Assembly: GCA_963745075.1 (NCBI GenBank)
Contig: CAVUWV010000013.1
Coordinates: 1-64,000, forward strand
Reading direction: 5' to 3'
DNA length: 64,000 nucleotides
Origin: Candidatus Hydrogenedentota bacterium
Lineage (GTDB): Bacteria > Hydrogenedentota > Hydrogenedentia > Hydrogenedentales > SLHB01
Shown: in pieces, positions 1 to 64,000 of the stretch
Layout of the letters: each line of letters begins with the position of its first letter
How positions within the stretch are numbered: the stretch's first letter is position 1
Translations under genes and position numbers: made by a program
The notes under the pieces: generated by a model
Told to the model about the DNA's origin: nothing
Database searches by the model: none
What the model saw: the letters and a program-made list of their open reading frames with translations, nothing else

Positions 1-2289
1 TGTCCTATGCCTGCACGCCAATGGTTACTACATTCCGCTCGAGAAGCGGCCAGAAGCCTTCGACGAGTACGGGCGCGAGGTCAACGCCGAGGCCGGGCAG
101 CATTATAAGATCCCGGACCTTGCTTTGGGCCGCGGCAAGTCGTACACAGCGACGGTGGTGGATGCCGATGGCCATCCCATCCCTGAAGCCACAGTCACCG
201 CACAGACCGAAATACGAAATCATCGGATCGAGAATACGGCACTGAGCAGCGACGATGGGACGTTCACGGTGTCTGGCTTTCCGTCGACCGTGGCTCTGTA
301 CGTGTGGGCGGAGAAGGGCAATTTGGTATCCGGAACGTCCGGCCCCTACCCCTTACCGCAAACCGCGGAAGCGGGGGTCCCCATCGTGTTGCAGCCGGAA
401 GCCACCGTTCGCGGTACGGTTGTCGACGAGGACGGAGTTCCTCAGGCGGGGCTTCGGGTCTTACCGCGGTTTACATGAAGCGGAGCGGCCGGAGATATCC
501 GATGCCGGCGAAGCCGATGCGCAAGGCCATTTCGAACTGACCGGCATGTTTGCGGGGAGCCCGTCGCTCGGGGTCTACCGGGACTACGAAACGGTTACTG
601 CCGGGCCGGAACCCACCATTTCGCTCGAACCCGGCGCAGTACTGGAAGGTGTTGAGTTGGTATGCCGCTCAGGCAAATTGTCCATCGCCGGAATCGTGGT
701 CGACTCTCGTGGCAATCCAGTGGCGAGAGCGATGATCACGTGCATTGGCAATGGGCTGAAATCGTATCCTCAGGCGGACAAAGAGGGGTGCTTCGCCGTC
801 GAGCATCTCGTGGCTGGAGAGATTTACTACGTGCTGAGAACGGGGAGTTTTTCCCCGCTGTGGCAACCGGGATTCGCGCGGGCTCAGTCGGCGTACGTCT
901 TGTAATGGAAGACGCGGCTACGGTGGAAGGCCGGGTTGTCGACGCCAAAACGGGAGCCCCCGTGCCCGAGTACAGCATCAAGTATTGCTACGAACCCAGT
1001 TTCATGCTGCTCGACCAGCGCTACGCACAGGTCAACAACAGCGACGGCGTCTTCCAATTTTCGGTAGCGCAGGAGGGGGAGGTTCGCATTGCCGTTCGTG
1101 CCGACGGCTATCTCCTAGGCTACGTGTCCGTGAAAATCGACAAGACAATGCCCGAGATCCGTAACGTCGAGATTCCCTTGCAACCGCAACCGGATTTGAC
1201 GGGCGTGGTTCACAAAGTTCGGGACCAGCCGTCGCCGGTGCACTGGTTTTTTCGGGTGCACCCCGCGATCGATGGGACGAGAGTGCGGCCTCGTGCAAGA
1301 CAGGGGATGACGGAACCTTCGTGCTTCCAGCCGCGAAGCTTGCCCATAACTTCATTACCGTCGTGCACCCAAACTACGCGCGGGCGACTGTTTCCTTGGA
1401 GCCCGAGCACTACGCGGGCAAGCGAATCGACGTGGTTCTGCCTGACGGTGGCGTTGTGACCTGCACGATCTTGCGGGACGGCGCGCCGTGTCCCGATGCG
1501 TACGTCGCGTTGATGGGGCAATCGGGGGAACGCAACGGACATACGTCAAGCGATGGGCGCATCGTATTTGAACGCGTTGGCACCGGCGAGTACCGGCTGA
1601 GTTGCAGTCTTCCCCCAGCCGATGGCGTTCCCTCTTTTCTACCATACCGAGAGCGTCTTCGTTGAAGGTGGCGGCGCGGTCGAAATTCTCCGGGACTTTC
1701 GGTCGGGCTCCGCGACGGTCTGGGGGGAAATACGTGCCGATGGGGACTGGCGCGTGCCGAACTCACCGTTGACACCGAGTCGGGCACTCAGGCGTACCGG
1801 CTGATGCGGCCCGATGATACGCCGGTCTGGCAGTATGCGTTTTCCAATCTACCAGCCGGTCCGGCGATTCTGAATGTGACCAGCGGAAGTGGGGGAGAGG
1901 AACATTGGATTGTGTCGAAGCGCGTGGACTTGACCATTCCGCCGGGTGGATCGTTGCGGGAAGAAGTGAACATGGAAGGCGGGGCCACCGTCCGCGGCAT
2001 TATCCGTGGACTGGCCCCGGGTGATAGCGCCCGGGTATATGCCCTTCACGGCGAGTTCTCGAAGGATGACTGGATGGACGGGCGGTACGACATGGGCACC
2101 GATTTTTGCGCAAACATTCCCGTCGCTAGGAATGGGTCGTTTGCGATGTCCGGGTTCCAACCTCGCGTATACACCCTGGTCGCGCTGACCTATTCGGCAG
2201 AACACCGCCAGGGGTTCCAATCGCGGCTGGACACAAAGATTGTGGAAATCACCGGCGAGGATGTGGACGTATCATTCGCGCTTCGTTGA
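1..2289 (+). pseudogene. Carboxypeptidase-regulatory-like (prealbumin-like beta-sandwich) repeat protein, 5'-truncated by the window and split by about 5 frameshifts
   Basis: Overlapping ORFs 125-478, 255-905, 662-1459, 1321-1665 and 1804-2289 each carry 'GxVVDxxGxP(V/I)xxA' / 'SDGxF' repeat units in different frames. May be one gene with sequencing indels. Confidence 0.65.
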
Positions 2290-2395
2290 CGATGGACCGC
2301 GACGTGGTACGGACTTTCAACCCGCATTCGTCTTCTTGACCCGTAATTTATGACGTTTCAAATCATGGACAGGAAGGCTGTGGCGCCTCGAACGC

Positions 2396-3460
2396 TTACC
2401 GGATTTCCAGCATGCGGTCGATGGGGAGGCGGGCGTCGCGGATGAGGTCGTCGGAGAGTTCGACCTTGTACTGGATGTTTTCCAGGGCCGCGAGCGTGTC
2501 TTCCAGCGTGATCTGTCCCATGTGGGGGCAGCGATGGCTGCAGAGGCGGAGCATTTCCTTTTCCGGGTTTTCCGCGGCGATGTTGTCGCCCATGCTGCAT
2601 TCGGTGAGGAGGAGATAGCGTTCGGCGTCCGTCTTGCGGACGTATTCGATCATCTGTTTCGTGCTGCCGGAGGCGTCGGCGACTTCCAGGACCTCGGGGC
2701 TGACCTCCGGATGGGCCACGATCACCACGTCGGGGAACTGTTTGCGAACGGCGGCCACGTCTTCCGGCGTGAACAGTTCATGGACCTCGCACCGGGCGCT
2801 CCACCCGATGACGGCGCGGTCGGGTAAAGGCACGGCCTCTTCCGTATTGGCCACCACGAAGGGCAGTCCCATTTCCTTGGCGGTGTTGTGGGCCAGATAC
2901 TGGTCGGGCAGGAAAATGATGTGGTCGTGCCCTTTGTCCATCAAATGACGAACCACGGCCGCGGCGTTGCCGGACGTGCAGCAGTAGTCGGATTCGGCCT
3001 TCACGTCGGCGTACGTATTCACGTAACTCACCACCGGCACGCCGGGATAGAGGCGTTTGAGCGCGCGCACGTCGTCGGCGGTAACACCCGCGGCCAGGGA
3101 ACAACCGGCCTTCTCGGAAGGGATGAGCACGGTCTTTCCCGGGTTCAGGATCTTCGCGGTTTCGGCCATGAACTGCACGCCGCAAAACACGATGATGTCC
3201 GCATCCGTCTCGGCGGAAATGCGGGCCAATTCCAGCGAATCGCCCGCGTAGTCGGGCACGGAGTGGAAGAGGGCGGGTTCCATGTAGTTATGGCCCAGGA
3301 TTACCGCGTTCAACTCGCGTTTGAGCACATTAATGCGGTAGGCGAGGTCGGCTTTCAGTTGGAGTTCTGCATCCGGCACGACCTTGGAAAGCTTGCGCCG
3401 CATACGCTCCAACGTTTCTTCGCGGGTTGGCGCTTCTTGTACGGTTAGCAGATTGCTCAT
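2396..3460 (-). CDS. nadA: Quinolinate synthase A ([4Fe-4S])
   Basis: Motifs HNYM, GDSLELA, FCGVQFMAETAKILNP, AGCSLA, YVNT, CEVH, AHPE, CPHM. Confidence 0.95.
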   Translation of the reverse strand: MSNLLTVQEAPTREETLERMRRKLSKVVPDAELQLKADLAYRINVLKRELNAVILGHNYMEPALFHSVPDYAGDSLELARISAETDADIIVFCGVQFMAETAKILNPGKTVLIPSEKAGCSLAAGVTADDVRALKRLYPGVPVVSYVNTYADVKAESDYCCTSGNAAAVVRHLMDKGHDHIIFLPDQYLAHNTAKEMGLPFVVANTEEAVPLPDRAVIGWSARCEVHELFTPEDVAAVRKQFPDVVIVAHPEVSPEVLEVADASGSTKQMIEYVRKTDAERYLLLTECSMGDNIAAENPEKEMLRLCSHRCPHMGQITLEDTLAALENIQYKVELSDDLIRDARLPIDRMLEIR

Positions 3461-3632
3461 CGCGTCTGTATCCCTTTGTCACGGAATGGGTTCCGCGCAT
3501 GGTGACTGAAGTATTGCCCGGTAAGGGATTGCCAAGCAATCGAGGTTTACGGGCCTTTCAAATACAAATCGCCACAATAAGTATATCCGGGAAGGCTACC
3601 ACTTCGGCGGCGATGGATTCAACGGGGGGCGG

Positions 3633-4085
3633 TTATTCCGTGGTGATGGTTTCGCCCTTCCCGTCGAGGGCGGAGAGCATCGAGTGCCAGGCCAGGGTAG
3701 CGCACTTGATGCGAACGGGAAACTCACGCACGCCCGCAAAGACCCGAAGCTTGCCAAGTTCTTCCTCGTTGACCGGTGAATCGGGGCTCGAAGTCACCAT
3801 ATTGTGGAACTTGAGGAACAAGGCCTCAGCCTCTTTCTTTGTCTTGCCCTTGAGCAGCATGGTCATCACGGAGGCCGACGATTTCGAAATGGCGCAGCCC
3901 GCGCCGCTGAAGCTCACGTCCTCGATAACGTCTTCGTTGATTTTCACGTAGACCGTGAAGTGATCCCCGCACAACGGATTGTAGCCCTCGACCTTGTAGT
4001 TTGCGTCGGGCATTTCGTGAAAGTTGCGGGGCTTCTTGTTGTGTTCGAGGATGACCTGCTCGTACAGCGCGCGATTGCTGGACAT
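3633..4085 (-). CDS. sufU: SUF system NifU-family sulfur-transfer/scaffold protein
   Basis: NPLCGD, GCAISKSSAS, RIKCATLAWH; abuts sufS. Confidence 0.93.
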   Translation of the reverse strand: MSSNRALYEQVILEHNKKPRNFHEMPDANYKVEGYNPLCGDHFTVYVKINEDVIEDVSFSGAGCAISKSSASVMTMLLKGKTKKEAEALFLKFHNMVTSSPDSPVNEEELGKLRVFAGVREFPVRIKCATLAWHSMLSALDGKGETITTE

Positions 4086-5371
4086 TAATCGAAAACCTCT
4101 TTCACCTTCTTAATCGCGTCCGCCATCGCGTCCAAGTCTTCTTTCGTGTTGTAGAAGGCCAGTGACGCACGGGCCGTGGCTGGAATTCCGAAACGCTGCA
4201 TCACCGGTTGCGCGCAGTGGTGGCCGGCACGAATCGCGACACCGCAATCGCTGAAGATCTGGCCGATATCGTGGGGATGGGCGTTCTCCAGGGTAAACGA
4301 AAGCACCCCGGCCCGCTCTTGAGCGTTCCCGATGATGCGGACCCCGTCTATGGATTCGAGCAGCTTGACGCCGTAACGGGTCAATTCGTGCTCGTACGCC
4401 GCAATCCGGTCCATTCCGATGGCGTCCAGATAGTCGACGGCCGCGCCCATCCCGATCGCGCCCGCGATGTTGGGCGTGCCGGCTTCAAACTTGTACGGCA
4501 GGCTGCTGTACGTGGTTTTTTCAAAGGTCACGGAAAGAATCATGTCGCCGCCGCCCATAAAGGGGGGCATCTCATTCAGCAGTTCCGCCTTACCGTATAC
4601 CATGCCCATTCCGGTCGGGCCGACCATCTTGTGGGCCGAGCAGGCGTAGAAATCGCAGTCCATTTCCTTCAGGTTGACGGGAAGGTGAGGGGCGGCCTGT
4701 GCGCCGTCGACCAGCACGGGTACGCCGTGCTCGTGGGCGATTGTGATGATTTCGCGGACCGGATTAATCGTGCCTAGCGCGTTCGACACATGGTTCACCG
4801 CGACCAATTTGGTCTTGCTGGTGATAAGGTTCTTGAATTCGTCGAGCAGCAGTTCGCCGCGATCGTTCATGGGGATGACGCGGAGTTTTGCGCCCTTTTC
4901 TTCGCACAACATCTGCCACGGCACGATGTTTGAATGGTGCTCCATGGCGCTGATGATGACTTCGTCGTCGTTGCCCACGTTTTTTCGGCCGTAGGTCTGC
5001 GCGACCATGTTGATGCCTTCCGTTGTACCGCGCGTGAATATCACCTCGCAGCTCAAGGGAACGCCGAGGAAACGCTGGACTTTCTTGCGGGACTGTTCGT
5101 AGGCTTCGGTGGCGATTTCGCTGAGATAATGCATACCGCGATGCACGTTCGAGTTTTCGGTGCGGTAGTAGCGATTGATCCGTTCGATGACGGCTTCGGG
5201 TTTGTGACTTGTTGCGGCGTTGTCCAGGTAGACGAGATTCGTGCCGTCGCGCTCGATGTGCAAGGCAGGGAAGTCCCGCCTAATCCGCTCGATATCGAGC
5301 GCGGTCAGTGGAGCCGTTTTATCGACTGCGGACTTCCTCTTCTGGTCCGCGGTTGCCATGCTGGTAGCCAA
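4085..5371 (-). CDS. sufS: Cysteine desulfurase, SufS type
   Basis: YLDNAAT, EHHSN, DGAQ, SAHK (PLP Lys), RAGHHCA (group II catalytic Cys). Confidence 0.95.
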   Translation of the reverse strand: MATSMATADQKRKSAVDKTAPLTALDIERIRRDFPALHIERDGTNLVYLDNAATSHKPEAVIERINRYYRTENSNVHRGMHYLSEIATEAYEQSRKKVQRFLGVPLSCEVIFTRGTTEGINMVAQTYGRKNVGNDDEVIISAMEHHSNIVPWQMLCEEKGAKLRVIPMNDRGELLLDEFKNLITSKTKLVAVNHVSNALGTINPVREIITIAHEHGVPVLVDGAQAAPHLPVNLKEMDCDFYACSAHKMVGPTGMGMVYGKAELLNEMPPFMGGGDMILSVTFEKTTYSSLPYKFEAGTPNIAGAIGMGAAVDYLDAIGMDRIAAYEHELTRYGVKLLESIDGVRIIGNAQERAGVLSFTLENAHPHDIGQIFSDCGVAIRAGHHCAQPVMQRFGIPATARASLAFYNTKEDLDAMADAIKKVKEVFD

Positions 5372-5392
5372 GAATACCTCTCTTACACGTCA

Positions 5393-6715
5393 TCAGCCAG
5401 GGATCGGACTGTACTTATTGTATACGAACTTCTCAAGCCGGGCCCGTACCGGGTCCACTTCGATTTGGTTTACCACTTCGTCGGCAAAGCCATAGGTCAA
5501 CATCCCGAGGGCCATGGCTTCGCTCATGCCGCGGGTCTGAAAGTAAAACACCAATTCCTTGGGCGGGCGGCCCACCGTTGCGCCATGCGTGCACTTCACA
5601 TCGTCAGCGAAGATTTCGAGCAGCGGTTTCGTGTCGATAGTGGCTTTGTCCGACAACACCATATTCTGGTTCAACTGATTGGAATCCGTCTTCTGTGCGT
5701 CGCGCCGGACCATGACCCTACCGCTAAAGACACCGTGGCTTTTGTCCTGCAATACGCCCTTGTATCCGATCCAGCTCGTGCAATTGGGTTTCGCGTGGTC
5801 GATGGACGTCGCGTTGTCGACGAGTTGATCGCCGTCCGTCATGTACAACCCATTGAGCGACGCATGGGCGCCTTCGCCGTCCAGCACCACGCTGAGATCG
5901 TTCCGGGCAATCTTGCCGCCCTGAAAGATGGAAAACGACTTGAATGTGCTGTCGCGATCCTGATGCACGCGGGTCGACGAGAGATGATAGCCGTTCGTGC
6001 TCTCGTGGAGCAGTTTGTACAACGTCAACTTCGCGCCTTCGTCCAGACTAATCTCCGTAACCGCGTTCTTGAAGTACGTCTTGTCGCCTGCGAGGCTCAC
6101 GTGGCTTTCCACGATCGTGGTCTCCGAATGGCGGTCCGCGACGATCAGGTTTCGAGGATAAGAAGCTGTGCCGCCATCCTGTCCGGTCGAAACGAAGAGC
6201 AGATGAACCGGAGCTGCGGCCATGTGATCTTTCGCGATGTGGACGCACGCGCCGTCTAACAGGAACGCCGTGTTCAACTCGGTGAACGCGTTTCCGGAAC
6301 CGTTCAGGTAGCGATTCAAGTGTTTCTCGACCAACTCGCCGTCCTTAGACAGCGCCTCCGCCAAACTACCGGCTTGCACCTTGCCTGCCGGGCTCGACAA
6401 ATCGGGCGCGAAGAACCCGTCCACAAACACGAGTTCGCACCAGTTGGGTTCGCCGTAGCGGAACGGCGCGACATCCTTCGCCGAAAGCCCGTGAGCGGCC
6501 GGTTCCACAGGGGAGCGGAACGGCGTCCGGATGACGGGCGCAACGTTGGTGAAGCGCCATTGCTCCATCTTCCGATGAGGGAATTCGATTGCCGTGAACC
6601 GATCGATGGCCTGCCGCCGCAACGTATTCACCCAGTCCTGTGTGGCGGGTTTCAGCCGTTCCAGGTCGGTAAGGTAATGCGTCTTATTTTCAACGCGTTC
6701 CGCGATTTCAGCCAT
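5393..6715 (-). CDS. sufD: Fe-S cluster assembly protein SufD
   Basis: EQWRFT; C-terminal KPLLEIFADDVKCTHGAT; lies between sufC and sufS. Confidence 0.93.
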   Translation of the reverse strand: MAEIAERVENKTHYLTDLERLKPATQDWVNTLRRQAIDRFTAIEFPHRKMEQWRFTNVAPVIRTPFRSPVEPAAHGLSAKDVAPFRYGEPNWCELVFVDGFFAPDLSSPAGKVQAGSLAEALSKDGELVEKHLNRYLNGSGNAFTELNTAFLLDGACVHIAKDHMAAAPVHLLFVSTGQDGGTASYPRNLIVADRHSETTIVESHVSLAGDKTYFKNAVTEISLDEGAKLTLYKLLHESTNGYHLSSTRVHQDRDSTFKSFSIFQGGKIARNDLSVVLDGEGAHASLNGLYMTDGDQLVDNATSIDHAKPNCTSWIGYKGVLQDKSHGVFSGRVMVRRDAQKTDSNQLNQNMVLSDKATIDTKPLLEIFADDVKCTHGATVGRPPKELVFYFQTRGMSEAMALGMLTYGFADEVVNQIEVDPVRARLEKFVYNKYSPIPG

Positions 6716-6749
6716 GGTGAGCCGTAAACTCCTCGTACAACGCGGTCAG

Positions 6750-7505
6750 TCAGACCGCGGCGAATTCTGATTTCACCCAGTCGTAGCCCTTTTCTTCGAG
6801 TTCGAGGGCCAATTCTTTCCCGCCCGACTTCACGATGCGCCCTTTATAGAGGACGTGCACGAAATCCGGCACAATGTAGTTGAGCAAGCGCTGGTAGTGC
6901 GTGACCACGATCATGGACCGCTTAGGGCCGCGCAGCTTGTTGACCCCGTCCGCGACGATGCGCAGGGCGTCGATGTCGAGCCCCGAATCCGTTTCGTCGA
7001 GGATGGCCAGCCGTGGCTCCAGCACCGCCATTTGGAGAATTTCATTGCGCTTCTTTTCGCCGCCGGAAAATCCTTCATTTACCGGCCGGTTCGCGAACGA
7101 GGGATCGATCGCCACCATCTCCATTTTCTCTTTCAAGAGTTCCTGAAAATCCATTGCATCGAGTTCTTCGATGCCGTGACTTTTCCGAATTTCATTCAAG
7201 CCGGCTTGCAGGAAGTATGCGTTCGAGATGCCCGGTATTTCGACGGGATACTGAAACGCCATGAACAAGCCAAGCCGCGCCCGTTCTTCGGCGGGCATTT
7301 CCAGGAGGTCTTTGCCGAGAAACGCAACCTCGCCCTCGGAAACCTCGTACTCTTCGTTTCCCGCGAGGACTTGTGCGAGGGTGCTTTTCCCGGAACCGTT
7401 CGGCCCCATGATGGCGTGCACTTCGCCGTCCTTGATCGTAAGGCTCACGCCTTTGAGGATCTCCACGCCTTCCACGCTCGCGTGCAGATTCGAAATCTCC
7501 AGCAT
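6750..7505 (-). CDS. sufC: Fe-S cluster assembly ABC ATPase SufC
   Basis: GPNGSGKST, FQYPVEIPG, FSGGEKKRNE, LDETDSGLD. Confidence 0.96.
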   Translation of the reverse strand: MLEISNLHASVEGVEILKGVSLTIKDGEVHAIMGPNGSGKSTLAQVLAGNEEYEVSEGEVAFLGKDLLEMPAEERARLGLFMAFQYPVEIPGISNAYFLQAGLNEIRKSHGIEELDAMDFQELLKEKMEMVAIDPSFANRPVNEGFSGGEKKRNEILQMAVLEPRLAILDETDSGLDIDALRIVADGVNKLRGPKRSMIVVTHYQRLLNYIVPDFVHVLYKGRIVKSGGKELALELEEKGYDWVKSEFAAV

Positions 7506-9026
7506 CTATCCAACACTCCCTTCCAGGCTGACGCCCAGCAATTTCGTCGCCTCGACGGCGAACTCCATGGGCAGGTGATCGAACACTTCCTTGCAGAAAC
7601 CGTTAATGACCATCGAAATCGCGTCCTCGGGGCCGATGCCGCGCTGTTTGCAATAGAACAACTGGGCTTCGCTGATTTTTGAGGTCGACGCTTCGTGTTC
7701 CACGTTCGCGGTGTTGTTACGCACCTCGATGTAGGGGAACGTGTGCGCGCCGCATTGGTCCCCGATGAGCAAGGAGTCGCACTGCGTGTAGTTGCGCGCG
7801 CTCGACGCCTTGGGCATGACCATGACCTGGCCGCGGTAGCTGTTGTTGCCGTGGCCCGCGGAAATCGTTTTCGAGATGATCGTGCTCCGCGTGTTTTTGC
7901 CCATGTGCACCATCTTGGTGCCGGTGTCCGCCTGCTGGCGAAGGTTACTCACGGCAACCGAGTAGAACTCGCCGACCGAGTTATCGCCCATCAGCAGGCA
8001 GCTCGGATACTTCCACGTAATGGCCGAACCGGTTTCGACCTGGGTCCAGGAAATCCGCGAATTGCGGCCCTGGCACTTGCCCCGTTTCGTCACGAAGTTG
8101 TAAATGCCGCCCTTACCGTCTTTGTCGCCCGCGTACCAGTTCTGGACCGTCGAGTAGTTGATGGTCGCATCGTCCAAGGCGACCAGTTCCACGACTGCGG
8201 CGTGCAATTGGTTCTCATCGCGCATGGGCGCGGTGCACCCTTCCAGGTAGTTTACGTACGCGCCTTCTTCGGCGACGATCAGGGTGCGTTCAAACTGTCC
8301 TGTACCCGCAGCGTTGATGCGGAAATACGTCGAAAGATCCATCGGGCACCGCACGCCTTTCGGGATGAAGCAAAAGGAGCCGTCGGAAAACACCGCCGAA
8401 TTTAACGCGGCGAAGAAGTTATCGTTCGCCGGCACTACGGAACCCAGATACTGCTTCACCAAATCCGGATGATTTTTAACGGCTTCGGAGAAAGAGCAGA
8501 AGATAATGCCCTTTTTCGCGAGGATTTCGCTGTGGGTTGTGGCAACGGACACACTGTCAAAGACTGCGTCCACCGCGACGCCGGACAGGCGTTTCTGTTC
8601 TTCCAGCGGAATCCCGAGCTTCTCGAAGGTTTCGAGGAGTTCTTTGTCAACCTCATCGAGACTGCTCAAGGGTTTCTTGTCGCGTTTTGGGGCGGAGTAG
8701 TAATGCTGAGCCTGGTAATCAATTACCGGGTAGGTGACGTTCGCCCAGCGGGGCTCGGTCATGGTCTGCCAATGCCGAAAGGCTTTCAGGCGCCATTCGA
8801 GCAGCCATTCGGGCTCTTCCTTCTTAGCCGAAATCACCCGAATTACGTCTTCGTTCAGGCCGCGTTCGATGGTCTCGGACTCGATGTCCGTAGTCCACCC
8901 GAACTTATAGCTCTGATTGGCCAACTCCGCAATCTCGCGATTGCTCTGTTCGACACGCGTACCGGTGTAAGCCTTGTCCTCGTCCGATTCATTAACTGCC
9001 GGCGTGTCTACTTTCGGAGTGCTCAT
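7506..9026 (-). CDS. sufB: Fe-S cluster assembly protein SufB
   Basis: [43 protein letters not shown]. Confidence 0.96.
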
Positions 9027-9344
9027 TCTTGCACCTCTTTAGTTCTACTGAACGCACCGCGCGGGCGCGGCAATTCATCTCTTTTATATGTAACAACTGG
9101 GTTGGCCTCAATTGTTTCGCTCGCAGCAGGCGAAAAGGCGGCTGATGCCGAATCGGACACAATGCGCGACCCGCCCTTCTCTCGTGAAGTAGTCAGCCGT
9201 GCCCAGGATGAGGTCCCCAACCGCGTCTGGCATGACGCCGAATCCAACCCTATTCTGTGGTTAGAACATCGTTGGGTAACTCCATATTCCCGAAGCAGTT
9301 CGGTTTGATGGAATTGCGGCCTTTGGGAACTATCGCGCCGCGTT

Positions 9345-10439
9345 CTACACCCCGAATCGCCGGCCTTCGTCCAACATTATCAAGTAGTTGTCTAACGGAA
9401 GGTAGTTCGTCACGCTGTTTCCGGTTCCAAGGCAATAGCCCCCGCCCGGCATACACAGTTCCAGTGTCGAACGCACCCGGTTTCGGATCTCCTTATCCGT
9501 TGCCCGGCACAAGAAGTCGATGTCGATACCGCCCAACAGGGCGATACGGTCGCCGTACGCTGTTTTTGCGTCGGTGACACTTTCGATGGTGTCTTCGAAC
9601 GAGTGCTTGGCGTCGATTCCGATTTCCTCGATGAGGTCGTCCATGATGAGGTCGATTTTTCCGCAGCAATGCAGGAGGTACGGCCGGCCCGCAGCATGGG
9701 AGCGTTCCGCCATCCGTTTGTGCCCGGGAAGCACGAATTCGCGCAGGTCGTCCGGACCGATCAGGAGGCCCGTCCGGAACCCCATGTCGTCGCTGCCCCA
9801 AACGATCTTGACGCGGTCAAATTCGAGGATGCGGTCGATGATTACGTCGTACATGTCGACCAGCCGTTGAGCGATGGCCGCCACCAGATCGCGCTGCTCA
9901 TAGAGCGCGATACAGAGCGTTTCATACCCCATCAGCCACGTCAGATACTCAGCGAAATGGGCGAACCCCCCGCTGCCGACGACGCACATGTCGTCCGGCA
10001 AGTTTTTCTCGTACCACTCCAGGGACCGCGTGGAAGCCTTTTGCGGGTCCGGCCACGGGTACGATTCAAATTCTTGCCAGTTCGTGATCGGACCCTTGTG
10101 CTCGTTGACGTAGTCGCGACCCTCCGCACGGCGCAGCCCGGCGGTGTCGTCCGCCTTGTCGTAGCGCAACGGCATGACGTGGTCCTCGACGCCCATGCGA
10201 ACGTAGTCGTAGCCGAGGAAGCGTTGAATGGCGATTTGGCGTTTCTGCGCGAAGTACGGGTCGGATGGCGACAGATCCCGTGTCAGGTCGAACCGCTGAT
10301 TGACTGCCTCCTGCACTTCCGGATCGAGGAAAAGCTCGATGTTGTAGACCCGATCCGGGGTACGATCTCGCGCAATACAACGGGTCAGCCCCTCCCAATC
10401 CGGGCGGACTTCGCGGTCAAAGGTGGAAAATGTGCCCAT
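9345..10439 (-). CDS. Uroporphyrinogen decarboxylase (URO-D/CIMS-like) family protein
   Basis: SDDMG, LHCCG, LLGGID, LGTGNS motifs of the URO-D/methyltransferase-like TIM barrel; substrate unknown. Confidence 0.8.
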   Translation of the reverse strand: MGTFSTFDREVRPDWEGLTRCIARDRTPDRVYNIELFLDPEVQEAVNQRFDLTRDLSPSDPYFAQKRQIAIQRFLGYDYVRMGVEDHVMPLRYDKADDTAGLRRAEGRDYVNEHKGPITNWQEFESYPWPDPQKASTRSLEWYEKNLPDDMCVVGSGGFAHFAEYLTWLMGYETLCIALYEQRDLVAAIAQRLVDMYDVIIDRILEFDRVKIVWGSDDMGFRTGLLIGPDDLREFVLPGHKRMAERSHAAGRPYLLHCCGKIDLIMDDLIEEIGIDAKHSFEDTIESVTDAKTAYGDRIALLGGIDIDFLCRATDKEIRNRVRSTLELCMPGGGYCLGTGNSVTNYLPLDNYLIMLDEGRRFGV

Positions 10440-10711
10440 GCATCCCCCAAGTGTGCCTGCCGATTACTCTGTCTTGGCGAGTGCGCCAAAAACGGATGCA
10501 CTCACAAATCACATAGTATACGCCATTTGTGTGAACCAGTCACATTCGATCGACGGTTCATAAACCACCCGGGATAATAGTTCTTGGAAAAATGGGCAAA
10601 GCCCGGTATTCTACGGGCGGTGGCTGCGACGGATTGAATCCAAGACCGATACTGTAAACACATAGTCGGCGGTTTATCGCATTATTCTTATTTTGTCCGC
10701 ATGTGGGGAGA

Positions 10712-11548
10712 ATGCCTGTGGATCCCATTCAGGAGTTTGTTGATTCCGAGGAAAAGGCCTCTATCCTGCCCACCTGGAATCTTGAGACCTTCTTGCGGAA
10801 TCACCCGGTGCTTTACCAGGTTCTGTACTCGGTGCTTGCGCTGGTCTTAGGCGTATCCAGGGGCTGCGGAACGGGTCCCTGCACCGAGGGTCAATTCGAC
10901 ACCCATATGTACCGGTATCCCTTGGAATTGGCGAGCGGGCACCGGTGCTACGAACTCTACGTGACCGATACCTACGACCCGAACCAAGCGTGGCCCTTAA
11001 TTCTGTTCGGACACGGCGTTCTCGAGTCGGGGGATGACGGCTACGCTCATTTGTCGGTGGGGATCGGACCGGCGCTGTCCAATTTCCCGCAGAATTACCC
11101 GTGCCTCGTTGCCATGCCTCAGCTCCCGTGGAACGTCACCGAGGAAGAGACCAAAGCCATCTACGACGCAACACTGGCGGATGTGCAGGCGCGCTACGCC
11201 ATTGACCCGAACCGGATCTACATGACGGGCATTTCGTATGGTGCGGCGGCGACGTGGCATTACGCTGCGATCAATCCCGGTGTATTTGCAGCGATTCTTC
11301 CCATCGCCGGGTCGGGGCGGAGGGCGGACATCCCCGCATTACTGGACATTCCGATCCGGACCTTTGCCGCGCAAAACGACGAACTGGGGGATACGACGAA
11401 GTGGGAGACATTTGTTCAGGAACTTGAGGATGCGGGCGCGGACATTACGGCTTCCGTATTGCCTGGTAGTTCACATGACATCTGGGATCGGGTGTACCGA
11501 AGTCAGGATGTGATCAATTGGCTTCTGTCGCAATCGCTGGGGCCGTAA
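10712..11548 (+). CDS. Alpha/beta hydrolase (esterase/peptidase-like) with an N-terminal hydrophobic segment
   Basis: PLILFGHG, IDPNRIYMTGISYG (GxSxG), candidate Asp (QNDE) and His (SSHDIW); start uncertain (10703/10712/10718). Confidence 0.8.
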   Translation: MPVDPIQEFVDSEEKASILPTWNLETFLRNHPVLYQVLYSVLALVLGVSRGCGTGPCTEGQFDTHMYRYPLELASGHRCYELYVTDTYDPNQAWPLILFGHGVLESGDDGYAHLSVGIGPALSNFPQNYPCLVAMPQLPWNVTEEETKAIYDATLADVQARYAIDPNRIYMTGISYGAAATWHYAAINPGVFAAILPIAGSGRRADIPALLDIPIRTFAAQNDELGDTTKWETFVQELEDAGADITASVLPGSSHDIWDRVYRSQDVINWLLSQSLGP

Positions 11549-11582
11549 TCCGGGATGCGATACGCAACGTGCCGGCACATGA

Positions 11583-11619
11583 GACCGCCGCGCTCCGATT
11601 TTTTGGGGGCGCGGCGGTC
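11583..11619. terminator. Hairpin between the convergent hydrolase and ahcY genes
   Basis: GACCGCCGCGCTCC ... GGGGCGCGGCGGTC inverted repeat. Confidence 0.55.
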
Positions 11620-11643
11620 GTTGGTCTGGTATGCGGCGCTACT

Positions 11644-13095
11644 CTAGTAGCGGTAGTGATCGGGTTTATAAGGCCCTTCGACGGGAATACCAAGATATTC
11701 CGCCTGTTTGTCAGACAACAGGTCGAGTTTGGCCCCGAGTTTACCCAAGTGCAATCGCGCGACCTCCTCGTCGAGAACCTTCGGCAGTGTGTAGACCTTA
11801 CCAACTTCGTATTGGTCCATTTGCGTCGCGAGTGAAACCTGCGCGAGGGTCTGGTTCGCAAACGAATTCGACATCACGAACGATGGGTGGCCGGTGGCGC
11901 AGCCCAGATTGACCAAGCGTCCCTTCGCCAGGAGAATGATCGACTTGCCGTCCGGGAAGATGAACTTGTCCACCTGCGGCTTGATGTTAAGTTCCGTGAG
12001 ATTGCCTTTGGATGCTTCCGATTCGAGCCAGGCAACTTCAATTTCAGAATCGAAGTGGCCGATGTTGCAAACGATGGCTTCGTCCTTCATGTTCTTGAGG
12101 TGTTCCCGGCGGATGACGTCGCAGCAGCCGGTGGTCGTCACGAAGATATCGCCCTTCGACGCCGCCTCGTCCATCGAGAGAACCTCGTAGCCCTCCATGC
12201 AGGCCTGCAGGGCGCAGATCGGGTCGATCTCGGTAATGAGCACGCGTGCGCCCAAGCCTTTCATGGCGTCCGCACATCCCTTGCCGACGTCACCGTAGCC
12301 GGCCACGACGACGACCTTACCCGCGACCATGACGTCCGTAGCGCGTTTGATGCCGTCGGCGAGCGACTCCCGGCAGCCGTATAGGTTGTCGAACTTGGAC
12401 TTGGTCACGGAGTCGTTTACGTTGATCGCCCGGGTGAGCAAGGTGCCGGCCTTCATCATGTGATACAGCCGGTGCACCCCCGTCGTGGTTTCTTCCGACA
12501 CGCCGGCCCAATCCGTGACGTACTCGTGCCACTTGTTCGGCATCTCGGCGTGCACGCTATGGAGCAGCCGGTCGACGATCTCAACTTCCTGGTTTTCCGT
12601 GCTGACGTCGGGAAGTTTGCCGGATTTCGCAAACGCATCTTCAAACTGATATCCGCGATGGATTAACAGCGTTGCATCGCCGCCGTCGTCCACGATCAGG
12701 TTGGGTCCACTTCCGTCGGGCCAGGTCATGGCCTGGAGCGTGCACCACCAGTACTCTTCGAGGGTTTCGCCTTTCCAGGCGAAGACGGGATAGCCGGCCT
12801 TCGCAATCGCGGCCGCAGCGTGATCCTGGGTCGAGTAGATATTGCAGCTTGCCCAGCGTACGTCGGCGCCCAAGGCACCGAGCGTTTCGATGAGCACCGC
12901 GGTCTGAATGGTCATGTGCAGGGAACCCATGATCCGCTGGCCTTTCAACGGCTGTTGCGCGGCATAGCGTTCGCGGATCGCCATGAGACCGGGCATTTCC
13001 TTTTCCGCCATTTCGATCTCTTTGCGGCCCCAGTCGGCCAGACCCAGATCGGCGACCTTGTAGTCGGATTGTTTCTCGAGCGTTGCAGGACTCAT
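11644..13095 (-). CDS. ahcY: Adenosylhomocysteinase (SAH hydrolase)
   Basis: [52 protein letters not shown]-terminal HYRY; GGAGG 10 nt before the ATG at 13095. Confidence 0.97.
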
Positions 13096-13147
13096 CGTAT
13101 GCATTCCTCCTTGGATTCAGGGACGCTGTCGCCCCGCTGATTGCCAT

Positions 13148-13906
13148 TCAAGAATTGTTTCGGTTCTCGAGTGAACCGCTGATGCCGAGTTCGCAGATTT
13201 CCACCGGCCGGTCGATGTCCAGAAAATTCACCCGGGCCGTTTGCCCGATGGTGACCGGAAGCGTCTGTGCTTTCGCCATGGTCTTTGGCGCCGCCACGCC
13301 AGTTTCCGCGTGCTTCTCCGCCCATTCGAGGGTCAGAAACGCCAGATTAACCGTGGAACCCATAATATCAGGGCGTGCGTAATCCGGGTGGCCAACCGAC
13401 CCGAGGTATATCTCACCGCTGCTCAAGCCGATTCGCAGATCCGGTCCGATGAGTACCTTGGCTTCGCCCGCCGTTTCCAACGCCCGCTCGGCGTGATTCG
13501 TTCCCGAAAAGAACGCGAGGTAGCGGTCGCCCATGTATTTTACGGGAATGCCGTCGTGCCGCAGCGTAATCTCCGTCAACTGATAAAACTGGCCGTTGGC
13601 CCAAATTGCAAAATCCCGGGCGGGGATGGCCAGGGATTTTTCGTACGCGCCGGAAATGCTACTCACCAGCACGCTGGCCTGGAAAACGTCCAGTCCTTCG
13701 TCCCGGGCCCCCAACAGCCAATCGACCGATACGTCAAGGAGCTTGGCCAAGGGTCCGAGGATGGCGATATCGGGGGCGTTTTCGCCGCGCTCCCACTTCG
13801 ATACGGCCTGGGGGCTCACGTTCAACGCGTTCGCAATATCCTGCTGTTTCAAGCCGCGTTTTTCGCGCTTGGACCGGATTCGTTTCGCTAAATCGGTTAG
13901 CAGCAT
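13148..13906 (-). CDS. XRE-family HTH regulator fused to a degenerate class III nucleotidyl-cyclase domain
   Basis: N-terminal 'GLKQQDIANALNVSPQAVSKWERGENAPD' HTH; C-terminal VKYMGD, LRIGLSSG and PDIMGSTVNLA cyclase-like motifs; likely start ATG 13906. Confidence 0.85.
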   Translation of the reverse strand: MLLTDLAKRIRSKREKRGLKQQDIANALNVSPQAVSKWERGENAPDIAILGPLAKLLDVSVDWLLGARDEGLDVFQASVLVSSISGAYEKSLAIPARDFAIWANGQFYQLTEITLRHDGIPVKYMGDRYLAFFSGTNHAERALETAGEAKVLIGPDLRIGLSSGEIYLGSVGHPDYARPDIMGSTVNLAFLTLEWAEKHAETGVAAPKTMAKAQTLPVTIGQTARVNFLDIDRPVEICELGISGSLENRNNS

Positions 13907-13939
13907 CGTTTGACCCTTGAGCCGTTTGGATTCTGTCAA

Positions 13940-13968
13940 AGTCTAGAACATACCCATCCGAATGACAA
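13940..13968 (-). promoter_or_regulatory. Sigma70-type promoter for the regulator-ahcY operon
   Basis: Minus strand TTGTCA-N17-TAGACT. Confidence 0.55.
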
Positions 13969-14290
13969 TGACGCATTCGTTGTACCTGCTCTCGGGGCGG
14001 TTGACTGTCGCGACCGGGCGAACCGGACGCCCAAAGGCGCGCGTTGCGATTTGTAAGCCGTACTTCCGAACCGATGTTGCGCGCGCACGTCAGGCGCTGG
14101 AGGCTTCGAAAAGTCTTGCGCCTAAACGTTGCGGCACGAAAGAAATCAAAAAATTTTCTTGTGATTTCAATCGTGCGAAATTTCTCTAAATCCAGTTTTC
14201 TAAACCACCTGCGTTTAATATTCCCGTTCCGGAGTCTATGAGGCTGATACAGTTACCGACGAATCGCGAAATAGATCGCGAAAATTTTTG

Positions 14291-14319
14291 TTGACTTTCA
14301 CGGTAAGAGTGAGTAAACT
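14291..14319 (+). promoter_or_regulatory. Sigma70-type promoter for the ACIII/oxidase operon
   Basis: TTGACT-N17-TAAACT preceded by an A/T-rich tract. Confidence 0.6.
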
Positions 14320-14607
14320 CGCGCCTCCCTGAGTGATGGGCACGAGCAACGCTTCGGTAGGTCGTTGCGGGGTAGCCCGAAGTTCTTCGGGTTCTCACCA
14401 TTGCAGTTGGGGTTGTTCGACAAGGTTTCCTGTGTGGATTGCGATCTGCGAGAGAGCCCTGTCAACGAATAGAGCAAGGCTGACCCGGTACTGGCGCCGG
14501 GGCAATTTACCGAACGACATAGCGTAAGAGATTTCTGTTTGTGCGACGGTAACGAGTGCAGGCTTTTACCGTTCACGCGCATCTGCTGAACGTCAAGAGG
14601 TATTCAG

Positions 14608-15264
14608 GTGGCACAGATTTTCCCGTCCAGTATGAACACGGTGGCCCGTGTCAGCATTATCGGGGGGATACTTTTCCTGGGAGTGGCCGGCTCCGCTGCC
14701 ATGAAGCTTTATTGGTCTCCCGTAGTGACGCGGGTCAATATTGCCCGCGACCAGACCGTACCTTTCAGCCACCGGCACCACGTGAATTCGATGGGGATCG
14801 ATTGCCGGTTCTGCCACACCTCGGTTGAGGATGGGGTATTCGCGGGGATACCGCCGACGGAAACGTGTATGACGTGTCACTCGCAGGTATGGACGGAGGC
14901 TCCGATGCTGGAACCGGTCCGCCAGAGCTGGGCGACGGGTGAACCGTTGGAATGGGTGCGGGTCAATGACTTGCCCGACTTCGTCTATTTTAACCACAGC
15001 ATCCACATCAACAAGGGCATCGGGTGCGTGACCTGTCACGGGCAAGTGAACGACATGCCGTTGACGTCCAAAGCGAACACGCTTCACATGCGGTGGTGTC
15101 TGCAATGCCACCGGGCGCCCGAAAAATTCATCCGGCCGAAGGAAGAAGTGTTCAACATGAACTGGCGACCGACGGAAAACCAACTTGAGATGGGTAACCG
15201 GCTCGTCAAAGAATACGAAATCAACAAGGAGCAGTTGACCAACTGTTCGGTGTGTCACCGATGA
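14608..15264 (+). CDS. actA: Alternative complex III pentaheme cytochrome c subunit
   Basis: N-terminal TM helix; five CxxCH (CRFCH, CMTCH, CVTCH, CLQCH, CSVCH); PFSHRHH. Confidence 0.93.
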   Translation: MAQIFPSSMNTVARVSIIGGILFLGVAGSAAMKLYWSPVVTRVNIARDQTVPFSHRHHVNSMGIDCRFCHTSVEDGVFAGIPPTETCMTCHSQVWTEAPMLEPVRQSWATGEPLEWVRVNDLPDFVYFNHSIHINKGIGCVTCHGQVNDMPLTSKANTLHMRWCLQCHRAPEKFIRPKEEVFNMNWRPTENQLEMGNRLVKEYEINKEQLTNCSVCHR

Positions 15265-18200
15265 GCGGTAACAATCCAGGTGAAAACTCCACTGTGAATA
15301 CGGACGAAAAGAACGCCAAGGCACTGAATCTGGACGCGGTTCGCGAGAATCTCAAGGGGCAGAACGGCCCCGAGTATTGGCGCGGGCTGGAACAACTCGC
15401 GGATACGGAAGGGTTTCGCGACTTTCTGTACCGGGAGTTTCCCCGTGAAGCTTCGGTTATGGAAAGCGGCGTGGATCGGCGAGGGTTTCTCAAGGTGATG
15501 GGGGCGTCGTTGGCGCTTGCGGGCCTGAGTTCGTCCTGCGCCCGTCAGCCGACCGAACACATCATCCCTTACGTGAAGGCGCCGAAGGAGATGGTGCCGG
15601 GCATTCCCATGTATTTCGCCACGGCAATGCCCGTCTCCGGGTACGCCATTGGCTTGTTGGCGGAGAGCCATGAAGGGCGCCCCACGAAGGTTGAGGGGAA
15701 TCCGCATCATCCCGGGAGTACTTCCAACGGCGGCACCGATATTTTTTCTCAAGCATCCGTACTGACGCTTTACGATCCGGATCGTTCGTCGACCCCCTTG
15801 AAGCTGGGACGAATCACGACCTGGGACACCTTTGCGACGGCGATGGATGTGTTGATCAACGGCGAAAAGGACTCGGCGGGCGTAAAGATCGGCGAAGGGC
15901 TTCGCGATCATGGCGGCGCGGGGCTGCGGATTCTGACGGAGACCGTCACGTCGCCGACGCTTGGCGCGGGAATTCAGGGCTTGTTGGAAGTTATGCCGGG
16001 GGCCCGCTGGCATCAGTACGAACCGGTCAATCGCGATGCCGTACGTGAAGGCGCCAAAGAGGCGTTCGGCGAGTACGTCGAGACGCGATACGATTTCACG
16101 AAGGCCGATGTGGTGCTGTCCCTGGACGCCGATTTCCTCGGGTCCGGGCCCGGCTGCGTGCGTTACGCGAATGACTTTGCCAAGCGCCGGGCAATCGAAG
16201 GCGCTGACGCGCACATGAACCGGATGTACGCGGTGGAAAGTTCGCCGTCGTTGACGGGCGCCATGGCGGACCATGCAATCCACGTCCAGCCGAGTCAGGT
16301 TGAGGTTGTTGGCCGGGCGATCGCCCGGGCGCTTGGGGCTGACGCACCCGGTCCGGAGGTGGAAGGCGAGCATCGGGCGTGGGTGGCGGCGGTTGCGGCC
16401 GATTTGAAGAAGCATCAGGGTAATTGCCTTGTTATTGCCGGCGACGGTCAGCCTGCGGGCGTTCATGTGCTTGCGCACGTGATGAACGATGTCTTGGGCA
16501 ACGTCGGAAACGGCGTCGTGTATACCGAGCCCGTCGAAGTCGAGCCTACGAATCAGCTCGAGTCGTTGCGTGAACTCGTGCGCGACATGGAAGCCGGCAA
16601 GGTCAATACGCTGGTCATCATCGACGCGAACCCGGTCTATAACGCTCCGGGGGATATCGACTTCCTCGCGGCGATGCAAAACGTAAGTCACCGCATTCAT
16701 TTGGGCCTGTATTTGGACGAAACCGGTGAGCAGTGTCACTGGCATGTCCCCGAGGCGCATTACCTCGAGGCATGGGGGGACACCCGGGCCTACGATGGCA
16801 CTGTCAGCATCATACAGCCGCTGATCATGCCTCTGTACAACGGCAAGACGGCGCAGGAAATGATCGCGGTCGTCTCGGGAAAAACCGGGAACGCGTTTGA
16901 CCTTGTTCGGAAGCATTGGCAGCGGATTTATCGTGAGGCCGACTTCGACCAGTATTGGCACACCGCCCTCAGTAATGGCTACATGGAAGGCACGGCGTAC
17001 CCGGCCAAAGCGGTAGCGCTCCAGCAGAATGCGATACGCGAGTTCGCGGAAACGACCGGAAAAGGGGATTTTGAAGTTGTTTTCCGGCCGGATCCGACGA
17101 TTGGCGACGGTCGCTGGGCCAACAACGGCTGGCTGCAGGAGCTTCCGAAGCCGCTCACGAAGTTGACGTGGGACAACGCCGTCATGGTCAGCTTCAACAC
17201 CGCGAAAGCGCAAGGTTTCACCAACTTCGACGTGGTTGAAGTGAAGCTTGGAGACCGGACGGCTAAGGGCCAGGTCTGGGTTCAGCCGGGCCATCCGGAT
17301 AACACGGTGACGCTGCACCTGGGGTACGGCCGGACGCGGGCCGGCAAGGTGGGCGATGGGGCCGGGTTTAACGCGTACACGGTGCGCACCGCTGACGCCA
17401 TGTCCTTTGCGTCTGGCGTTCAACTGCGCCGCATCAGTTCGGGCGCGCAGTTCGCCCGGACGGAGTTGCACAATACCCTCACGCAGGAAGGGCGCCCGCT
17501 GGCGCGCGTCGGAACGCTGCACGAGTACGAAGAGCATCCTGAATTCGCGCAGCATATGAGCCACGCCCCCGCGGCGGACACGACCTTGTTCCCCAAGATG
17601 GAGTACGACGGATACGCGTGGGCGATGAACATCGACCTGAACGTGTGTACGGGATGCAACGCTTGCACGATTGCCTGTCAGGCTGAAAACAACATCCCCG
17701 TCGTCGGACGCGAGCAGGTGATCGCCCAGCGTGAAATGCACTGGATTCGCGTGGACCGGTATTACAAAGGCGATCCGGCCGGCGAACCCGAGGTGGTGCA
17801 CCAGCCGGTGCCGTGTCAACAGTGTGAGAACGCGCCCTGCGAGGTGGTCTGTCCGGTCGCCGCGACGGTTCACAGCAAGGAAGGTCTCAACGACATGGTA
17901 TACAACCGGTGTGTAGGGACCCGCTATTGTTCGAACAACTGCCCGTACAAAGTGCGGCGGTTTAACTTCCTCATGTATTCCGACATTACGACCCCCGTCA
18001 GACAGATGGGGTACAACCCTGACGTGACGGTTCGTTGGCGCGGCGTTATGGAAAAATGCACGTACTGCGTCCAGCGCATCAATCTCGCGCGCATCGCCGC
18101 CAAGAAAGGGCGCCGCAAAGTGCGCGACGGCGAAATTGTCACGGCTTGTCAGGCGGTTTGCCCTGCCGGAGCAATCGTGTTCGGAGATATCAGCGATCCC

Positions 18201-18359
18201 GAAAGCCGCGTATCGAAACTGAAACAGGGACCGCGCAATTACGCGCTGTTGGACGACGTCAACACGCGGCCGCGCACCACGTATCTGGCTAAACTTCGTA
18301 ACCCCAACCCCGAGCTTGAGGCGCCTACGACACATGGCAGTGGTACAGAACAAACTTAA
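15261..18359 (+). CDS. actB: Alternative complex III molybdopterin-oxidoreductase-like/Fe-S fusion subunit
   Basis: YWRGL, Tat motif RRGFLK, GRPTKVEGNP; C-terminal ferredoxin motifs (CTGCNAC, CQQCENAPC, CVGTRYC, CTYC); ATGA overlap with actA. Confidence 0.93.
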   Translation: MSGNNPGENSTVNTDEKNAKALNLDAVRENLKGQNGPEYWRGLEQLADTEGFRDFLYREFPREASVMESGVDRRGFLKVMGASLALAGLSSSCARQPTEHIIPYVKAPKEMVPGIPMYFATAMPVSGYAIGLLAESHEGRPTKVEGNPHHPGSTSNGGTDIFSQASVLTLYDPDRSSTPLKLGRITTWDTFATAMDVLINGEKDSAGVKIGEGLRDHGGAGLRILTETVTSPTLGAGIQGLLEVMPGARWHQYEPVNRDAVREGAKEAFGEYVETRYDFTKADVVLSLDADFLGSGPGCVRYANDFAKRRAIEGADAHMNRMYAVESSPSLTGAMADHAIHVQPSQVEVVGRAIARALGADAPGPEVEGEHRAWVAAVAADLKKHQGNCLVIAGDGQPAGVHVLAHVMNDVLGNVGNGVVYTEPVEVEPTNQLESLRELVRDMEAGKVNTLVIIDANPVYNAPGDIDFLAAMQNVSHRIHLGLYLDETGEQCHWHVPEAHYLEAWGDTRAYDGTVSIIQPLIMPLYNGKTAQEMIAVVSGKTGNAFDLVRKHWQRIYREADFDQYWHTALSNGYMEGTAYPAKAVALQQNAIREFAETTGKGDFEVVFRPDPTIGDGRWANNGWLQELPKPLTKLTWDNAVMVSFNTAKAQGFTNFDVVEVKLGDRTAKGQVWVQPGHPDNTVTLHLGYGRTRAGKVGDGAGFNAYTVRTADAMSFASGVQLRRISSGAQFARTELHNTLTQEGRPLARVGTLHEYEEHPEFAQHMSHAPAADTTLFPKMEYDGYAWAMNIDLNVCTGCNACTIACQAENNIPVVGREQVIAQREMHWIRVDRYYKGDPAGEPEVVHQPVPCQQCENAPCEVVCPVAATVHSKEGLNDMVYNRCVGTRYCSNNCPYKVRRFNFLMYSDITTPVRQMGYNPDVTVRWRGVMEKCTYCVQRINLARIAAKKGRRKVRDGEIVTACQAVCPAGAIVFGDISDPESRVSKLKQGPRNYALLDDVNTRPRTTYLAKLRNPNPELEAPTTHGSGTEQT

Positions 18360-19722
18360 GGACGTCGATCCTCAGCCTCCACTTTTGGAGCCCGGACACA
18401 CGTACGGCTCGCTGACCGATAAGGTCAGTGAGGTTGTCGATACGAAGCCGCATCCGCGGGCGTGGATCTTCGCGTTCGGCGTGGCATCGTTATTCGTGCT
18501 CCTGCTACTCAACGCTATCGGGTACCTCTTCGCGAAGGGCGTGGGAATCTGGGGTATTAATATCCCGGTTGCCTGGGGTTGGGCCATCATCAACTTCGTG
18601 TGGTGGATCGGTATCGGCCACGCAGGAACGCTGATATCCGCGATTCTGTTGTTGTTGATGCAGGACTGGCGGACGTCCATCAACCGTTTCGCCGAAGCGA
18701 TGACCTTGTTCGCCGTGGCGTGCGCGGGTTTGTTCCCCTTGCTTCACCTGGGCCGGCCATGGGTGTTCTACTTCATTCTGCCGTATCCCAACTCGATGGC
18801 GTTGTGGCCGCAGTTCCGCAGCCCCTTGGTGTGGGACGTGTTCGCCATTTCGACGTACGGAACGGTGTCCGCCCTCTTCTGGTACACCGGGTTGGTGCCG
18901 GACCTGGCCGGCATGCGCGACCGTGCGAAGAATAAGTTCGCACGAATCCTCTTTGCCATGGGCGCCCTGGGATGGCGGGGCTCGGCGCGGCATTGGTCCC
19001 GTTACGAAATGGCGTACTTGCTGCTGGCCGGCATCTCGACGCCGCTGGTCGTCTCGGTGCACAGCGTGGTGAGCTTGGACTTCACCGTCGGCATCGTTCC
19101 CGGGTGGCATACGACGATTTTTCCGCCGTACTTCGTTGCGGGGGCCGTGTACGCGGGATTCGCCATGGTGCTTACCCTGGCAATCCCGGTGCGCAAGCTT
19201 TATCACATCGAAGATATCATCACGATGAAGCATATCGACAACATGGCCAAGGTCATGTTGGTGACCGGGCTGATCGTGTTGTACGGGTACGCGGCGGAAG
19301 CGTTTTTTTGCTGGTACAGCGGGAATCCTTACGAGCGCTACATGATGTTCAGCAATCGGATGACGGGCTATTATGCGTGGTCCTACTGGGCGCTCATTTT
19401 CTGCAACGGGATGGTGCCCCAACTGTTGTGGTTTAAGAAGATCCGTTTCAATACCTATATCTTGTGGGGTATTACGCTGATCGTTGGCGTCGGAATGTGG
19501 TTGGAGCGTTACGTCATCGTAGTAACCAGCCTTGCGCGCGATTTCGTCCCCTCGTCCTGGGGGAATTATCACGGTACGTTTTGGGATTGGGCGACGTTCC
19601 TTGGCACCCTGGGATTCTTCCTGTTCCTGTTCCTGATCTTCATCCGGTTCGTGCCCATGATATCGGTATTTGAATTGAAGATGCTGTTGCACCAGAAAAA
19701 GCAGCAGGGTTCCCATGAGTAA
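18334..19722 (+). CDS. actC: Alternative complex III NrfD-family quinol-binding subunit
   Basis: NFVWWIGIGHAGTLISA, SINRFAE, HLGRPW, SPLVWD, GWHTTIFPPYFVAGA. Confidence 0.93.
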   Translation: MAVVQNKLKDVDPQPPLLEPGHTYGSLTDKVSEVVDTKPHPRAWIFAFGVASLFVLLLLNAIGYLFAKGVGIWGINIPVAWGWAIINFVWWIGIGHAGTLISAILLLLMQDWRTSINRFAEAMTLFAVACAGLFPLLHLGRPWVFYFILPYPNSMALWPQFRSPLVWDVFAISTYGTVSALFWYTGLVPDLAGMRDRAKNKFARILFAMGALGWRGSARHWSRYEMAYLLLAGISTPLVVSVHSVVSLDFTVGIVPGWHTTIFPPYFVAGAVYAGFAMVLTLAIPVRKLYHIEDIITMKHIDNMAKVMLVTGLIVLYGYAAEAFFCWYSGNPYERYMMFSNRMTGYYAWSYWALIFCNGMVPQLLWFKKIRFNTYILWGITLIVGVGMWLERYVIVVTSLARDFVPSSWGNYHGTFWDWATFLGTLGFFLFLFLIFIRFVPMISVFELKMLLHQKKQQGSHE

Positions 19723-19740
19723 GTCGAGGACACACTAGGG

Positions 19741-20301
19741 ATGCACGCAGATAACGAATCACACGACGACGGCCCGAAGGTGTACGGCATGGTCGCCGAG
19801 TTCGATGACCCCGATGTCGTCCTCTCGGCCGCGCAGCGCACCTATAAGGAAGGGTACCGTCAGTTCGAAGCCTATACCCCGTTTCCGATTCACGGACTGG
19901 ACGAGGCCGTCGGATTCAAGAAGAACATGGTCGCACCGGTCGTCCTGATAGGCGGACTCGCCGGCGCCTCGACCGGATTTCTCATGCAATACATCGCAAC
20001 GTGTTTGCACTACCCGTACCTGATCGGGGGCCGTCCCCTGATGAGTTGGCCCATGTACATACCGATTACCTTCGAGTTGGGGATTCTGTTTGCGGCGTTC
20101 TCCGCTTTCATCGGGATGTTCGCAATGAACGGACTGCCCATGCCGTATCACCCGATTTTCAACGCGCCGCGCTTCGAACTTGCGACGCGCGACGCTTTCT
20201 TTCTATGCATTGAAGTCACCGACGACAAATACGACGAGGGAGAGACCCGGACCTTCCTGGAGGGTCTTGGGGCCAAGCAAGTGTCGGTGGTGGAACAATG
20301 A
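19741..20301 (+). CDS. actD: Alternative complex III subunit D (DUF3341-like)
   Basis: AYTPFPIHGLD, IGGRP, PITFELGIL; two TM helices. Confidence 0.9.
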   Translation: MHADNESHDDGPKVYGMVAEFDDPDVVLSAAQRTYKEGYRQFEAYTPFPIHGLDEAVGFKKNMVAPVVLIGGLAGASTGFLMQYIATCLHYPYLIGGRPLMSWPMYIPITFELGILFAAFSAFIGMFAMNGLPMPYHPIFNAPRFELATRDAFFLCIEVTDDKYDEGETRTFLEGLGAKQVSVVEQ

Positions 20302-20963
20302 TGGCGACGAAACGAGAGGACCTCATGCGCCGGTATCATGGCGATGTACGAGTAGTAAGAACGCGGTGGGTGGTCGTCGCGCTGGCCGCGGCCGTCCTGG
20401 CGGGGGCCTCGGGGTGCCATCAGGGCATGTGGGATCGCAGCCACTACAAGCCTTTGGAGAAGGCGGAGTTTTCGCCGTTCTTCGACAACGGCCGGACGGC
20501 GCTGCCGCTGCCTGAGAATACGGTTTCGTACCAGGCGCCGGGCCTGGACGACTTTTACTATACCGGCAAGATCGACGGCGAATACGCGACGGTATTCCCG
20601 TTTGAAGTAACCCGCGAAGTTCTCGAACGGGGGCGGGACCGGTTCAACATCCACTGCGCGCCGTGCCACAGTCCGCTGGGTAACGGCAACGGCATGATCG
20701 TGCAACGCGAGATGAAGAAAGCCGGGGACTACCACATCAAACGTCTGCGCGAAGCCGGGCCCGGCTACTTTTTTGACGTGATGACCAATGGTTTTGGAGT
20801 CATGTACAGCGCGGCGTTTCGCGTGCCGCCGGAAGATCGGTGGGCGATCGCGTCGTACATCCGCGTGCTTCAATTCAGCCAACATGCAAATATCGATGAC
20901 CTTCCTCCGGACGTTCCGCGCGAAGGTCATGAATCCGCAGCCGGAATCAACCGAAACAAGTGA
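20298..20963 (+). CDS. actE: Alternative complex III monoheme cytochrome c lipoprotein
   Basis: Lipobox-like LAGASGC; CAPCH; DRWAIASYIRVLQ. Confidence 0.9.
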   Translation: MMATKREDLMRRYHGDVRVVRTRWVVVALAAAVLAGASGCHQGMWDRSHYKPLEKAEFSPFFDNGRTALPLPENTVSYQAPGLDDFYYTGKIDGEYATVFPFEVTREVLERGRDRFNIHCAPCHSPLGNGNGMIVQREMKKAGDYHIKRLREAGPGYFFDVMTNGFGVMYSAAFRVPPEDRWAIASYIRVLQFSQHANIDDLPPDVPREGHESAAGINRNK

Positions 20964-22192
20964 TTAAGCGAATCATGCAGCACACTGACAGCGACCATCC
21001 TAAAATAGACCAATTGCAGAAGCGCGCGGGCATCGCCGCAATCGCCGGTGTCGTGGTTTGCGTGATAGGCGCATTCCTTGCGGGTGCGACGCAATTCTTT
21101 CAGTCCTATCTTTATGCGTTTCTCTTCTGGAACGGGCTGGGACTGGGGTGTCTGTCGGCGCTCATGCTGCACCACCTGGTCCAGGGACGGTGGGGATTCA
21201 TGATACAGCGCATACTCGAGGCCGGCGCCAAGACCCTGGTGGTGACGGCGGTGCTGTTCCTGCCGATTCTGTTTTATGGGGCAAAGTTGATTTACCCGTG
21301 GATGCCCGGCGGCGCGTTGGCGGGCAGCGAGGCGGTGCTTCAAAAAGTCCAGTACCTGAATCCAACGTTTTTCACCATCCGCGCGATTATCTATTTCGCC
21401 GTGTGGATCGGTTTGACGCTCGTATTGACCCGCGCATCGAGGAAACTGGACGAGACCGGCGATCAGCGGCTTTGCCTGCGGATGCGCTGGACCAGCGGCC
21501 CCGGGTTGGTGGCCTACATGGTTACGCTAACCTTCGCAATGACCGACTGGGGAATGTCCCTCGAACCGGATTGGTTTAGCACGATATACGAGCCCTTGTT
21601 TCTGGTGGGATATGCGCTGGCGTGCTTGGCCTTTTCAACCATAATTCTGTCGAAGGTTGCCAAGGACAAGCCCCACTCGGAGGTCATGTCCACGGACTAC
21701 TTCCACCATTTGGGCAGTCTGATGTGCGGATTTGTCGTGCTTTGGTCGTACATGGCGTTCTCGCAGTTCCTGATCACGTGGTCGGGCAACCTGCCTGAAG
21801 AGATTCCCTGGTACCTGAACCGGCAAAGCCCCGGACTGAACCTGATTGCGCTTATCCTGATCCTGTTTCACTTTGCGCTGCCTTTGTTCATTCTCATGCA
21901 GCGGCGGGTGAAGCGCGGAGCGAACGCGCTGGTGGTCATGGCCTTCTGGATTTTCCTGATGCGATTCGTGGACATCTATTGGATCATCATGCCGGCGTTT
22001 CGACCGAAGGAAGTCGGTCTGCACTTCCTCGATATCGCGATGCAAGTGGCCTTTGGCGGCATCTGGATCTATTTCTTTACCGTGCAACTGAAGAAGTGCC
22101 CGCTGCTTCCCCTCAACGATCAGCGGATGACGGCAGCGCTCGCGAAAAGCGGCGGCCACGGCCACCAAGAGGAGGCGGTCGAACATGCATGA
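20960..22192 (+). CDS. actF: Alternative complex III membrane subunit F
   Basis: About 10 TM helices; DWGMSLEPDWFST, SQFLITWSGNLPEEIPWY. Confidence 0.88.
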   Translation: MIKRIMQHTDSDHPKIDQLQKRAGIAAIAGVVVCVIGAFLAGATQFFQSYLYAFLFWNGLGLGCLSALMLHHLVQGRWGFMIQRILEAGAKTLVVTAVLFLPILFYGAKLIYPWMPGGALAGSEAVLQKVQYLNPTFFTIRAIIYFAVWIGLTLVLTRASRKLDETGDQRLCLRMRWTSGPGLVAYMVTLTFAMTDWGMSLEPDWFSTIYEPLFLVGYALACLAFSTIILSKVAKDKPHSEVMSTDYFHHLGSLMCGFVVLWSYMAFSQFLITWSGNLPEEIPWYLNRQSPGLNLIALILILFHFALPLFILMQRRVKRGANALVVMAFWIFLMRFVDIYWIIMPAFRPKEVGLHFLDIAMQVAFGGIWIYFFTVQLKKCPLLPLNDQRMTAALAKSGGHGHQEEAVEHA

Positions 22193-22679
22193 CGACGAAC
22201 AGAAACACACCGATACCGATGAAGACACGGGATACGAGACCCGGGACGTGGCCAGTCCGCTGGTGTTCTGGTCGTTGACTGGACTGGCCATCCTGACCGT
22301 CACTTCGGCAATCTTTGTATTTGGATTCTTTGTCTATCTGCGGAGCAAGCCGAATTGGGCGGCGGCGCCGCCGTCGCCGTTTGCAAGCGAACGCGTGTTG
22401 CCGCCGACCCCGCGGTTGCAGGCCAACCCGCCGATGGAATTGAAGGAATTTAACGAGAACATGGACAAGGCCCTCAACTCGTACGGGTGGGTCGATAAGT
22501 CGGCCGGTATCGCGCACATTCCCGTGGATGTCGCTCTGGATATTCTCGCGAAGCGCGGCCTTCCGTATGGCGCCGAGAACCAGGCGCCGAAGCCGGCCGC
22601 GACGGGTGAGCAAGCGGCGGCGCAGACCCCCGCTTCCGGTTCGAGCGCAACGCCCGCAGACGGGCAGAAACAACAGTGA
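22185..22679 (+). CDS. ACIII-operon single-TM protein (ActG-like)
   Basis: One TM helix, then PRLQANP...YGWVD...HIPVD; lies between actF and SCO. Confidence 0.7.
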   Translation: MHDDEQKHTDTDEDTGYETRDVASPLVFWSLTGLAILTVTSAIFVFGFFVYLRSKPNWAAAPPSPFASERVLPPTPRLQANPPMELKEFNENMDKALNSYGWVDKSAGIAHIPVDVALDILAKRGLPYGAENQAPKPAATGEQAAAQTPASGSSATPADGQKQQ

Positions 22680-23536
22680 TGATGGAGACGCGTACGAAGA
22701 ATAGATTGGGGAAATGGTGGATCGGCGCCGTTCTGGCGGCGGGTATCACGGTGCTTCAGGCGGCATCGGCGCAGGTTCTCAATGCGCCGCCACCTCCCGA
22801 TGTCGGAATCGACCAGAAGCTGGACAGTCAGATTCCCCTCGATCTTACATTCAACGATGAAAATGGAAAACCGGTGACCCTGCGGGAGTTGATGCGGGGA
22901 AAACCGACAGTTCTTGCTCTCGTGTACTACGAATGCCCGATGCTTTGCGGCGAAGTTATGCAAGGCATGCTTCAGGCTTTCAACGAACTGGACTTCACCA
23001 TCGGCGACCAGTACGAGGTCATCACGGTCAGTTTCAATCCGAAAGAGACTCCCGAATTGGCTCGCATGAAGAAGAAGACCATGCTGGACAATTACAAGGA
23101 TCCGAGCGCGGGAGACGGCTGGCATTTTCTTACGGGCAACCAGGAGAACATCGTGCCGTTGGCGGAAGCCGTTGGATTCCGTTACCAGTATATGCCGAGC
23201 GTCGACCAGTACGCGCACGGCAGCGGGATCATGGTGATTACACCGGAGGGTAAAGTCTCACGGTACTTTTACGGTATCGAGTATCCGGAGCGGGATCTGC
23301 GGTTCGGTCTGATCGAAGCGGCGAAGGAGCGTATCGGATCGCTGGCGGACGAACTGCTGCTACTTTGCTACTGCTATGACCCCACGACCGGAGCCTATGG
23401 CCTGGTCATCATGCGGACGTTACGCGTGGCCGGCGCCATCACGGTACTTGCAATCGCGATCCTGGTAGGCGGTTTGATGATGCACGATCGTCGCAAGCGT
23501 AAACGCCATTCGCATGAGGAACCCATTGAGGCATAG
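22676..23536 (+). CDS. SCO1/SenC-family copper chaperone
   Basis: Signal peptide, YYECPMLC (CxxxC), AHGS His, C-terminal TM. Confidence 0.9.
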   Translation: MMMETRTKNRLGKWWIGAVLAAGITVLQAASAQVLNAPPPPDVGIDQKLDSQIPLDLTFNDENGKPVTLRELMRGKPTVLALVYYECPMLCGEVMQGMLQAFNELDFTIGDQYEVITVSFNPKETPELARMKKKTMLDNYKDPSAGDGWHFLTGNQENIVPLAEAVGFRYQYMPSVDQYAHGSGIMVITPEGKVSRYFYGIEYPERDLRFGLIEAAKERIGSLADELLLLCYCYDPTTGAYGLVIMRTLRVAGAITVLAIAILVGGLMMHDRRKRKRHSHEEPIEA

Positions 23537-23647
23537 CGAAGGAAGGCTGAGGTATCGATATTCTCCTTTCCGATGAAAGGGTCGCGTACCGCAATAGATT
23601 TGAACGTCATCATCAATGGAACGAACAGCAGAGTGTTGTAAAGCTTT

Positions 23648-24592
23648 ATGGCAAACGTACAAATAGCCCCGGAACAAGCATCGACCATCGCTCCGAAGGT
23701 TGACATGCTCCTGTATGTCTTGACCGGACTGAGCGTCTTCTTCTTCGTAGCCGTATGCGCGGTCCTCCTGTTTCTGGCGATACGCTATCGGAAAGGAACG
23801 AAGGTTAATCGCACCATCAAGGGCCACGGACTGGCGCTCGAGCTGACCTGGACCATCATCCCGACCATTATGGCCATCGCGATGTTTTTTTGGGCGACTT
23901 TCGTCTTCTTCCAGTATTCCCGCATTCCGGACGATGCCATGGAGGTGCTCGTGACGGGCAAGCAATGGATGTGGAAGATTCAGCATCCGAATGGTAAACG
24001 GGAGATCAATCAGCTTCACGTCCCCGTGGGGGTGCCCGTCAAACTTACGATGACCTCGGAAGATGTGATTCACAGTTTCTTCGTGCCGGCGTTTCGGGTG
24101 AAGCGCGACGTATTGCCCGGCCGGTACAGCAACTTGTGGTTTGAACCGACCAAGACGGGCACCTTTCACCTGTTTTGCGCGGAGTACTGCGGCACGGACC
24201 ATTCCCGCATGGTGGGTCAAGTTATCGTGATGGAACCGGACGACTACCAGCGTTGGCTTTCCGGAGAGTTCAGCGGGGTGCCGGCGGCGTCGGCCGGGGA
24301 GCAGTTGTTCATGAAGCTAGGGTGCGTGACCTGCCACGAGGGGTCCAGTCCCCGTGGGCCGTCGCTCAAAGATGTGTTCGGCAAGCAAGTGGCGCTTCAG
24401 TCCGGCGACACGGTGGTCGCGGACGATGACTACCTGCGGGAATCCATCATGAACCCACAAGCAAAGCTGGTTGCCGGATATCCGCCGTTGATGCCGACGT
24501 TTCAGAATCAGATTAAGGAGCAGGATGTCTTCACCTTGATCAACTACATCAAGTCGATGAAGAGCGACACGAAGAGTGGTAACCAATCATGA
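23648..24592 (+). CDS. coxB: Cytochrome c oxidase subunit II with fused cytochrome c (caa3 type)
   Basis: DVIHSF, CuA motif [13 protein letters not shown]-terminal CVTCH. Confidence 0.95.
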
Positions 24593-26229
24593 GTACGATC
24601 GCCTTAAGTCCGGAATCGGCGTTGATGCCGAAGCGTCATTACGCAAATGTGAAGCATACGGTTGCTTCATGGTTGTTCACGACCGACCACAAGCGTATCG
24701 CGATACTTTATCTCGTGTCGATTTCGGTCTTCTTTGCCGTCGGCGGAATATTCGCGTCGATGATCCGGCTGGAATTGCTTACGCCTAAGGGCGATCTGTT
24801 TGACGGGGACACGTACAACAAGTTGTTCACCCTCCACGGGATCATCATGATCTTTTTTTTCCTGATTCCGTCGATACCGGCGGTACTGGGAAACTTCCTG
24901 ATTCCGATGATGATCGGCGCGAAGGATCTGGCGTTCCCGAAAATCAATTTGCTGAGCTGGTACCTGTACATTATCGGTGGTTGCTTTGCGGTATGGGCGC
25001 TGATGAGCGGCGGCGTGGATACCGGTTGGACCTTCTACACGCCCTACAGCAGCACCTACGCCAAGACGGAGGTGTTCTACGCCGTATGCGCGGCATTCGT
25101 GGCGGGATTTTCCTCGATTCTGACGGGACTGAATTTCATTGTGACGATTCACAAGATGCGTGCACCTGGGATGACCTGGTTTCGGCTGCCGCTGTTCGTG
25201 TGGGCGCACTATGCCACGAGCATCATACAGATTCTGGGCACGCCGGTAATCGCCATCACGCTGGTGCTGATCGGCATCGAACGCCTCTGGGGCAAGGGGA
25301 TCTTCGATCCGAACCTGGGCGGCGATCCGGTCTTGTTCCAGCATATGTTCTGGTTCTATTCCCATCCCGCGGTGTACATCATGATTCTGCCCGGCATGGG
25401 CGTGATTAGTGAGGTGATCACTTGTTTTTCCCGGAAGAAGATATTCGGGTACGAGTTCATCGCCTTCTCGAGCCTGGCCATCGCCATCGTGGGGTTCCTG
25501 GTGTGGGGCCACCACATGTTCGTCAGCACGCAATCGACTTACGCGGGCATGGTGTTTTCGTTCCTGACCTTCCTCGTGGCTGTGCCTTCCGCCATTAAGG
25601 TGTTTAACTGGACGGCGACCCTGTACAAAGGGGAGATCACGTTTGAAGCTCCCATGCTGTACGCCTTCGGGTTTATCGGGTTGTTCACGATCGGCGGTTT
25701 GACGGGGCTGTTCCTGGGGTCCATGGGCGCGGACATCCATTTCCACGACACCTATTTCGTCGTGGCCCACTTTCACTACGTGATGGTCGGCGGTATGGTG
25801 ATGGGCTTCATGTGCGGATTGCACTATTGGTGGCCCAAGATGACCGGCCGTATGTACCCGCCGTTGATGGCCTGTATCGCGGCGATCATCGTGTTCATCG
25901 GATTTAACCTGACCTTCTTCCCGCAATTCATCCTGGGATATCTCGGGATGCCGCGGCGGTACCACGAGTACGCAGCGGAGTTCCAGGTGCTTAACGTCAT
26001 GTCGACAGCGGGCGCTTCGATTCTCGGTATCGGCTACCTGATGCCGGCGCTGTACTTCGTCTGGTCGCTCTTTTACGGACCCGTCGCCGGACCGAATCCA
26101 TGGCGCGCCAAGGGACTCGAATGGCAGACCCAGTCGCCGCCGACCACGTTTAATTTTGAAGACGGACAACCCATCGTCGTTGAAGAACCCTACGCGTACA
26201 CCATTGAGGGATCTGATAGTGTCTCATAG
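24589..26229 (+). CDS. coxA: Cytochrome c oxidase subunit I, A2-type heme-copper oxidase
   Basis: [23 protein letters not shown] (YS motif), [23 protein letters not shown]. Confidence 0.96.
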
Positions 26230-26890
26230 CAGCAGTGAATCCTTGTTGGCCCATCATTTCGAGGACATCGATCAGCAGAATGAATCGGCCATCCTCGGAA
26301 TGTGGTTGTTCCTCGGCCAGGAGATCATGTTCTTCGGTGGCCTGTTCGCCGTATACATCGTGTATCGGTTCAAGTACCCCGAGGCCTGGGCCGCGGGCAG
26401 CACGGAACTGGACATCTACCTGGGGACATTCAACACGGTTGTGCTCCTTGTAAGTAGTCTGACGATGGCGCTTGCGGTCTGGAGTGCGCAGACAGGGCGA
26501 CAGAAGAACCTTGTTCGATTTCTTGGTGTTACGTTGGTGCTCGGCCTTACGTTCCTGGGCGTTAAGGCTATCGAGTACCACGCGAAGTTCGTACATCACC
26601 ATGTTCCCGGAATCAACTTCCAGTTTCACAGCGAAGTCTTCCCGAACGCGGCCGAGAACCACGTCGAGTTGTTCTTCGCTTTGTACTTCATCATGACGGG
26701 CATGCACGCCTTTCACATGGTTATCGGCGCCGGTCTGTTGATTTGGCTGATTATCTTGGCGAAGAAAGGCACCTTCGGAAGCCACAACTTCATGAAGGTG
26801 GAACTGACCGGCTTTTATTGGCACTTCGTCGATATCGTCTGGGTATTTCTGTATCCGTTGATATACTTGGTAAATCGTCACCACCACTAA
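26219..26890 (+). CDS. coxC: Cytochrome c oxidase subunit III
   Basis: [38 protein letters not shown] start overlaps the end of coxA. Confidence 0.93.
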
Positions 26891-26936
26891 GCGTCGGAAA
26901 CTGTCGCCGGCAGGCGCGAACGGAGAGCGTAAGTCC

Positions 26937-27239
26937 ATGTCCCAGTTAGTCGTATCCCCGAAGGTCTACTTCAAGGTATTCGGTGGGTTGTCCATCCTGA
27001 TGGCTCTTACGGTTGTGATGGCCTTCATCAATCTCGGTGACTTCAATCCGGCCGTCGCGGTTGCCATCGCCATCATGAAGGCGGCGCTCATCGTGCTCTT
27101 CTTTATGAACGTGAAGTACAGCAGCAAGCTCACCATGATGTTTGCGGCCTGCGCCTTCTTCTGGTTGCTCATCATGTTTTTTCTCATCATGCCGGACTAC
27201 ATCTCCCGGGCTTGGCTGACCCCCGCGCAACCCTGGTAA
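26937..27239 (+). CDS. coxD: Cytochrome c oxidase subunit IV family protein
   Basis: Three TM helices, KAALIVLFFMNVK motif, last gene of the operon. Confidence 0.85.
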   Translation: MSQLVVSPKVYFKVFGGLSILMALTVVMAFINLGDFNPAVAVAIAIMKAALIVLFFMNVKYSSKLTMMFAACAFFWLLIMFFLIMPDYISRAWLTPAQPW

Positions 27240-27261
27240 ACGTCCTCGATTTCAGATTACG

Positions 27262-27307
27262 AAAACCGGCCCTCAGGCGTGACGCCTGAGGGCCGGTTTT
27301 GCTTTTT
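27262..27307. terminator. Strong, probably bidirectional intrinsic terminator
   Basis: AAAACCGGCCCTCAGGCGT-G-ACGCCTGAGGGCCGGTTTT perfect 19-bp inverted repeat followed by a T-run. Confidence 0.85.
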
Positions 27308-27585
27308 CCCTAGGTATGATCTGGCCGAGTCCTGGTCCTGGATGCAACCGTGACTGGTAAGTGGCGGATATCGGCCGATTGACTCGATAATCGAACCGCA
27401 TATCGCACCCGGGGACAGCAGGGACAGCAACGACGACAGGGGCTTCATGCTTGGCGGGTCACTTTGCGACGCCGAAGTTTGAGCGACGCGCAGGTTTGTG
27501 TGGGGCGACCGGCAATTCGTGGCCCCTTCCCTGGTGTCTCTGCATTCTCTGGAATGCGATGTCGGCGCGGGCCGGCGTTTCCGGC

Positions 27586-28875
27586 TTAGGGCGCCGGCGT
27601 GCCGGCTTCGCTATCCGCGGAAACGATCGTCACGGGACACGCGTCCGGCAGCCCGTAGCCCCCTTCCGTAGCCACCGTATCGCCCGCGGCGATGCCGCTC
27701 AGTACCTGCGCGAGGTCCTGTGTCCGTACGCCCACCTTCACGACGGTCTCGTAGGCCTTGTTGTCCCGAATGACGGTGATAACCGATTCTCCGTCCCGGT
27801 CGGCCACGGCGACCAACGGGACCACCAACGCATCGGGAATGGCGGGCAGTTCCACGCGCACCCGACAACCGATGTTCGGGCGTAGTTTAAGGTCGGGATT
27901 GGCGATCACGGCGTACCCCATGACGTCGCCCGTGCCTGCGTCCGCGGCTCTACCAATGCGGGTCACCGAACCGGTGTACGTCTGGTTCGGGTCCGACAAG
28001 GGGCTCAACGTTACCGTGGCGCCGTCGTGCATGTCCGACAGGTGGTCCGTTGGGATGCGAAACCGGACGAACAGGGAAGTCAGGTCCATGATGGTGGCTA
28101 CCGTCGTCCCCGGCTGCACGTACATGCCCTTGCGCACGGGCAAATCGGTCACGACGCCGCCAATCGGACTCGTAATCCGGGACAGCCCGACAGCCAGTTC
28201 TTGCGCTTGAACCCCGGCTTCTGCCGATGCGACTTGGGCGCGCGCTTCGGCGAGAGCTTCCGGACGCGTACCGGCTTCGAGCAGCTTTCGCTTGGAACCC
28301 GCCGCGGCGGCGAGCGCACGGGCGCCTTCGAGATTGGACTTGGCCTGTTCGTATTGCACGTTGGATATCTCGCCCTTCTTATACAGGGGCTCCAATGCTT
28401 CCAATTTGCTTTGTGCAGACTGGGCCGTCGCCGCGGCATTGCGGGCGTCTTCCCGGGCTGCGTCGACTTCTTCCGGCCGGGGACCTCGCTCGAGCAGGGA
28501 CAAGTTCGCCCGGGACTGGTCCAGGGCGGCCTGCGCTTTGGCCAGTTCGGCGTCGGCGATGCGCGTGTCGAGTTGCACCACTTCGGCGTCGGTTTCCACG
28601 GTCTGGCCTTCCTCGACATCCAATGCGGCAATCTGCCCCGGCACTTGCGACGATAGCACCACCATCTGTTCCGGTATCGGCACCAGCGTGCCCACCGATT
28701 CAAAGGCGGGCTGAAGGGTCTCGACTCGGGCCGTTGCCACGTGTACCTTGGCGTGAGACTGGGCCGGTTCGGTTTGGTCGGTTCCCGAATCCGGGTCGCC
28801 GGACCCGCCGCACCCGAACGCCAGTGCGCAGAACGCCAGGAGTACGAGCGGCTGCATGCGAGTTTTCATGGTCAT
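27586..28875 (-). CDS. RND efflux periplasmic adaptor (membrane fusion) lipoprotein
   Basis: Lipobox LAFGC; lipoyl-like GQI...VEEGQ and ITSPIGG motifs; long alpha-hairpin; ATGA overlap with the RND gene. Confidence 0.9.
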   Translation of the reverse strand: MTMKTRMQPLVLLAFCALAFGCGGSGDPDSGTDQTEPAQSHAKVHVATARVETLQPAFESVGTLVPIPEQMVVLSSQVPGQIAALDVEEGQTVETDAEVVQLDTRIADAELAKAQAALDQSRANLSLLERGPRPEEVDAAREDARNAAATAQSAQSKLEALEPLYKKGEISNVQYEQAKSNLEGARALAAAAGSKRKLLEAGTRPEALAEARAQVASAEAGVQAQELAVGLSRITSPIGGVVTDLPVRKGMYVQPGTTVATIMDLTSLFVRFRIPTDHLSDMHDGATVTLSPLSDPNQTYTGSVTRIGRAADAGTGDVMGYAVIANPDLKLRPNIGCRVRVELPAIPDALVVPLVAVADRDGESVITVIRDNKAYETVVKVGVRTQDLAQVLSGIAAGDTVATEGGYGLPDACPVTIVSADSEAGTPAP

Positions 28876-31800
28876 GACGAACTCCCTGGATTTGCCTGCG
28901 CTGCGGCCGAAGAGCGCAGCACGTGGGGTGTGAAGACCCGCACGAGAATGTAATACACAACCGGTGTCGCTACCAGTGAGAGGAGCAGTGACATGCACAA
29001 GGCGCCAATGACGCCCACCGCCAAGGGCCGGAGCATGTCCGCGCCGGCTCCCACGCCGTAGGCGAGCGGCAACAGGCCCAGGAACGCCGTCAATGACGTC
29101 ATCAGGACCGGCCGCAGGCGTCGTCGCCCGGACTGGACGAGGGCCTCGGTAAAGGATAGCCCTTTATCTCGCAATTGGTCGACATAGTCCAGCATCAGGA
29201 TACCGTTCTTCGCCACGATGCCGAACCCGATAATCGTGCTGAGGAACGAAACAATGTTGAGCGAGATTCCGGTAACCCAGAGCGCCGCAATGACGCCAAA
29301 CAACGCCAGTACCGCGCCGACCACAATCGCGATGGGTTGCAGCAAAGCCCGGAACTCGGCGATGAGCACGGCGAAAACCAGCAGCACCGCCATGAGCAGA
29401 ACCCGCGTCAGGTTCGCAAAAGATTCTTGCTGTTGTTGGAACAATCCGCCGTATTCGATGGACACGCCCAGCGGCACCTTGACCGTTTCCGCGAGTTTTT
29501 GTTTGATCGCGGCGATGCCGCTGCGGAGATCCACACCCGCCAACCGCGCCGAAACTGCGACCAACTGGCGCTGATCGTCGCGCTCCATCTCCAATAGACC
29601 GGGTTCGTGTTCGGTCGTGGTCACGTCGCTCACGGAAACGGACTCACTACCGGCGGATCGCACGGGCAGGGCGCCGAGTTCGGCTTCGGTCTTATTCTTC
29701 GTATCCGCCAGCAAGACCCGCACGTTGCGAATGCGGTCACCTTCCAGGACGTGCGACGACACGGTTCCAACGAGCGAGGTTTCGAGGTCGCTGCCCAGTT
29801 GAGCGGCGTCCAACCCTGCGCGCAACGCCTGAGCGGCGTTGACGCGAAATACCAGGGATGGTCCGGCCACGACCAAGCCGTCGTTTACGTCGACCACCCC
29901 CGGAACCGTCTCGATATCGGCGGCAATCTCCGTTGCAAGCCGTTTTTGGATCTCGGTATCGTTGGAGAAGATCTTGATCTCGACGGGTTCCGGCGACCAC
30001 GTAGATCGCCGATGAGATCGCTCAGCACACCCGGGAATTCCGTGTTCAGGGCGGGCTCCGCGGCCTGAACTTTCTCGCGCAATTCGTCGATGACCTCTTC
30101 GGTACTGCGCGTGCGACCCGGACGCAGTTTCACGAGAAAATCGCCCGTATTCGGTTCGGCAATTGCCAGGGCCAGCCGGGCGCCCGTGCGTCGTGAATAG
30201 CTTTCCACCTCGGGGGTGCTCTGCAGGATTTGCTCGACGTGGCGCAGCATGCGATCCGTCTCCGAGAGGCTGGTTCCGGGACGGCTGAAGTAGTCGAGCA
30301 CGAAGGCGCCCTCATCCTGCGCGGGAAGGAAGTCGGAATCCAGCCGTCCGTAGAGGAATATACCCAACAGAACCACCAGGACCATACCCACCGCCATCAC
30401 CACGGTGTGACGCAGCGCGTAGCGCACAGCGAACTCGTACATCCCGATGATGCGCTGGAGAATGCGTCCCTCTTGTTCCTCGTTCTCGTGGGAAGATCGC
30501 CGGTGGGGCTTCAGGATATACGCTGCCAGGGTCGGGGTCATGGTAACGGCCAGCAGCAGGGAAACCAGCAACGAACAGACCATCGTCATGGCGAGAGCCC
30601 GGAAGAACACGCCCGGAACTCCGTCGAGAAACGCCAGGGGAATGAACACCACGACCGGGGTGATCGTACTGCCCACCAGGGCCATGCCGACTTCGCGCAT
30701 GGCCAGGTGAACGGCTTGAGCTGGTTTGTAATCGGCGTTGATCTTGGCGTGAATCGCTTCGACCACCACGATAGCGTCATCGATGATGAGTCCGATGGCG
30801 GCGGCAATACCGCCCAAGGTCATGAGATTGAAACTCATGTGTGCGGCGCCCATGGCGCCCAGGGTGATGAGCAGCGTCGCGGGAATCGCGAGCACGGCGA
30901 CCAAGGTGGTTCGCACGTTCCGCAGGAATAGGAAGAGCACCGCCACGGACAGCATGAGCCCGAAGAAGATGCTTTCCCAAACACTTCGCACCCCCTCGCG
31001 CACAAAGAGCGATTGGTCGTAGAAGAAGGCCAGGCGCATGTCCGGCGGCAACTCCTTGCGCAGGTCTTGTAGCTCCTGGTGGAGGGCATTTGCGATGCCC
31101 ACGGTGTTGCCGTCCGGCTGGCTTCGAATGTTCAGGAGTACCGCGTCAACGCCATCGGCCGTGACAATGTTGTACTGGGGCGCTTGCCCAGGTTCGACGG
31201 TCGCAATATCGCGCACATAGACCGGGGCGCCGTCGGACCAAGCCACGGGAATCGCTCCGATTTCCTTGGCCGTCTTCACGCGGCCGTCCACCAGCGTGAG
31301 ATACAATTGCCGGCTTTCCTCGTGCATGCCGGCGGAGGTGAACAGGTTGGTGTCCGCCAGGGCTTGGTTGACCTGAGTCACGTTGAGGTTGTGCGGCGGC
31401 GAGCTTCGCAGGATCGACGACCACATGATATTCCGGTTCCCGTCCGCCGACGAGGTCCACACGCGCCACGCCCTTGATGCGCAACAGACGGGGCTTGATG
31501 TTGTAGGTGGCGGTTTCCCAGAGGTCGGTCAATTCTCGCGTATCGCTGGTGAGACTGATGCCGATGATGGGGAAGGACATGAACGTCAGCCGATGGGTCT
31601 GGTACTCGGCCGTGTCCGGCAAGGTGCTGCGGATCTGAGACATGCGGCTGAGCACGTACAGTTCCGCCTGGACCATATCCGTCCGCCACGTGAAGAAGAC
31701 ATTGATTTCCGCCGAGCCGCGACCGGTGGCGGACCGGATATTCACCGTACCGGGGATGTCGTTCATGGCTTCTTCAATGGGCCGTGTGATCGTGGCCATC

Positions 31801-32018
31801 ATTTCATCGGCCGGCATGACGCCGTTGTCCACGAGAATGACCACGCGCGGGAAGTCGGTTTCAGGAAAGACGGAAGCCGGCATATGCTGGGCGGCGTTCA
31901 GGCCGGCCAGACACAGGACAAACGAGGTAAACAGGATGATTTTGCTGTGGCGGGCGGTAAACCCTTCCCACTTAGGTTTATAACTCGGGGTGTGATGGTC
32001 GATGGCCGGTTCTGACAT
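28872..32018 (-). CDS. RND efflux permease (AcrB/CusA-CzcA superfamily) split by two single-base frameshifts (~31400 and ~30003)
   Basis: ORFs 31146-32018, 29885-31462 and 28872-29897 are collinear pieces (FPETDFP, IGLIIDDAIVVVE, KNGILM, RRLRPVLMTS); adding one base near 30003 restores ...DLTWSPEPVEIKIF... Confidence 0.88.
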
Positions 32019-32022
32019 GATG

Positions 32023-33630
32023 CTACTTCGCCGTTTCCGTCGCGTTGTCTGCCGGCGCCGGGGGAGTGGTTTCGTCCGTCGCGCGGCCGCCCATGGCGCG
32101 CTCGAGTTCCGCCGTGGCCATGGCGTAATCGCCGAGGTAGGTGACTTGCGATTCGCGTTGCGCGAGCAGGGTTGTCTGCGCGGTAATCAGCGCGAGAATG
32201 CTCTCTTCACCGGCTTCGTACACCCGTTGCGCGGTATCCACGTTCTGTTCCGCCAGTGGAAGTGTTTCGTTGGTGGACAACTCGATAAGTTGCTGGGTGC
32301 TGCGCAGGGTTTCCGCCGAAATGCGCACGTCTTCCACCACGGACGCCAGCAGTTCTTCAAAATCTTTTTGCTTCTGCTGCAACTGGAACTGGGCCTTGGC
32401 GATTTGCGCTTGGTTCTGGTCCCAGATGGGCAGCGTTACTTGCAGGCTCGGGCCTAGAAGCAGATCGACGGTCTGCCGTTTTTCGAGGTCCCGGGCGCGC
32501 TTCTCGTCGAGCTGTTGGAATAGCAGGTCTTTAGTGGACTTTCCCATGCTTTGCAGCGAACTGCGCTGGGTCTTTACCTGCTGGACCACGTAATCCTGGA
32601 GGGTCTGGCTGGCCGTGGGGCGCGAGATGCTGCCAATGGGCGGATCCGGGGGGAGCGGCTTGAGACTGCGCGGCGCGCGACGTTCCGGCCGTTCGCCGTC
32701 GATTCCGAGTGTCACGCTCGGGAAAATGGACCGTTTCTGGCGCTTGACTTCATACTCGGCCTTGTCGAGTTCCGCTGCCGCGGCCTTTACGTCCAGCCGC
32801 GCGTCAAAGGCGCGCTTGACCAGGTCCGCATCTTCGCCAACGGTTTCGCCCGGCGAGGGCAGGGGATCGGTCAGTTTCAGCGACGTCAGCGGCGTGGATA
32901 ATCCCAGCAGGCGGGCCAGCGCAATTGTGCTCGTTCGTTCGTCCCGGCTTGCGGCAATATGCTGGGTCTGCACGTCCAATACGTTGGTCTTCACCAGGTT
33001 GACGTCCAGAATGGTCGCCTCGCCCGCGTCAAAACGGTGTTGTGCCAATTCCAGGGAATGCTTGACGAGCTTCAGGTTCTCGTCCCGGATCTCCGCCGTC
33101 CGCCGCGCCACGACTGCCTGGTAATAGGCGTTCTTGACTTGGGCGGTAAGCTCGGTGGCTGTTTGCACCACGTGTTGAATCGTGCGATCCAACTCCGCCT
33201 GCGCGATCTTCTTCCGTACCGGAATCTTCCAGAGGTCGACAATTTCCTGGCCGAGCCCGAAACTGATGTTGGACCGGCCCCCGCCTTCCGGAAAACGGGC
33301 GGAGAGGGATAAGGTCGGGTTGGTCAGCAGTTTGGACTGCACGAGGTCCGCCCGTGACACGCCGATTTGGAGGAAGATCGATTGGAATGCGTGGTTGTTC
33401 AACAGCGCGGCGGAAATGGCCTCGTCAACCGTCAGCCCGTCCGCCAGCAGCGAATCGAGTTTGTTCTGGATCTCCGCTTCCGCCGCCGGATCGTAGACCT
33501 CCGCAGTTCCCGTCCGTTCGCCGATGAGACCCGAGGCCTGCTCGTAATCTTTACCCGGCTTCACCGACGCACATCCCGCAAGATATACGAGCAGAATAGC
33601 AGGGATGCCCCATGTCAAGTACTGTTTCAT
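32023..33630 (-). CDS. TolC-family outer membrane efflux lipoprotein
   Basis: Lipobox LAGC; duplicated OEP repeats (NPTLS, RFDAGE, LPIWDQNQ, YEAGE). Confidence 0.9.
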   Translation of the reverse strand: MKQYLTWGIPAILLVYLAGCASVKPGKDYEQASGLIGERTGTAEVYDPAAEAEIQNKLDSLLADGLTVDEAISAALLNNHAFQSIFLQIGVSRADLVQSKLLTNPTLSLSARFPEGGGRSNISFGLGQEIVDLWKIPVRKKIAQAELDRTIQHVVQTATELTAQVKNAYYQAVVARRTAEIRDENLKLVKHSLELAQHRFDAGEATILDVNLVKTNVLDVQTQHIAASRDERTSTIALARLLGLSTPLTSLKLTDPLPSPGETVGEDADLVKRAFDARLDVKAAAAELDKAEYEVKRQKRSIFPSVTLGIDGERPERRAPRSLKPLPPDPPIGSISRPTASQTLQDYVVQQVKTQRSSLQSMGKSTKDLLFQQLDEKRARDLEKRQTVDLLLGPSLQVTLPIWDQNQAQIAKAQFQLQQKQKDFEELLASVVEDVRISAETLRSTQQLIELSTNETLPLAEQNVDTAQRVYEAGEESILALITAQTTLLAQRESQVTYLGDYAMATAELERAMGGRATDETTPPAPADNATETAK

Positions 33631-33864
33631 TGCGTTTCGCTTTTTTTAATGCGTGTTTTCGGAGAACACCAGCCCATGTGCAGGCAGTATGGTATGGGAA
33701 TCAGTGTGATCGCAACGTTGCCGAAACATTACCAAATGGTTAGGTGGGGACGAATCGATGGGCCTTACAAAAACGCGGTCACACAAATACGCGCGAGCTT
33801 GGTTATCGCCGCGGCCCACTCCGGCGCAGGCGGCGTGTTTTCCGGGAGCCGCTGACAATCAAGA

Positions 33865-33898
33865 AGGGCGCTCCACACGAACACTCGCGGAGCGCCCT
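33865..33898 (-). terminator. Intrinsic terminator after the sialate O-acetylesterase gene
   Basis: AGGGCGCTCC/GGAGCGCCCT 10-bp stem with a T-rich tail on the minus strand. Confidence 0.65.
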
Positions 33899-33915
33899 GT
33901 CCTAACAGAAACCGG

Positions 33916-35475
33916 CTACTTATTATCCACCGTCACGCCGGGCCAATCGTCCGTCCGGAAGGGGGACGCGGGGAGGCCGGCGCCGTTGTACAGGTTGCAA
34001 CGCGGGTTGTCGGCCCAGCCGTAGCGGACGGCAATGGGGTTCGCCACGTCGGGCGCCGACACGATGACGGAGTTGCCGTCAATCTTCGCGTCGGCCCAGT
34101 GGTAAATCTTGTCTTCACCGGCCACGGCGAACCCTTCGAGTTTGTCGCCATTGGCCATGAGACCGCCGTTGGCGTGGTCGAAGGTCAAACGGATGGCGTT
34201 GCCTTCCTTCTTCATCGAAGCCAGTTCGGGACCCGACCACACGGCGTCGTTCATGCCGTAGGCGACTTTCCACGCGGCCTGCGACAGACGGGCTCCGACG
34301 TCCTGCTTGTTCTTGGGATGGATGTCGTTGGCTTCGCCGATATCGATGATGACGGCTTCGCCGGTATTCTCCAGTCCCAGCGTCATGTGCTGGGCCTCAC
34401 GCAGTTCCGCCCACGCCGATCCGGCGTTGGCATCGGGATTGTACTTCATGAAGTTGGCGAGTTGGACGAACAGGAACGGGAACGGCCCCTCGCCCCAGTT
34501 GGCGCGCCAATCTTCGATCATCGCCGGGAACAGCGAGCGATACTGGTACGCGCGGCCCGCGTTCGATTCGCCCTGGTACCAGATGGCGCCGCGAATGCCA
34601 TAGGGGATCAGCGGCTGGATCATAGCGTTGTAGAGGGTCGCGGGACGATGGGGGTGGTCCGGTCCGATGGGAGGGTTCGGTTTTCCCTTAGGCTCGGGTT
34701 GGTTGTTGGCTTTGGCGTCGGCGGCCTTTTTCTGCCATTCTGCCAAGGCCTTGTCATAGTCGGCTTTCGCTTTCGGGTAGTCTTCAATAATCTTTTCCCA
34801 GCGATCCAGAATGGGTTGGAAATCGGGATTGGATTCGAGCTTCGGCATGCTCGTCCACGCCTCGGCCGGCGTACCGCCCCACGACGAATGAATCAGGCCA
34901 ATCGGAACGTCCAGCGTCTGGTAGAGGCGGCGCCCGAAGAAATACCCGACCGCCGAGAAGTCCGGAACGGTCTCCGGCGAACACGCAGACCACGAGCCCT
35001 CACATTCCGACAAGGGCACGTCTGAGGTTTTGCGCGTTACGGAGAACAACCGGATGTTGGGATAGTTCGCGTTCTTGATTTCCTCGTCCGCGTTGTTTGC
35101 GCCCCGTACGGAGAATTGCATGTTGGACTGGCCGGAACATACCCACACCTCGCCCACGAGGACGTCGCTGATGACCTTCTCGGTCTTGCCGGCCTGGATG
35201 GTGATGTCATATGGCCCGCCCGCGGTCAGCGCACCGAGGTCCACGCGCCAGTTTCCCTGTTCGTCCGAACGGGTGGTGATGCGATGGTCGCCCATGACGA
35301 CGCGCACCTTGGTATTCGGAGCGGTCTTGCCCCAGATGGGCGCAGGTCCGCCCTGTTGCAGGACCATGTGGTCGCCGATGACGGATGCCAGTGTAAGTTC
35401 GGGCTGGGCGCCGCCCATCCCGCTCGTGGCGCACCCGCATGCCACGACGCAGAGTGCGATCAGAAATCCCCTCAT
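33916..35475 (-). CDS. Sialate O-acetylesterase (SGNH/SASA family), secreted or lipoprotein
   Basis: VGEVWVCSGQSNM, WGGT, WYQGESN, DIHPKNK, GLPASPFRTD. Confidence 0.9.
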   Translation of the reverse strand: MRGFLIALCVVACGCATSGMGGAQPELTLASVIGDHMVLQQGGPAPIWGKTAPNTKVRVVMGDHRITTRSDEQGNWRVDLGALTAGGPYDITIQAGKTEKVISDVLVGEVWVCSGQSNMQFSVRGANNADEEIKNANYPNIRLFSVTRKTSDVPLSECEGSWSACSPETVPDFSAVGYFFGRRLYQTLDVPIGLIHSSWGGTPAEAWTSMPKLESNPDFQPILDRWEKIIEDYPKAKADYDKALAEWQKKAADAKANNQPEPKGKPNPPIGPDHPHRPATLYNAMIQPLIPYGIRGAIWYQGESNAGRAYQYRSLFPAMIEDWRANWGEGPFPFLFVQLANFMKYNPDANAGSAWAELREAQHMTLGLENTGEAVIIDIGEANDIHPKNKQDVGARLSQAAWKVAYGMNDAVWSGPELASMKKEGNAIRLTFDHANGGLMANGDKLEGFAVAGEDKIYHWADAKIDGNSVIVSAPDVANPIAVRYGWADNPRCNLYNGAGLPASPFRTDDWPGVTVDNK

Positions 35476-35687
35476 GATGCTCCCCTTTCGCAGTTGGTGA
35501 ACGATACGTGAACCAGCATTTAGCCATGAATCGGCGGGTTGGTCAAATCGGCGCTCGCGGTGTGCTGAGACAAGTGGGGAGGGCCGGGCCTACCGAAGGG
35601 TAGATAGGCCTTGTTTTCCAGGCCAAATCGTTGAATAATTAGGGCACTGGCTGTTTTTGGGTAACGACAGGACGGAGTACGATCCAG

Positions 35688-37586
35688 ATGCATCTACCGA
35701 CCGAGGCAGAATCCCGCACGCTGGCCGAAGAATCCCGGCAAACGAAATGGGATAACCCCAGTTTCTTAAGGGAGTTATTCCTGGGGAATTTCCGCCCCGA
35801 TCTGCTTCCGCCGTATCCGAGCGGGGAGTTTCGTCCCGAATTCGCGAAGCTTTACAAAGAGTTGAAGAGTTTTCTATCCGAAACGGTGGATCCCGTTGTC
35901 ATTGACGAGACAGGAGAGTATCCCAAGCATGTCTTGAACGGTCTCGCCCAGCGCGGCGCGTTCGGGTTGCTCGTGCCAAAAGAATATGGCGGCCATGGCA
36001 TCAGCAAAATCGAGTGGTGCCAACTCATGGAGCTGGTTGGCAGCTACGAGGGCAATCTGCTCGGTCTCTTGTCGCCGCACCAATCGGTGGGCGTGCCGGA
36101 AACGATCCAACAGTTTGGTACAGCCGAACAAAAAGCGAAATACCTGCCCCGGTGCGCGGCGGGGGAAATCTCCGCATTCGCATTGACGGAACGCAACGTC
36201 GGGTCGGACCCGGCCCGCTTGGAAACCACCGTCCGGCTTTCCCCAGACAAGGACGCCTACATCCTGAATGGCGTCAAGCTCTGGTGTACTAACGGTACCT
36301 TGGCGAAGTTGTTCATCGTCATGGCGCGGCACGTCGAAACGAAGAAGATCAGCGCGTTCGTAGTGGAAGCGGATAGCGAAGGCGTGACGGTCGAACACCG
36401 GTGCCGGTTTATGGGGCTGAAGGCCCTGGCAAACGGCGTCGTGCGCTTCAAGAACGTCCGCGTACCGAAAGAGAACGTCGTCGGGGGAGAGGGCAAAGGG
36501 CTGCGTGTAGCGCTTACCGTGTTGAATGTCGGCCGGCTTTCCGTCCCCGCGGGCGCGGTGGGCGCCGCGAAAAAGTGCCTCGAAATCAGCCGGCGCTGGG
36601 GAAACGAACGGGTCCAGTGGGGCAAACCCATCGGCAAACACGAGGCGGTCGCACACAAGATCGCGGACATGGCAGCGGGCGTCTATGCGATGGAGACTAT
36701 GCTCTACTCCGTAGCCCAAATGTGTGACTCGGAGACCTTCGACATTCGCCTGGAAACGGCGGCGGTCAAGGAATGGAACACCTGCCGCAGTTGGGAGATC
36801 ATCGACGACACGTTTCAGATTCGCGGCGGTCGCGGCTACGAAACCGAGCGTTCGTTGGCGGAACGTGGTGAAGAACCCGTTCCCGTCGAGCGCATGATGC
36901 GCGACGCTCGCATCACCCGAGTCTTCGAAGGGACCAGCGAGATCCTGCATCTGCTGATGGCCCGCGAAGCTGTCGACAAGCATCTCGAAGTGGCCGGAGT
37001 TTTGCTTCGCTCCGACCGGCCGGTGCGGGTCAAGCTCCGCGCATTCCCGAGAATTGCCGGATTCTATGCCAAGTGGTACGCGGCGCAGTGGTGCGACTGG
37101 GGGTTCTGGCCCCTATACGACGATTACGGCCGTCTGGGCACCCATCTTCGATTCATCCGGCGCAGCAGCCGCCGTCTCGCGCGCCAGGTTTTTCACGGGA
37201 TGGTGCTGTATCGTGGCCGGCTCGAAAAGAAACAGGCGTTCCTGTTTCGCCTGGTAGACATTGCCATGGAGTTGTTCGCCATGGCCGCGGCGTTGTCTCG
37301 TGTGAACGTCCGGGCGGAGCAGGGCCACCCGGATGCGGAGAAATCGTTCGAGCTGGCCGATGTGTTTTGCCGGTCGTCCCGCCGGAAAGTGAAACAACAG
37401 TTCCGCGAACTCTGGCACAACGATGACGATGCGAAGTATAAAGTAGCGCTCCAGACGCTGGCCGGCGAACATACGTGGGTCGAACGCGGTATCCTCGCCC
37501 ACGACGAGGCCGCGTTTCCGCAGTCACTTGTGAAGACCGAGCAGTCCGAGACGAGTTCTGTCGCGGAAACAATCGCCACTCTCTGA
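35688..37586 (+). CDS. Acyl-CoA dehydrogenase, long form with C-terminal extension
   Basis: AFALTE..GSD, GVKLWCTNG, RVQWGKPI, GGRGYE, VFEGTSEI (catalytic Glu). Confidence 0.92.
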   Translation: MHLPTEAESRTLAEESRQTKWDNPSFLRELFLGNFRPDLLPPYPSGEFRPEFAKLYKELKSFLSETVDPVVIDETGEYPKHVLNGLAQRGAFGLLVPKEYGGHGISKIEWCQLMELVGSYEGNLLGLLSPHQSVGVPETIQQFGTAEQKAKYLPRCAAGEISAFALTERNVGSDPARLETTVRLSPDKDAYILNGVKLWCTNGTLAKLFIVMARHVETKKISAFVVEADSEGVTVEHRCRFMGLKALANGVVRFKNVRVPKENVVGGEGKGLRVALTVLNVGRLSVPAGAVGAAKKCLEISRRWGNERVQWGKPIGKHEAVAHKIADMAAGVYAMETMLYSVAQMCDSETFDIRLETAAVKEWNTCRSWEIIDDTFQIRGGRGYETERSLAERGEEPVPVERMMRDARITRVFEGTSEILHLLMAREAVDKHLEVAGVLLRSDRPVRVKLRAFPRIAGFYAKWYAAQWCDWGFWPLYDDYGRLGTHLRFIRRSSRRLARQVFHGMVLYRGRLEKKQAFLFRLVDIAMELFAMAAALSRVNVRAEQGHPDAEKSFELADVFCRSSRRKVKQQFRELWHNDDDAKYKVALQTLAGEHTWVERGILAHDEAAFPQSLVKTEQSETSSVAETIATL

Positions 37587-37758
37587 CGCGCGTTCGTAGC
37601 CGTCCGTCCCACATCCGAATTCTCCACGTCGCGCGGACGTCCAGCGTGTCGGTGGTTGCTTGAATTCACCGGCGGGGTGACCGATACAATTCCTCTGCAA
37701 GGCGTGGTCCGATCTGGCCACTGTAATTGAAACGCAAACGAACCAGCGAGGCGGACGG

Positions 37759-38838
37759 ATGAAGACCTGGAGAATCGCGGGGATTAACTTCGATCACCTT
37801 CACATGGGCGACAATCTGCGGATGGCGCACGAGCACCCCTGGGTGGAGATTGTGGGGATCTGCCACGAGAATCACGAACGCATGAGGTCTGCAATTGATA
37901 ACTTTAGTATTCCGGACGGCCTTGTCTTCACAGATTATCGCGCGTGTATAACGGAAACAAAACCAGACATCACTCTACTCTGTCCGGCCACCGCTAAGCA
38001 TGGGGAGTGGACCGAAAAAGTCGCCCCCTTCGGCGTCCACATCATCATGGAAAAACCCTTTGCCGCATCACTGGCGGAGGCCGACCGGATGATCGCCGCG
38101 ATGGCGTCCACGGGAAAACAACTCGCCATCAATTGGCCGTTGGCGTGGTACCCGCCGCACCGGACGGCCAAGCGGCTGATTGACGAGGGAGCGGTCGGCG
38201 AGGTGCTGGAGGTTCACTACTACGATGGCAACCGCGGGCCCTTGTGGCATGTGGCGGACAAGGTCGAGACAACGCGCGAGGAAGTCGCGGCGGAGAAGCC
38301 CAATAGCTGGTTCTACAAGAAAGATTACGGCGGCGGGTCGTTGCTCGACTATCTAGGCTACGGCACGACCCTGGGCACGTGGTTTCAGAGGGGCCGCAAG
38401 CCCATCGAGGTGACGGCGGTGGTGGACGAACCTGTGGGGCTAGAGGTGGATGAACACAGCATCACCGTCGCGCGGTACGCGCATGGCCTGTCAAAGTTCG
38501 AAACGCGGTGGGGGACCTTTACGGATCCGTGGACCCACCAGCCGCAACCCAAGTGCGGCTTCGTCGTGAAGGGCACGGAAGGTACGATCGGCAGTTTCGA
38601 TTACGAGCAGACGATTCGTATCCAGTCCAGGGACTGTCCGGAGGGACGCGACATGCCGGTTGACGCCGTTGAACCGCCGTTCCAGAACCCGGTCCAGTAC
38701 CTGATTCATTGCATCGAGAACGACCTGCCGGTGGAAGGGCCGCTTTCGCCGGGGATTGCGCGCATCGGACAACAAATCGTCGACTCCGCTGTCCTGAGCG
38801 CGAAACAAAAGCGAACGTTGCCGTTGGTTGAGCGCTGA
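37759..38838 (+). CDS. Gfo/Idh/MocA-family oxidoreductase
   Basis: MEKPFA, GGGSLLDYLGY. Confidence 0.88.
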   Translation: MKTWRIAGINFDHLHMGDNLRMAHEHPWVEIVGICHENHERMRSAIDNFSIPDGLVFTDYRACITETKPDITLLCPATAKHGEWTEKVAPFGVHIIMEKPFAASLAEADRMIAAMASTGKQLAINWPLAWYPPHRTAKRLIDEGAVGEVLEVHYYDGNRGPLWHVADKVETTREEVAAEKPNSWFYKKDYGGGSLLDYLGYGTTLGTWFQRGRKPIEVTAVVDEPVGLEVDEHSITVARYAHGLSKFETRWGTFTDPWTHQPQPKCGFVVKGTEGTIGSFDYEQTIRIQSRDCPEGRDMPVDAVEPPFQNPVQYLIHCIENDLPVEGPLSPGIARIGQQIVDSAVLSAKQKRTLPLVER

Positions 38839-38868
38839 GGTTCGCAAAACTGACTTGGAGATTTCCCC

Positions 38869-39978
38869 ATGTCCGACAACCGGGAATGCCGATCCGAGGA
38901 GGTGCCCGTTATCGCGGCGCCGGAATTGCCGTATTTGCCCAGCGATCCTACGAGCTATCGCCCGCGAATTGGCCTGATAGGGTGCGGTGGAATCTCGCCC
39001 TATCACCTGGCCGCGTACAAGAAGGCGGGATATACCGTCGCCGCACTTTGCGATATCGATAAAAAGCGGGCCGAGGCGCGACGTGACGAGTTCTTTCCGG
39101 ACGCGCAGGTGCACCTTGACTATGAAGACGTGTTTCGCCGCGACGATATCGAGGTAGTCGACGTCGCCACCCACACGGCCGAACGGGCGCCCATGATCGA
39201 ATCGGCCATCGTGGCGAACAAACATGTGCTGAGCCAAAAGCCTTTTGTTACCGACCTGGAGCATGGCCGGATGCTGGGCGATCTTGCCGACGCGCAGGGG
39301 GTGCGGCTTGCCGTGAATCAGAACGGACGCTGGGCGCCGCATTTCAGTTACATGCGCGCGGCCATCGAACAGGGCCTCATCGGCGCCGTTGCGGCAGCCC
39401 ATCTTGCCGTGCATTGGGATCATAATTGGACGGCAGATACGCCGTTCAACAAGATGCGGCACTTGATTCTCTTCGATTTCGCCGTGCATTGGTTCGATAT
39501 CGTCACGTGTTTTATGGGCGAACAGCAGCCGACGCGCGTTTACGCGTCCATGCGGCGTTCGCCGTCTCAGAAGGCAGCCCCGGCATTGTTGGCCCAAGTA
39601 CACATCGAGTATCCGGAGGCGCAGGCGTCGCTGGTGTTCGATGCGGATACCCATTGCGGCGCGTTCGACGAAAGCTGCGTTATCGGCGACCAGGGAACAT
39701 TGCGCAGTTTCGGTCCGGACTTGAATACGCAAACGGTCACGTTCTCGACGGAGGAAGGCCGGGGCACTCCGACGCTCGAAGGGGATTGGTTTAGCAACGG
39801 TTTTCACGGCACTATGGCCGAGTTGCTGTGTGCCATTGAAGAGAATCGCGAGCCCTACAACAGCGCTCGCCACAATTTACGTTCTCTGGCGTTATGCTTT
39901 GCCGCGATTGCGTCCGCCGAAAGCGGACGGCCCGAGACTCCTGGAGAGGTTCGGCGGGTACCCGACACGGCGTTGTAG
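38869..39978 (+). CDS. Gfo/Idh/MocA-family oxidoreductase
   Basis: IGLIGCGGI, HVLSQKP, VNQNGRW, DFAVHWFD. Confidence 0.88.
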   Translation: MSDNRECRSEEVPVIAAPELPYLPSDPTSYRPRIGLIGCGGISPYHLAAYKKAGYTVAALCDIDKKRAEARRDEFFPDAQVHLDYEDVFRRDDIEVVDVATHTAERAPMIESAIVANKHVLSQKPFVTDLEHGRMLGDLADAQGVRLAVNQNGRWAPHFSYMRAAIEQGLIGAVAAAHLAVHWDHNWTADTPFNKMRHLILFDFAVHWFDIVTCFMGEQQPTRVYASMRRSPSQKAAPALLAQVHIEYPEAQASLVFDADTHCGAFDESCVIGDQGTLRSFGPDLNTQTVTFSTEEGRGTPTLEGDWFSNGFHGTMAELLCAIEENREPYNSARHNLRSLALCFAAIASAESGRPETPGEVRRVPDTAL

Positions 39979-40197
39979 AACTTCTTTCGATTGCGCCCGC
40001 GATTAAGCCCTTCGGTACAGCAACGCATGCCGACCGTTCCTTCGTTCCCATTCCCGTCGCAACCTTTTGGCCTGTGCAGGTATTCATTGGGCAAGCAACA
40101 TCTTGACGATGAATACTTTCTTCGGTATGTCGTCAAAGTTTGGTGAACCGATAAAGCCCAAGTCGATCAATTGAAGTCAGCACACGCGCTGGAAGAT

Positions 40198-40284
40198 ATG
40201 GAATCCATCAGTCTGAAACAGATGCTGTTTTTCGTTGTACTGTTGGTGTGTCTGGCGCTCTGGTACGCGGTTCTTCACAGGTGA
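40198..40284 (+). CDS. 28-aa single-TM microprotein MESISLKQMLFFVVLLVCLALWYAVLHR
   Basis: Translated by hand (below the ORF-track cutoff); hydrophobic core; paralogous to the next sORF. Confidence 0.6.
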   Translation: MESISLKQMLFFVVLLVCLALWYAVLHR

Positions 40285-40310
40285 ATCCAAGCGGAAAGGG
40301 AGAAAGCACG

Positions 40311-40394
40311 ATGGATTGGATCAGTCCCAAGCACCTTATCTTCTTTGCCGCGTTATTCATGTGCCTGATGGTGATGCACACCGTTACCCACTGA
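40311..40394 (+). CDS. 27-aa single-TM microprotein MDWISPKHLIFFAALFMCLMVMHTVTH
   Basis: AAGGGAGA Shine-Dalgarno upstream; 11/27 ungapped identities with the preceding sORF. Confidence 0.62.
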   Translation: MDWISPKHLIFFAALFMCLMVMHTVTH

Positions 40395-40460
40395 TGGCCC
40401 AACGCCAACGTGTGACTCGCCCGCACTGGCGTTGACCCGCGAGTCCAATTCCTGAAAACG

Positions 40461-40489
40461 TTGACAGCGCCGTCCAGTACCCCTACACT
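40461..40489 (+). promoter_or_regulatory. Sigma70 promoter for the PPIase gene
   Basis: TTGACA-N17-TACACT. Confidence 0.7.
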
Positions 40490-40629
40490 ACGTGTAAACG
40501 GCGTTTTTCCTCGATTCGTGCGATCCGTCGCGCGCCATTGGTTAATCGCTAAACAAATCGGCTGTTTTCCGTGGTTTCTGTGCAATCGCGGCTGCGCAGT
40601 TCTGGACTACCTGACAAAGGAGGTGCCTT

Positions 40630-41061
40630 ATGGCAGATGCGAAAGTAGGAGATACCGTGAAGGTCCACTATACGGGCAAATTGGAAGATGGGACCGTTTT
40701 CGACACGTCGTCGGATCGCGATCCCATTCAATTCACCATTGGTGAAGGCAACATCATCCCCGGTTTCGAGAGCGCTGTCGTCGGCATGGCTCCGGGCCAG
40801 TCGAAAACCGAGACGATTCCGTGCGCGGAAGCCTATGGACCGCGGCATGACGAGATGATTCAATCCGTCGAGCGCACCGCGATTCCGGCTGATATCGAAG
40901 TGACGGAAGGGCAGCGCCTCCAGGTCTCTCAACCGGACGGGCAGGCCATGGTCGTTACGGTGACGGAAGTCAAAGAGGACAGTGTGACGTTGGACGGCAA
41001 TCATATGCTTGCCGGCAAAGATCTGGTGTTCGATATCGAGTTGGTCGAAATCGCATCCTAA
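40630..41061 (+). CDS. slyD: FKBP-type peptidyl-prolyl isomerase (SlyD/SlpA-like, no His-rich tail)
   Basis: VKVHYTGKLEDGTVFD, IIPGFE, EAYG, DGNHMLAGK; AAGGAGG SD. Confidence 0.88.
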   Translation: MADAKVGDTVKVHYTGKLEDGTVFDTSSDRDPIQFTIGEGNIIPGFESAVVGMAPGQSKTETIPCAEAYGPRHDEMIQSVERTAIPADIEVTEGQRLQVSQPDGQAMVVTVTEVKEDSVTLDGNHMLAGKDLVFDIELVEIAS

Positions 41062-41085
41062 AGGATGGCGCAAACGTACTCCCTG

Positions 41086-41113
41086 GGGCGCGGTTCATGC
41101 CGCGCCCTTTGAT
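41086..41113 (+). terminator. Intrinsic terminator after the PPIase gene
   Basis: GGGCGCGG-ttcatg-CCGCGCCC followed by TTT. Confidence 0.55.
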
Positions 41114-41157
41114 TTAACAGTCCGGTATCTGAATCGTGTTGAAGAGCACATCCGTGT

Positions 41158-42294
41158 TCAAGTTGGACCTCGTGATCTTCCGGCGTTTGCGGCTTCTTGC
41201 AGGAGATCGAGATATTGGGTCGCGATCGTGTCCCAGGTATATCGGTCCAATACACGCTGCCGCGCACGTGCGCCCCACTCCGAACATTGCGCGTCCGATT
41301 CGAGCAGCGGGCCAAGGACTTCACGAAGGCCTGCCACATCGCCGGGCGTTACCGTGAACCCGGCGTCTCCGATGGTTTCCGCGCACCCAGTGTCGTTGGA
41401 CGTGACCACCGCCGCCCCCGCCAGCATGGCTTCCAGGAGCGCCACCGAAGCGTTTTCCCGTTCGGATGGGAGACAGAAGATGGCGGCACTCTCGTAAAGC
41501 TCCCGAAGTTCGCGGGAGCTATGATCGACCCAGCCATGGAACACAACGTTCATTTCCAGGCGCGCTGCGAGGGTCTCGAGTTCACCTCGGAGGGGTCCGT
41601 CTCCGGCGATGTGGACTTCAACGTCCGAGTGCACGCCTTCCAGCGCGCGCAACACGTGCTGAAAACCTTTTCGCGGGAGCAACCGGCCCGCCATGAGAAG
41701 CCGTCTCCGCTTGGGCCCAGCCACGAGATGTGCCTCGCCAATGCCATTGGGAATGTGCCGGTACGATCCGGGGCCAATGGCGTGCTCGGCCAGATCCTGG
41801 AGATAGCGCGACGGCGTCACGACCGCATGCGCGTTACGGGCGATGGCGCGTAGAAGGGGACCGGTAACGCGATGCTCCGAGGTGAACCGGTCGGGGTTGA
41901 AACCCGGTACGTCTGACCCATGGGCCGTGATGACGTACGGAATGCGAGCGACGCGCGTAGCGGCCCACGCGAGGAGCCCCGTGGGAATGATGAAATGGCA
42001 ATGGATTGCGTCGATGCCGCGATTGCGCAACCGGCTGACCGTGCGCGGAAAGGCAGAAAGCACGTAGCTCAGCATCTCCGGCGTTTCGCAGGTTTCCATG
42101 CGTTTGCGGAGGGCGGGGACGCGCGTGATCGTAACGCCGTTTTGCGTCTCCCGTCGCGGCAGGTCGCCGAATGCCATGGTAACGACCTCGACCGAATGGC
42201 CGCGCCGCGCATATTCCTCGCTGAGTTGTTGGCATACCGGGCCGGCGCCGCCGCCCAACGGGGGATACTCGTAGTTCAACACCAGGAAGTTCAC
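41158..42294 (-). CDS. Glycosyltransferase family 4
   Basis: NYEYPPLGGG, TAHGSD, GRLLPRKG, E-x7-E motif (ENASVALLEAM); GTG start at 42294 with GGAG upstream. Confidence 0.9.
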   Translation of the reverse strand: MNFLVLNYEYPPLGGGAGPVCQQLSEEYARRGHSVEVVTMAFGDLPRRETQNGVTITRVPALRKRMETCETPEMLSYVLSAFPRTVSRLRNRGIDAIHCHFIIPTGLLAWAATRVARIPYVITAHGSDVPGFNPDRFTSEHRVTGPLLRAIARNAHAVVTPSRYLQDLAEHAIGPGSYRHIPNGIGEAHLVAGPKRRRLLMAGRLLPRKGFQHVLRALEGVHSDVEVHIAGDGPLRGELETLAARLEMNVVFHGWVDHSSRELRELYESAAIFCLPSERENASVALLEAMLAGAAVVTSNDTGCAETIGDAGFTVTPGDVAGLREVLGPLLESDAQCSEWGARARQRVLDRYTWDTIATQYLDLLQEAANAGRSRGPT

Positions 42295-42323
42295 GTTCCC
42301 CGCTCCGCATGACGCGTGGCCGG

Positions 42324-45300
42324 CTATTTGGGTCCGCTTAGCCCGTTCAGAACACGCCTGAACAACGTGTTGTTCCTTGCGCCCCCCGGCCGAACCGGAA
42401 GTCCTTCCGGAACGTGCCAATTTGCCGCCATTCCCTGCAATTCTTGAATCACACTGCGATAATCCAGCCAGCCGTACCCGCCGCAACCGAGTAAATGCCA
42501 GAAGCGGCCCAACTCGCTGTCTTCCCACTTGGGCGTCCCGCGCCGCGTAAGGGCACGGCGAATCCGTCGTTGGCTCGCGGAACCGCCCTCGGGAGCGTTC
42601 GCGGCGTATGGGGTATGGAGCACCAGGAATTGTTCGACAAGCGGCGCTACGCCCGGATCCCACGGAATCGGTGTGCGATCTTCCAGTTCCCAGTCCATCG
42701 TCCACAGCCGGACGATGCCATCCTTGCAGATCGACGCGGCAAAACGGCCGTCGAGACTTAGCCGCACGGCTTCGATGGTTTCGTTGTGTCCTTCAAACGA
42801 GTGTACCTGCTCGCCGGTCTCGATATTCCACAACCGCAACGTCATATCGCGGCTCGCAGACATGAGGTACCGGTTGTCCGCGCTGATGGAGAGTGACTGG
42901 ACGGTGTCGCCGTGGCCGTCAAAGGATCGCACGTTTTTCCCGGTGGACAGGTCCCAAAGCTTTACTTCACCCGAGCGGCCCCACATGGTGCCGCTGCCGG
43001 AACAGGCATAGAGACCGTCGAGACTGAACGCGACACAGCGGACCGGTTGTGTATGCCCTTTCATGGTCGCCAAGCATTTACCGGAGCTTAACTCCCAGAC
43101 CTGGAGGATCTTATCCTCGCCCGCAGAGAGCAGAAGGCGTTCATCCGGGCTCCATCGGACGACATTGACGTCGGCGCTGTGCCCGACGAAGGTTCCCATA
43201 CACCGCCCGGTCGCCACGTCCCAGATTCGGACGGCGCGTCCGCTTGCCGAAACGGCATATCGAATATCTGAGGTGAGATCGACCGAGTTGACCATTTCGG
43301 GTTGCCGTTCAAACGTCTGGAGGAGTTTTCCGCGGGTTGCGTCCCAGAGTTTGATATCCCATCCGCCCGTCAGCGCACGCGTGCCGTCATCGCTAAGACA
43401 GACGCTTACGACGGAACCGGCCTCGCGATCGAACGCGCATACGGTCGTTGCGCGGGAAACATCGTGAAGTGACAACGCATTTTCTTCATTCGCAACCAAC
43501 GCGTGCCGGGCGTTGGGGGTGACATAGGCAATCTTCACCGATCCGGTTTGGTGGGTCAGGCCGGTTTCTTCCCAGGCCCCTTGGAACTTCACACGCGGCA
43601 GGCGCGTATAGAGCGAACGCCACTCGTGCATAGCTTCGGGTGTGCGGCGGTGGCCCGGTTGGGACCGCGCCGTCCGCAAGTGTTTCGCCGCATCCAGAAA
43701 TTTACCGTGCGCGATCGCAGACTGCGCGTGGTGTAACGTTTCATCGAAGGCGCGGCTCGTGGATAGCGCCACCTCACTCGCGACGGCTTGGCAGATGAGC
43801 GTGGGGGCCACGATCGGCTGCGCGACTTCAGCCGTCCGCCAAAGGCGAACGGATGTATCCTCGCCGCCGGAAACGACGAATTGCCGGTCGGCGGCCATGG
43901 CGATTGCAGTGACGGCCCCCTCGTGTCCGGTGAAAGTATTCAGGCACCTTCCGGTGGTCGTTTCCCAGAAACGGACCGTTCGATCGCGGCTTCCGGAAAC
44001 GGCATATTGACCGTCGTCGCTGATGGCCGCCCCCAAAACCGGGCCCTGGTGTCCGGAACACGTGGCGAGACATTCGCCTGCGGCGGGATGCCAGAGTTTA
44101 AGCGATCCGTCCCGGCTGGCGGAGAGGGCAAAGCGTCCGTCTCGACTGAGTGTCAATGAGACGATGGCGCCGCCGTGCGCGTCGATCGCGTGGGTGCAGC
44201 GGTGTCCCGCCACGTCCCAGACGCGGATCGTGCCATCCTGATCGCCCGATATCGCGAGCAGCCCGGCGGTGTCAACGGCCAACGCAGTGACCGGTCCCCG
44301 ATGTTCCTCGAAGGTATCCACACAGGTGCCCGCTTCGATGTCCCAGACTCGGATGGTACCGTCCGAACTTGCGGACATCGCCTTTCGATCGTCGGCCACG
44401 ATGGCCGCCGCTTCAATCGAGTCGCGATGCCCTTCGAGTGTCTGAATGCATTCGCCGGTGGCAACGTCCCAGAGCCGAACGGTTCGATCCCGGCTACCGG
44501 ACAAGACGAGCGTGCCATCGGGATTGAACGCGACGCAGGTCACCGAGTTCTGGTGGCCCTCGAACGAGTTGGCGCATGCACCGGAGTTCGCGTCCCACAA
44601 TTTGAGCGTGTTATCCGCGCTCCCCGTAAGAACCCGGCTGCCGTCGCGACTGACCGCCGCCGCATTCACGGTATCTTGATGGCCTTCCAACGTTCGCATC
44701 ATGGACCGCGTTTGTGCGGAGTACTGGTTGGCGAGTGTCAGCATCGCGCCAATTTCTTTGCGCTCCTTCGCCAGGGGCTCGACGTGCTTCAACGTTTTTT
44801 GCGCCGCAGCAAAATCGCCGTGTTCCATATGAGCCAACGCCAGGGTGTAATAGGGGAGCCCATCCCCCGGGTGAAATTTCACAATCTCGTGAAGCCGCGA
44901 GAGCACTGCGTCGTCGGTCATCCGGCCCGCGCGCCAGCGTTCCATGCAGAGATTGTAGGTAGATTCCGGATGATGGGGATCGGTCGTGAGGGCCCGTTCC
45001 CAGGCGTGCTCCGCGGCAGTGATCTTGCTCAAGTCGAGCAACGATACGCCGCGGTTGTTCAGGCTGTCCGCGAGCGCCTTCGCGGGTTTGGGCCGCCGGC
45101 GGGGATAGTCCGTAGCCGAAACCTGCCGGTACGCTTCCTCCATGGTGGCTGCCACTTCGTTCATGTCTTTCGGTCGCGCTTCGGGATCGATCTGAAAACA
45201 TTGGCGTAAAAGGTTCGCGATGACCGGAGGCATGGGGAGGAGGCGCTCATTCGTCTCGATCTGCCGTAGAAAGCGTTGCAACAACTCCGGGCCTTCCGTA

Positions 45301-46193
45301 CCCCGCCGCCAGACCACCTTCACGGTAAATGCCTGAAGGACGCAAAGAGCCCAGCTCCAGATATCGGTTTTTTGGGTGAGTTTGTCCCGGTTGGCCTGTT
45401 CCGGCGAGCAGTAAATACGGGTCATGCCCAGGTTGGTGACCCGGTCGTCGGTGGAGGCTTCCCCGGCCGCGCTGGCTGCCATGACATGTGCCCGCGCGAG
45501 TCCAAAGTCCGTCACCTTGGCGGTTTCGTCTTTCGTAATGAGAACGTTGGCCGGTTTCACGTCCTGGTGGACGAGCCCCCGGTCGTGTGCGTGCTGCAGC
45601 CCCCACGCCATCTGGATTCCCATGTCGCAGATGCGTTCGAGCGCTTTCTTAGCCCCGCCTTTGTAGATGAGCCCGTCGTCAATGAATTCCCACAAAGACC
45701 CCCCGTCCACGTATTCGGCGAATACGCGGGGAATCCCGCCCAGACGGCGAACGTAGTAACAACTCACGATGTTGGGATGAAGACCGAGGCTGACCCAGGT
45801 CTCGCATTCGCGCTCGAAGTTAATCGCACCGTCGCGTTTCAACAACGTCTTTGCCTTGGGGCTTTTCACGGCCAGGGGCATGTTCCAACCGCGGTGATGC
45901 ACCTTGAACACTTTGCCCATGCCGCCCTCACCCGGAACGTCGAGAATTTCGTAGAGATTCAGGATGACGTCGCCGACTTTCCATTCCACCGGGACGCCGT
46001 CCTCGCCAACCTGTTCTTGTAGCTGAAGTTCGGCGTCCGGGGAGTGTTCGTCATCCATCGGGACGACTGTGTTGGCGTCGGCGACCACGTCGCGGCCACA
46101 CTGTGGACATTGGCCCGCTTGCCCCATGCGGGCTTCATCCACGGTGAAATGCTTCCCGCATTCGCAGGTCAGCACGAATATGCGTCGCGACAT
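42324..46193 (-). CDS. Zn-ribbon + Hanks-type Ser/Thr kinase + TPR + two WD40 propellers
   Basis: CECG/CPQC; GEGGMG, AVK, HQDVKPAN, DFG, SPEQ; TPR-like ADSLNNRG; about 14 GH...WD repeats in two blocks. Confidence 0.92.
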   Translation of the reverse strand: MSRRIFVLTCECGKHFTVDEARMGQAGQCPQCGRDVVADANTVVPMDDEHSPDAELQLQEQVGEDGVPVEWKVGDVILNLYEILDVPGEGGMGKVFKVHHRGWNMPLAVKSPKAKTLLKRDGAINFERECETWVSLGLHPNIVSCYYVRRLGGIPRVFAEYVDGGSLWEFIDDGLIYKGGAKKALERICDMGIQMAWGLQHAHDRGLVHQDVKPANVLITKDETAKVTDFGLARAHVMAASAAGEASTDDRVTNLGMTRIYCSPEQANRDKLTQKTDIWSWALCVLQAFTVKVVWRRGTEGPELLQRFLRQIETNERLLPMPPVIANLLRQCFQIDPEARPKDMNEVAATMEEAYRQVSATDYPRRRPKPAKALADSLNNRGVSLLDLSKITAAEHAWERALTTDPHHPESTYNLCMERWRAGRMTDDAVLSRLHEIVKFHPGDGLPYYTLALAHMEHGDFAAAQKTLKHVEPLAKERKEIGAMLTLANQYSAQTRSMMRTLEGHQDTVNAAAVSRDGSRVLTGSADNTLKLWDANSGACANSFEGHQNSVTCVAFNPDGTLVLSGSRDRTVRLWDVATGECIQTLEGHRDSIEAAAIVADDRKAMSASSDGTIRVWDIEAGTCVDTFEEHRGPVTALAVDTAGLLAISGDQDGTIRVWDVAGHRCTHAIDAHGGAIVSLTLSRDGRFALSASRDGSLKLWHPAAGECLATCSGHQGPVLGAAISDDGQYAVSGSRDRTVRFWETTTGRCLNTFTGHEGAVTAIAMAADRQFVVSGGEDTSVRLWRTAEVAQPIVAPTLICQAVASEVALSTSRAFDETLHHAQSAIAHGKFLDAAKHLRTARSQPGHRRTPEAMHEWRSLYTRLPRVKFQGAWEETGLTHQTGSVKIAYVTPNARHALVANEENALSLHDVSRATTVCAFDREAGSVVSVCLSDDGTRALTGGWDIKLWDATRGKLLQTFERQPEMVNSVDLTSDIRYAVSASGRAVRIWDVATGRCMGTFVGHSADVNVVRWSPDERLLLSAGEDKILQVWELSSGKCLATMKGHTQPVRCVAFSLDGLYACSGSGTMWGRSGEVKLWDLSTGKNVRSFDGHGDTVQSLSISADNRYLMSASRDMTLRLWNIETGEQVHSFEGHNETIEAVRLSLDGRFAASICKDGIVRLWTMDWELEDRTPIPWDPGVAPLVEQFLVLHTPYAANAPEGGSASQRRIRRALTRRGTPKWEDSELGRFWHLLGCGGYGWLDYRSVIQELQGMAANWHVPEGLPVRPGGARNNTLFRRVLNGLSGPK

Positions 46194-46310
46194 GGGTACC
46201 TCAAAAACACGTTAACTTGCGCCCAATCCACTTGAGATTGGCCAGGTAGCCTTGCGGGAACCAGCTCAGGAGAATCCCAGAAGATGCGGCGCAATTAGTA
46301 TACCAAGAGC

Positions 46311-47039
46311 GTGTCGGATTCGGTAACTCGCCTCGGCTTGCGCTTGGTGCGCGAGCCGGCGACAATACCCCGCGTGTTTACAAGCTCGAAATCCGAGGGT
46401 CAAGAAACAATCGCGCAAACCGCCCCATTCTTCGTTGCGATTGGCGGGGCCTCATGCTCGGGAAAGACCTTGCTCGCAGGAACGGTGGCCGCGACGTTGC
46501 CCAAGGAGTCCTGTACCATCCTGTCATTGGATTGGTTCTACCGGGATCGGTCTCACCAGCCTGTTGCCGAACGAGCAACCGCCAATTTTGACGAGCCGGA
46601 CGCGCTGGAATGGCCGCTGATTCGATCCCAAATTGAATCGCTCGCACGTCGCGAATCCATTCGAGTACCCGAGTATGATTTCGCTACCCACGCACGAACG
46701 CGACGGACCCGTTTGCTCGCGCCGAAATCCGTCGTAGTGATTGAGGGGTTACTCGCGCTCTACGATCCGGAGGTTCGAGGCCTTTGCGATCTCCTCGTAT
46801 TTGTCGAAGCGCCGTCGGTTGTGATGTTGGAACGGCGCATCGCGCGGGACGTACGCGAACGGGGACGAACGCGCGAATGTGTGGCACGCCAGTACACGTC
46901 CCAGGTGCTCCCCATGGCGAAAACGTATGTATTGCCGACCCGAGCCTACGCCGGCATCATCGTGGACGGTACCGAGCCGGTTGAGAAGTCGGCCCGGCGC
47001 GTTGCGGAACGGATTCTCGCCGCAGGTCCCGCGTTGTGA
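46311..47039 (+). CDS. udk: Uridine kinase
   Basis: GGASCSGKT, LDWFYRD, NFDEPDA, PEYDF, IEGL, RRIARDVRERGR; true start probably downstream (e.g. GTG 46374). Confidence 0.88.
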   Translation: MSDSVTRLGLRLVREPATIPRVFTSSKSEGQETIAQTAPFFVAIGGASCSGKTLLAGTVAATLPKESCTILSLDWFYRDRSHQPVAERATANFDEPDALEWPLIRSQIESLARRESIRVPEYDFATHARTRRTRLLAPKSVVVIEGLLALYDPEVRGLCDLLVFVEAPSVVMLERRIARDVRERGRTRECVARQYTSQVLPMAKTYVLPTRAYAGIIVDGTEPVEKSARRVAERILAAGPAL

Positions 47040-47061
47040 TTCGATAGGGAGACGGGAAACG

Positions 47062-47988
47062 CTACCGATTGAAGGCCTCAAGAACCGGTGTCGCGATCCA
47101 GGCTGGGGGAGGCGTCACGTTCAGCAAATAGGCGATCGTGGCAGCGGTCTGATACGTATAAACGGGATTCACAATCTCGTGGTTCTCGACGACTCCGGGC
47201 CCCGCTACCATCCAAGGGATTTCGATTTCCTCCATGGTGGCGCCGCCGTGGTGGGTTCCTTTGCCGCCATGGTCGGATGTGACGAGTAGAATGGTCGATT
47301 TGCTTGCACCGGATTCGTCGATCGCTTTCTCGATTGCTCCGACGTATCGGTCGGCTTCTTCCACCGCCCGAAGATACTCCGGCGAACCCCAGCCATGTCC
47401 GTGGCCCGCGTGATCGACGTGGTCCAGGTGAATGAACGTCAAGGCCGGTTTGTGCTCAACGATGTATTCCGCGGCCCGTTGGGTCGTCACGTTGGGTCCT
47501 TTGGTGTCCGCACTCCAATCGACCGCATCGTGCTCGAAGAGACGTCCGAACCCGCTCCAATCGTAAAACACCGCGAGATGCGACTTCGGTCGTTGCTCGC
47601 GAAGCGCACTGAAGATGGTGGGAAAGATTCCGCCCGGACCAACCGCTACCGGTGCGATATCGAACTGGTCTGGTTGCCAATCGTTGGAGGTGACGCCGTG
47701 CTGTTCCGGGCCGGCGCCCATGATCATCGAAGCCCAGTTCGGGCTGCTGCTCGTGGGCATTACGGCGCGGGCCGTCATCGTATATGCGCCCCGCGCCATC
47801 ATCGCATCGAGGTTCGGCGTCGACGCCGCGCGTATGCCTGCCGGGCTCATGCCATCAACGCCGACCACGACGACGTGTTTAACGCGAGGTGTTCCCGCGC
47901 TTGCGGCGCCGATACCGAGGGCGAGTGCGGTGATCACCAGGATTGCCACCGGAGCCGTCATCATTCGAGGGATTCGCGTACGCACCAT
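47062..47988 (-). CDS. Alkaline phosphatase superfamily (NPP/type I phosphodiesterase-like), secreted
   Basis: Signal peptide; GVDGM, PTSSSPNW, DHAGH, TSDHGG, HGG. Confidence 0.85.
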   Translation of the reverse strand: MVRTRIPRMMTAPVAILVITALALGIGAASAGTPRVKHVVVVGVDGMSPAGIRAASTPNLDAMMARGAYTMTARAVMPTSSSPNWASMIMGAGPEQHGVTSNDWQPDQFDIAPVAVGPGGIFPTIFSALREQRPKSHLAVFYDWSGFGRLFEHDAVDWSADTKGPNVTTQRAAEYIVEHKPALTFIHLDHVDHAGHGHGWGSPEYLRAVEEADRYVGAIEKAIDESGASKSTILLVTSDHGGKGTHHGGATMEEIEIPWMVAGPGVVENHEIVNPVYTYQTAATIAYLLNVTPPPAWIATPVLEAFNR

Positions 47989-48054
47989 TCGGAGCCTCGT
48001 TTCCTTTACAGCGGACGCTGCCTTTCCGAAATCGCTGTAGGTGGTCGGCGCCGG

Positions 48055-49329
48055 CTAGTTTACAAATTTGAGCAAGTGGTAGTTTCGTTTTCCAGTGCGC
48101 GCTATGGCGATGCGTTCACCGCACAGCGATTGCTCGGTCAGTTTGACGTTGTCACTGGTGACGCGCTCGTTATTCAGATACAGGCCCCCGTTTTGAATGA
48201 GCCGCCGGGCTTCCCCTTTGCTCTTGAAGACGCCACACTCGACAAAAACGTCGACCAACAACTTTTCCTCACCTAGTACGCTCCGGTTCAACTCCGCAGT
48301 CGGGACTTCGCTAAATACGTCTTCGATCGTCGCATCGTCCAGACCAGCCAGCGAACCGCCGAACATGGCGTCGGTCGCCTTTTTCGCGTTGGCAAGGGCT
48401 TCCTCGCCATGGACCATGCGCGTGACCTCTTCCGCGAGCCGTCGTTGGGCCGCTCGTTTCTCTGGGGACTGCGCGATCTCCGCCTCCAAGCCCTCGATTT
48501 CCTCGCGCGGGAGGAAGGTAAAGGTCCGGAGCCACTTGGGCGTCTCGGCATCGGTCTGATTGATCCAGAACTGGTAAAACTTGTACGGCGACGTTCGTTT
48601 GGCATCGAGCCATACCGCCCCTGATTCGGTCTTACCGAACTTGGTCCCGTCCGCCTTCGTGACCAGAGGCCACGTCAGCCCGAAGGCCTCGTCGTTCCGG
48701 AGCCGCCGGATCAGGTCCATGCCGGAAACGATGTTGCCCCATTGATCGCTGCCGCCTACCTGCAATTTGCAGCCGTATGTATCGTACAAGTGAAGAAAGT
48801 CGTAGGCCTGAAGCAGCATGTACGAAAACTCGGTGTAGCTGATGCCGTGATCGCGGTCTTCCAGCCGCGCGCGGACAGACTCGCGCGCGACCATCGCATT
48901 CACCGAGAAGAGTTTGCCGATGTCGCGCAAGAAGTCGACGAGCGTAAGTTCGCCAAGCCAATCTGCATTATTGACCAGGACCGCCCCGCCATCCGTCGCG
49001 AAATCCAGAAACCGCGTCAATTGCAGTCGGATTCCCTCGGTGTACTGCGCGAGGGTATCCGAATTCAAGAGCTTTCGCTCTTCAGACTTGAAGCTGGGGT
49101 CACCCACCATCCCCGTCGCGCCGCCGACCAGTGCGACGGGGCGATGCCCAGCCCGTTGGAAATGCATGAGCCCCACGATGGCCATGAGATGCCCTATGTG
49201 GAGACTGTCTGCCGTGGGATCGAATCCGGCATACACGACGAACCGATCTTTTTGAAGCCGCTCGGCCAACTCGGGATGCGTGACTTGATTGACCAAGCCG
49301 CGCCAACTGAGTTCATCAAACAAATCCAT
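48055..49329 (-). CDS. tyrS: Tyrosine--tRNA ligase
   Basis: YAGFDPTADSLHIGH, QAYDF, GGSDQWGN, KFGKT, C-terminal S4 domain; GGAG SD before ATG 49329. Confidence 0.97.
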   Translation of the reverse strand: MDLFDELSWRGLVNQVTHPELAERLQKDRFVVYAGFDPTADSLHIGHLMAIVGLMHFQRAGHRPVALVGGATGMVGDPSFKSEERKLLNSDTLAQYTEGIRLQLTRFLDFATDGGAVLVNNADWLGELTLVDFLRDIGKLFSVNAMVARESVRARLEDRDHGISYTEFSYMLLQAYDFLHLYDTYGCKLQVGGSDQWGNIVSGMDLIRRLRNDEAFGLTWPLVTKADGTKFGKTESGAVWLDAKRTSPYKFYQFWINQTDAETPKWLRTFTFLPREEIEGLEAEIAQSPEKRAAQRRLAEEVTRMVHGEEALANAKKATDAMFGGSLAGLDDATIEDVFSEVPTAELNRSVLGEEKLLVDVFVECGVFKSKGEARRLIQNGGLYLNNERVTSDNVKLTEQSLCGERIAIARTGKRNYHLLKFVN

Positions 49330-49442
49330 TGCGAATCTCCAACAGAGGTGTAGTGCCTGCTGCGAACCTGCGACAACCGGTCTGCCTGGCTGGGCTCCCC
49401 ACGAGGGCCGGCGGGCACGGGAAGAGAAACCGAAGGTGAGTG

Positions 49443-49523
49443 TCAGAGAGCGACATAGGCGCCGCAGACGCGCGAAACGCCTACGGGGATCCCTCGCACG
49501 GTCAATGTTCGCTTCTGAATCAT
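49443..49523 (-). CDS. Putative leaderless 26-aa uORF in the tyrS leader (MIQKRTLTVRGIPVGVSRVCGAYVAL)
   Basis: ATG lies 6 nt after the -10 element; one Tyr codon near the end. Confidence 0.3.
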   Translation of the reverse strand: MIQKRTLTVRGIPVGVSRVCGAYVAL

Positions 49524-49529
49524 GGCGGA

Positions 49530-49558
49530 ATTCTAACAAACGGATGGACGAGGGTCAA
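49530..49558 (-). promoter_or_regulatory. Sigma70 promoter for tyrS
   Basis: Minus strand TTGACC-N17-TAGAAT. Confidence 0.65.
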
Positions 49559-49637
49559 CGAAACAGCGTAAAATGAAGGGCTTGGGCAGAAATCCGGAGG
49601 CCGGTGGAGACGGCTGGAAGGGACGGCTCTGAACTGC

Positions 49638-49667
49638 TTGACACCGGTCCTAAACCTTTGCTATATT
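49638..49667 (+). promoter_or_regulatory. Sigma70 promoter for the tRNA-tuf operon
   Basis: TTGACA-N18-TATATT with a TGn extension. Confidence 0.65.
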
Positions 49668-49714
49668 TTGCAAAAGCCGCCCTTCCGGGGCGGTTGACTT
49701 TTTTCTTGGGCGCC

Positions 49715-49790
49715 GCTGGCGTAGCTCAGTTGGTAGAGCAACGGATTTGTAATCCGTGGGTCGGGGGTTCGACTCCCTTCGCCAGCTCCA
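49715..49790 (+). tRNA. tRNA-Thr(TGT)
   Basis: Acceptor GCTGGCG/CGCCAGC; anticodon arm ACGGA-TTTGTAA-TCCGT; GTTCGA; encoded CCA. Confidence 0.97.
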
Positions 49791-49837
49791 CTTTACCAAA
49801 CTGGATTGGCATGGCTGAACGTTAAGCTTTTGCTTGT

Positions 49838-49923
49838 GGTGGGATGCCCGAGTGGCTAAAGGGGGCGGGCTGTAAACCCGCTGGCTTGCGCCTACGTAGG
49901 TTCGAATCCTACTCCCACCACCA
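49838..49923 (+). tRNA. tRNA-Tyr(GTA)
   Basis: GGTGGGA/TCCCACC; GCGGG-CTGTAAA-CCCGC; long variable arm; CCA. Confidence 0.97.
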
Positions 49924-49956
49924 TTTACTATAGATAGATTTGAAGCGAATATCCGG

Positions 49957-50033
49957 GCGGGAATAGCTCAGTTGGCTAGAGCATCAGCCTTCCAAGCTGA
50001 GGGTCGCGGGTTCGAATCCCGTTTCCCGCTCCA
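49957..50033 (+). tRNA. tRNA-Gly(TCC)
   Basis: GCGGGAA/TTCCCGC; TCAGC-CTTCCAA-GCTGA; CCA. Confidence 0.97.
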
Positions 50034-50052
50034 TATAAATTTGATATACCGG

Positions 50053-50128
50053 GCCCGCGTAGCTCAGTTGGTAGAGCACCTCCATGGTAAGGAGGGGGTC
50101 AACAGTTCGATTCTGTTCGTGGGCTCCA
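50053..50128 (+). tRNA. tRNA-Thr(GGT)
   Basis: GCCCGCG/CGTGGGC; CCTCC-ATGGTAA-GGAGG; CCA. Confidence 0.96.
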
Positions 50129-50245
50129 CTTTTTCCATAGTTTTTATATCGAATGGCATATCCGGGAAGTGCCGCCGATTCGCGGCGGTGCGACGGCAGG
50201 TGTCGGACAGACACGGTAACTTCGTGAGGGAGGTTTGAGAGAACC

Positions 50246-51437
<1,192 letters not shown>

Positions 51438-51565
51438 CGTAACCAACCAACGGTTGGCCGTTACGAAATTGAAAAACAGCCCGTCGAAACGGTATGCTAG
51501 CACGCATTTTGTGTGCAGGGCCGTTTCGCGTTTCGAACTATCGACGGCAACAGGGTTTACACTGC

Positions 51566-51642
51566 AGGACTGTAGCTCAACTGGCTAGAGCAGCGGCCTC
51601 CAAAGCCGAAGGTTGGGGGTTCGAGTCCCTCCAGTCCTGCCA
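51566..51642 (+). tRNA. tRNA-Trp(CCA)
   Basis: AGGACTG/CAGTCCT; anticodon loop CTCCAAA; GTTCGA; CCA; usual position before secE. Confidence 0.96.
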
Positions 51643-51676
51643 TTTTTTATATTAAGGGTAAGTGTGTTGAAACACC

Positions 51677-51946
51677 ATGGCCAAACAAGCGACCGCAGTA
51701 AGGAGACCCATGGCTAAGCAATCGCCCGCGGCTACAGGGGCGTCTGAACCGGGCATGATCGCCCGGATCCAGCAGTTCTTCCAGGAAGTCATGGTTGAAA
51801 TGAGCAAAGTATCATGGCCTTCGAAGGACGAGCTTAAAGCCCATACGTCGATCGTGATGGTGACGCTGCTGATTCTCGCGGCCATTATCGGTCTGTATGA
51901 CTGGGTGTTCCTGCGCGCAATTCAGTTGCTGCTGCTGTTGGGATAG
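51677..51946 (+). CDS. secE: Preprotein translocase subunit SecE
   Basis: EMSKVSWPS motif plus a single TM helix; between tRNA-Trp and nusG. Confidence 0.93.
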   Translation: MAKQATAVRRPMAKQSPAATGASEPGMIARIQQFFQEVMVEMSKVSWPSKDELKAHTSIVMVTLLILAAIIGLYDWVFLRAIQLLLLLG

Positions 51947-51958
51947 GGAACAACGAAC

Positions 51959-52759
51959 GTGACGACGGAAGAAACACCCGAAGAAGTGCACGAGACCCCG
52001 GAGGTAGCCGATCCGGAGGCCGAGGAAGCGCCGGAAGCAGCCGAAGCGCCGGACACGGCCGGCGTTGTGGAGGAATCCGCTACGTCTGAGCCGTCCGAGG
52101 CTGCCGAGGCGTCCGAAGCATCCGAGACCCCGGAAGCGGAGGAGCCTGTCGAATCGTCCGAATCTGCGGAGACGGACGACGAAGAATCTCCGGAGCCGGC
52201 GAAGAAGGATGACGGGATTAAGCGCCGGTGGTATGCCCTGCACGCATACTCAGGCCAGGAAGCGAACGTCAAGAAGAATATCTTGATCCACGCCGAGCAA
52301 GGCGGTCTTCAGGACGTCATTGGCGACGTGTTGGTGCCCATGGAAGAGGTTGCCGAGATCAAGTCCGGTGAGAAGAAGATTTCCAAGCGGAAATTTTTCC
52401 CGGGCTATGTGTTAATTCAGTTGCCCGCGCATCCGGAGCGCAATCCGGAACTGTGGCACCTGATCAAGGAAACGCCGGGCGTCAGCGGGTTCATTGGCTC
52501 CCGGACCGTCCCGGTTCCCCTGGAAGACGGGGAGGTTGAGGCAATTCTCGAGGAACTCCGCGGAGAACGCGAGCGGCCGAAACCGAAAGTCAAATTCGAG
52601 CACGGCGAGCGGGTCAAAATCATTGACGGGCCGTTCTCGAATTTCCTGGGTAATATTGATGAGATTAACGCCGAACGCGGCACGCTCAAGGTGATGGTGG
52701 AAATCTTCGAGCGCCTCACCAGCGTCGAAGTCGAGTTCTGGCAAGTTGAGAAAATGTAA
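51959..52759 (+). CDS. nusG: Transcription termination/antitermination factor NusG with an acidic N-terminal extension
   Basis: WYALHAYSGQE, KFFPGYV, TPGVSGFIG, KOW IIDGPF. Confidence 0.95.
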   Translation: MTTEETPEEVHETPEVADPEAEEAPEAAEAPDTAGVVEESATSEPSEAAEASEASETPEAEEPVESSESAETDDEESPEPAKKDDGIKRRWYALHAYSGQEANVKKNILIHAEQGGLQDVIGDVLVPMEEVAEIKSGEKKISKRKFFPGYVLIQLPAHPERNPELWHLIKETPGVSGFIGSRTVPVPLEDGEVEAILEELRGERERPKPKVKFEHGERVKIIDGPFSNFLGNIDEINAERGTLKVMVEIFERLTSVEVEFWQVEKM

Positions 52760-52807
52760 CGCGGCCCCACGGGCCATATCACGGTAGAGGACAAACGGAG
52801 CACTATC

Positions 52808-53254
52808 ATGGGTAAGCCAGCCAAAGGCAAGGGCCGGAACGTCATGGCACAGATTAAGTTGCAGTGCCCTGCCGGCCAGGCCAATCCGGCCCCGCCGGTC
52901 GGTCCGGCATTGGGCCAGCACGGGGTCCAAATTATGGACTTCTGCAAGCAGTTCAATGAACGCACGAAAGATCAGCAGGGCCTGATCATTCCGGTCGTTA
53001 TTACGGTCTTCGAGGATCGGTCGTTCACGTTCATCACCAAGAGCCCGCCCGCGGCGGTGTTGCTCAAGCGTGCGGCCAAGCTGGCGAAGGCGTCCGGTGA
53101 ACCAAACAAAACCAAGGTGGGTTCGGTCACCAAGGCCCAACTCAAGGAAATTGCCGAGTTGAAGCAGGCGGACCTGAACGCCGCGTCTGTCGAAGCCGCC
53201 ATGCGCATGATTGCGGGTACCGCCCGCAGCATGGGATTGACGGTCGAAGTCTGA
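52808..53254 (+). CDS. rplK: 50S ribosomal protein L11
   Basis: [22 protein letters not shown]. Confidence 0.97.
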
Positions 53255-53329
53255 TCGTATTGTTGATGCTGGCGCACCCGGCCCGGGCGCGCCGGTTGGA
53301 GGATGACCGGGATTTGTTCCGGTCTTGAT

Positions 53330-53359
53330 GTGGGAGGGCCGTAGGCCCGTCGGAACCAC
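53330..53359 (+). promoter_or_regulatory. Putative L1-binding autoregulatory RNA site before rplA
   Basis: GTGGGAGGGCC-GTA-GGCCCGTCGGAACCAC: GTGG/CCAC stem, GAG internal loop and inner helix next to the rplA SD; resembles the Firmicutes-type site upstream of rplA. Confidence 0.65.
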
Positions 53360-53373
53360 AGGAGATTCGAATC

Positions 53374-54087
53374 ATGGGAAAGTTGAGTAAACGTACCTCC
53401 GCGCTGCAGGACAAAATCGGCGATAAACAATTCTACTCCCTGCCCGAAGTTGCTGCCAGCGTCAAAGATTGCGCCACCGCCAAATTCGATGAAACTATTG
53501 ACCTCGCCTTCTATTTGGGCGTTGATCCGCGCCATGCCGAGCAAATGGTTCGTGGAACGGTTTCTCTCCCGCATGGTACCGGTAAGCCGGTGCGCGTCAT
53601 CGTTTTTTGCAAACAGGCCGAGCAGCAGAAAGCGGCGGAAGATGCCGGCGCGGAAGAAGTCGGCGCCGAAACCCTCGTTGCCAAAGTGAAAGAGGGATGG
53701 ACCGATTTCGACGTTGCGGTTGCCGCGCCCGACATGATGGGTGAAGTGGGTAAACTGGGTAAGATTCTCGGACCCCGGGGCCTGATGCCCAGCCCGAAGG
53801 CCGGAACCGTGACGCCGAAGGTCGGTGAAGCTGTTGCGGAGATCAAGAAGGGCAAGATCGACTTCCGCGTCGACAAGAACGCGAACATGCATGTGCCGGT
53901 CGGCAAGGCATCGTTCACCGCGCAGCAGATCGAAGAGAACGCCGCGGCCGTGATTCAGTCGGTTCTGAAGGCCCGCCCCGCGGCCTGCAAAGGAACGTAC
54001 CTGAAAGCCTGCACGATGAGCAGCACGATGGGTCCGGGGTTCAAGATGGATCCGGCGGCGCTGACGTCGACCTACAAATCGAACTAG
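53374..54087 (+). CDS. rplA: 50S ribosomal protein L1
   Basis: [36 protein letters not shown]. Confidence 0.97.
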
Positions 54088-54195
54088 ACTACCCCTCTCC
54101 AATTTCGACATCGCGATGGACGCGGTGGGAGAACTGAACCACGGTGCACGTGGGGTGCACCTCACCGTCCTCGGGGCAGGAGCGCGAAACGAATT

Positions 54196-55353
54196 ATGAG
54201 CAAGTATCTCTTTACATCGGAATCCGTGACTGAAGGCCATCCCGACAAGGTTGCTGACGCGGTATCCGATGCGATTCTGGACGCCATGATCGAACAGGAT
54301 CCCGATAGCCGGGTCGCGTGCGAAACCCTGGTAAACACCGGGCTCTGCGTGGTGGCCGGCGAGATTACGTCCAAGGCGGTCGTTGATGTTCCGGCGGTCG
54401 TGCGAAAGGCGATTACGGACATCGGCTACGTTGGCGGCGATTCCGGTTTCGATGGAAATACATGTGCGGTATTGGTAAACCTCGATAAACAGTCGCCCGA
54501 TATTTCCATGGGCGTCACGGCAACCACCGACCGCGAACAGGGCGCCGGGGACCAGGGGATGATGTTCGGTTACGCCACGAACGAAACCCCCGAACTGATG
54601 CCCATGCCGATTCTGCTGGCTCACAAGCTGGGGAGCCGGCTTTCGGAACTGCGCAAGAACGGGACCTTGCCCTGGCTCCAGCCGGACGGCAAGTCGCAGG
54701 TCACGATCGAGTATGTGGACGGAAAGCCGGTTCGCATCGATACGGTGGTGATCTCGAATCAGCATTCCGATAGCGTTACGCAGGACGAAATTCGTAAGCG
54801 CATTATCGAACAGGTGATTGAACCCATCTTGCCGAAGAACCTTGTCAACGGCGAGATCAAGTATCACATCAATCCGACGGGACGTTTCGTGGTGGGCGGT
54901 CCGGTTGGCGACAGCGGCGTCACCGGCCGCAAAATCATCGTCGACACCTACGGCGGCATGGGGCACCACGGCGGCGGCGCCTTCAGCGGCAAAGACCCGT
55001 CCAAAGTCGACCGTTCTGCCGCGTACATGGCGCGGTATATCGCGAAGAACGTGGTTGCAGCGGGAATTGCCGACCGGTGCGAAGTCCAGTTGGCTTATGC
55101 CATCGGCGTTGCGAAACCGGTTTCGATCAACGTGACCACCTTCGGAACAAACAAGATTCCGGAAGAGAAAATTGAAGCGATCCTGATGGAACACTTCGAT
55201 TGCCGTCCGGCCAGCATCGTCAAGACTCTCGATCTGAAGAAACCCATATTCCGGAAAACGGTCGCCTACGGGCACTTTGGGCGCGAAGATCAGGGATTCC
55301 GTTGGGAAGAAACCGATCAGGCAGATGCCCTGCGGAAGAAGGCGGAGCTTTAG
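54196..55353 (+). CDS. metK: S-adenosylmethionine synthetase
   Basis: [52 protein letters not shown]. Confidence 0.97.
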
Positions 55354-55483
55354 TTCCTCGAGTAGTATCGTCCCCGGTGCGGGGTTGCGCGCGGGACGTG
55401 AAGTAATCGACTTATCGGAGATCCAGTGATTTGCGGGAGAGGTGTACCCGAGCATGGGGTGCACCCGAAAGGAGAGAGAACCC

Positions 55484-55633
55484 ATGAGCAGTCTATTGAC
55501 GGCTCGCGACATGAACGACGACGACGGTTCCAAGGACCGCTCGTTTTGGACTGTCATCGGCAAAGGTAATAAGAAGCTGGTATTTCGTCCGGCGAAATCG
55601 CTCGCCTTGCCGTTAGTTGGCAGTCACAACTGA
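55484..55633 (+). CDS. 49-aa hypothetical small protein
   Basis: AAAGGAGAG SD before ATG 55484; followed by a terminator. Confidence 0.45.
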   Translation: MSSLLTARDMNDDDGSKDRSFWTVIGKGNKKLVFRPAKSLALPLVGSHN

Positions 55634-55653
55634 CACCGTTCCTGTGCGGAATC

Positions 55654-55696
55654 AAAGACCCCGGGTCGCTCAAGCGCCTCGGGGTCTTTTCATTTT
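55654..55696 (+). terminator. Intrinsic terminator
   Basis: AAAGACCCCG...CGGGGTCTTTT followed by CATTTT. Confidence 0.75.
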
Positions 55697-55782
55697 GGGC
55701 GCCGATTGATCGATGATGATCCGGGTGCGACAATCGAACGGTATGAAATCGATCGCGAACACGGAAGAGGATTGACCCTGCC

Positions 55783-55935
55783 ATGAAAGTCCACGATTTT
55801 GCGTATCAAATCGCGATGCACACCATTCGACTCCTGGAGGAAACGCAACACTACAAGATTCCCGATGCGACCCGGAAGCAGATCGGAGAACGAATCCTGC
55901 AAGATGTGGATGCGATTCTGAAGCAATCCCAGTAA
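55783..55935 (+). CDS. 50-aa hypothetical helical protein MKVHDFAYQIAMHTIRLLEETQHYKIPDATRKQIGERILQDVDAILKQSQ
   Basis: Translated by hand; GAAGAGGA upstream; amphipathic pattern; codon usage looks host-like. Confidence 0.6.
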   Translation: MKVHDFAYQIAMHTIRLLEETQHYKIPDATRKQIGERILQDVDAILKQSQ

Positions 55936-56041
55936 TGGGGTTGATTGGAAAGATGCGGAGGCGCGGGCCGAGGCGTTCAGCCCGCGCCTCCTTCTCACTC
56001 CGTCGTCCCAAGGTTGGTGACGGCTGCTGGGGAGCCTCCTT

Positions 56042-56737
56042 CTATTCGGTCGGAGCGGGAGGAGGCGGAGGTACGTCTACTTGGGCCCGGGATCCCTGCG
56101 GCCCGCGATCGCCATCGAACTGACGAGGACCATGCGGTCCGCGGCCGTCGTCATACCCGCGAGGACTACGGGGTCCGCGCGGACCGCCCATTCCTTCGGG
56201 GCCGTCCGGCCGGGGCGGACGATGCTGGGCGTGGAACTGATCCCATTCCGGACGGGTAATCGATCCGTCGCCATCGGCGTCGATGTCTTCAAAGGGCGGC
56301 GGTCCCATGGGGCGGCCCGGACCCATGCCCTCGCGACGACCTTGCGGCCCTTGCCGTCCGGGCTGCCACTGGCCATCCTGGGCTCGTTTTCCATGGGGAC
56401 CCGTCATGTCGCACTCGCCGGGCCGATGACCGTCACGCGCGCCGTATGGTCCACGCGGTCCCTGTGGGCCTTGGAATTGACCGCGCGGGGGTGGGGGACC
56501 TTGGCGATCATCATAGCCGCGAGGCCCTTGCGGTCCGCGAAACTGATCCCGAGGCGGCGGCGTAGCTTGAAACTGGTCCGCATCCGGCGGCGGTGGCGGA
56601 GGCCCGGGATCGACCGCCTGCGAATCGTTGGGTGGCGGCTGCGGCGGTTGTGCCTGCGCCGCGACGGTCAGCAGGCACACCAAGGCCAATGCCGTTATCC
56701 CGGTGAGCAGGTGGTTCAGCATTCGTGTCGTTGTCAT
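56042..56737 (-). CDS. Secreted Pro/Gly-rich low-complexity protein with one EF-hand
   Basis: GGAGG SD; signal peptide ending AAQA; GPQGPRG repeats; DIDADGDGSITRPEW EF-hand loop. Confidence 0.8.
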   Translation of the reverse strand: MTTTRMLNHLLTGITALALVCLLTVAAQAQPPQPPPNDSQAVDPGPPPPPPDADQFQATPPPRDQFRGPQGPRGYDDRQGPPPPRGQFQGPQGPRGPYGARDGHRPGECDMTGPHGKRAQDGQWQPGRQGPQGRREGMGPGRPMGPPPFEDIDADGDGSITRPEWDQFHAQHRPPRPDGPEGMGGPRGPRSPRGYDDGRGPHGPRQFDGDRGPQGSRAQVDVPPPPPAPTE

Positions 56738-56894
56738 AAAACTACCCTCCTGAATCCCGTTAGGGTTCGTTGACCTTTTCTCAACTCCGACCTGATTGTG
56801 CCCGGCGACATTAACGGGACCCCGGAGGATTTCATGACAAAACCTTAATCTTCCGTATTCGGAACAACGTCCACATCGAGGGTATACTTTGCCA

Positions 56895-57569
56895 ATGAAA
56901 GTGTTGGTCGTGGAAGACGAGAAGCAGATTGCGGGCTTCGTTAAAAAGGGGCTCGAGGAGCAGGGTTTCACTGTGGACGTCTGCGACAATGGGAACGACG
57001 GGTATACTTTCGCGACAACCCAATCCTACGACGCCATCGTGCTGGACATTATGCTGCCCGGCCGTGACGGGCTCAGCATCCTGAAGAATCTTCGCAAACG
57101 GAAAAACGCGGTCCCGGTCATCCTGCTCACTGCGCGGAGCGAACTGGATGAACGTCTCGAAGGGCTTAATCTGGGCGCGGATGACTACCTCACCAAGCCT
57201 TTCTTTGTGGAGGAACTGATCGCGCGCATCCGCGCGGTGGTCCGGCGCGCCTCCGGCGAACAGCTCAGCATTCTGCAGATCGAGGATCTCACGATCAACG
57301 TAATCACGCGTGAGGTTAAGCGCGGAGATCGTGGCATTTCCCTGACGGCACGCGAATTCAGCCTGTTGGAGTATTTGACGCGGTCACCCGGCCGGGTGTA
57401 CACCCGCACGCAGATTCTCGAACACGTCTGGGGGTACGACTTCGATCCGAATACCAATCTAATCGACGTGCACATCCAACGCCTGCGGAAAAAGCTCGAC
57501 GCCGGAAGCGCATCGCCCCTCATTGAAACCGTGCGTGGTGTCGGGTACCGCATCAAACGGACGGAATAA
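56895..57569 (+). CDS. OmpR-family response regulator (CusR/CzcR-like)
   Basis: VVEDE, LDIMLPG, GADDYLTKPF, winged helix ETVRGVGY. Confidence 0.94.
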   Translation: MKVLVVEDEKQIAGFVKKGLEEQGFTVDVCDNGNDGYTFATTQSYDAIVLDIMLPGRDGLSILKNLRKRKNAVPVILLTARSELDERLEGLNLGADDYLTKPFFVEELIARIRAVVRRASGEQLSILQIEDLTINVITREVKRGDRGISLTAREFSLLEYLTRSPGRVYTRTQILEHVWGYDFDPNTNLIDVHIQRLRKKLDAGSASPLIETVRGVGYRIKRTE

Positions 57570-57573
57570 CGTC

Positions 57574-59229
57574 ATGATTCGGATTCGGTCTTTCCGGTTG
57601 CGTATCACGCTTCTGTCGGTTCTGCTTTCCGGCGTCGTGCTGATCGCTTTTGGGGCGTGGAGCTGGTCCCTGATCCGACGAATCAGCCTGGACCGGATCG
57701 ACGACGAAATCCGCGGTATCGGACACCTCCACCTTTCCGAACATCGGCCTCCGGAACACTGGAACACCGTCGGGGAGTCTCTCGCATCCATTCGGTTCGG
57801 AGACCAACAAAAGGGCGAGCCGTTTATCCTGCTCGTGAAGAATCGGCGTAACGAAACGCTTCATGTGTCCCCGGGATGGCCCGCGGACCTTCCTGCGTCT
57901 GAGTTTCCTGCACCGACAGGCGATCTGCCGCCGCCGCTGGAAGGTCCACCCGACGGGCCACCGCGCGCCGGAGCACCCCTAGAGCCCCGGCGGGGTCCTC
58001 CACCCGGCAATCGCGGGCCGGGTTTTCGACCTAACCCGATGGACGGCGAGGGACAACCCATACGCCCGCCTGGGGGTTTTCAAGGCCCTCCAGGGCCGGA
58101 AGGTCCGCCCAATGGGAGGCGACCCGAAGACCAAGGCCCGCGTCGCGGACCCGGATTTCGCGGCGGTCCGCCGCCACCGATTCCGTTGCCGGTTAATCCT
58201 CCGGTAATCGTAACGCGTATTGCGGACGGCAAGGAGTGGCGCATCGGGATCATGGGCAACCCCGAAGTGACCATGGTACTCGGGATCAATCTTGACCGGT
58301 ACAACGCGGAGATGGGCCGTGTCAGAACCGCCTTCCTCCTGGCGTTGCCGGCCGCGCTTTTACTCATTGCCGCCGGCGGCTGGTTTCTGGCGCAACGGGC
58401 GCTGCGGCCGGTGGCGCGTCTCACGCGAACCGCGGAGGGAATCACCGCGCGCGGATTGGATCAACGCATCCCACCGTCGGACGACGACGTCGAGTTCGTC
58501 CGACTGATCGGCGTGTTCAACGAAATGCTGGATCGATTGGAGAAAAGCTTTCAACAAGCGGTGCGATTCAGCGCGGATGCTGCGCACGAACTCAAAACGC
58601 CCCTGACGATTTTGCAGGGGGAATTGGAACAGGCGCTTCAGACCTGCCCACCCGGTTCACCGCAACAGCAATCCTACAATAAGCTTTTGGAAGAAGTGCA
58701 GCGGCTGAAGAGCATTATGCGTAAGCTCTTACTGCTATCGCTGGCGGATTCGGGACAACTCAAGTTGACGTTTGAACCGCTCGACCTGAGTTCGATCCTC
58801 GAATCCGTCTACGAAGACACCCAGATTCTCGCTCCCCAGCTCTCCGTACAGCGCGATATTGCCTCCGGCGTGTGGGTCAATGCCGACCGGGATTTGCTGC
58901 GTCAGGTGGTGCAGAACTTGACCGGAAACGCCATCAAATACAACCGGAAGGGCGGCACGATCCACTTCCGCCTGCGTTCAGACGGACAGGCCGTGCGCCT
59001 GTCTATCGCCAATACGGGCAAAGGAATCCCCGCGACGGAACGCGAGCGTATTTTCGATCGGTTCTATCGCGCCGACCCCTCGCGCAATCGCAAGGTGGAA
59101 GGGGTTGGCCTCGGTCTGAGTCTGGCAAGGGAAATCGCGCGAGCCCACCACGGCGATCTGCAACTGGACGACACGCGGGACGGCATCGTTGCATTCACGC
59201 TAACCCTGCCGGTATTCAACCAAACGTAG
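57574..59229 (+). CDS. HAMP-domain sensor histidine kinase (CusS/CzcS-like) with a Pro/Gly-rich periplasmic insert
   Basis: Two TM helices, HAMP, AAHELKTPL, NAIKYN, IFDRFYR, GLGLSL. Confidence 0.92.
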   Translation: MIRIRSFRLRITLLSVLLSGVVLIAFGAWSWSLIRRISLDRIDDEIRGIGHLHLSEHRPPEHWNTVGESLASIRFGDQQKGEPFILLVKNRRNETLHVSPGWPADLPASEFPAPTGDLPPPLEGPPDGPPRAGAPLEPRRGPPPGNRGPGFRPNPMDGEGQPIRPPGGFQGPPGPEGPPNGRRPEDQGPRRGPGFRGGPPPPIPLPVNPPVIVTRIADGKEWRIGIMGNPEVTMVLGINLDRYNAEMGRVRTAFLLALPAALLLIAAGGWFLAQRALRPVARLTRTAEGITARGLDQRIPPSDDDVEFVRLIGVFNEMLDRLEKSFQQAVRFSADAAHELKTPLTILQGELEQALQTCPPGSPQQQSYNKLLEEVQRLKSIMRKLLLLSLADSGQLKLTFEPLDLSSILESVYEDTQILAPQLSVQRDIASGVWVNADRDLLRQVVQNLTGNAIKYNRKGGTIHFRLRSDGQAVRLSIANTGKGIPATERERIFDRFYRADPSRNRKVEGVGLGLSLAREIARAHHGDLQLDDTRDGIVAFTLTLPVFNQT

Positions 59230-59665
59230 TCCGCATTCCTCCCAGCGCGGCGCAGCCGCAACCAAATCCGAAATCCGAAGCACGAAATTCGAAACAAGTC
59301 CCAATGTTCCAAATGAGGAATGACCAAAACGGTTCTGCCGAGCCGAGACCCGCAAAACAACTTTGCATGGACAGGTATTCACATGCATGCGTATTCCGGC
59401 GATTCCGTCACATGCAGCCCCGGATGGGGCGACCCGAGCCTAGTCACGCCGCAGGCGTGATGGAGCGAGGTACGAGCGGAACCCTGGGTCAGACGAGCAC
59501 CCTCTCCACACAGCCCCCGAATGGGGGCGTAGGAACTCGATTGCGTACCGGGAACTATCATCTGACCATCGAACATGGCTACCAAGCATTTGCGAAGGAT
59601 CTTCACAACGTTGACGGATAGGGACATCGTCCGCATTTCTTCCAGCGCGGCGCAGCCGCAACCAA
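59229..59665 (+). repeat. 37-bp direct repeat pair exactly 400 bp apart (59229-59265, 59629-59665), first copy followed by heptamer repeats
   Basis: GTCCGCATTYCTYCCAGCGCGGCGCAGCCGCAACCAA, 35/37 identical; AAATCCG-AAATCCG-AAGCACG-AAATTCG at 59264-59291. Confidence 0.85.
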
Positions 59666-59880
59666 GACTTTTCTCATCCTCATCCACCGATTGCAGGAAG
59701 ATAATTTGCCCGCAGAAGGTCGCGGACGGACGGAAGAGATTTTGGTCCATAGTTATCACAGCCATCCGGAATCCGCGATCGAAAATCCCATGCGCGTCAT
59801 CGTGAGACGGGGACTACGCCGCGGGCGTGGTTGTTGGTGGCGAGAACAGTCGGGCTGAGTTGTAACGTAATTATTCTCGA

Positions 59881-59928
59881 AATCGGGATCGATCCCGATT
59901 ACGAGCACGAGCACGAGTACGAGCACGA
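59881..59928. repeat. 20-bp perfect palindrome followed by an (ACGAGY)n hexamer tract
   Basis: AATCGGGATCGATCCCGATT, then ACGAGCACGAGCACGAGTACGAGCACGA. Confidence 0.8.
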
Positions 59929-60400
59929 CAAGGGCAAAGCGCCGCTATTGGTACAAAACGACTTAGGGGAGCCTGTTCTTAGGAAAAGTTTGCAAAGGCT
60001 AGCGCGTGAAAATGCAGAATAACTTCAACGTTTTTGACGAATAGTGTCACCGCCCGAAAGGCGTTGTCGTGTGGATCACGCCATGGCGTGATGAGAAATG
60101 CTTTCGAGAAAAGTACTCGTTTTCGCACTTCGTACTCGGATTGTCGAGTAGGAAACAATGCGGTTTAGCCATCTCCTAGTGCCCTTTGGGGATAGCCTTT
60201 TGGAATTTGCACCTATCTCCGCATATTTGCGGGAGAGCACATTACTAACTCGTTGTGCAGTCGCAGGTAGACGATTCGAGAACTTGAGGTTGATCTAGTC
60301 AACCTTGCCGTAGCTTTCGGCAGAGTCTCTAGGGCCGATTCAAAACTGAGGACCGCGGAGGCGTTGTCGACCCCTGCTGGAGGAAGGCACTAAAGAAACT

Positions 60401-60466
60401 ATTTAATTGACAGATTTAATTGACAGATTGGCCTTATTCGCGTAAAAAGGAAAGCGGGGGTATAAT
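60401..60466 (+). promoter_or_regulatory. Promoter/operator region of the Ubl operon: tandem 13-bp repeat containing TTGACA, plus TATAAT
   Basis: ATTTAATTGACAG x2 (60401-60426); TATAAT at 60461-60466; spacing is not canonical, so the exact promoter is unresolved. Confidence 0.45.
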
Positions 60467-60592
60467 GCGAGAACGTCATTTGATAAATGGGCTATCTCCT
60501 CTCTTGAAGCGGGGGCATATAATAAATCCATTCAAACCATATTTATGTCTAAGCCGTTATGTAAATATATATATATAGGAGCTAAACCCGCA

Positions 60593-60883
60593 ATGCCCGA
60601 AGAAAACATGAACGTCGAGGTTTGGGACGCAACTGGAAATAAGAAGATTACGGCAAGTCTTCCTGCCCACGAGCCTGTCAACAGGATTATGGTCGTTCTT
60701 GTGGACAAAATGAATCTGCCTCGTCACAGTCCCGATGGCCAGTTACTGAGTTACAAGTTCAACCATAAGGCTAGTGGTCGCCAACTCCTCGATGACGAGA
60801 CCCTGTCGCATGCCGGTGTACAGCCTAATGACATTCTGCGAATCCAACCCGAAATTACTGCTGGGGGATTCTGTAAGCAATGA
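60593..60883 (+). CDS. Ubiquitin-like protein (YukD/EsaB-like beta-grasp) ending ...PEITAGG-FCKQ
   Basis: AGGAG SD; 96 aa; 'GRQLLDDETLSHAGVQPNDILRI' parallels ubiquitin '[23 protein letters not shown]'; GG near the C-terminus; ATGA overlap with the E1 gene. Confidence 0.85.
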   Translation: MPEENMNVEVWDATGNKKITASLPAHEPVNRIMVVLVDKMNLPRHSPDGQLLSYKFNHKASGRQLLDDETLSHAGVQPNDILRIQPEITAGGFCKQ

Positions 60884-62064
60884 AGCATCTAGACTTCGGG
60901 TCTGATGAGACCGGGACGGGAAGATTTAGTCGTTTCGAACTGATCAATTGGTGGGACCAGCAACACTTGGAGCAAGCTCACGTGCTTGTTGTGGGAGCCG
61001 GGGCTCTCGGTAACGAGATCATCAAGAACTTATGCTTGTTAGGAGTCGGGAATATTTTTGTGGCGGACTTCGACATAGTCGAGAATTCCAATTTGTCCCG
61101 GTCCGTGCTCTTTCGGGAGGCCGACAATGGGAAACCCAAAGCCGTCGTGGCCTGCGAGCGGGCAAAAGGTATTTACCCAAAGGTCAGAGTCCAACCATTC
61201 TCTGGCGACGTTGTGTATGACTTGGGGCTTGGCGTCTATCTTTGGGCCAACGTCATTCTGGGCGGGCTCGATAATCGGGAGGCCCGAGTATCGATGAATG
61301 GTGGTGCAGCTTTCGCCAGGAAACATTGGATTGACGGCGCAATTGAAGTATTGGACGGTGTCATGCGCGTGTTCTATCCCCAAGAAGGAGCGTGCTATGA
61401 GTGTACGATGAACGAAATCGACTGGAAAATTGTCGAGAGTAGACGTTCATGTGCTCTGCTCACTAGAGATCAAATGATGTTGGGGCACGTACCTACAACT
61501 CCGACAACGTCGAGTATCATCGCGGCTCTTCAAGTTCAGGAGGCGGTTAAGTTACTCCATGGTATTCCCGTCATGGCTGGCGAGGGTATCCGTTACACTG
61601 GAATGCAAAACGAGTTCACGCAAGTGCGGTATCCGCGCAAGCCGGAGTGCTATGGGCATGATACGTACCAGGCACTTCGCATGACGGGCCGAAGCACAAC
61701 AGATACAACCGTTCAGGATATCATTAATCTTGCAAGGTGTGAGCTCGGTGGGGACGCGGTAGTTGGATTGAGTAGAGATATCGTGTGTGCACTCGACTGT
61801 CCAATATGCCATAAACGACATAGTATCTTTACTTCGTTGGGTAAGGTTAGAGAAGAAGACGCACTGTGCGAAGAGTGCGGAGAGCTATGTGTCCCAGATA
61901 CATTGACAACCCTCGGGCTGAATGATGACTTAGATGACAAAACTCTAGCGCAGATTGGCGTGCCTCCTTTCGACGTATTAACAGCTCGCAATGACGAAAG
62001 GTCTGTTTCCTATCTATTCGACGGCGACGCGGCGCTAGTGCTGGGTGGATTGGAGGTGAACTGA
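60880..62064 (+). CDS. ThiF/E1-family Ubl-activating enzyme with a C-terminal Zn-ribbon extension
   Basis: GAGALG, SNLSRS, GLDNREAR, CYEC and CYGH Zn ligands, RRSC candidate catalytic Cys, PTTPT, extra CPIC/CEEC. Confidence 0.92.
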   Translation: MKHLDFGSDETGTGRFSRFELINWWDQQHLEQAHVLVVGAGALGNEIIKNLCLLGVGNIFVADFDIVENSNLSRSVLFREADNGKPKAVVACERAKGIYPKVRVQPFSGDVVYDLGLGVYLWANVILGGLDNREARVSMNGGAAFARKHWIDGAIEVLDGVMRVFYPQEGACYECTMNEIDWKIVESRRSCALLTRDQMMLGHVPTTPTTSSIIAALQVQEAVKLLHGIPVMAGEGIRYTGMQNEFTQVRYPRKPECYGHDTYQALRMTGRSTTDTTVQDIINLARCELGGDAVVGLSRDIVCALDCPICHKRHSIFTSLGKVREEDALCEECGELCVPDTLTTLGLNDDLDDKTLAQIGVPPFDVLTARNDERSVSYLFDGDAALVLGGLEVN

Positions 62065-62888
62065 TGTCGAAATCTGATTCTGGAGACAAACCTTCAAGCA
62101 AGCTTGACTATATGGATACGGATACCACGAGATTGCAAGAGCAACCTTTTCCTGTGTCGATTCGTACCACGTTCCGAGTCTATTTCGAGGAGAACGCGTA
62201 TAGGGCCATGATGGAGCACGCGACAACGACCACGGAAGTCGAACTCGGAGGAGTGCTTGTCGGTCGCGTACTTCGTGACGCGGTTGGCCCCTACCTGCGA
62301 ATCGTAGGGAGCATTCCAGCGGAGGGCGCACAAATCGGGATGTACCGAATCACATTCACGCACGAAGCGTGGAATCACATCAATCAAGTTCGAGATGAAA
62401 ATTTTCCAGAAGACACTCTCGTCGGTTGGTATCACACCCACCCGGGCTTCGGTATCTTTCTGTCAGAAATGGATAGTTTCATCCAGGAGAATTTCTTTAA
62501 TCAGCCATTCCAAATTGCGGTGGTTATTGACACAAAGTCTGAGGAGGAAGGCTGTTTTATCTGGGAGTACGGAAGACCAACCCCTGCAAGCTCCTATTGG
62601 GCGGGGTCCAGAGAAGTTACATTGGCTGGAGATGGCGCGGGCAGGCCTGCCGTACGCATACCACCGACTAAGTTTGAAAATGTCGCAAATGGGAGCGAGG
62701 GTAGGCGCAAGTCGAATCCTATAATCTCCATCTATATAGCTACGGTAGTACTAGTATTATTGGTGATAGCGGGCACGACATGGAGTCTCCACGCTAAACT
62801 ATTGAGCCAACAAGAAACCCTAGAATCGGTGCAAAGTCACCTGAGAGAGGAATCGAGACGGCAGCGGCAGATAACCGCGCTACCTTAG
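62064..62888 (+). CDS. JAB/MPN+ (JAMM) metallopeptidase followed by a TM helix
   Basis: EVELGGVLVG; VGWYHTHPGFGIFLSEMD (intact E...HxH-x7-S-x2-D); TM IISIYIATVVLVLLVIAGTTWSL. Confidence 0.9.
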   Translation: MSKSDSGDKPSSKLDYMDTDTTRLQEQPFPVSIRTTFRVYFEENAYRAMMEHATTTTEVELGGVLVGRVLRDAVGPYLRIVGSIPAEGAQIGMYRITFTHEAWNHINQVRDENFPEDTLVGWYHTHPGFGIFLSEMDSFIQENFFNQPFQIAVVIDTKSEEEGCFIWEYGRPTPASSYWAGSREVTLAGDGAGRPAVRIPPTKFENVANGSEGRRKSNPIISIYIATVVLVLLVIAGTTWSLHAKLLSQQETLESVQSHLREESRRQRQITALP

Positions 62889-62905
62889 CAAAAGAAGTCT
62901 CTACT

Positions 62906-63256
62906 GTGAATCAGTCTCTGGAGAGTGTCGACACGACGATCGCCTCGAATTGGAACGCTACGAAAGACCGATTTCGACAACTAGAACAACACCTAAATGA
63001 AGTGAACAAAGACGTAGCAGCTAGCCGGAGCATGTTAGATGACAGGGTATCGGTGCTGAAGTCCAAAATGGACCAAGATAAGGCCGATATCCTACAACAG
63101 CAAAGTCGAATGATGGAGTCCATGGACTCTTGGTTAACCCGAGCCACCAGTTGGCAAACTGGCTGGCCGTCACCGGATTGGGAATGGCAACTGTGGCCGT
63201 TCTCGCCTCTCCTCGCTCCAATGCCTGACACGCCTCCGAGTACGGAAACCGAATGA
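62906..63256 (+). CDS. Coiled-coil segment, probably the frameshifted C-terminus of the JAB-TM protein
   Basis: Heptad-like pattern; this frame is open upstream into the JAB ORF (...GIETAAADNRATLAKEVSTVNQ...). Confidence 0.55.
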   Translation: MNQSLESVDTTIASNWNATKDRFRQLEQHLNEVNKDVAASRSMLDDRVSVLKSKMDQDKADILQQQSRMMESMDSWLTRATSWQTGWPSPDWEWQLWPFSPLLAPMPDTPPSTETE

Positions 63257-63290
63257 GAGTTGACTGGGAATCAAATACGGGGGAAGCGCA

Positions 63291-64000
63291 ATGGTAGATA
63301 TCCACGTCTCATCGGATGAATTAAACAGTCCGCGTGTGGAAGAAATCATCGCCATTGAAAGTGCAGGCAAAAATCAAGACAGTGTTGCATTTCTTGAGGA
63401 CGTTGAAAGGCCGTTTCACGAAAATCCGAGCTTCTACTATAGCGTAGCGTCTGGGATCATGGCCTTTATCGCATGGATTATCGTGGAACCACTTATCAAC
63501 GAGGGACAGTATAGGAGTCCGTTCGTCGGCTTATTGTTCTTTATGGTTCCCGCAGCCTTGATCGGACTTGCTCTGGGCATGGTTTACGGGATATCCAACC
63601 GAAATCCGTCCCAAGCGGCGTACTGCGGTGGAGTAGGATTCGGCTTGGGAATTCTACTCGCTATTCCAACAAGTCTCCTCGGTGGGTTTGTTTACGCAGA
63701 TAGGTTCAGCGTTTGTGTTTTCTTTAATCGATACGCCAATCGCAAGCATTCGCGATTTTCCTTCCAGTAGCCTTCGTGATTCAGATGTGTACTCGATCTT
63801 GTGCCTGGGCAATCGTGGCAGCCGCAGCTAGCCTACCACTTGAAATCGCTTCTGAGAAGCAAGAAACTGGCGGGAGTAGGTCTCATGGGCGGCATTGTTG
63901 GAGGAGCTGCTGGAGGACTCTTATTTCGATCCGGTGTCTTTTCTTTTTATGCCAAATGCCACAGAAGCGTGGCTAAGCCGTATGGTCGGGTTAAATGCAG
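63291..64000 (+). CDS. Polytopic Gly-rich membrane protein of the Ubl operon, frameshifted and cut by the window end
   Basis: Several TM helices in 63291-63770; continuation in other frames (RSCAWAIVAAAA..., GVGLMGGIVGGAAGGLLF...). Confidence 0.65.

Follow-up and report, generated by a model that had tools for sequence, protein, structure and literature searches.

The window analysed here, a 64,000-nt stretch of a Candidatus Hydrogenedentota genome, carries directly upstream of ahcY a gene whose product joins a DNA-binding head to a domain resembling adenylate cyclase. This raises the questions of which genes such a protein controls, which signal it reads and whether it raises or lowers transcription. 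The original prediction, made from the sequence of the window, had described it as a sensor of S-adenosylhomocysteine (SAH) or adenosine in which the pocket of a catalytically dead cyclase binds a non-phosphorylated adenosyl ligand.

A helix-turn-helix protein with a degenerate cyclase domain

The regulator gene (P0001) is located at positions 13148..13906 on the minus strand and encodes 252 amino acids; the plus-strand frame over the same interval is interrupted by stops, whereas the minus-strand ORF is open. A longer version from a TTG start at 13939 was rejected, because the homologs begin at Met1 and position 13939 falls in the predicted promoter. Residues 10–64 (13715..13879, minus strand) form an XRE/Cro-C1 helix-turn-helix (HTH) domain, assigned by homologs and by the Pfam family HTH_3 (61.2 bits against a cut-off of 23). 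Residues 70–245 (13172..13699, minus strand) form a pseudo-cyclase domain, assigned by structure matches and residue alignment; here, the Pfam family Guanylate_cyc matched residues 106–189 with 19.7 bits, slightly below its cut-off of 21.9. With the AlphaFold model (pLDDT 90.1, 68-row alignment), the best Foldseek match was Cya2 (E 9.9e-13), and VIA-align against 48,161 chains gave CyaB with a Z of 22.4 (rmsd 2.2, 174 residues aligned), while the head aligned with P22 c2 at a Z of 12.4 (rmsd 1.8, 66 residues aligned). The predicted fusion of an XRE-type HTH to a class III cyclase domain was borne out by the HTH_3 and CyaB matches. The recognition-helix motif QAVSKWER was almost constant across the family. 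The nearest named homologs belonged to Candidatus Hydrogenedentota; an NCBIfam search returned no family at its own cut-off, and an ESM Atlas search returned XRE clusters without names.

The functional roles of the active-site positions in class III cyclases are well established. Positions in P0001 were assigned via pairwise alignments to Cya2, CyaB and one rhodopsin-cyclase. As originally predicted, the base-selecting Lys (Lys123), the second adenine selector (Asp180), the second metal Asp (Asp127) and the transition-state Asn (Asn187) were kept, whereas the first metal Asp was replaced by Ser83 and the transition-state (catalytic) Arg by Leu191. Residue counts were taken on the best 120 of 907 homologs, 57–100% identical to P0001 over most of its length. 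Lys123, Asp127, Asp180 and Asn187 were each present in 120/120; position 83 was Ser in 105/120 and Asp in 2/120, and position 191 was Leu in 118/120 and Arg in 0/120. The loss of the KG motif, which had also been predicted, held for P0001 (Leu229-Asp230) but not for the family: in the same best 120 homologs, position 229 was Lys in 42, Arg in 31 and Leu in 26, and position 230 was Gly in 84. Judging from these alignments, the loss is a property of P0001 and is not general among its relatives.

The expectation that the same substitutions would be conserved was confirmed for the two catalytic losses in the members linked to methyl-cycle genes (Arg191 in 0/62, Asp83 in 5/62); Asp127, His173, Tyr176, Asp180, Asn187 and Phe190 occurred in 62/62 of these members and Lys123 in 61/62. 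Among 72 remoter representatives, many of them fragments, Asp83 was found in 11 and Arg191 in 25. The distant members P0137 and P0139 kept the whole catalytic residue set behind the same XRE head (Guanylate_cyc scores of 75 and 57.8 bits) and are possibly active cyclase-regulators. The fragments P0149 and P0145 retained most of the catalytic residues, and in P0180, P0183 and P0193 even the pocket residues were lost. The position equivalent to Asp180 was Thr in 16 of the 18 outgroup domains, the nearest intact cyclases by search (one Asp and one Gly in the others); because these are mostly Thr there, Asp180 looks selected in the P0001 family rather than left over. Since the first metal Asp and the Arg are missing from the same chain of P0001, it could form no full site as a homodimer or as either partner of a heterodimer, and the protein is in all probability devoid of cyclase activity. 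The residue classes of class III cyclases are named in the accessible part of PMC4452763.

A homodimer of P0001 was predicted with a score of 0.62, against 0.00 for the best control (contact agreement between runs at least 68%, pLDDT at least 80). The mark applied to this score was reached by 20/30 solved homodimers and 1/23 single chains, and passing it may reflect likeness to solved cyclase homodimers rather than binding. In the predicted dimer, the GHPDY arm (residues 169–178 in the interface) packs against the partner helix 96–116, and the interface contains the invariant Asn104, Gly172, His173 and Tyr176. The pocket residues Lys123, Asp127, Asp180 and Asn187 also fall in the predicted interface, and their roles in ligand binding and dimerisation are therefore inseparable by sequence alone.

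P0001 shares with the class III cyclases CyaB (3r5g), CyaC (1wc1) and Cya2 (2w01) the fold (Z 21–22), the dimerisation arm, the predicted homodimer, the Lys selector, the second metal Asp and the Asn. It differs from them in the replaced first metal Asp and catalytic Arg, in an Asp at the position that is Thr in its closest intact relatives, in the XRE head and in the family-specific GHPDY form of the arm. Mycobacterial Mclx proteins combine a cyclase homology domain (CHD), NB-ARC and a LuxR HTH, and Mclx2 and Mclx3, which have no catalytic residues, have been proposed as ATP/cAMP sensors (PMC4452763, in the text available). P0001 likewise unites a cyclase homology domain and an HTH in one chain, but the domain order is reversed; the Mclx proteins have a LuxR head, an NB-ARC core and no methyl-cycle link, the same part of that source gives no operator for them, and Pfam gave no NB-ARC or LuxR match in P0001. 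The cyclase fold is reused also in AdvA (7sua) and in P. aeruginosa 6yii, with Z values of 13.2 and 14.1 to the P0001 model. The available text on AdvA presents it as a cell-division protein in which no cyclase activity was found and which has no arm (bioRxiv 10.64898/2026.04.03.716176); neither AdvA nor 6yii is described as a transcription factor in the accessible parts of the sources.

Gene neighbourhood and distribution of the family

The ahcY gene (11644..13095, minus strand), whose product matched TIGR00936 with 637.6 bits, would be the second gene of an operon headed by the regulator and its main target. The 52-nt spacer (13096..13147, minus strand) holds the ahcY ribosome-binding site (13112–13106), and no terminator-like site was listed within it. 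The predicted distance of 52 nt to an ahcY start on the same strand is correct with the ATG at 13095, because this codon lies 10 nt from AAGGAGG (13112–13106), against 1 nt for the alternative ATG at 13104. A respiratory cluster at 14608–26229 (plus strand) is divergent from the regulator and has its own promoter-like site at 14291–14319. It includes a multiheme cytochrome, a molybdopterin-like/Fe-S subunit (Qrc-like) and cytochrome c oxidase subunit I, and resembles alternative complex III with a caa3 oxidase. The suf iron-sulfur assembly genes occupy 4085–9026 of the window (minus strand), with sufB confirmed and its neighbours read off translations.

In the phylum, ahcY lay downstream of the regulator in 29/30 fetched loci, the locus in the window included; the remaining locus stops 58 nt past the match. 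A species-level genome scan across phyla gave ahcY downstream in 13/30 loci, after 50 loci with similarity in the HTH only (L030, L032–L080) were set aside; the labels in this set were Hydrogenedentota, Latescibacterota, Nitrospinota, Planctomycetota, Armatimonadota and others. Among metagenome loci of the regulator, 32/80 contained ahcY. Collapse of 157 regulator loci at 90% identity left 112, and in 62 of these ahcY, metH, metE or a Met-synthase module was located downstream (ahcY in 53). The rest comprised 15 M123/thyX loci, one with thrC, one with adenosine deaminase, 26 with other genes and seven that were too short. Other family members precede metH, metE, homocysteine S-methyltransferase or methyl-THF methyltransferase. 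No downstream gene that was scanned was identified as belonging to de novo methionine biosynthesis or transport.

Several neighbourhoods departed from this arrangement. In the M123 clade, the regulator is followed by a gene for a protein of 123 aa, M123, and then by metE, thyX or methyl-THF methyltransferase. M123 (L018:6756-7124, L020:6767-7138 (P0271) and about 20 further loci) has a hydrophobic N-terminal half and two Cys pairs; it gave no Pfam match, and its Atlas neighbours were hypothetical clusters, some of them largely viral. The regulator with a full operator stands immediately ahead of threonine synthase (TIGR00260), without ahcY, in L009:6756-8147 and L025. Adenosine deaminase follows an operator-less regulator in L011:6988-8028, and a nucleoside transporter follows ahcY in L016:4957-6258, which hints at adenosine handling. 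In L165, L171, L175 and L178, operator-less family members stand ahead of a TRAP transporter pair. Members without an operator or with no pocket residues left suggest that the family may have been turned towards other ligands.

Homologs of P0001 numbered 907 proteins at E ≤0.001, some of which share matches through the HTH alone. The regulator gene was present in 34/135 genomes of Hydrogenedentota, in 14/401 genomes of the phylum of G138 and in 3/251 genomes of the phylum of G135. The family occurs in Hydrogenedentota, Latescibacterota, Planctomycetota, Nitrospinota, Armatimonadota and syntrophic delta-proteobacteria. A tree of the cyclase domain was built on a subset (29 loci, 27 representatives and 18 outgroup domains from intact cyclases). 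In this tree, catalytically intact members branched near the base and the methyl-cycle-linked members formed a derived group, with weak backbone support (62–73).

Putative operator sites and regulon

Upstream of the regulator, a sigma70-type promoter was predicted at 13940..13968 (minus strand; TTGTCA-17-TAGACT). It is preceded by a putative operator of two 15-bp sites (ideal form TCAAC-N5-GTTGA) with a pitch of 21 bp. The distal site (13990..14004, minus strand) is centred at about −64; the proximal site (13969..13983, minus strand), 21 bp downstream of it, is centred at about −43 and stops 1 nt short of the −35 hexamer. With the −10 hexamer taken as −12 to −7, the two sites map to about −71 to −57 and −50 to −36. 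The distal site is near-perfect in the M123 clade and in some planctomycete loci. The region 13907–13975, put forward in the original prediction for binding assays, covers hardly any of the operator span 13969–14004.

A first regular expression for the operator matched 44/57 upstream regions, whereas shuffled sequences gave a mean of 1.1; this first motif took in the TTG of the −35 hexamer, and the operator rule was fixed after the data had been seen. A single 17-bp palindrome, CAAC-N9-RTTG, was rejected, because loci with a perfect TCAAC-N5-GTTGA and the 21-bp repeat assign the TTG to the −35 hexamer. The double site was found in 52/58 scorable methyl-cycle-linked loci, 14/15 M123/thyX loci and 3/26 loci with other downstream genes, and the rule matched 17/2160 shuffled sequences. 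The operator score at the promoter of P0001, a locus outside the training set, was 46.2, against 22.5 for the next-best position in the 6.8-Mb genome. The single-site pattern had matches in 134 of 135 phylum genomes and was thus uninformative, and the single-site matrix gave 603 matches above 10 bits in the genome of P0001 and no usable second target. The distribution of the double site suggests that P0001 very probably regulates this regulon through the TCAAC-N5-GTTGA site.

Sites in trans were scored with a matrix of 39 columns trained on 75 regulator promoters and a cut-off of 15 bits, which was set after the data had been seen. The genome of P0001 contains 20 further sites of at least 15 bits on both strands; at 20 background sites per genome, a site of this strength within a given 450 nt is therefore rare by chance. 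A site of at least 15 bits preceded metH in 13/20 regulator-positive loci against 1/26 negative ones (one dropped per set), a contrast inflated by kinship, since the 13 loci represent five genera of one family and are not independent. Among the metH sites is one in G128:C48 near position 22567. The count becomes 15/23 with the addition of the two loci that had prompted the test and of the genome of P0001 (14.3 bits). The exceptional negative genome with a metH site, G131, is 87% complete, and 7/8 genomes of its genus carry the regulator; in a further negative genome, G098, a single palindrome of 7.6 bits was found before metH. The ahcY contigs of G131 and G098 gave no regulator match, with just 234 and 91 nt present upstream of the gene.

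Where ahcY is unlinked and the regulator lies elsewhere, a site of at least 15 bits was found in 7/23 loci (one dropped), or in nine at 10 bits. These sites preceded ahcY of the close type (7/16) and not of the distant type, 36–43% identical (0/7). In G543, the operator precedes ahcY (G543:C12, near 69225) on another contig than the regulator, and in the M123-clade genomes ahcY remained below 15 bits in all four that were scored. In regulator-negative genomes, the corresponding count for ahcY was 1/23 (three dropped), and the one positive, L235, carries a regulator remnant. In this locus (G087:C174, ~680-975, minus strand), an intact operator and promoter are followed within a very short distance by a regulator reduced to its C-terminal third, and then by ahcY, which represents either an internal deletion or a mis-assembly. 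In L283 (G717:C2:975500-986500), a cluster of operator, ahcY and methyltransferase is followed by a second operator before regulator-metH.

No operator of at least 15 bits preceded metK in 29 loci (one dropped), and metF had an operator in only 1/24 loci (four not scored). The predicted linkage to SAM-cycle genes was clearly upheld by the genes behind the regulator and by the trans sites before metH and unlinked ahcY. In the window, metK (54196–55353, plus strand) lies directly behind rplK (52808–53254) and rplA (53374–54087), and the sequence upstream of metK resembles rplA coding sequence in many loci of the phylum. This order of genes suggests that metK may be co-transcribed with ribosomal protein genes; possibly having no promoter of its own behind rplA, it would perhaps lack an operator for that reason, which is a caveat to the argument for SAH given below. 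In the genome of P0001, no operator sites were found before metK and metF, and the metH candidate was weak (14.3 bits), with a second candidate pair about 216 nt upstream that has no adjacent TTG. On the site scores, the regulator-ahcY operon is the only clear target in this genome. Of 18 regions retrieved around pattern matches, 13 reached no more than 12.2 bits on the full matrix and were set aside as chance matches.

The original prediction regarded the protein as an analogue of SahR on another scaffold. The effector domain of SahR is of the methyltransferase type, whereas P0001 has a cyclase fold, and an XRE head stands in place of the ArsR head of SahR/SamR. P0001 is not SahR: no HTH_5 (ArsR-type) occurred among its 15 Pfam matches to E 0.1, of which HTH_3 was the best. 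A search for ArsR proteins in the same genome gave nine matches, six of them in frames of at most 150 aa and one in an arsenic-resistance-like cluster. In the available text of PMC4239095, SahR/SamR are SAH-responsive regulators of the ArsR family in Proteobacteria, and the SahR core regulon includes metK. As with SahR/SamR, P0001 would be a dedicated and autoregulated transcription factor often encoded beside SAM-cycle genes; linkage and site presence suggest that its family controls ahcY and metH, as SahR does. It differs in its sites, a tandem pair of 15 bp where SahR/SamR have a single palindrome of 20 bp, and in the absence of metK (0/29). The analogy thus held for the target genes ahcY and metH; it did not extend to metK, and the site geometry hints at activation rather than repression.

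Proposed mechanism, signal and sign of regulation

We propose that P0001 is a one-component transcription factor that governs the recycling of SAH and the re-methylation of homocysteine. A dimer would form head-to-tail via the cyclase domains of two subunits, as is usual for cyclases, and two such dimers would occupy the tandem 15-bp sites, 21 bp apart, just upstream of the −35 hexamer of the regulator-ahcY operon; in many genomes the same sites would serve metH or a separately placed ahcY. The pocket, apparently unable to hold a two-metal centre or to stabilise the transition state, retains the adenine-reading Lys/Asp pair together with Asn187 and Asp127, and would bind a non-phosphorylated adenosyl metabolite, with SAH as the first choice. 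The ligand would shift the seating of the HTH heads on DNA, and the ligand-bound form would activate by touching RNA polymerase, in the manner of lambda CI at PRM. AhcY would then clear the SAH signal. Taken jointly, a methyl-cycle regulator with a dead cyclase and an adenosyl ligand is the reading that we favour with moderate confidence.

As for the sign of regulation, the promoter layout makes an activator the more plausible choice, because the sites are fixed at about −43 and −64 and the −10 register persists when the −35 hexamer decays. A TAnnnT hexamer was located at +59 from the operator start in 42/69 promoters, at +60 in 10 more and at +61 in six, and in promoters without the −35 TTG the −10-like hexamer stayed at +59 in 6/7. 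Lambdoid repressors have a peptidase-type C-terminal domain, unlike the cyclase-fold C-terminus of P0001, which moreover stands in a chromosomal metabolic context. The HTH fold is the same (lambda CI; P22 c2 and 434 among the matches), and, like CI at PRM, P0001 has a tandem pair of sites, centred near −43 and −64, before its own gene, from which activation is here inferred only. In the accessible part of PMC1874639, lambda OR2 spans −50 to −34 and OR1 −74 to −58, and CI activates PRM via sigma region 4. It is unlikely, but deserves consideration, that the regulon and the adenosyl ligand are as proposed and P0001 is instead a SahR-like repressor that occludes the −35 hexamer and is released by SAH. 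Protein bound at the proximal site, 1 nt before the −35 TTG, can also repress; the regulator gene stands first in its operon, and negative autoregulation is a frequent arrangement; and in most promoters the −35 hexamer opens with TTG (67, 64 and 65 of 69 for the three bases), so these promoters could work unaided. Against this, the main sites are placed ahead of the −35 hexamer and not over the spacer, the −10 hexamer or the start site, and a steric repressor has no need of the −10 register that is preserved when the −35 decays.

The ligand is likely an adenosyl metabolite, because the adenine Lys and the family-fixed Asp, Asn187 and Asp127 are kept and the metal Asp and Arg are gone. SAH in particular is put forward only tentatively, on the grounds that the target set, made up of ahcY and metH with metF only seldom and metK in no case, agrees with that of the SAH riboswitch. 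SAH riboswitches govern ahcY, metF and sometimes metH, but not metK, according to the available text of Leyn et al. (PMC4239095). The P0001 family would thus resemble the SAH riboswitch (RF01057) in its targets, but it would act through a protein and a DNA operator, with no RNA. Rfam gave no match to E 1 at 9000–16000 of the window, SAH riboswitch included; across 15 loci it gave just two tRNAs, and 20 ahcY loci from genomes without a regulator match yielded no match. An SAH-only model is opposed by the M123 clade, in which ahcY has no site and the regulator heads M123, metE, thyX or methyl-THF methyltransferase, and the methyl-cycle reading as such by the 26/112 loci with unrelated downstream genes.

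The M123 clade also speaks for a signal of another kind acting on the same regulon, either a non-adenosyl or phosphorylated compound (homocysteine, methionine, folate, ATP, cAMP) or a shortage of SAM. Such a signal would agree with the Lys or Arg at position 229 in 73 of the best 120 of 907 homologs and with the existence of a cyclase-like ATP-binding protein (PDB 6yii, in the description available). We consider it improbable, given that both adenine-reading residues are invariant whereas the metal Asp and Arg have been lost, that ahcY is the dominant target (53/112 loci) with metK at 0/29, the SAH-riboswitch pattern, and that no gene of de novo methionine biosynthesis or transport was identified downstream.

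If the cyclase domain were a mere dimerisation scaffold, the regulator would be ligand-independent or controlled by a partner. The invariant Asn104, Gly172, His173 and Tyr176 in the predicted dimer interface would suit this, as would AdvA, which employs a dead cyclase fold for protein contacts; however, AdvA keeps just 2/8 active-site residues and has no arm (bioRxiv 10.64898/2026.04.03.716176, in the text available), whereas in the P0001 family the pocket residues Lys123, Asp127, Asp180 and Asn187, themselves also listed in the predicted interface, are conserved as strongly as the arm, which makes a scaffold very improbable. Least credible is a working, slow adenylate cyclase that would link transcription to ATP status, either by itself or together with another cyclase: the basal members P0137 and P0139 keep all catalytic residues and the genome of P0001 has other class III cyclase loci (three matches in two places), but a chain without the first metal Asp and Arg gives no full site in a homo- or heterodimer, and the Arg is missing in all of the best 120 of 907 homologs.

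The methyl-cycle regulator proposed here represents a real and conserved family, apparently undescribed, of a known kind, the one-component metabolite sensor, on a new scaffold. A literature search, with most subscription journals outside its coverage, returned no title or abstract describing an XRE and cyclase-fold family. It is conceivable, if rather doubtful, that the ancestor of a family of SAH-switched activators was an active adenylate cyclase that had been joined to a phage-repressor head. If this were true, the living members would line this path, with P0137 and P0139 and their full catalytic set at one end and at the other a dead pocket, in which the selector Lys and the newly fixed Asp would read adenine and the homocysteine arm of the ligand would sit in the old place of metals and phosphate. 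In several uncultured phyla, the family would then do with a protein what the SAH riboswitch does with RNA, and a class III cyclase domain would have been recruited to sense a metabolite and to control genes directly. It would also constitute a new sensor scaffold, and would suggest that a sensor role may belong to other degenerate domains with the annotation adenylate cyclase. The family intermediates, from intact to dead active sites, are useful for the study of pseudo-enzyme origin, and a short operator read by an activator that responds to SAH could be used to report methylation potential. For phyla with few cultured members, the analysis offers candidates for a regulator of the methyl cycle, for its operator and for its targets.

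Follow-up and report, generated by a model that had tools for sequence, protein, structure and literature searches.

Does the gene cluster at the end of this stretch of DNA encode a complete ubiquitin-like conjugation pathway, how did it reach its host, what might it do there, and is this copy intact? The stretch analysed (the window) comprises the first 64,000 nucleotides of contig CAVUWV010000013.1 (C13), whose numbering continues that of the window, in a Candidatus Hydrogenedentota assembly (G000). The operon consists of nine genes at C13 60,593-68,418, of which the first four lie inside the window: a ubiquitin-like protein (Ubl), an E1, a JAB peptidase with a TM segment, a membrane-FHA protein (TM-FHA), three Prok-RING membrane proteins, one of them fused to an HtrA-like protease, an HPN-type E2 and a DUF2752 protein (Table 1). 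An earlier sequence-only reading of the window had guessed that E2, RING and FHA partners lie past position 64000; all three are present in downstream C13 by Pfam (UQ_con and PF14446 for E2 and RING).

Table 1. Features of the operon and its insertion (positions past 64000 continue on contig C13).
Feature	Position	Strand	Evidence or remark
Insertion, in-window part	59230..64000	.	of 9.3-kb insert, C13 59230-68545
Histidine kinase gene	ends 59229		left flank of insertion
YukD-like ubiquitin-fold protein (Ubl), 96 aa	60593..60883	+	Pfam YukD, AF2, Foldseek
Conserved PEITAG of Ubl	60848-60865	+	Gly91, then 5-residue tail GFCKQ
E1, 394 aa, intact	60880..62064	+	Pfam ThiF 1e-48; model alignment
E1 candidate catalytic Cys191 (RRSC)	61450-61452	+	homologue alignment
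JAB/MPN+ peptidase, one TM, coiled-coil-like tail	62064..63256	+	Pfam JAB 1.3e-08; frameshift near 62851
JAB catalytic motifs, Glu + HTH..S..D	62238-62474	+	sequence motifs
JAB TM	62730-62783	+	one TM
TM-FHA protein, ~6 TM, C-terminal FHA	63291..64000 (whole, C13 63291-64355)	+	four frameshifts
Shared short motif IHVSSDEL	63300..63323	+	N-terminus of TM-FHA protein; candidate Ubl-docking
TM-FHA frameshifts	~63730, 63851, 63921, 64064	+	comparison with homologues
Zn-ribbon/Prok-RING/Zn-ribbon/2-TM	C13 64363-65099	+	frameshift near 64535
Prok-RING_1/Zn-ribbon/2-TM	C13 65103-65719	+	C4HC3 at 65160-65279; frameshift near 65359
Prok-RING/3-TM/HtrA-like protease	C13 65768-67014	+	Trypsin_2 5e-18; frameshifts near 65819, 65889
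E2, Cys-rich tail	C13 67051-67934	+	UQ_con 3.4e-11; frameshift near 67580-67595, past E2 domain
E2 HPNIAPHSIC	C13 67309-67338	+	catalytic motif
DUF2752, intact	C13 67891-68418	+	Pfam 5e-17
431-aa gene, convergent	C13 68546-69841	-	right flank of insertion

The Pfam YukD score of the Ubl is marginal (27.2 bits, cut-off 27). The beta-grasp fold on which the sequence-only reading had staked its interpretation is nevertheless borne out by the AF2 model (pLDDT 85) and by Foldseek, in which all 49 matches listed are entries with ubiquitin, SUMO or NEDD8. The di-Gly claimed for this protein is not conserved: the invariant motif is (P/A)EITAG, with EITAG present in 78 of 78 homologues and a Gly next to it in only 16. 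The tail after the motif is variable, and the chain stops at the Gly following EITAG in 7 of the 78. The tail is predicted to be removed by JAB after Gly91. A tryptic digest of conjugates would be expected to leave (L/I)QPEITAG as the remnant in place of di-Gly. The overlaps reported between Ubl and E1 (ATGA, 60880-60883) and between E1 and JAB (TGATG, 62062-62066) are present.

The E1 has the intact adenylation and zinc motifs described earlier (GAGALG, NLSR, DNRE and CYEC/CxxH, plus two more CxxC) together with the candidate catalytic cysteine of RRSC, which is invariant in 37 of 37 aligned E1s; RRSC(A/N)LL is found in 75 of 79. Residues 20-383 of the E1 model align with SAE2 (9dqb_B; Z 28.7, 314 residues, rmsd 3.9), and the C-terminal domain, which contains an extra CxxC pair, aligns with the ubiquitin-fold domain (UFD) of eukaryotic E1s. 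PADLOC E1-E2 matches span only the N-terminal ATP-binding part of the protein. Some differences of this E1 from the conserved columns are common to its closest relatives.

The third gene does encode a JAMM protease, with its catalytic motifs and a Pfam JAB match, but the protein is itself membrane-anchored and its gene carries a frameshift, found by comparison with homologous loci L013 and L015; among homologues, 62 of 68 have one TM and 67 of 68 keep HxH..S..D. The 'polytopic membrane protein' that follows is indeed a membrane protein, but the frame read earlier covers only the N-terminal part of a TM-FHA gene that four frameshifts interrupt. Its FHA domain has GS at the position of GR, the canonical motif in phosphothreonine-binding FHAs. 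An ESM Atlas search with the membrane domain of the orthologue in L009, the closest full-length relative, returned only unnamed clusters, under 0.9. The second RING protein matches Prok-RING_1 (PF14446; 31.9 bits, cut-off 29.1), a family that we take to be tied to the 2011 prediction of Burroughs, Iyer and Aravind; the other two RING copies are broken here and whole in L009, and C4HC3 is kept across homologues of the three proteins (8/8, 44/45 and 36/38). The HtrA-like protease keeps its His, Asp and Ser motifs (TNxHV in 40/44 and GNSGG in 41/44 homologues), and the L009 orthologue of the RING-3TM-protease falls below the cut-off of the DegP/DegS models. The E2 matches 94 PDB sequences, with all 60 matches listed being named conjugating enzymes, and HPN..C is present in 41 of 43 homologues. 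NCBIfam gave no match for the Ubl, JAB, small RING, E2 or DUF2752 proteins. Topology, predicted from hydropathy and charge only, places TMs in six of the nine operon proteins, with E1, E2 and Ubl mostly lacking them; this is in agreement with the earlier view of a membrane-associated system, unlike Bil.

The operon was horizontally acquired and lies in a recent insertion. The insertion-flanking genes adjoin each other in G001, G002, G003 and G005, such that the site is empty in four of five same-genus genomes. Together with conserved synteny and the finding that just 2 of 135 genomes from the phylum carry the Ubl, this upholds the proposed horizontal acquisition. The locus offers a clear-cut case of recent transfer to a phylum that seldom has the system. 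The GC content of the operon is 0.507 (~51%; ~0.50 across 60-68 kb) versus 0.590 for positions 1-59229, and equally low values occur in 50 of 3284 operon-sized genome windows, confined to the operon site, C22 and the end of C36. The region is therefore AT-rich as stated, but the contrast had been overstated by the lines picked: line 16321 (45/60) is among the 11 GC-richest of 986 host lines, the host mean being 35/60 and operon lines averaging 30/60. REP-like repeats flank both insertion edges, and the same REP-like elements occur genome-wide in the host. No integrase or transposase ORF was seen in the insertion region, no att-like terminal repeats were found at its edges, and a promoter scan upstream of the operon returned nothing above chance.

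Related loci were found with an alignment query; a single-E1 query found none. The full set of nine gene types is present in 31 of 48 long homologous loci, which come mostly from Planctomycetota; long denotes those of 80 E1-anchored loci with at least 7.5 kb downstream. Among the 48, JAB is present in 47, TM-FHA in 46, RING in 43, E2 in 41 (no match in 7) and trypsin in 38 (none in 10). In 14 Ubl-anchored metagenome loci (of 80; at least 7 kb), E1, JAB, TM-FHA and RING are present in all 14 and E2 in 13. Monophyly of the E1 within the phylum was rejected (p-AU 0.0002), and the operon was probably acquired twice within it.

In gene content the operon agrees with the prokaryotic RING 'tri-ligase' Ubl operons that Burroughs, Iyer and Aravind foresaw in 2011 (Mol Biosyst 7:2261), as these are described in passages of the papers that cite the prediction (PMC4197634, PMC10557695, PMC7159879, PMC3417536, PMC11354881). 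The novelty implied by the sequence-only reading does not hold: the type had already been predicted from genomes by then, and Planctomycetota commonly carry it. The literature searched yielded no bench study of such an operon. Passages of PMC4197634 place such operons in Planctomycetes, Actinobacteria and Acidobacteria, sporadically and often absent from close relatives, and describe, as here, Ubl, E1, E2, C4HC3 RING and JAB in one mobile operon (C4HC3 from PMC11354881). The features found here are a beta-grasp Ubl with a conserved Gly, the E1 motifs and cysteine, a UBC-fold E2 with its cysteine, C4HC3 and the JAB ligands; unlike those in the reports, this copy sits in a phylum that rarely has the operon, and its assembled sequence contains frameshifts.

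Other known systems share parts of this architecture. Type I/II BilABCD also has separate Ubl, E1, E2 and JAB and a Ubl whose conserved Gly is followed by a short tail that JAB takes off, the tail cleaved in Type II being variable (PMC10557695). However, BilABCD as described there by Chambers et al. has four genes in the order Ubl-E2-DUB-E1, a CEHH-type E2, an IAD+AAD E1 without a UFD, no RING and a defence-island context, whereas here the order is Ubl-E1-JAB-...-E2, with an HPN-type E2, a single-domain E1 with a UFD-like domain, three RINGs and six membrane proteins. Identity with BilABCD was rejected on gene order, E2 type and E1 architecture; the PADLOC BilD match reaches only 3e-07. The Ub-E1-E2-RING-Rpn11 operon of Caldiarchaeum subterraneum is a similar cascade of five parts that resembles the eukaryotic one, its E1 being Uba3-like and its JAB Rpn11-like (PMC4197634, PMC11354881), but is archaeal and has a RING-H2 (C3H2C3) ligase, and neither membrane proteins nor proteases are mentioned as partners in the cited passages. 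Bub operons and Type II CBASS Cap2/Cap3 are likewise mobile and bacterial, with E1, E2 and JAB-type components; in the passages of PMC11601596, Bub forms Tyr and Ser oxyesters and has DUF6527, and CBASS has an E2-E1 fusion on a CD-NTase. Here Cys is conserved in E1 and E2 and there is no DUF6527 match (excluding Bub), and the insertion holds no CD-NTase or E2-E1 fusion (Cap2) gene (excluding Type II CBASS) and no linked FtsK-type ATPase or WXG100 gene (unlike Type VIIb YukD). Among the systems compared, this is the most eukaryote-like bacterial ubiquitin kit, with a UFD-bearing E1, an HPN E2, RING E3s and an Rpn11-like DUB.

The intactness implied by the sequence-only reading does not hold for the assembly, in which six of the nine genes are frameshifted. 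The count is at least 10 (10-12); taking 10 over 7.8 kb, the density is roughly sixfold the control mean of 0.21 per kb. This copy could be a decaying pseudo-operon, acquired and then inactivated by at least ten small indels, a reading that we regard as possible but the less likely one and that concerns this copy, separately from what the operon family does. Consistent with decay, the density exceeds the genome background (15 of 103 conserved orthologues carry 28 frameshifts between them), no frameshift occurs in six control operons spanning about 45 kb, eight control orthologues on C13 are clean, and only 451 of 496 near-invariant columns (91%) are kept, versus 96-98% in six control loci. Ten real indels would, given general mutation spectra, normally come with a few nonsense changes, so the absence of nonsense stops from the operon alignments counts against decay, as do the lack of any large deletion seen in the operon and the retention of all catalytic motifs. 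The assembly also has error hot spots denser than the operon (in a kinase with 83% identity, 10 frameshifts fall within about 720 bp). Because it also splits essential rpoB, intact in G003, into three frames (broken twice), consensus error is the likelier explanation; the frameshifts are probably consensus errors, and the living operon is therefore probably intact. The frameshifted assembly makes this copy a poor starting point; intact operons occur, among others, in L009 and in Lacipirellula limnantheis I41 (L057), which is in culture.

The preferred reading of function, for which we see about an even chance, is a complete E1-E2-RING Ubl cascade at the inner membrane face, probably tagging membrane proteins in envelope quality control or stress signalling; the envelope role is suggested by the predicted topology, by the HtrA-like domain and by the lack of defence genes in the flanks scanned. 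In this cascade the membrane-anchored JAB would trim the Ubl after Gly91, and the E1 would adenylate Gly91 and take the Ubl onto Cys191. The UFD-like domain of the E1 would then recruit the HPN-type E2, with passage of the Ubl to the E2 cysteine, and the three membrane-anchored C4HC3 RINGs would set E2~Ubl beside membrane substrates; JAB may also take the tag off. The RING-3TM-HtrA-like protein may link outside events (protease) to inside ligation (RING). RING-dependent conjugation in a bacterium, if shown, would bear on E3 ligase origin and on membrane quality control.

A short motif, phi-x-I-[T/S/D]-x-x-[D/E]-L, is shared by the TM-FHA and RING-3TM-HtrA-like proteins. It occurs in 57 of 62 TM-FHA and 37 of 39 RING-protease homologues (shuffle maxima 6 and 3), the sets on which the regular expression was defined, and in a later metagenome set in 25 of 27 and 10 of 11 (shuffle maxima 3 and 1). 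The complex model of the Ubl with the motif peptide scored 0.44 versus 0.01 for the best control, a level of support that 116 of 157 solved pairs and 2 of 215 mismatched pairs also attained; just 18 of those 157 solved pairs, along with the two mismatched ones, did so with scores no higher than 0.60. The runs share at least 91% of contacts, with a partner pLDDT of 61-62. The model hints that the motif may dock on the Ubl, and on the FHA scaffold and RING-protease it could do so non-covalently, like a SUMO-interacting motif. The FHA itself was set aside as partner of the motif because L076 has the motif but no TM-FHA gene. More tentatively, the operon may perform ERAD-like or receptor-like transmembrane ubiquitination, with an outward HtrA-type protease and a cytoplasmic RING E3 in one polypeptide and the SIM-like motif docking the Ubl on the E3 and the FHA scaffold; if true, bacteria would possess a RING E3 cascade in which the Ubl is read non-covalently.

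The same chemistry could instead serve an anti-phage role, in which the Ubl would be passed to phage or host membrane proteins once a phage enters or assembles at the membrane, much as tail proteins are tagged by Bil. The relatives that have been tested, Type II CBASS and Bil, act in defence (PMC10557695, PMC11601596), related tri-ligase modules occur in predicted conflict systems (PMC7159879), and a passage of PMC3417536 proposes that such operons are selfish, R-M-like elements. The patchy, mobile distribution, rarity in the phylum, probable double acquisition and low-GC insertion seen here would fit such a role. The genomic surroundings lend it no support: PADLOC (1e-12) on 130 of 306 flanking ORFs of homologous loci gave 5 matches, namely four generic Ser/Thr kinases and one partial mad3, and by NCBIfam 129 other flanking ORFs were metabolic or unassigned (47 of the 306 were not scanned). 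Most homologues lack a GC contrast, with a median difference of 0.001 (52 loci), and are compositionally resident; the Ubl is highly conserved (mean column identity 68%) and had no tblastn match in plasmids or phages. The antiphage analogy drawn earlier gains no support from neighbouring genes, and we consider an anti-phage role rather unlikely.

It is improbable that the Ubl acts chiefly as a non-covalent factor in assembling a membrane complex, like YukD of type VIIb secretion, binding FHA or motif-bearing subunits. The marginal YukD match, the FHA without its usual Arg and the non-covalent binding of B. subtilis YukD to YukB FHA domains (bioRxiv 2025.01.24.634720) point that way, but EITAG is invariant and the tail disposable, the E1 and E2 cysteines and JAB metal ligands are retained, FtsK ATPase and WXG100 genes are absent from the operon, and L076 keeps the enzymes without a TM-FHA gene. 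A sulfur relay of the ThiS/ThiF or MoaD/MoeB type is scarcely credible: the E1 adenylation domain does superpose on MoeB and ThiF (Z about 29) and databases call homologues 'ThiF family', but the operon also encodes E2, RINGs, JAB and a UFD-like domain, the Ubl has no C-terminal GG, the E1 scores under every NCBIfam ThiF/MoeB cut-off, ThiG sits on another contig (C10), and none of the 129 flanking ORFs scanned (ORFs under 100 aa excluded) is a ThiG or Moa enzyme. A second copy of Ubl, E2, JAB or RING was not found in G000; the assembly contains a single proteasome-family match (C19, 190-aa frame), which may be HslV.

The four genes of the Ubl operon lie where the sequence-only reading had located them, with their ATGA and TGATG overlaps, and the E2 and RING genes that it had suggested might lie past 64000 are present in the continuation of the operon, which runs beyond the window, the first 64 kb of a 225,584-base contig (C13), to C13 position 68,418. 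Pfam matches comprise YukD-like Ubl, ThiF, JAB, FHA, Zn ribbons, Trypsin_2, UQ_con and DUF2752, with Prok-RING_1 matched twice, once above cut-off; a third RING was detected with a profile made from homologues. The Ubl model (pLDDT 85) matched ubiquitin, SUMO and NEDD8 entries in a structure search. Over residues 18-262 the E1 model (pLDDT 87, below 50 at residues 189-193 around the cysteine) fits the structures of MoeB and ThiF; with SAE2, Uba3, Uba1 and Uba7 the superposition extends to around residue 383 and so takes in their UFD. In the E2 sequence, HPN and the catalytic cysteine line up with those of ubiquitin-conjugating enzymes.

An alignment of 37 E1 sequences, used as a profile against genome contigs, identified 550 of the first 599 matches to its pattern as relatives; the best 80 were retained, nearly all from Planctomycetota, with one each from Sumerlaeota, Victivallales and Kiritimatiellae. 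Among these 80, the 48 loci with at least 7.5 kb downstream contain JAB (47), TM-FHA (46), RING (43), E2 (41), trypsin (38) and DUF2752 (32); all nine gene types occur in 31 of the 48, and an E2 match is absent from seven. Gene order is nearly fixed and the catalytic motifs are retained across homologues. In a metagenome set of 80 Ubl-anchored loci, some possibly duplicating the genome set, E1 is present in 55 of the 58 loci with room, and the 14 long loci all carry E1, JAB, TM-FHA and RING, with E2 in 13, trypsin in 10 and DUF2752 in 6. Of 64 homologues, 57 fit the FHA pattern, and GS replaces the usual GR in 44 of the 44 listed; canonical phosphothreonine-binding FHA domains have GR at this motif position, so that phosphothreonine binding by the operon FHA appears doubtful. 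A different subtype is found in a same-family genome (locus L006, G008:C15:55000-74999), in the order trypsin, Ubl, E1, JAB, TM-FHA, RING-DUF4190, E2-TPR. A minimal operon (L076:5881-10867; Ubl, E1, JAB, RING-protease, E2, DUF2752), without TM-FHA and the two small RING proteins, would be useful for reconstitution.

The Ubl di-glycine of the sequence-only reading proved incidental: EITAG is found in 78/78 homologous Ubls, and the residue that follows is variable (Ala 22, Gly 16, Ser 11, Arg 9, stop 7, others 13). In the metagenome set the chain stops at the EITAG glycine in 17 of 78 Ubls. Some tails are whole domains, either Zn-ribbon fusions (loci L040 and L055) or an E1 fusion (L087), natural fusions that resemble those of eukaryotic ubiquitin. 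Processing of the Ubl tail in Type II BilA is described as demonstrated in the available text of PMC10557695; by analogy, the variable tails after EITAG imply that this Ubl would also be processed.

Hydropathy assigns one transmembrane segment to JAB in 62 of 68 proteins, five or six to the FHA protein in 56 of 62, two each to RING 1 and RING 2, two or three to the RING-protease and mostly two or three to DUF2752, while E1, E2 and Ubl mostly have none. When 32 RING-protease proteins are averaged, the profile has three such segments, with basic residues before the first and between the second and third; by the positive-inside rule, this would put the RING on the inner side of the membrane and the protease on the outer side. 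The RING-protease resembles DegP/DegS models, with scores below their cut-offs. The simplest reading would be a soluble activation arm combined with a membrane arm for ligation and removal, with membrane proteins as targets.

A shared motif, phi-x-I-[T/S/D/N]-x-x-[D/E]-L, is present at the N-terminus of 57/62 TM-FHA proteins and directly after the RING in 37/39 RING-protease proteins; at five other sites it is at or near chance (2/68, 0/46, 0/46, 0/45 and, in E2 tails, 5/43, which equals the shuffle maximum). With the pattern fixed, later sequences gave 25/27 and 10/11, respectively. E1 N-termini are enriched in a less strict version (54/78; shuffle mean 25, maximum 39). The RING-protease version in the source genome (G000) deviates, and L006 also carries the motif in its E2 tail and protease. 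Ubl (1-91) folded with a 42-residue motif peptide scored 0.44, against 0.01 for the best control, with contact agreement of at least 91%, a partner pLDDT of 61-62 and no interface reported; the support is weak. Scores in this range were given by 18 of the 157 solved complexes and by both of the mismatched pairs, out of 215, that passed, so that docking of the motif on Ubl is a tentative lead.

The lower GC of the region is real (0.507 vs 0.590), although the line earlier chosen for comparison is an outlier; only C22 and the end of C36 (~300-398 kb) in G000 are equally GC-poor. Horizontal acquisition, as first proposed, is borne out: E1 was matched in 1 of 60 relatives and in none of five same-genus genomes (72-99% complete), and Ubl in 2 of 135 genomes of the phylum, G000 included. 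The flanking kinase and 431-aa genes adjoin each other in four same-genus genomes (G001, G002, G003 and G005), which delimits the insertion to ~59,230-68,545; in the fragmented fifth, G004, they lie on separate contigs. In a tree of 37 E1 sequences hand-picked from ~80 available, the operon E1 pairs with the Sumerlaeota copy L009 as its sister (support 100/99), and grouping with the long-branched E1 of the same-family G008 is rejected (p-AU 0.0002), which suggests that the two lineages acquired the operon separately. REP-like host repeats occur at both insertion edges, and no integrase was seen in the insertion. A 365-aa transposase-like ORF, IS630-like by eye, lies 6 kb downstream (G000:C13:74308-75405). 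TATAAT at window position 60461, near a tandem repeat and with non-canonical sigma-70 spacing, may form with it an operator or promoter.

Coordinates of features in the operon, at its edges and in homologous loci
Feature	Position	Remark
42-nt direct repeat	window 59224 and 59624	insertion edge
REP-like repeats	window 59240-59350, 59880-59940; C13 68470-68520	~50 and 12 other genome copies
Tandem TTTAATTGACAGA repeat, 13-nt period	window 60402-60427	upstream of Ubl gene
JAB frameshift	near 62851	against L013 and L015; L009 alignment falls short
Shared motif, G000 copy	window 63300-63323	TM-FHA N-terminus
TM-FHA frameshifts	63730, 63851, 63921, 64064	
RING 1 frameshift	near 64535	two further against L036 only
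RING 2 frameshift	near 65359	
RING-protease frameshifts	65819, 65889	
E2 tail frameshift	67580-67595	
Ubl-E1 fusion	L087:9416-11164	
Ubl-Zn-ribbon protein fusions	L040:9211-9900; L055:9164-9877	

Frameshift-aware alignment to intact orthologues revealed frameshifts in six operon genes and no in-frame stops; the same method found none in six control operons (~45 kb). To gauge the genome background, 213 ORFs were taken from 17 stretches of G003; they yielded 123 orthologues in G000, which contained 32 stops together with 44 frameshifts, the latter in 26 genes. Once the 20 alignments with stops, probably shadow frames or over-long starts, were set aside, the other 103 genes (134 kb) showed 28 frameshifts, spread over 15 of them; some lie close to N-termini and may be spurious, and 10 fall within ~720 bp of a hybrid histidine kinase (83% identical). 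These 10 belong to a hot spot (G000:C24:483000-493000) where three conserved genes carry 13 frameshifts. rpoB is three-framed in G000 (C8:415741-419522) and uninterrupted in G003, and rplB is uninterrupted in both genomes. The split rpoB and the clustering among controls indicate clustered indel errors in the G000 assembly, and the operon frameshifts are probably of this kind. A copy truly frameshifted in the genome is the less likely explanation, and would fit a frameshift density about six times the control mean, the absence of frameshifts from eight control orthologues on C13, and the retention of 451/496 near-invariant columns vs 96-98% in controls. Any other result for G000 that depends on a split or frameshifted gene may reflect a consensus error.

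Prokaryotic RING operons were reportedly predicted by Burroughs, Iyer and Aravind in 2011, and the operon fits these, compared by description. Identity with Bil, CBASS, Bub, sulfur relay or type VIIb secretion systems was rejected on the defining features of these systems. We found no bench study of this operon type in literature that mostly excludes subscription journals; the copy, genuine and recently inserted, belongs to a family predicted earlier and, apparently, experimentally untested, and lies in an error-prone assembly. In the text available, RING-containing families are termed uncharacterised (PMC10557695), prokaryotic RINGs are C4HC3 (PMC11354881), and RING Ubl modules are discussed as conflict or selfish systems (PMC7159879, PMC3417536).

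A role in defence was weighed against 306 flanking ORFs of at least 100 aa from 77 loci (130 scanned with PADLOC, 129 with NCBIfam, 47 unscanned). PADLOC matched five of 130, four kinases and one partial mad3. The 129 NCBIfam-scanned ORFs include metabolic and transport genes and one IscS with ErpA; among them there was no thiamine or molybdopterin synthesis enzyme, and no integrase at 1e-25. The median GC difference of homologous loci is 0.001; a drop greater than 0.03 is seen in 4 of 52. The genomic context of homologues is neutral to non-defensive; since the sample is clade-biased and argues from the absence of defence genes, defence, though unlikely, keeps a real share of the probability. 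Elsewhere in the window (51959-55353; genes named by eye), nusG, whose product has a long acidic extension at the N-terminus, precedes rplK and rplA, and metK directly follows rplA in place of rplJ-rplL-rpoB, rpoB being on C8.
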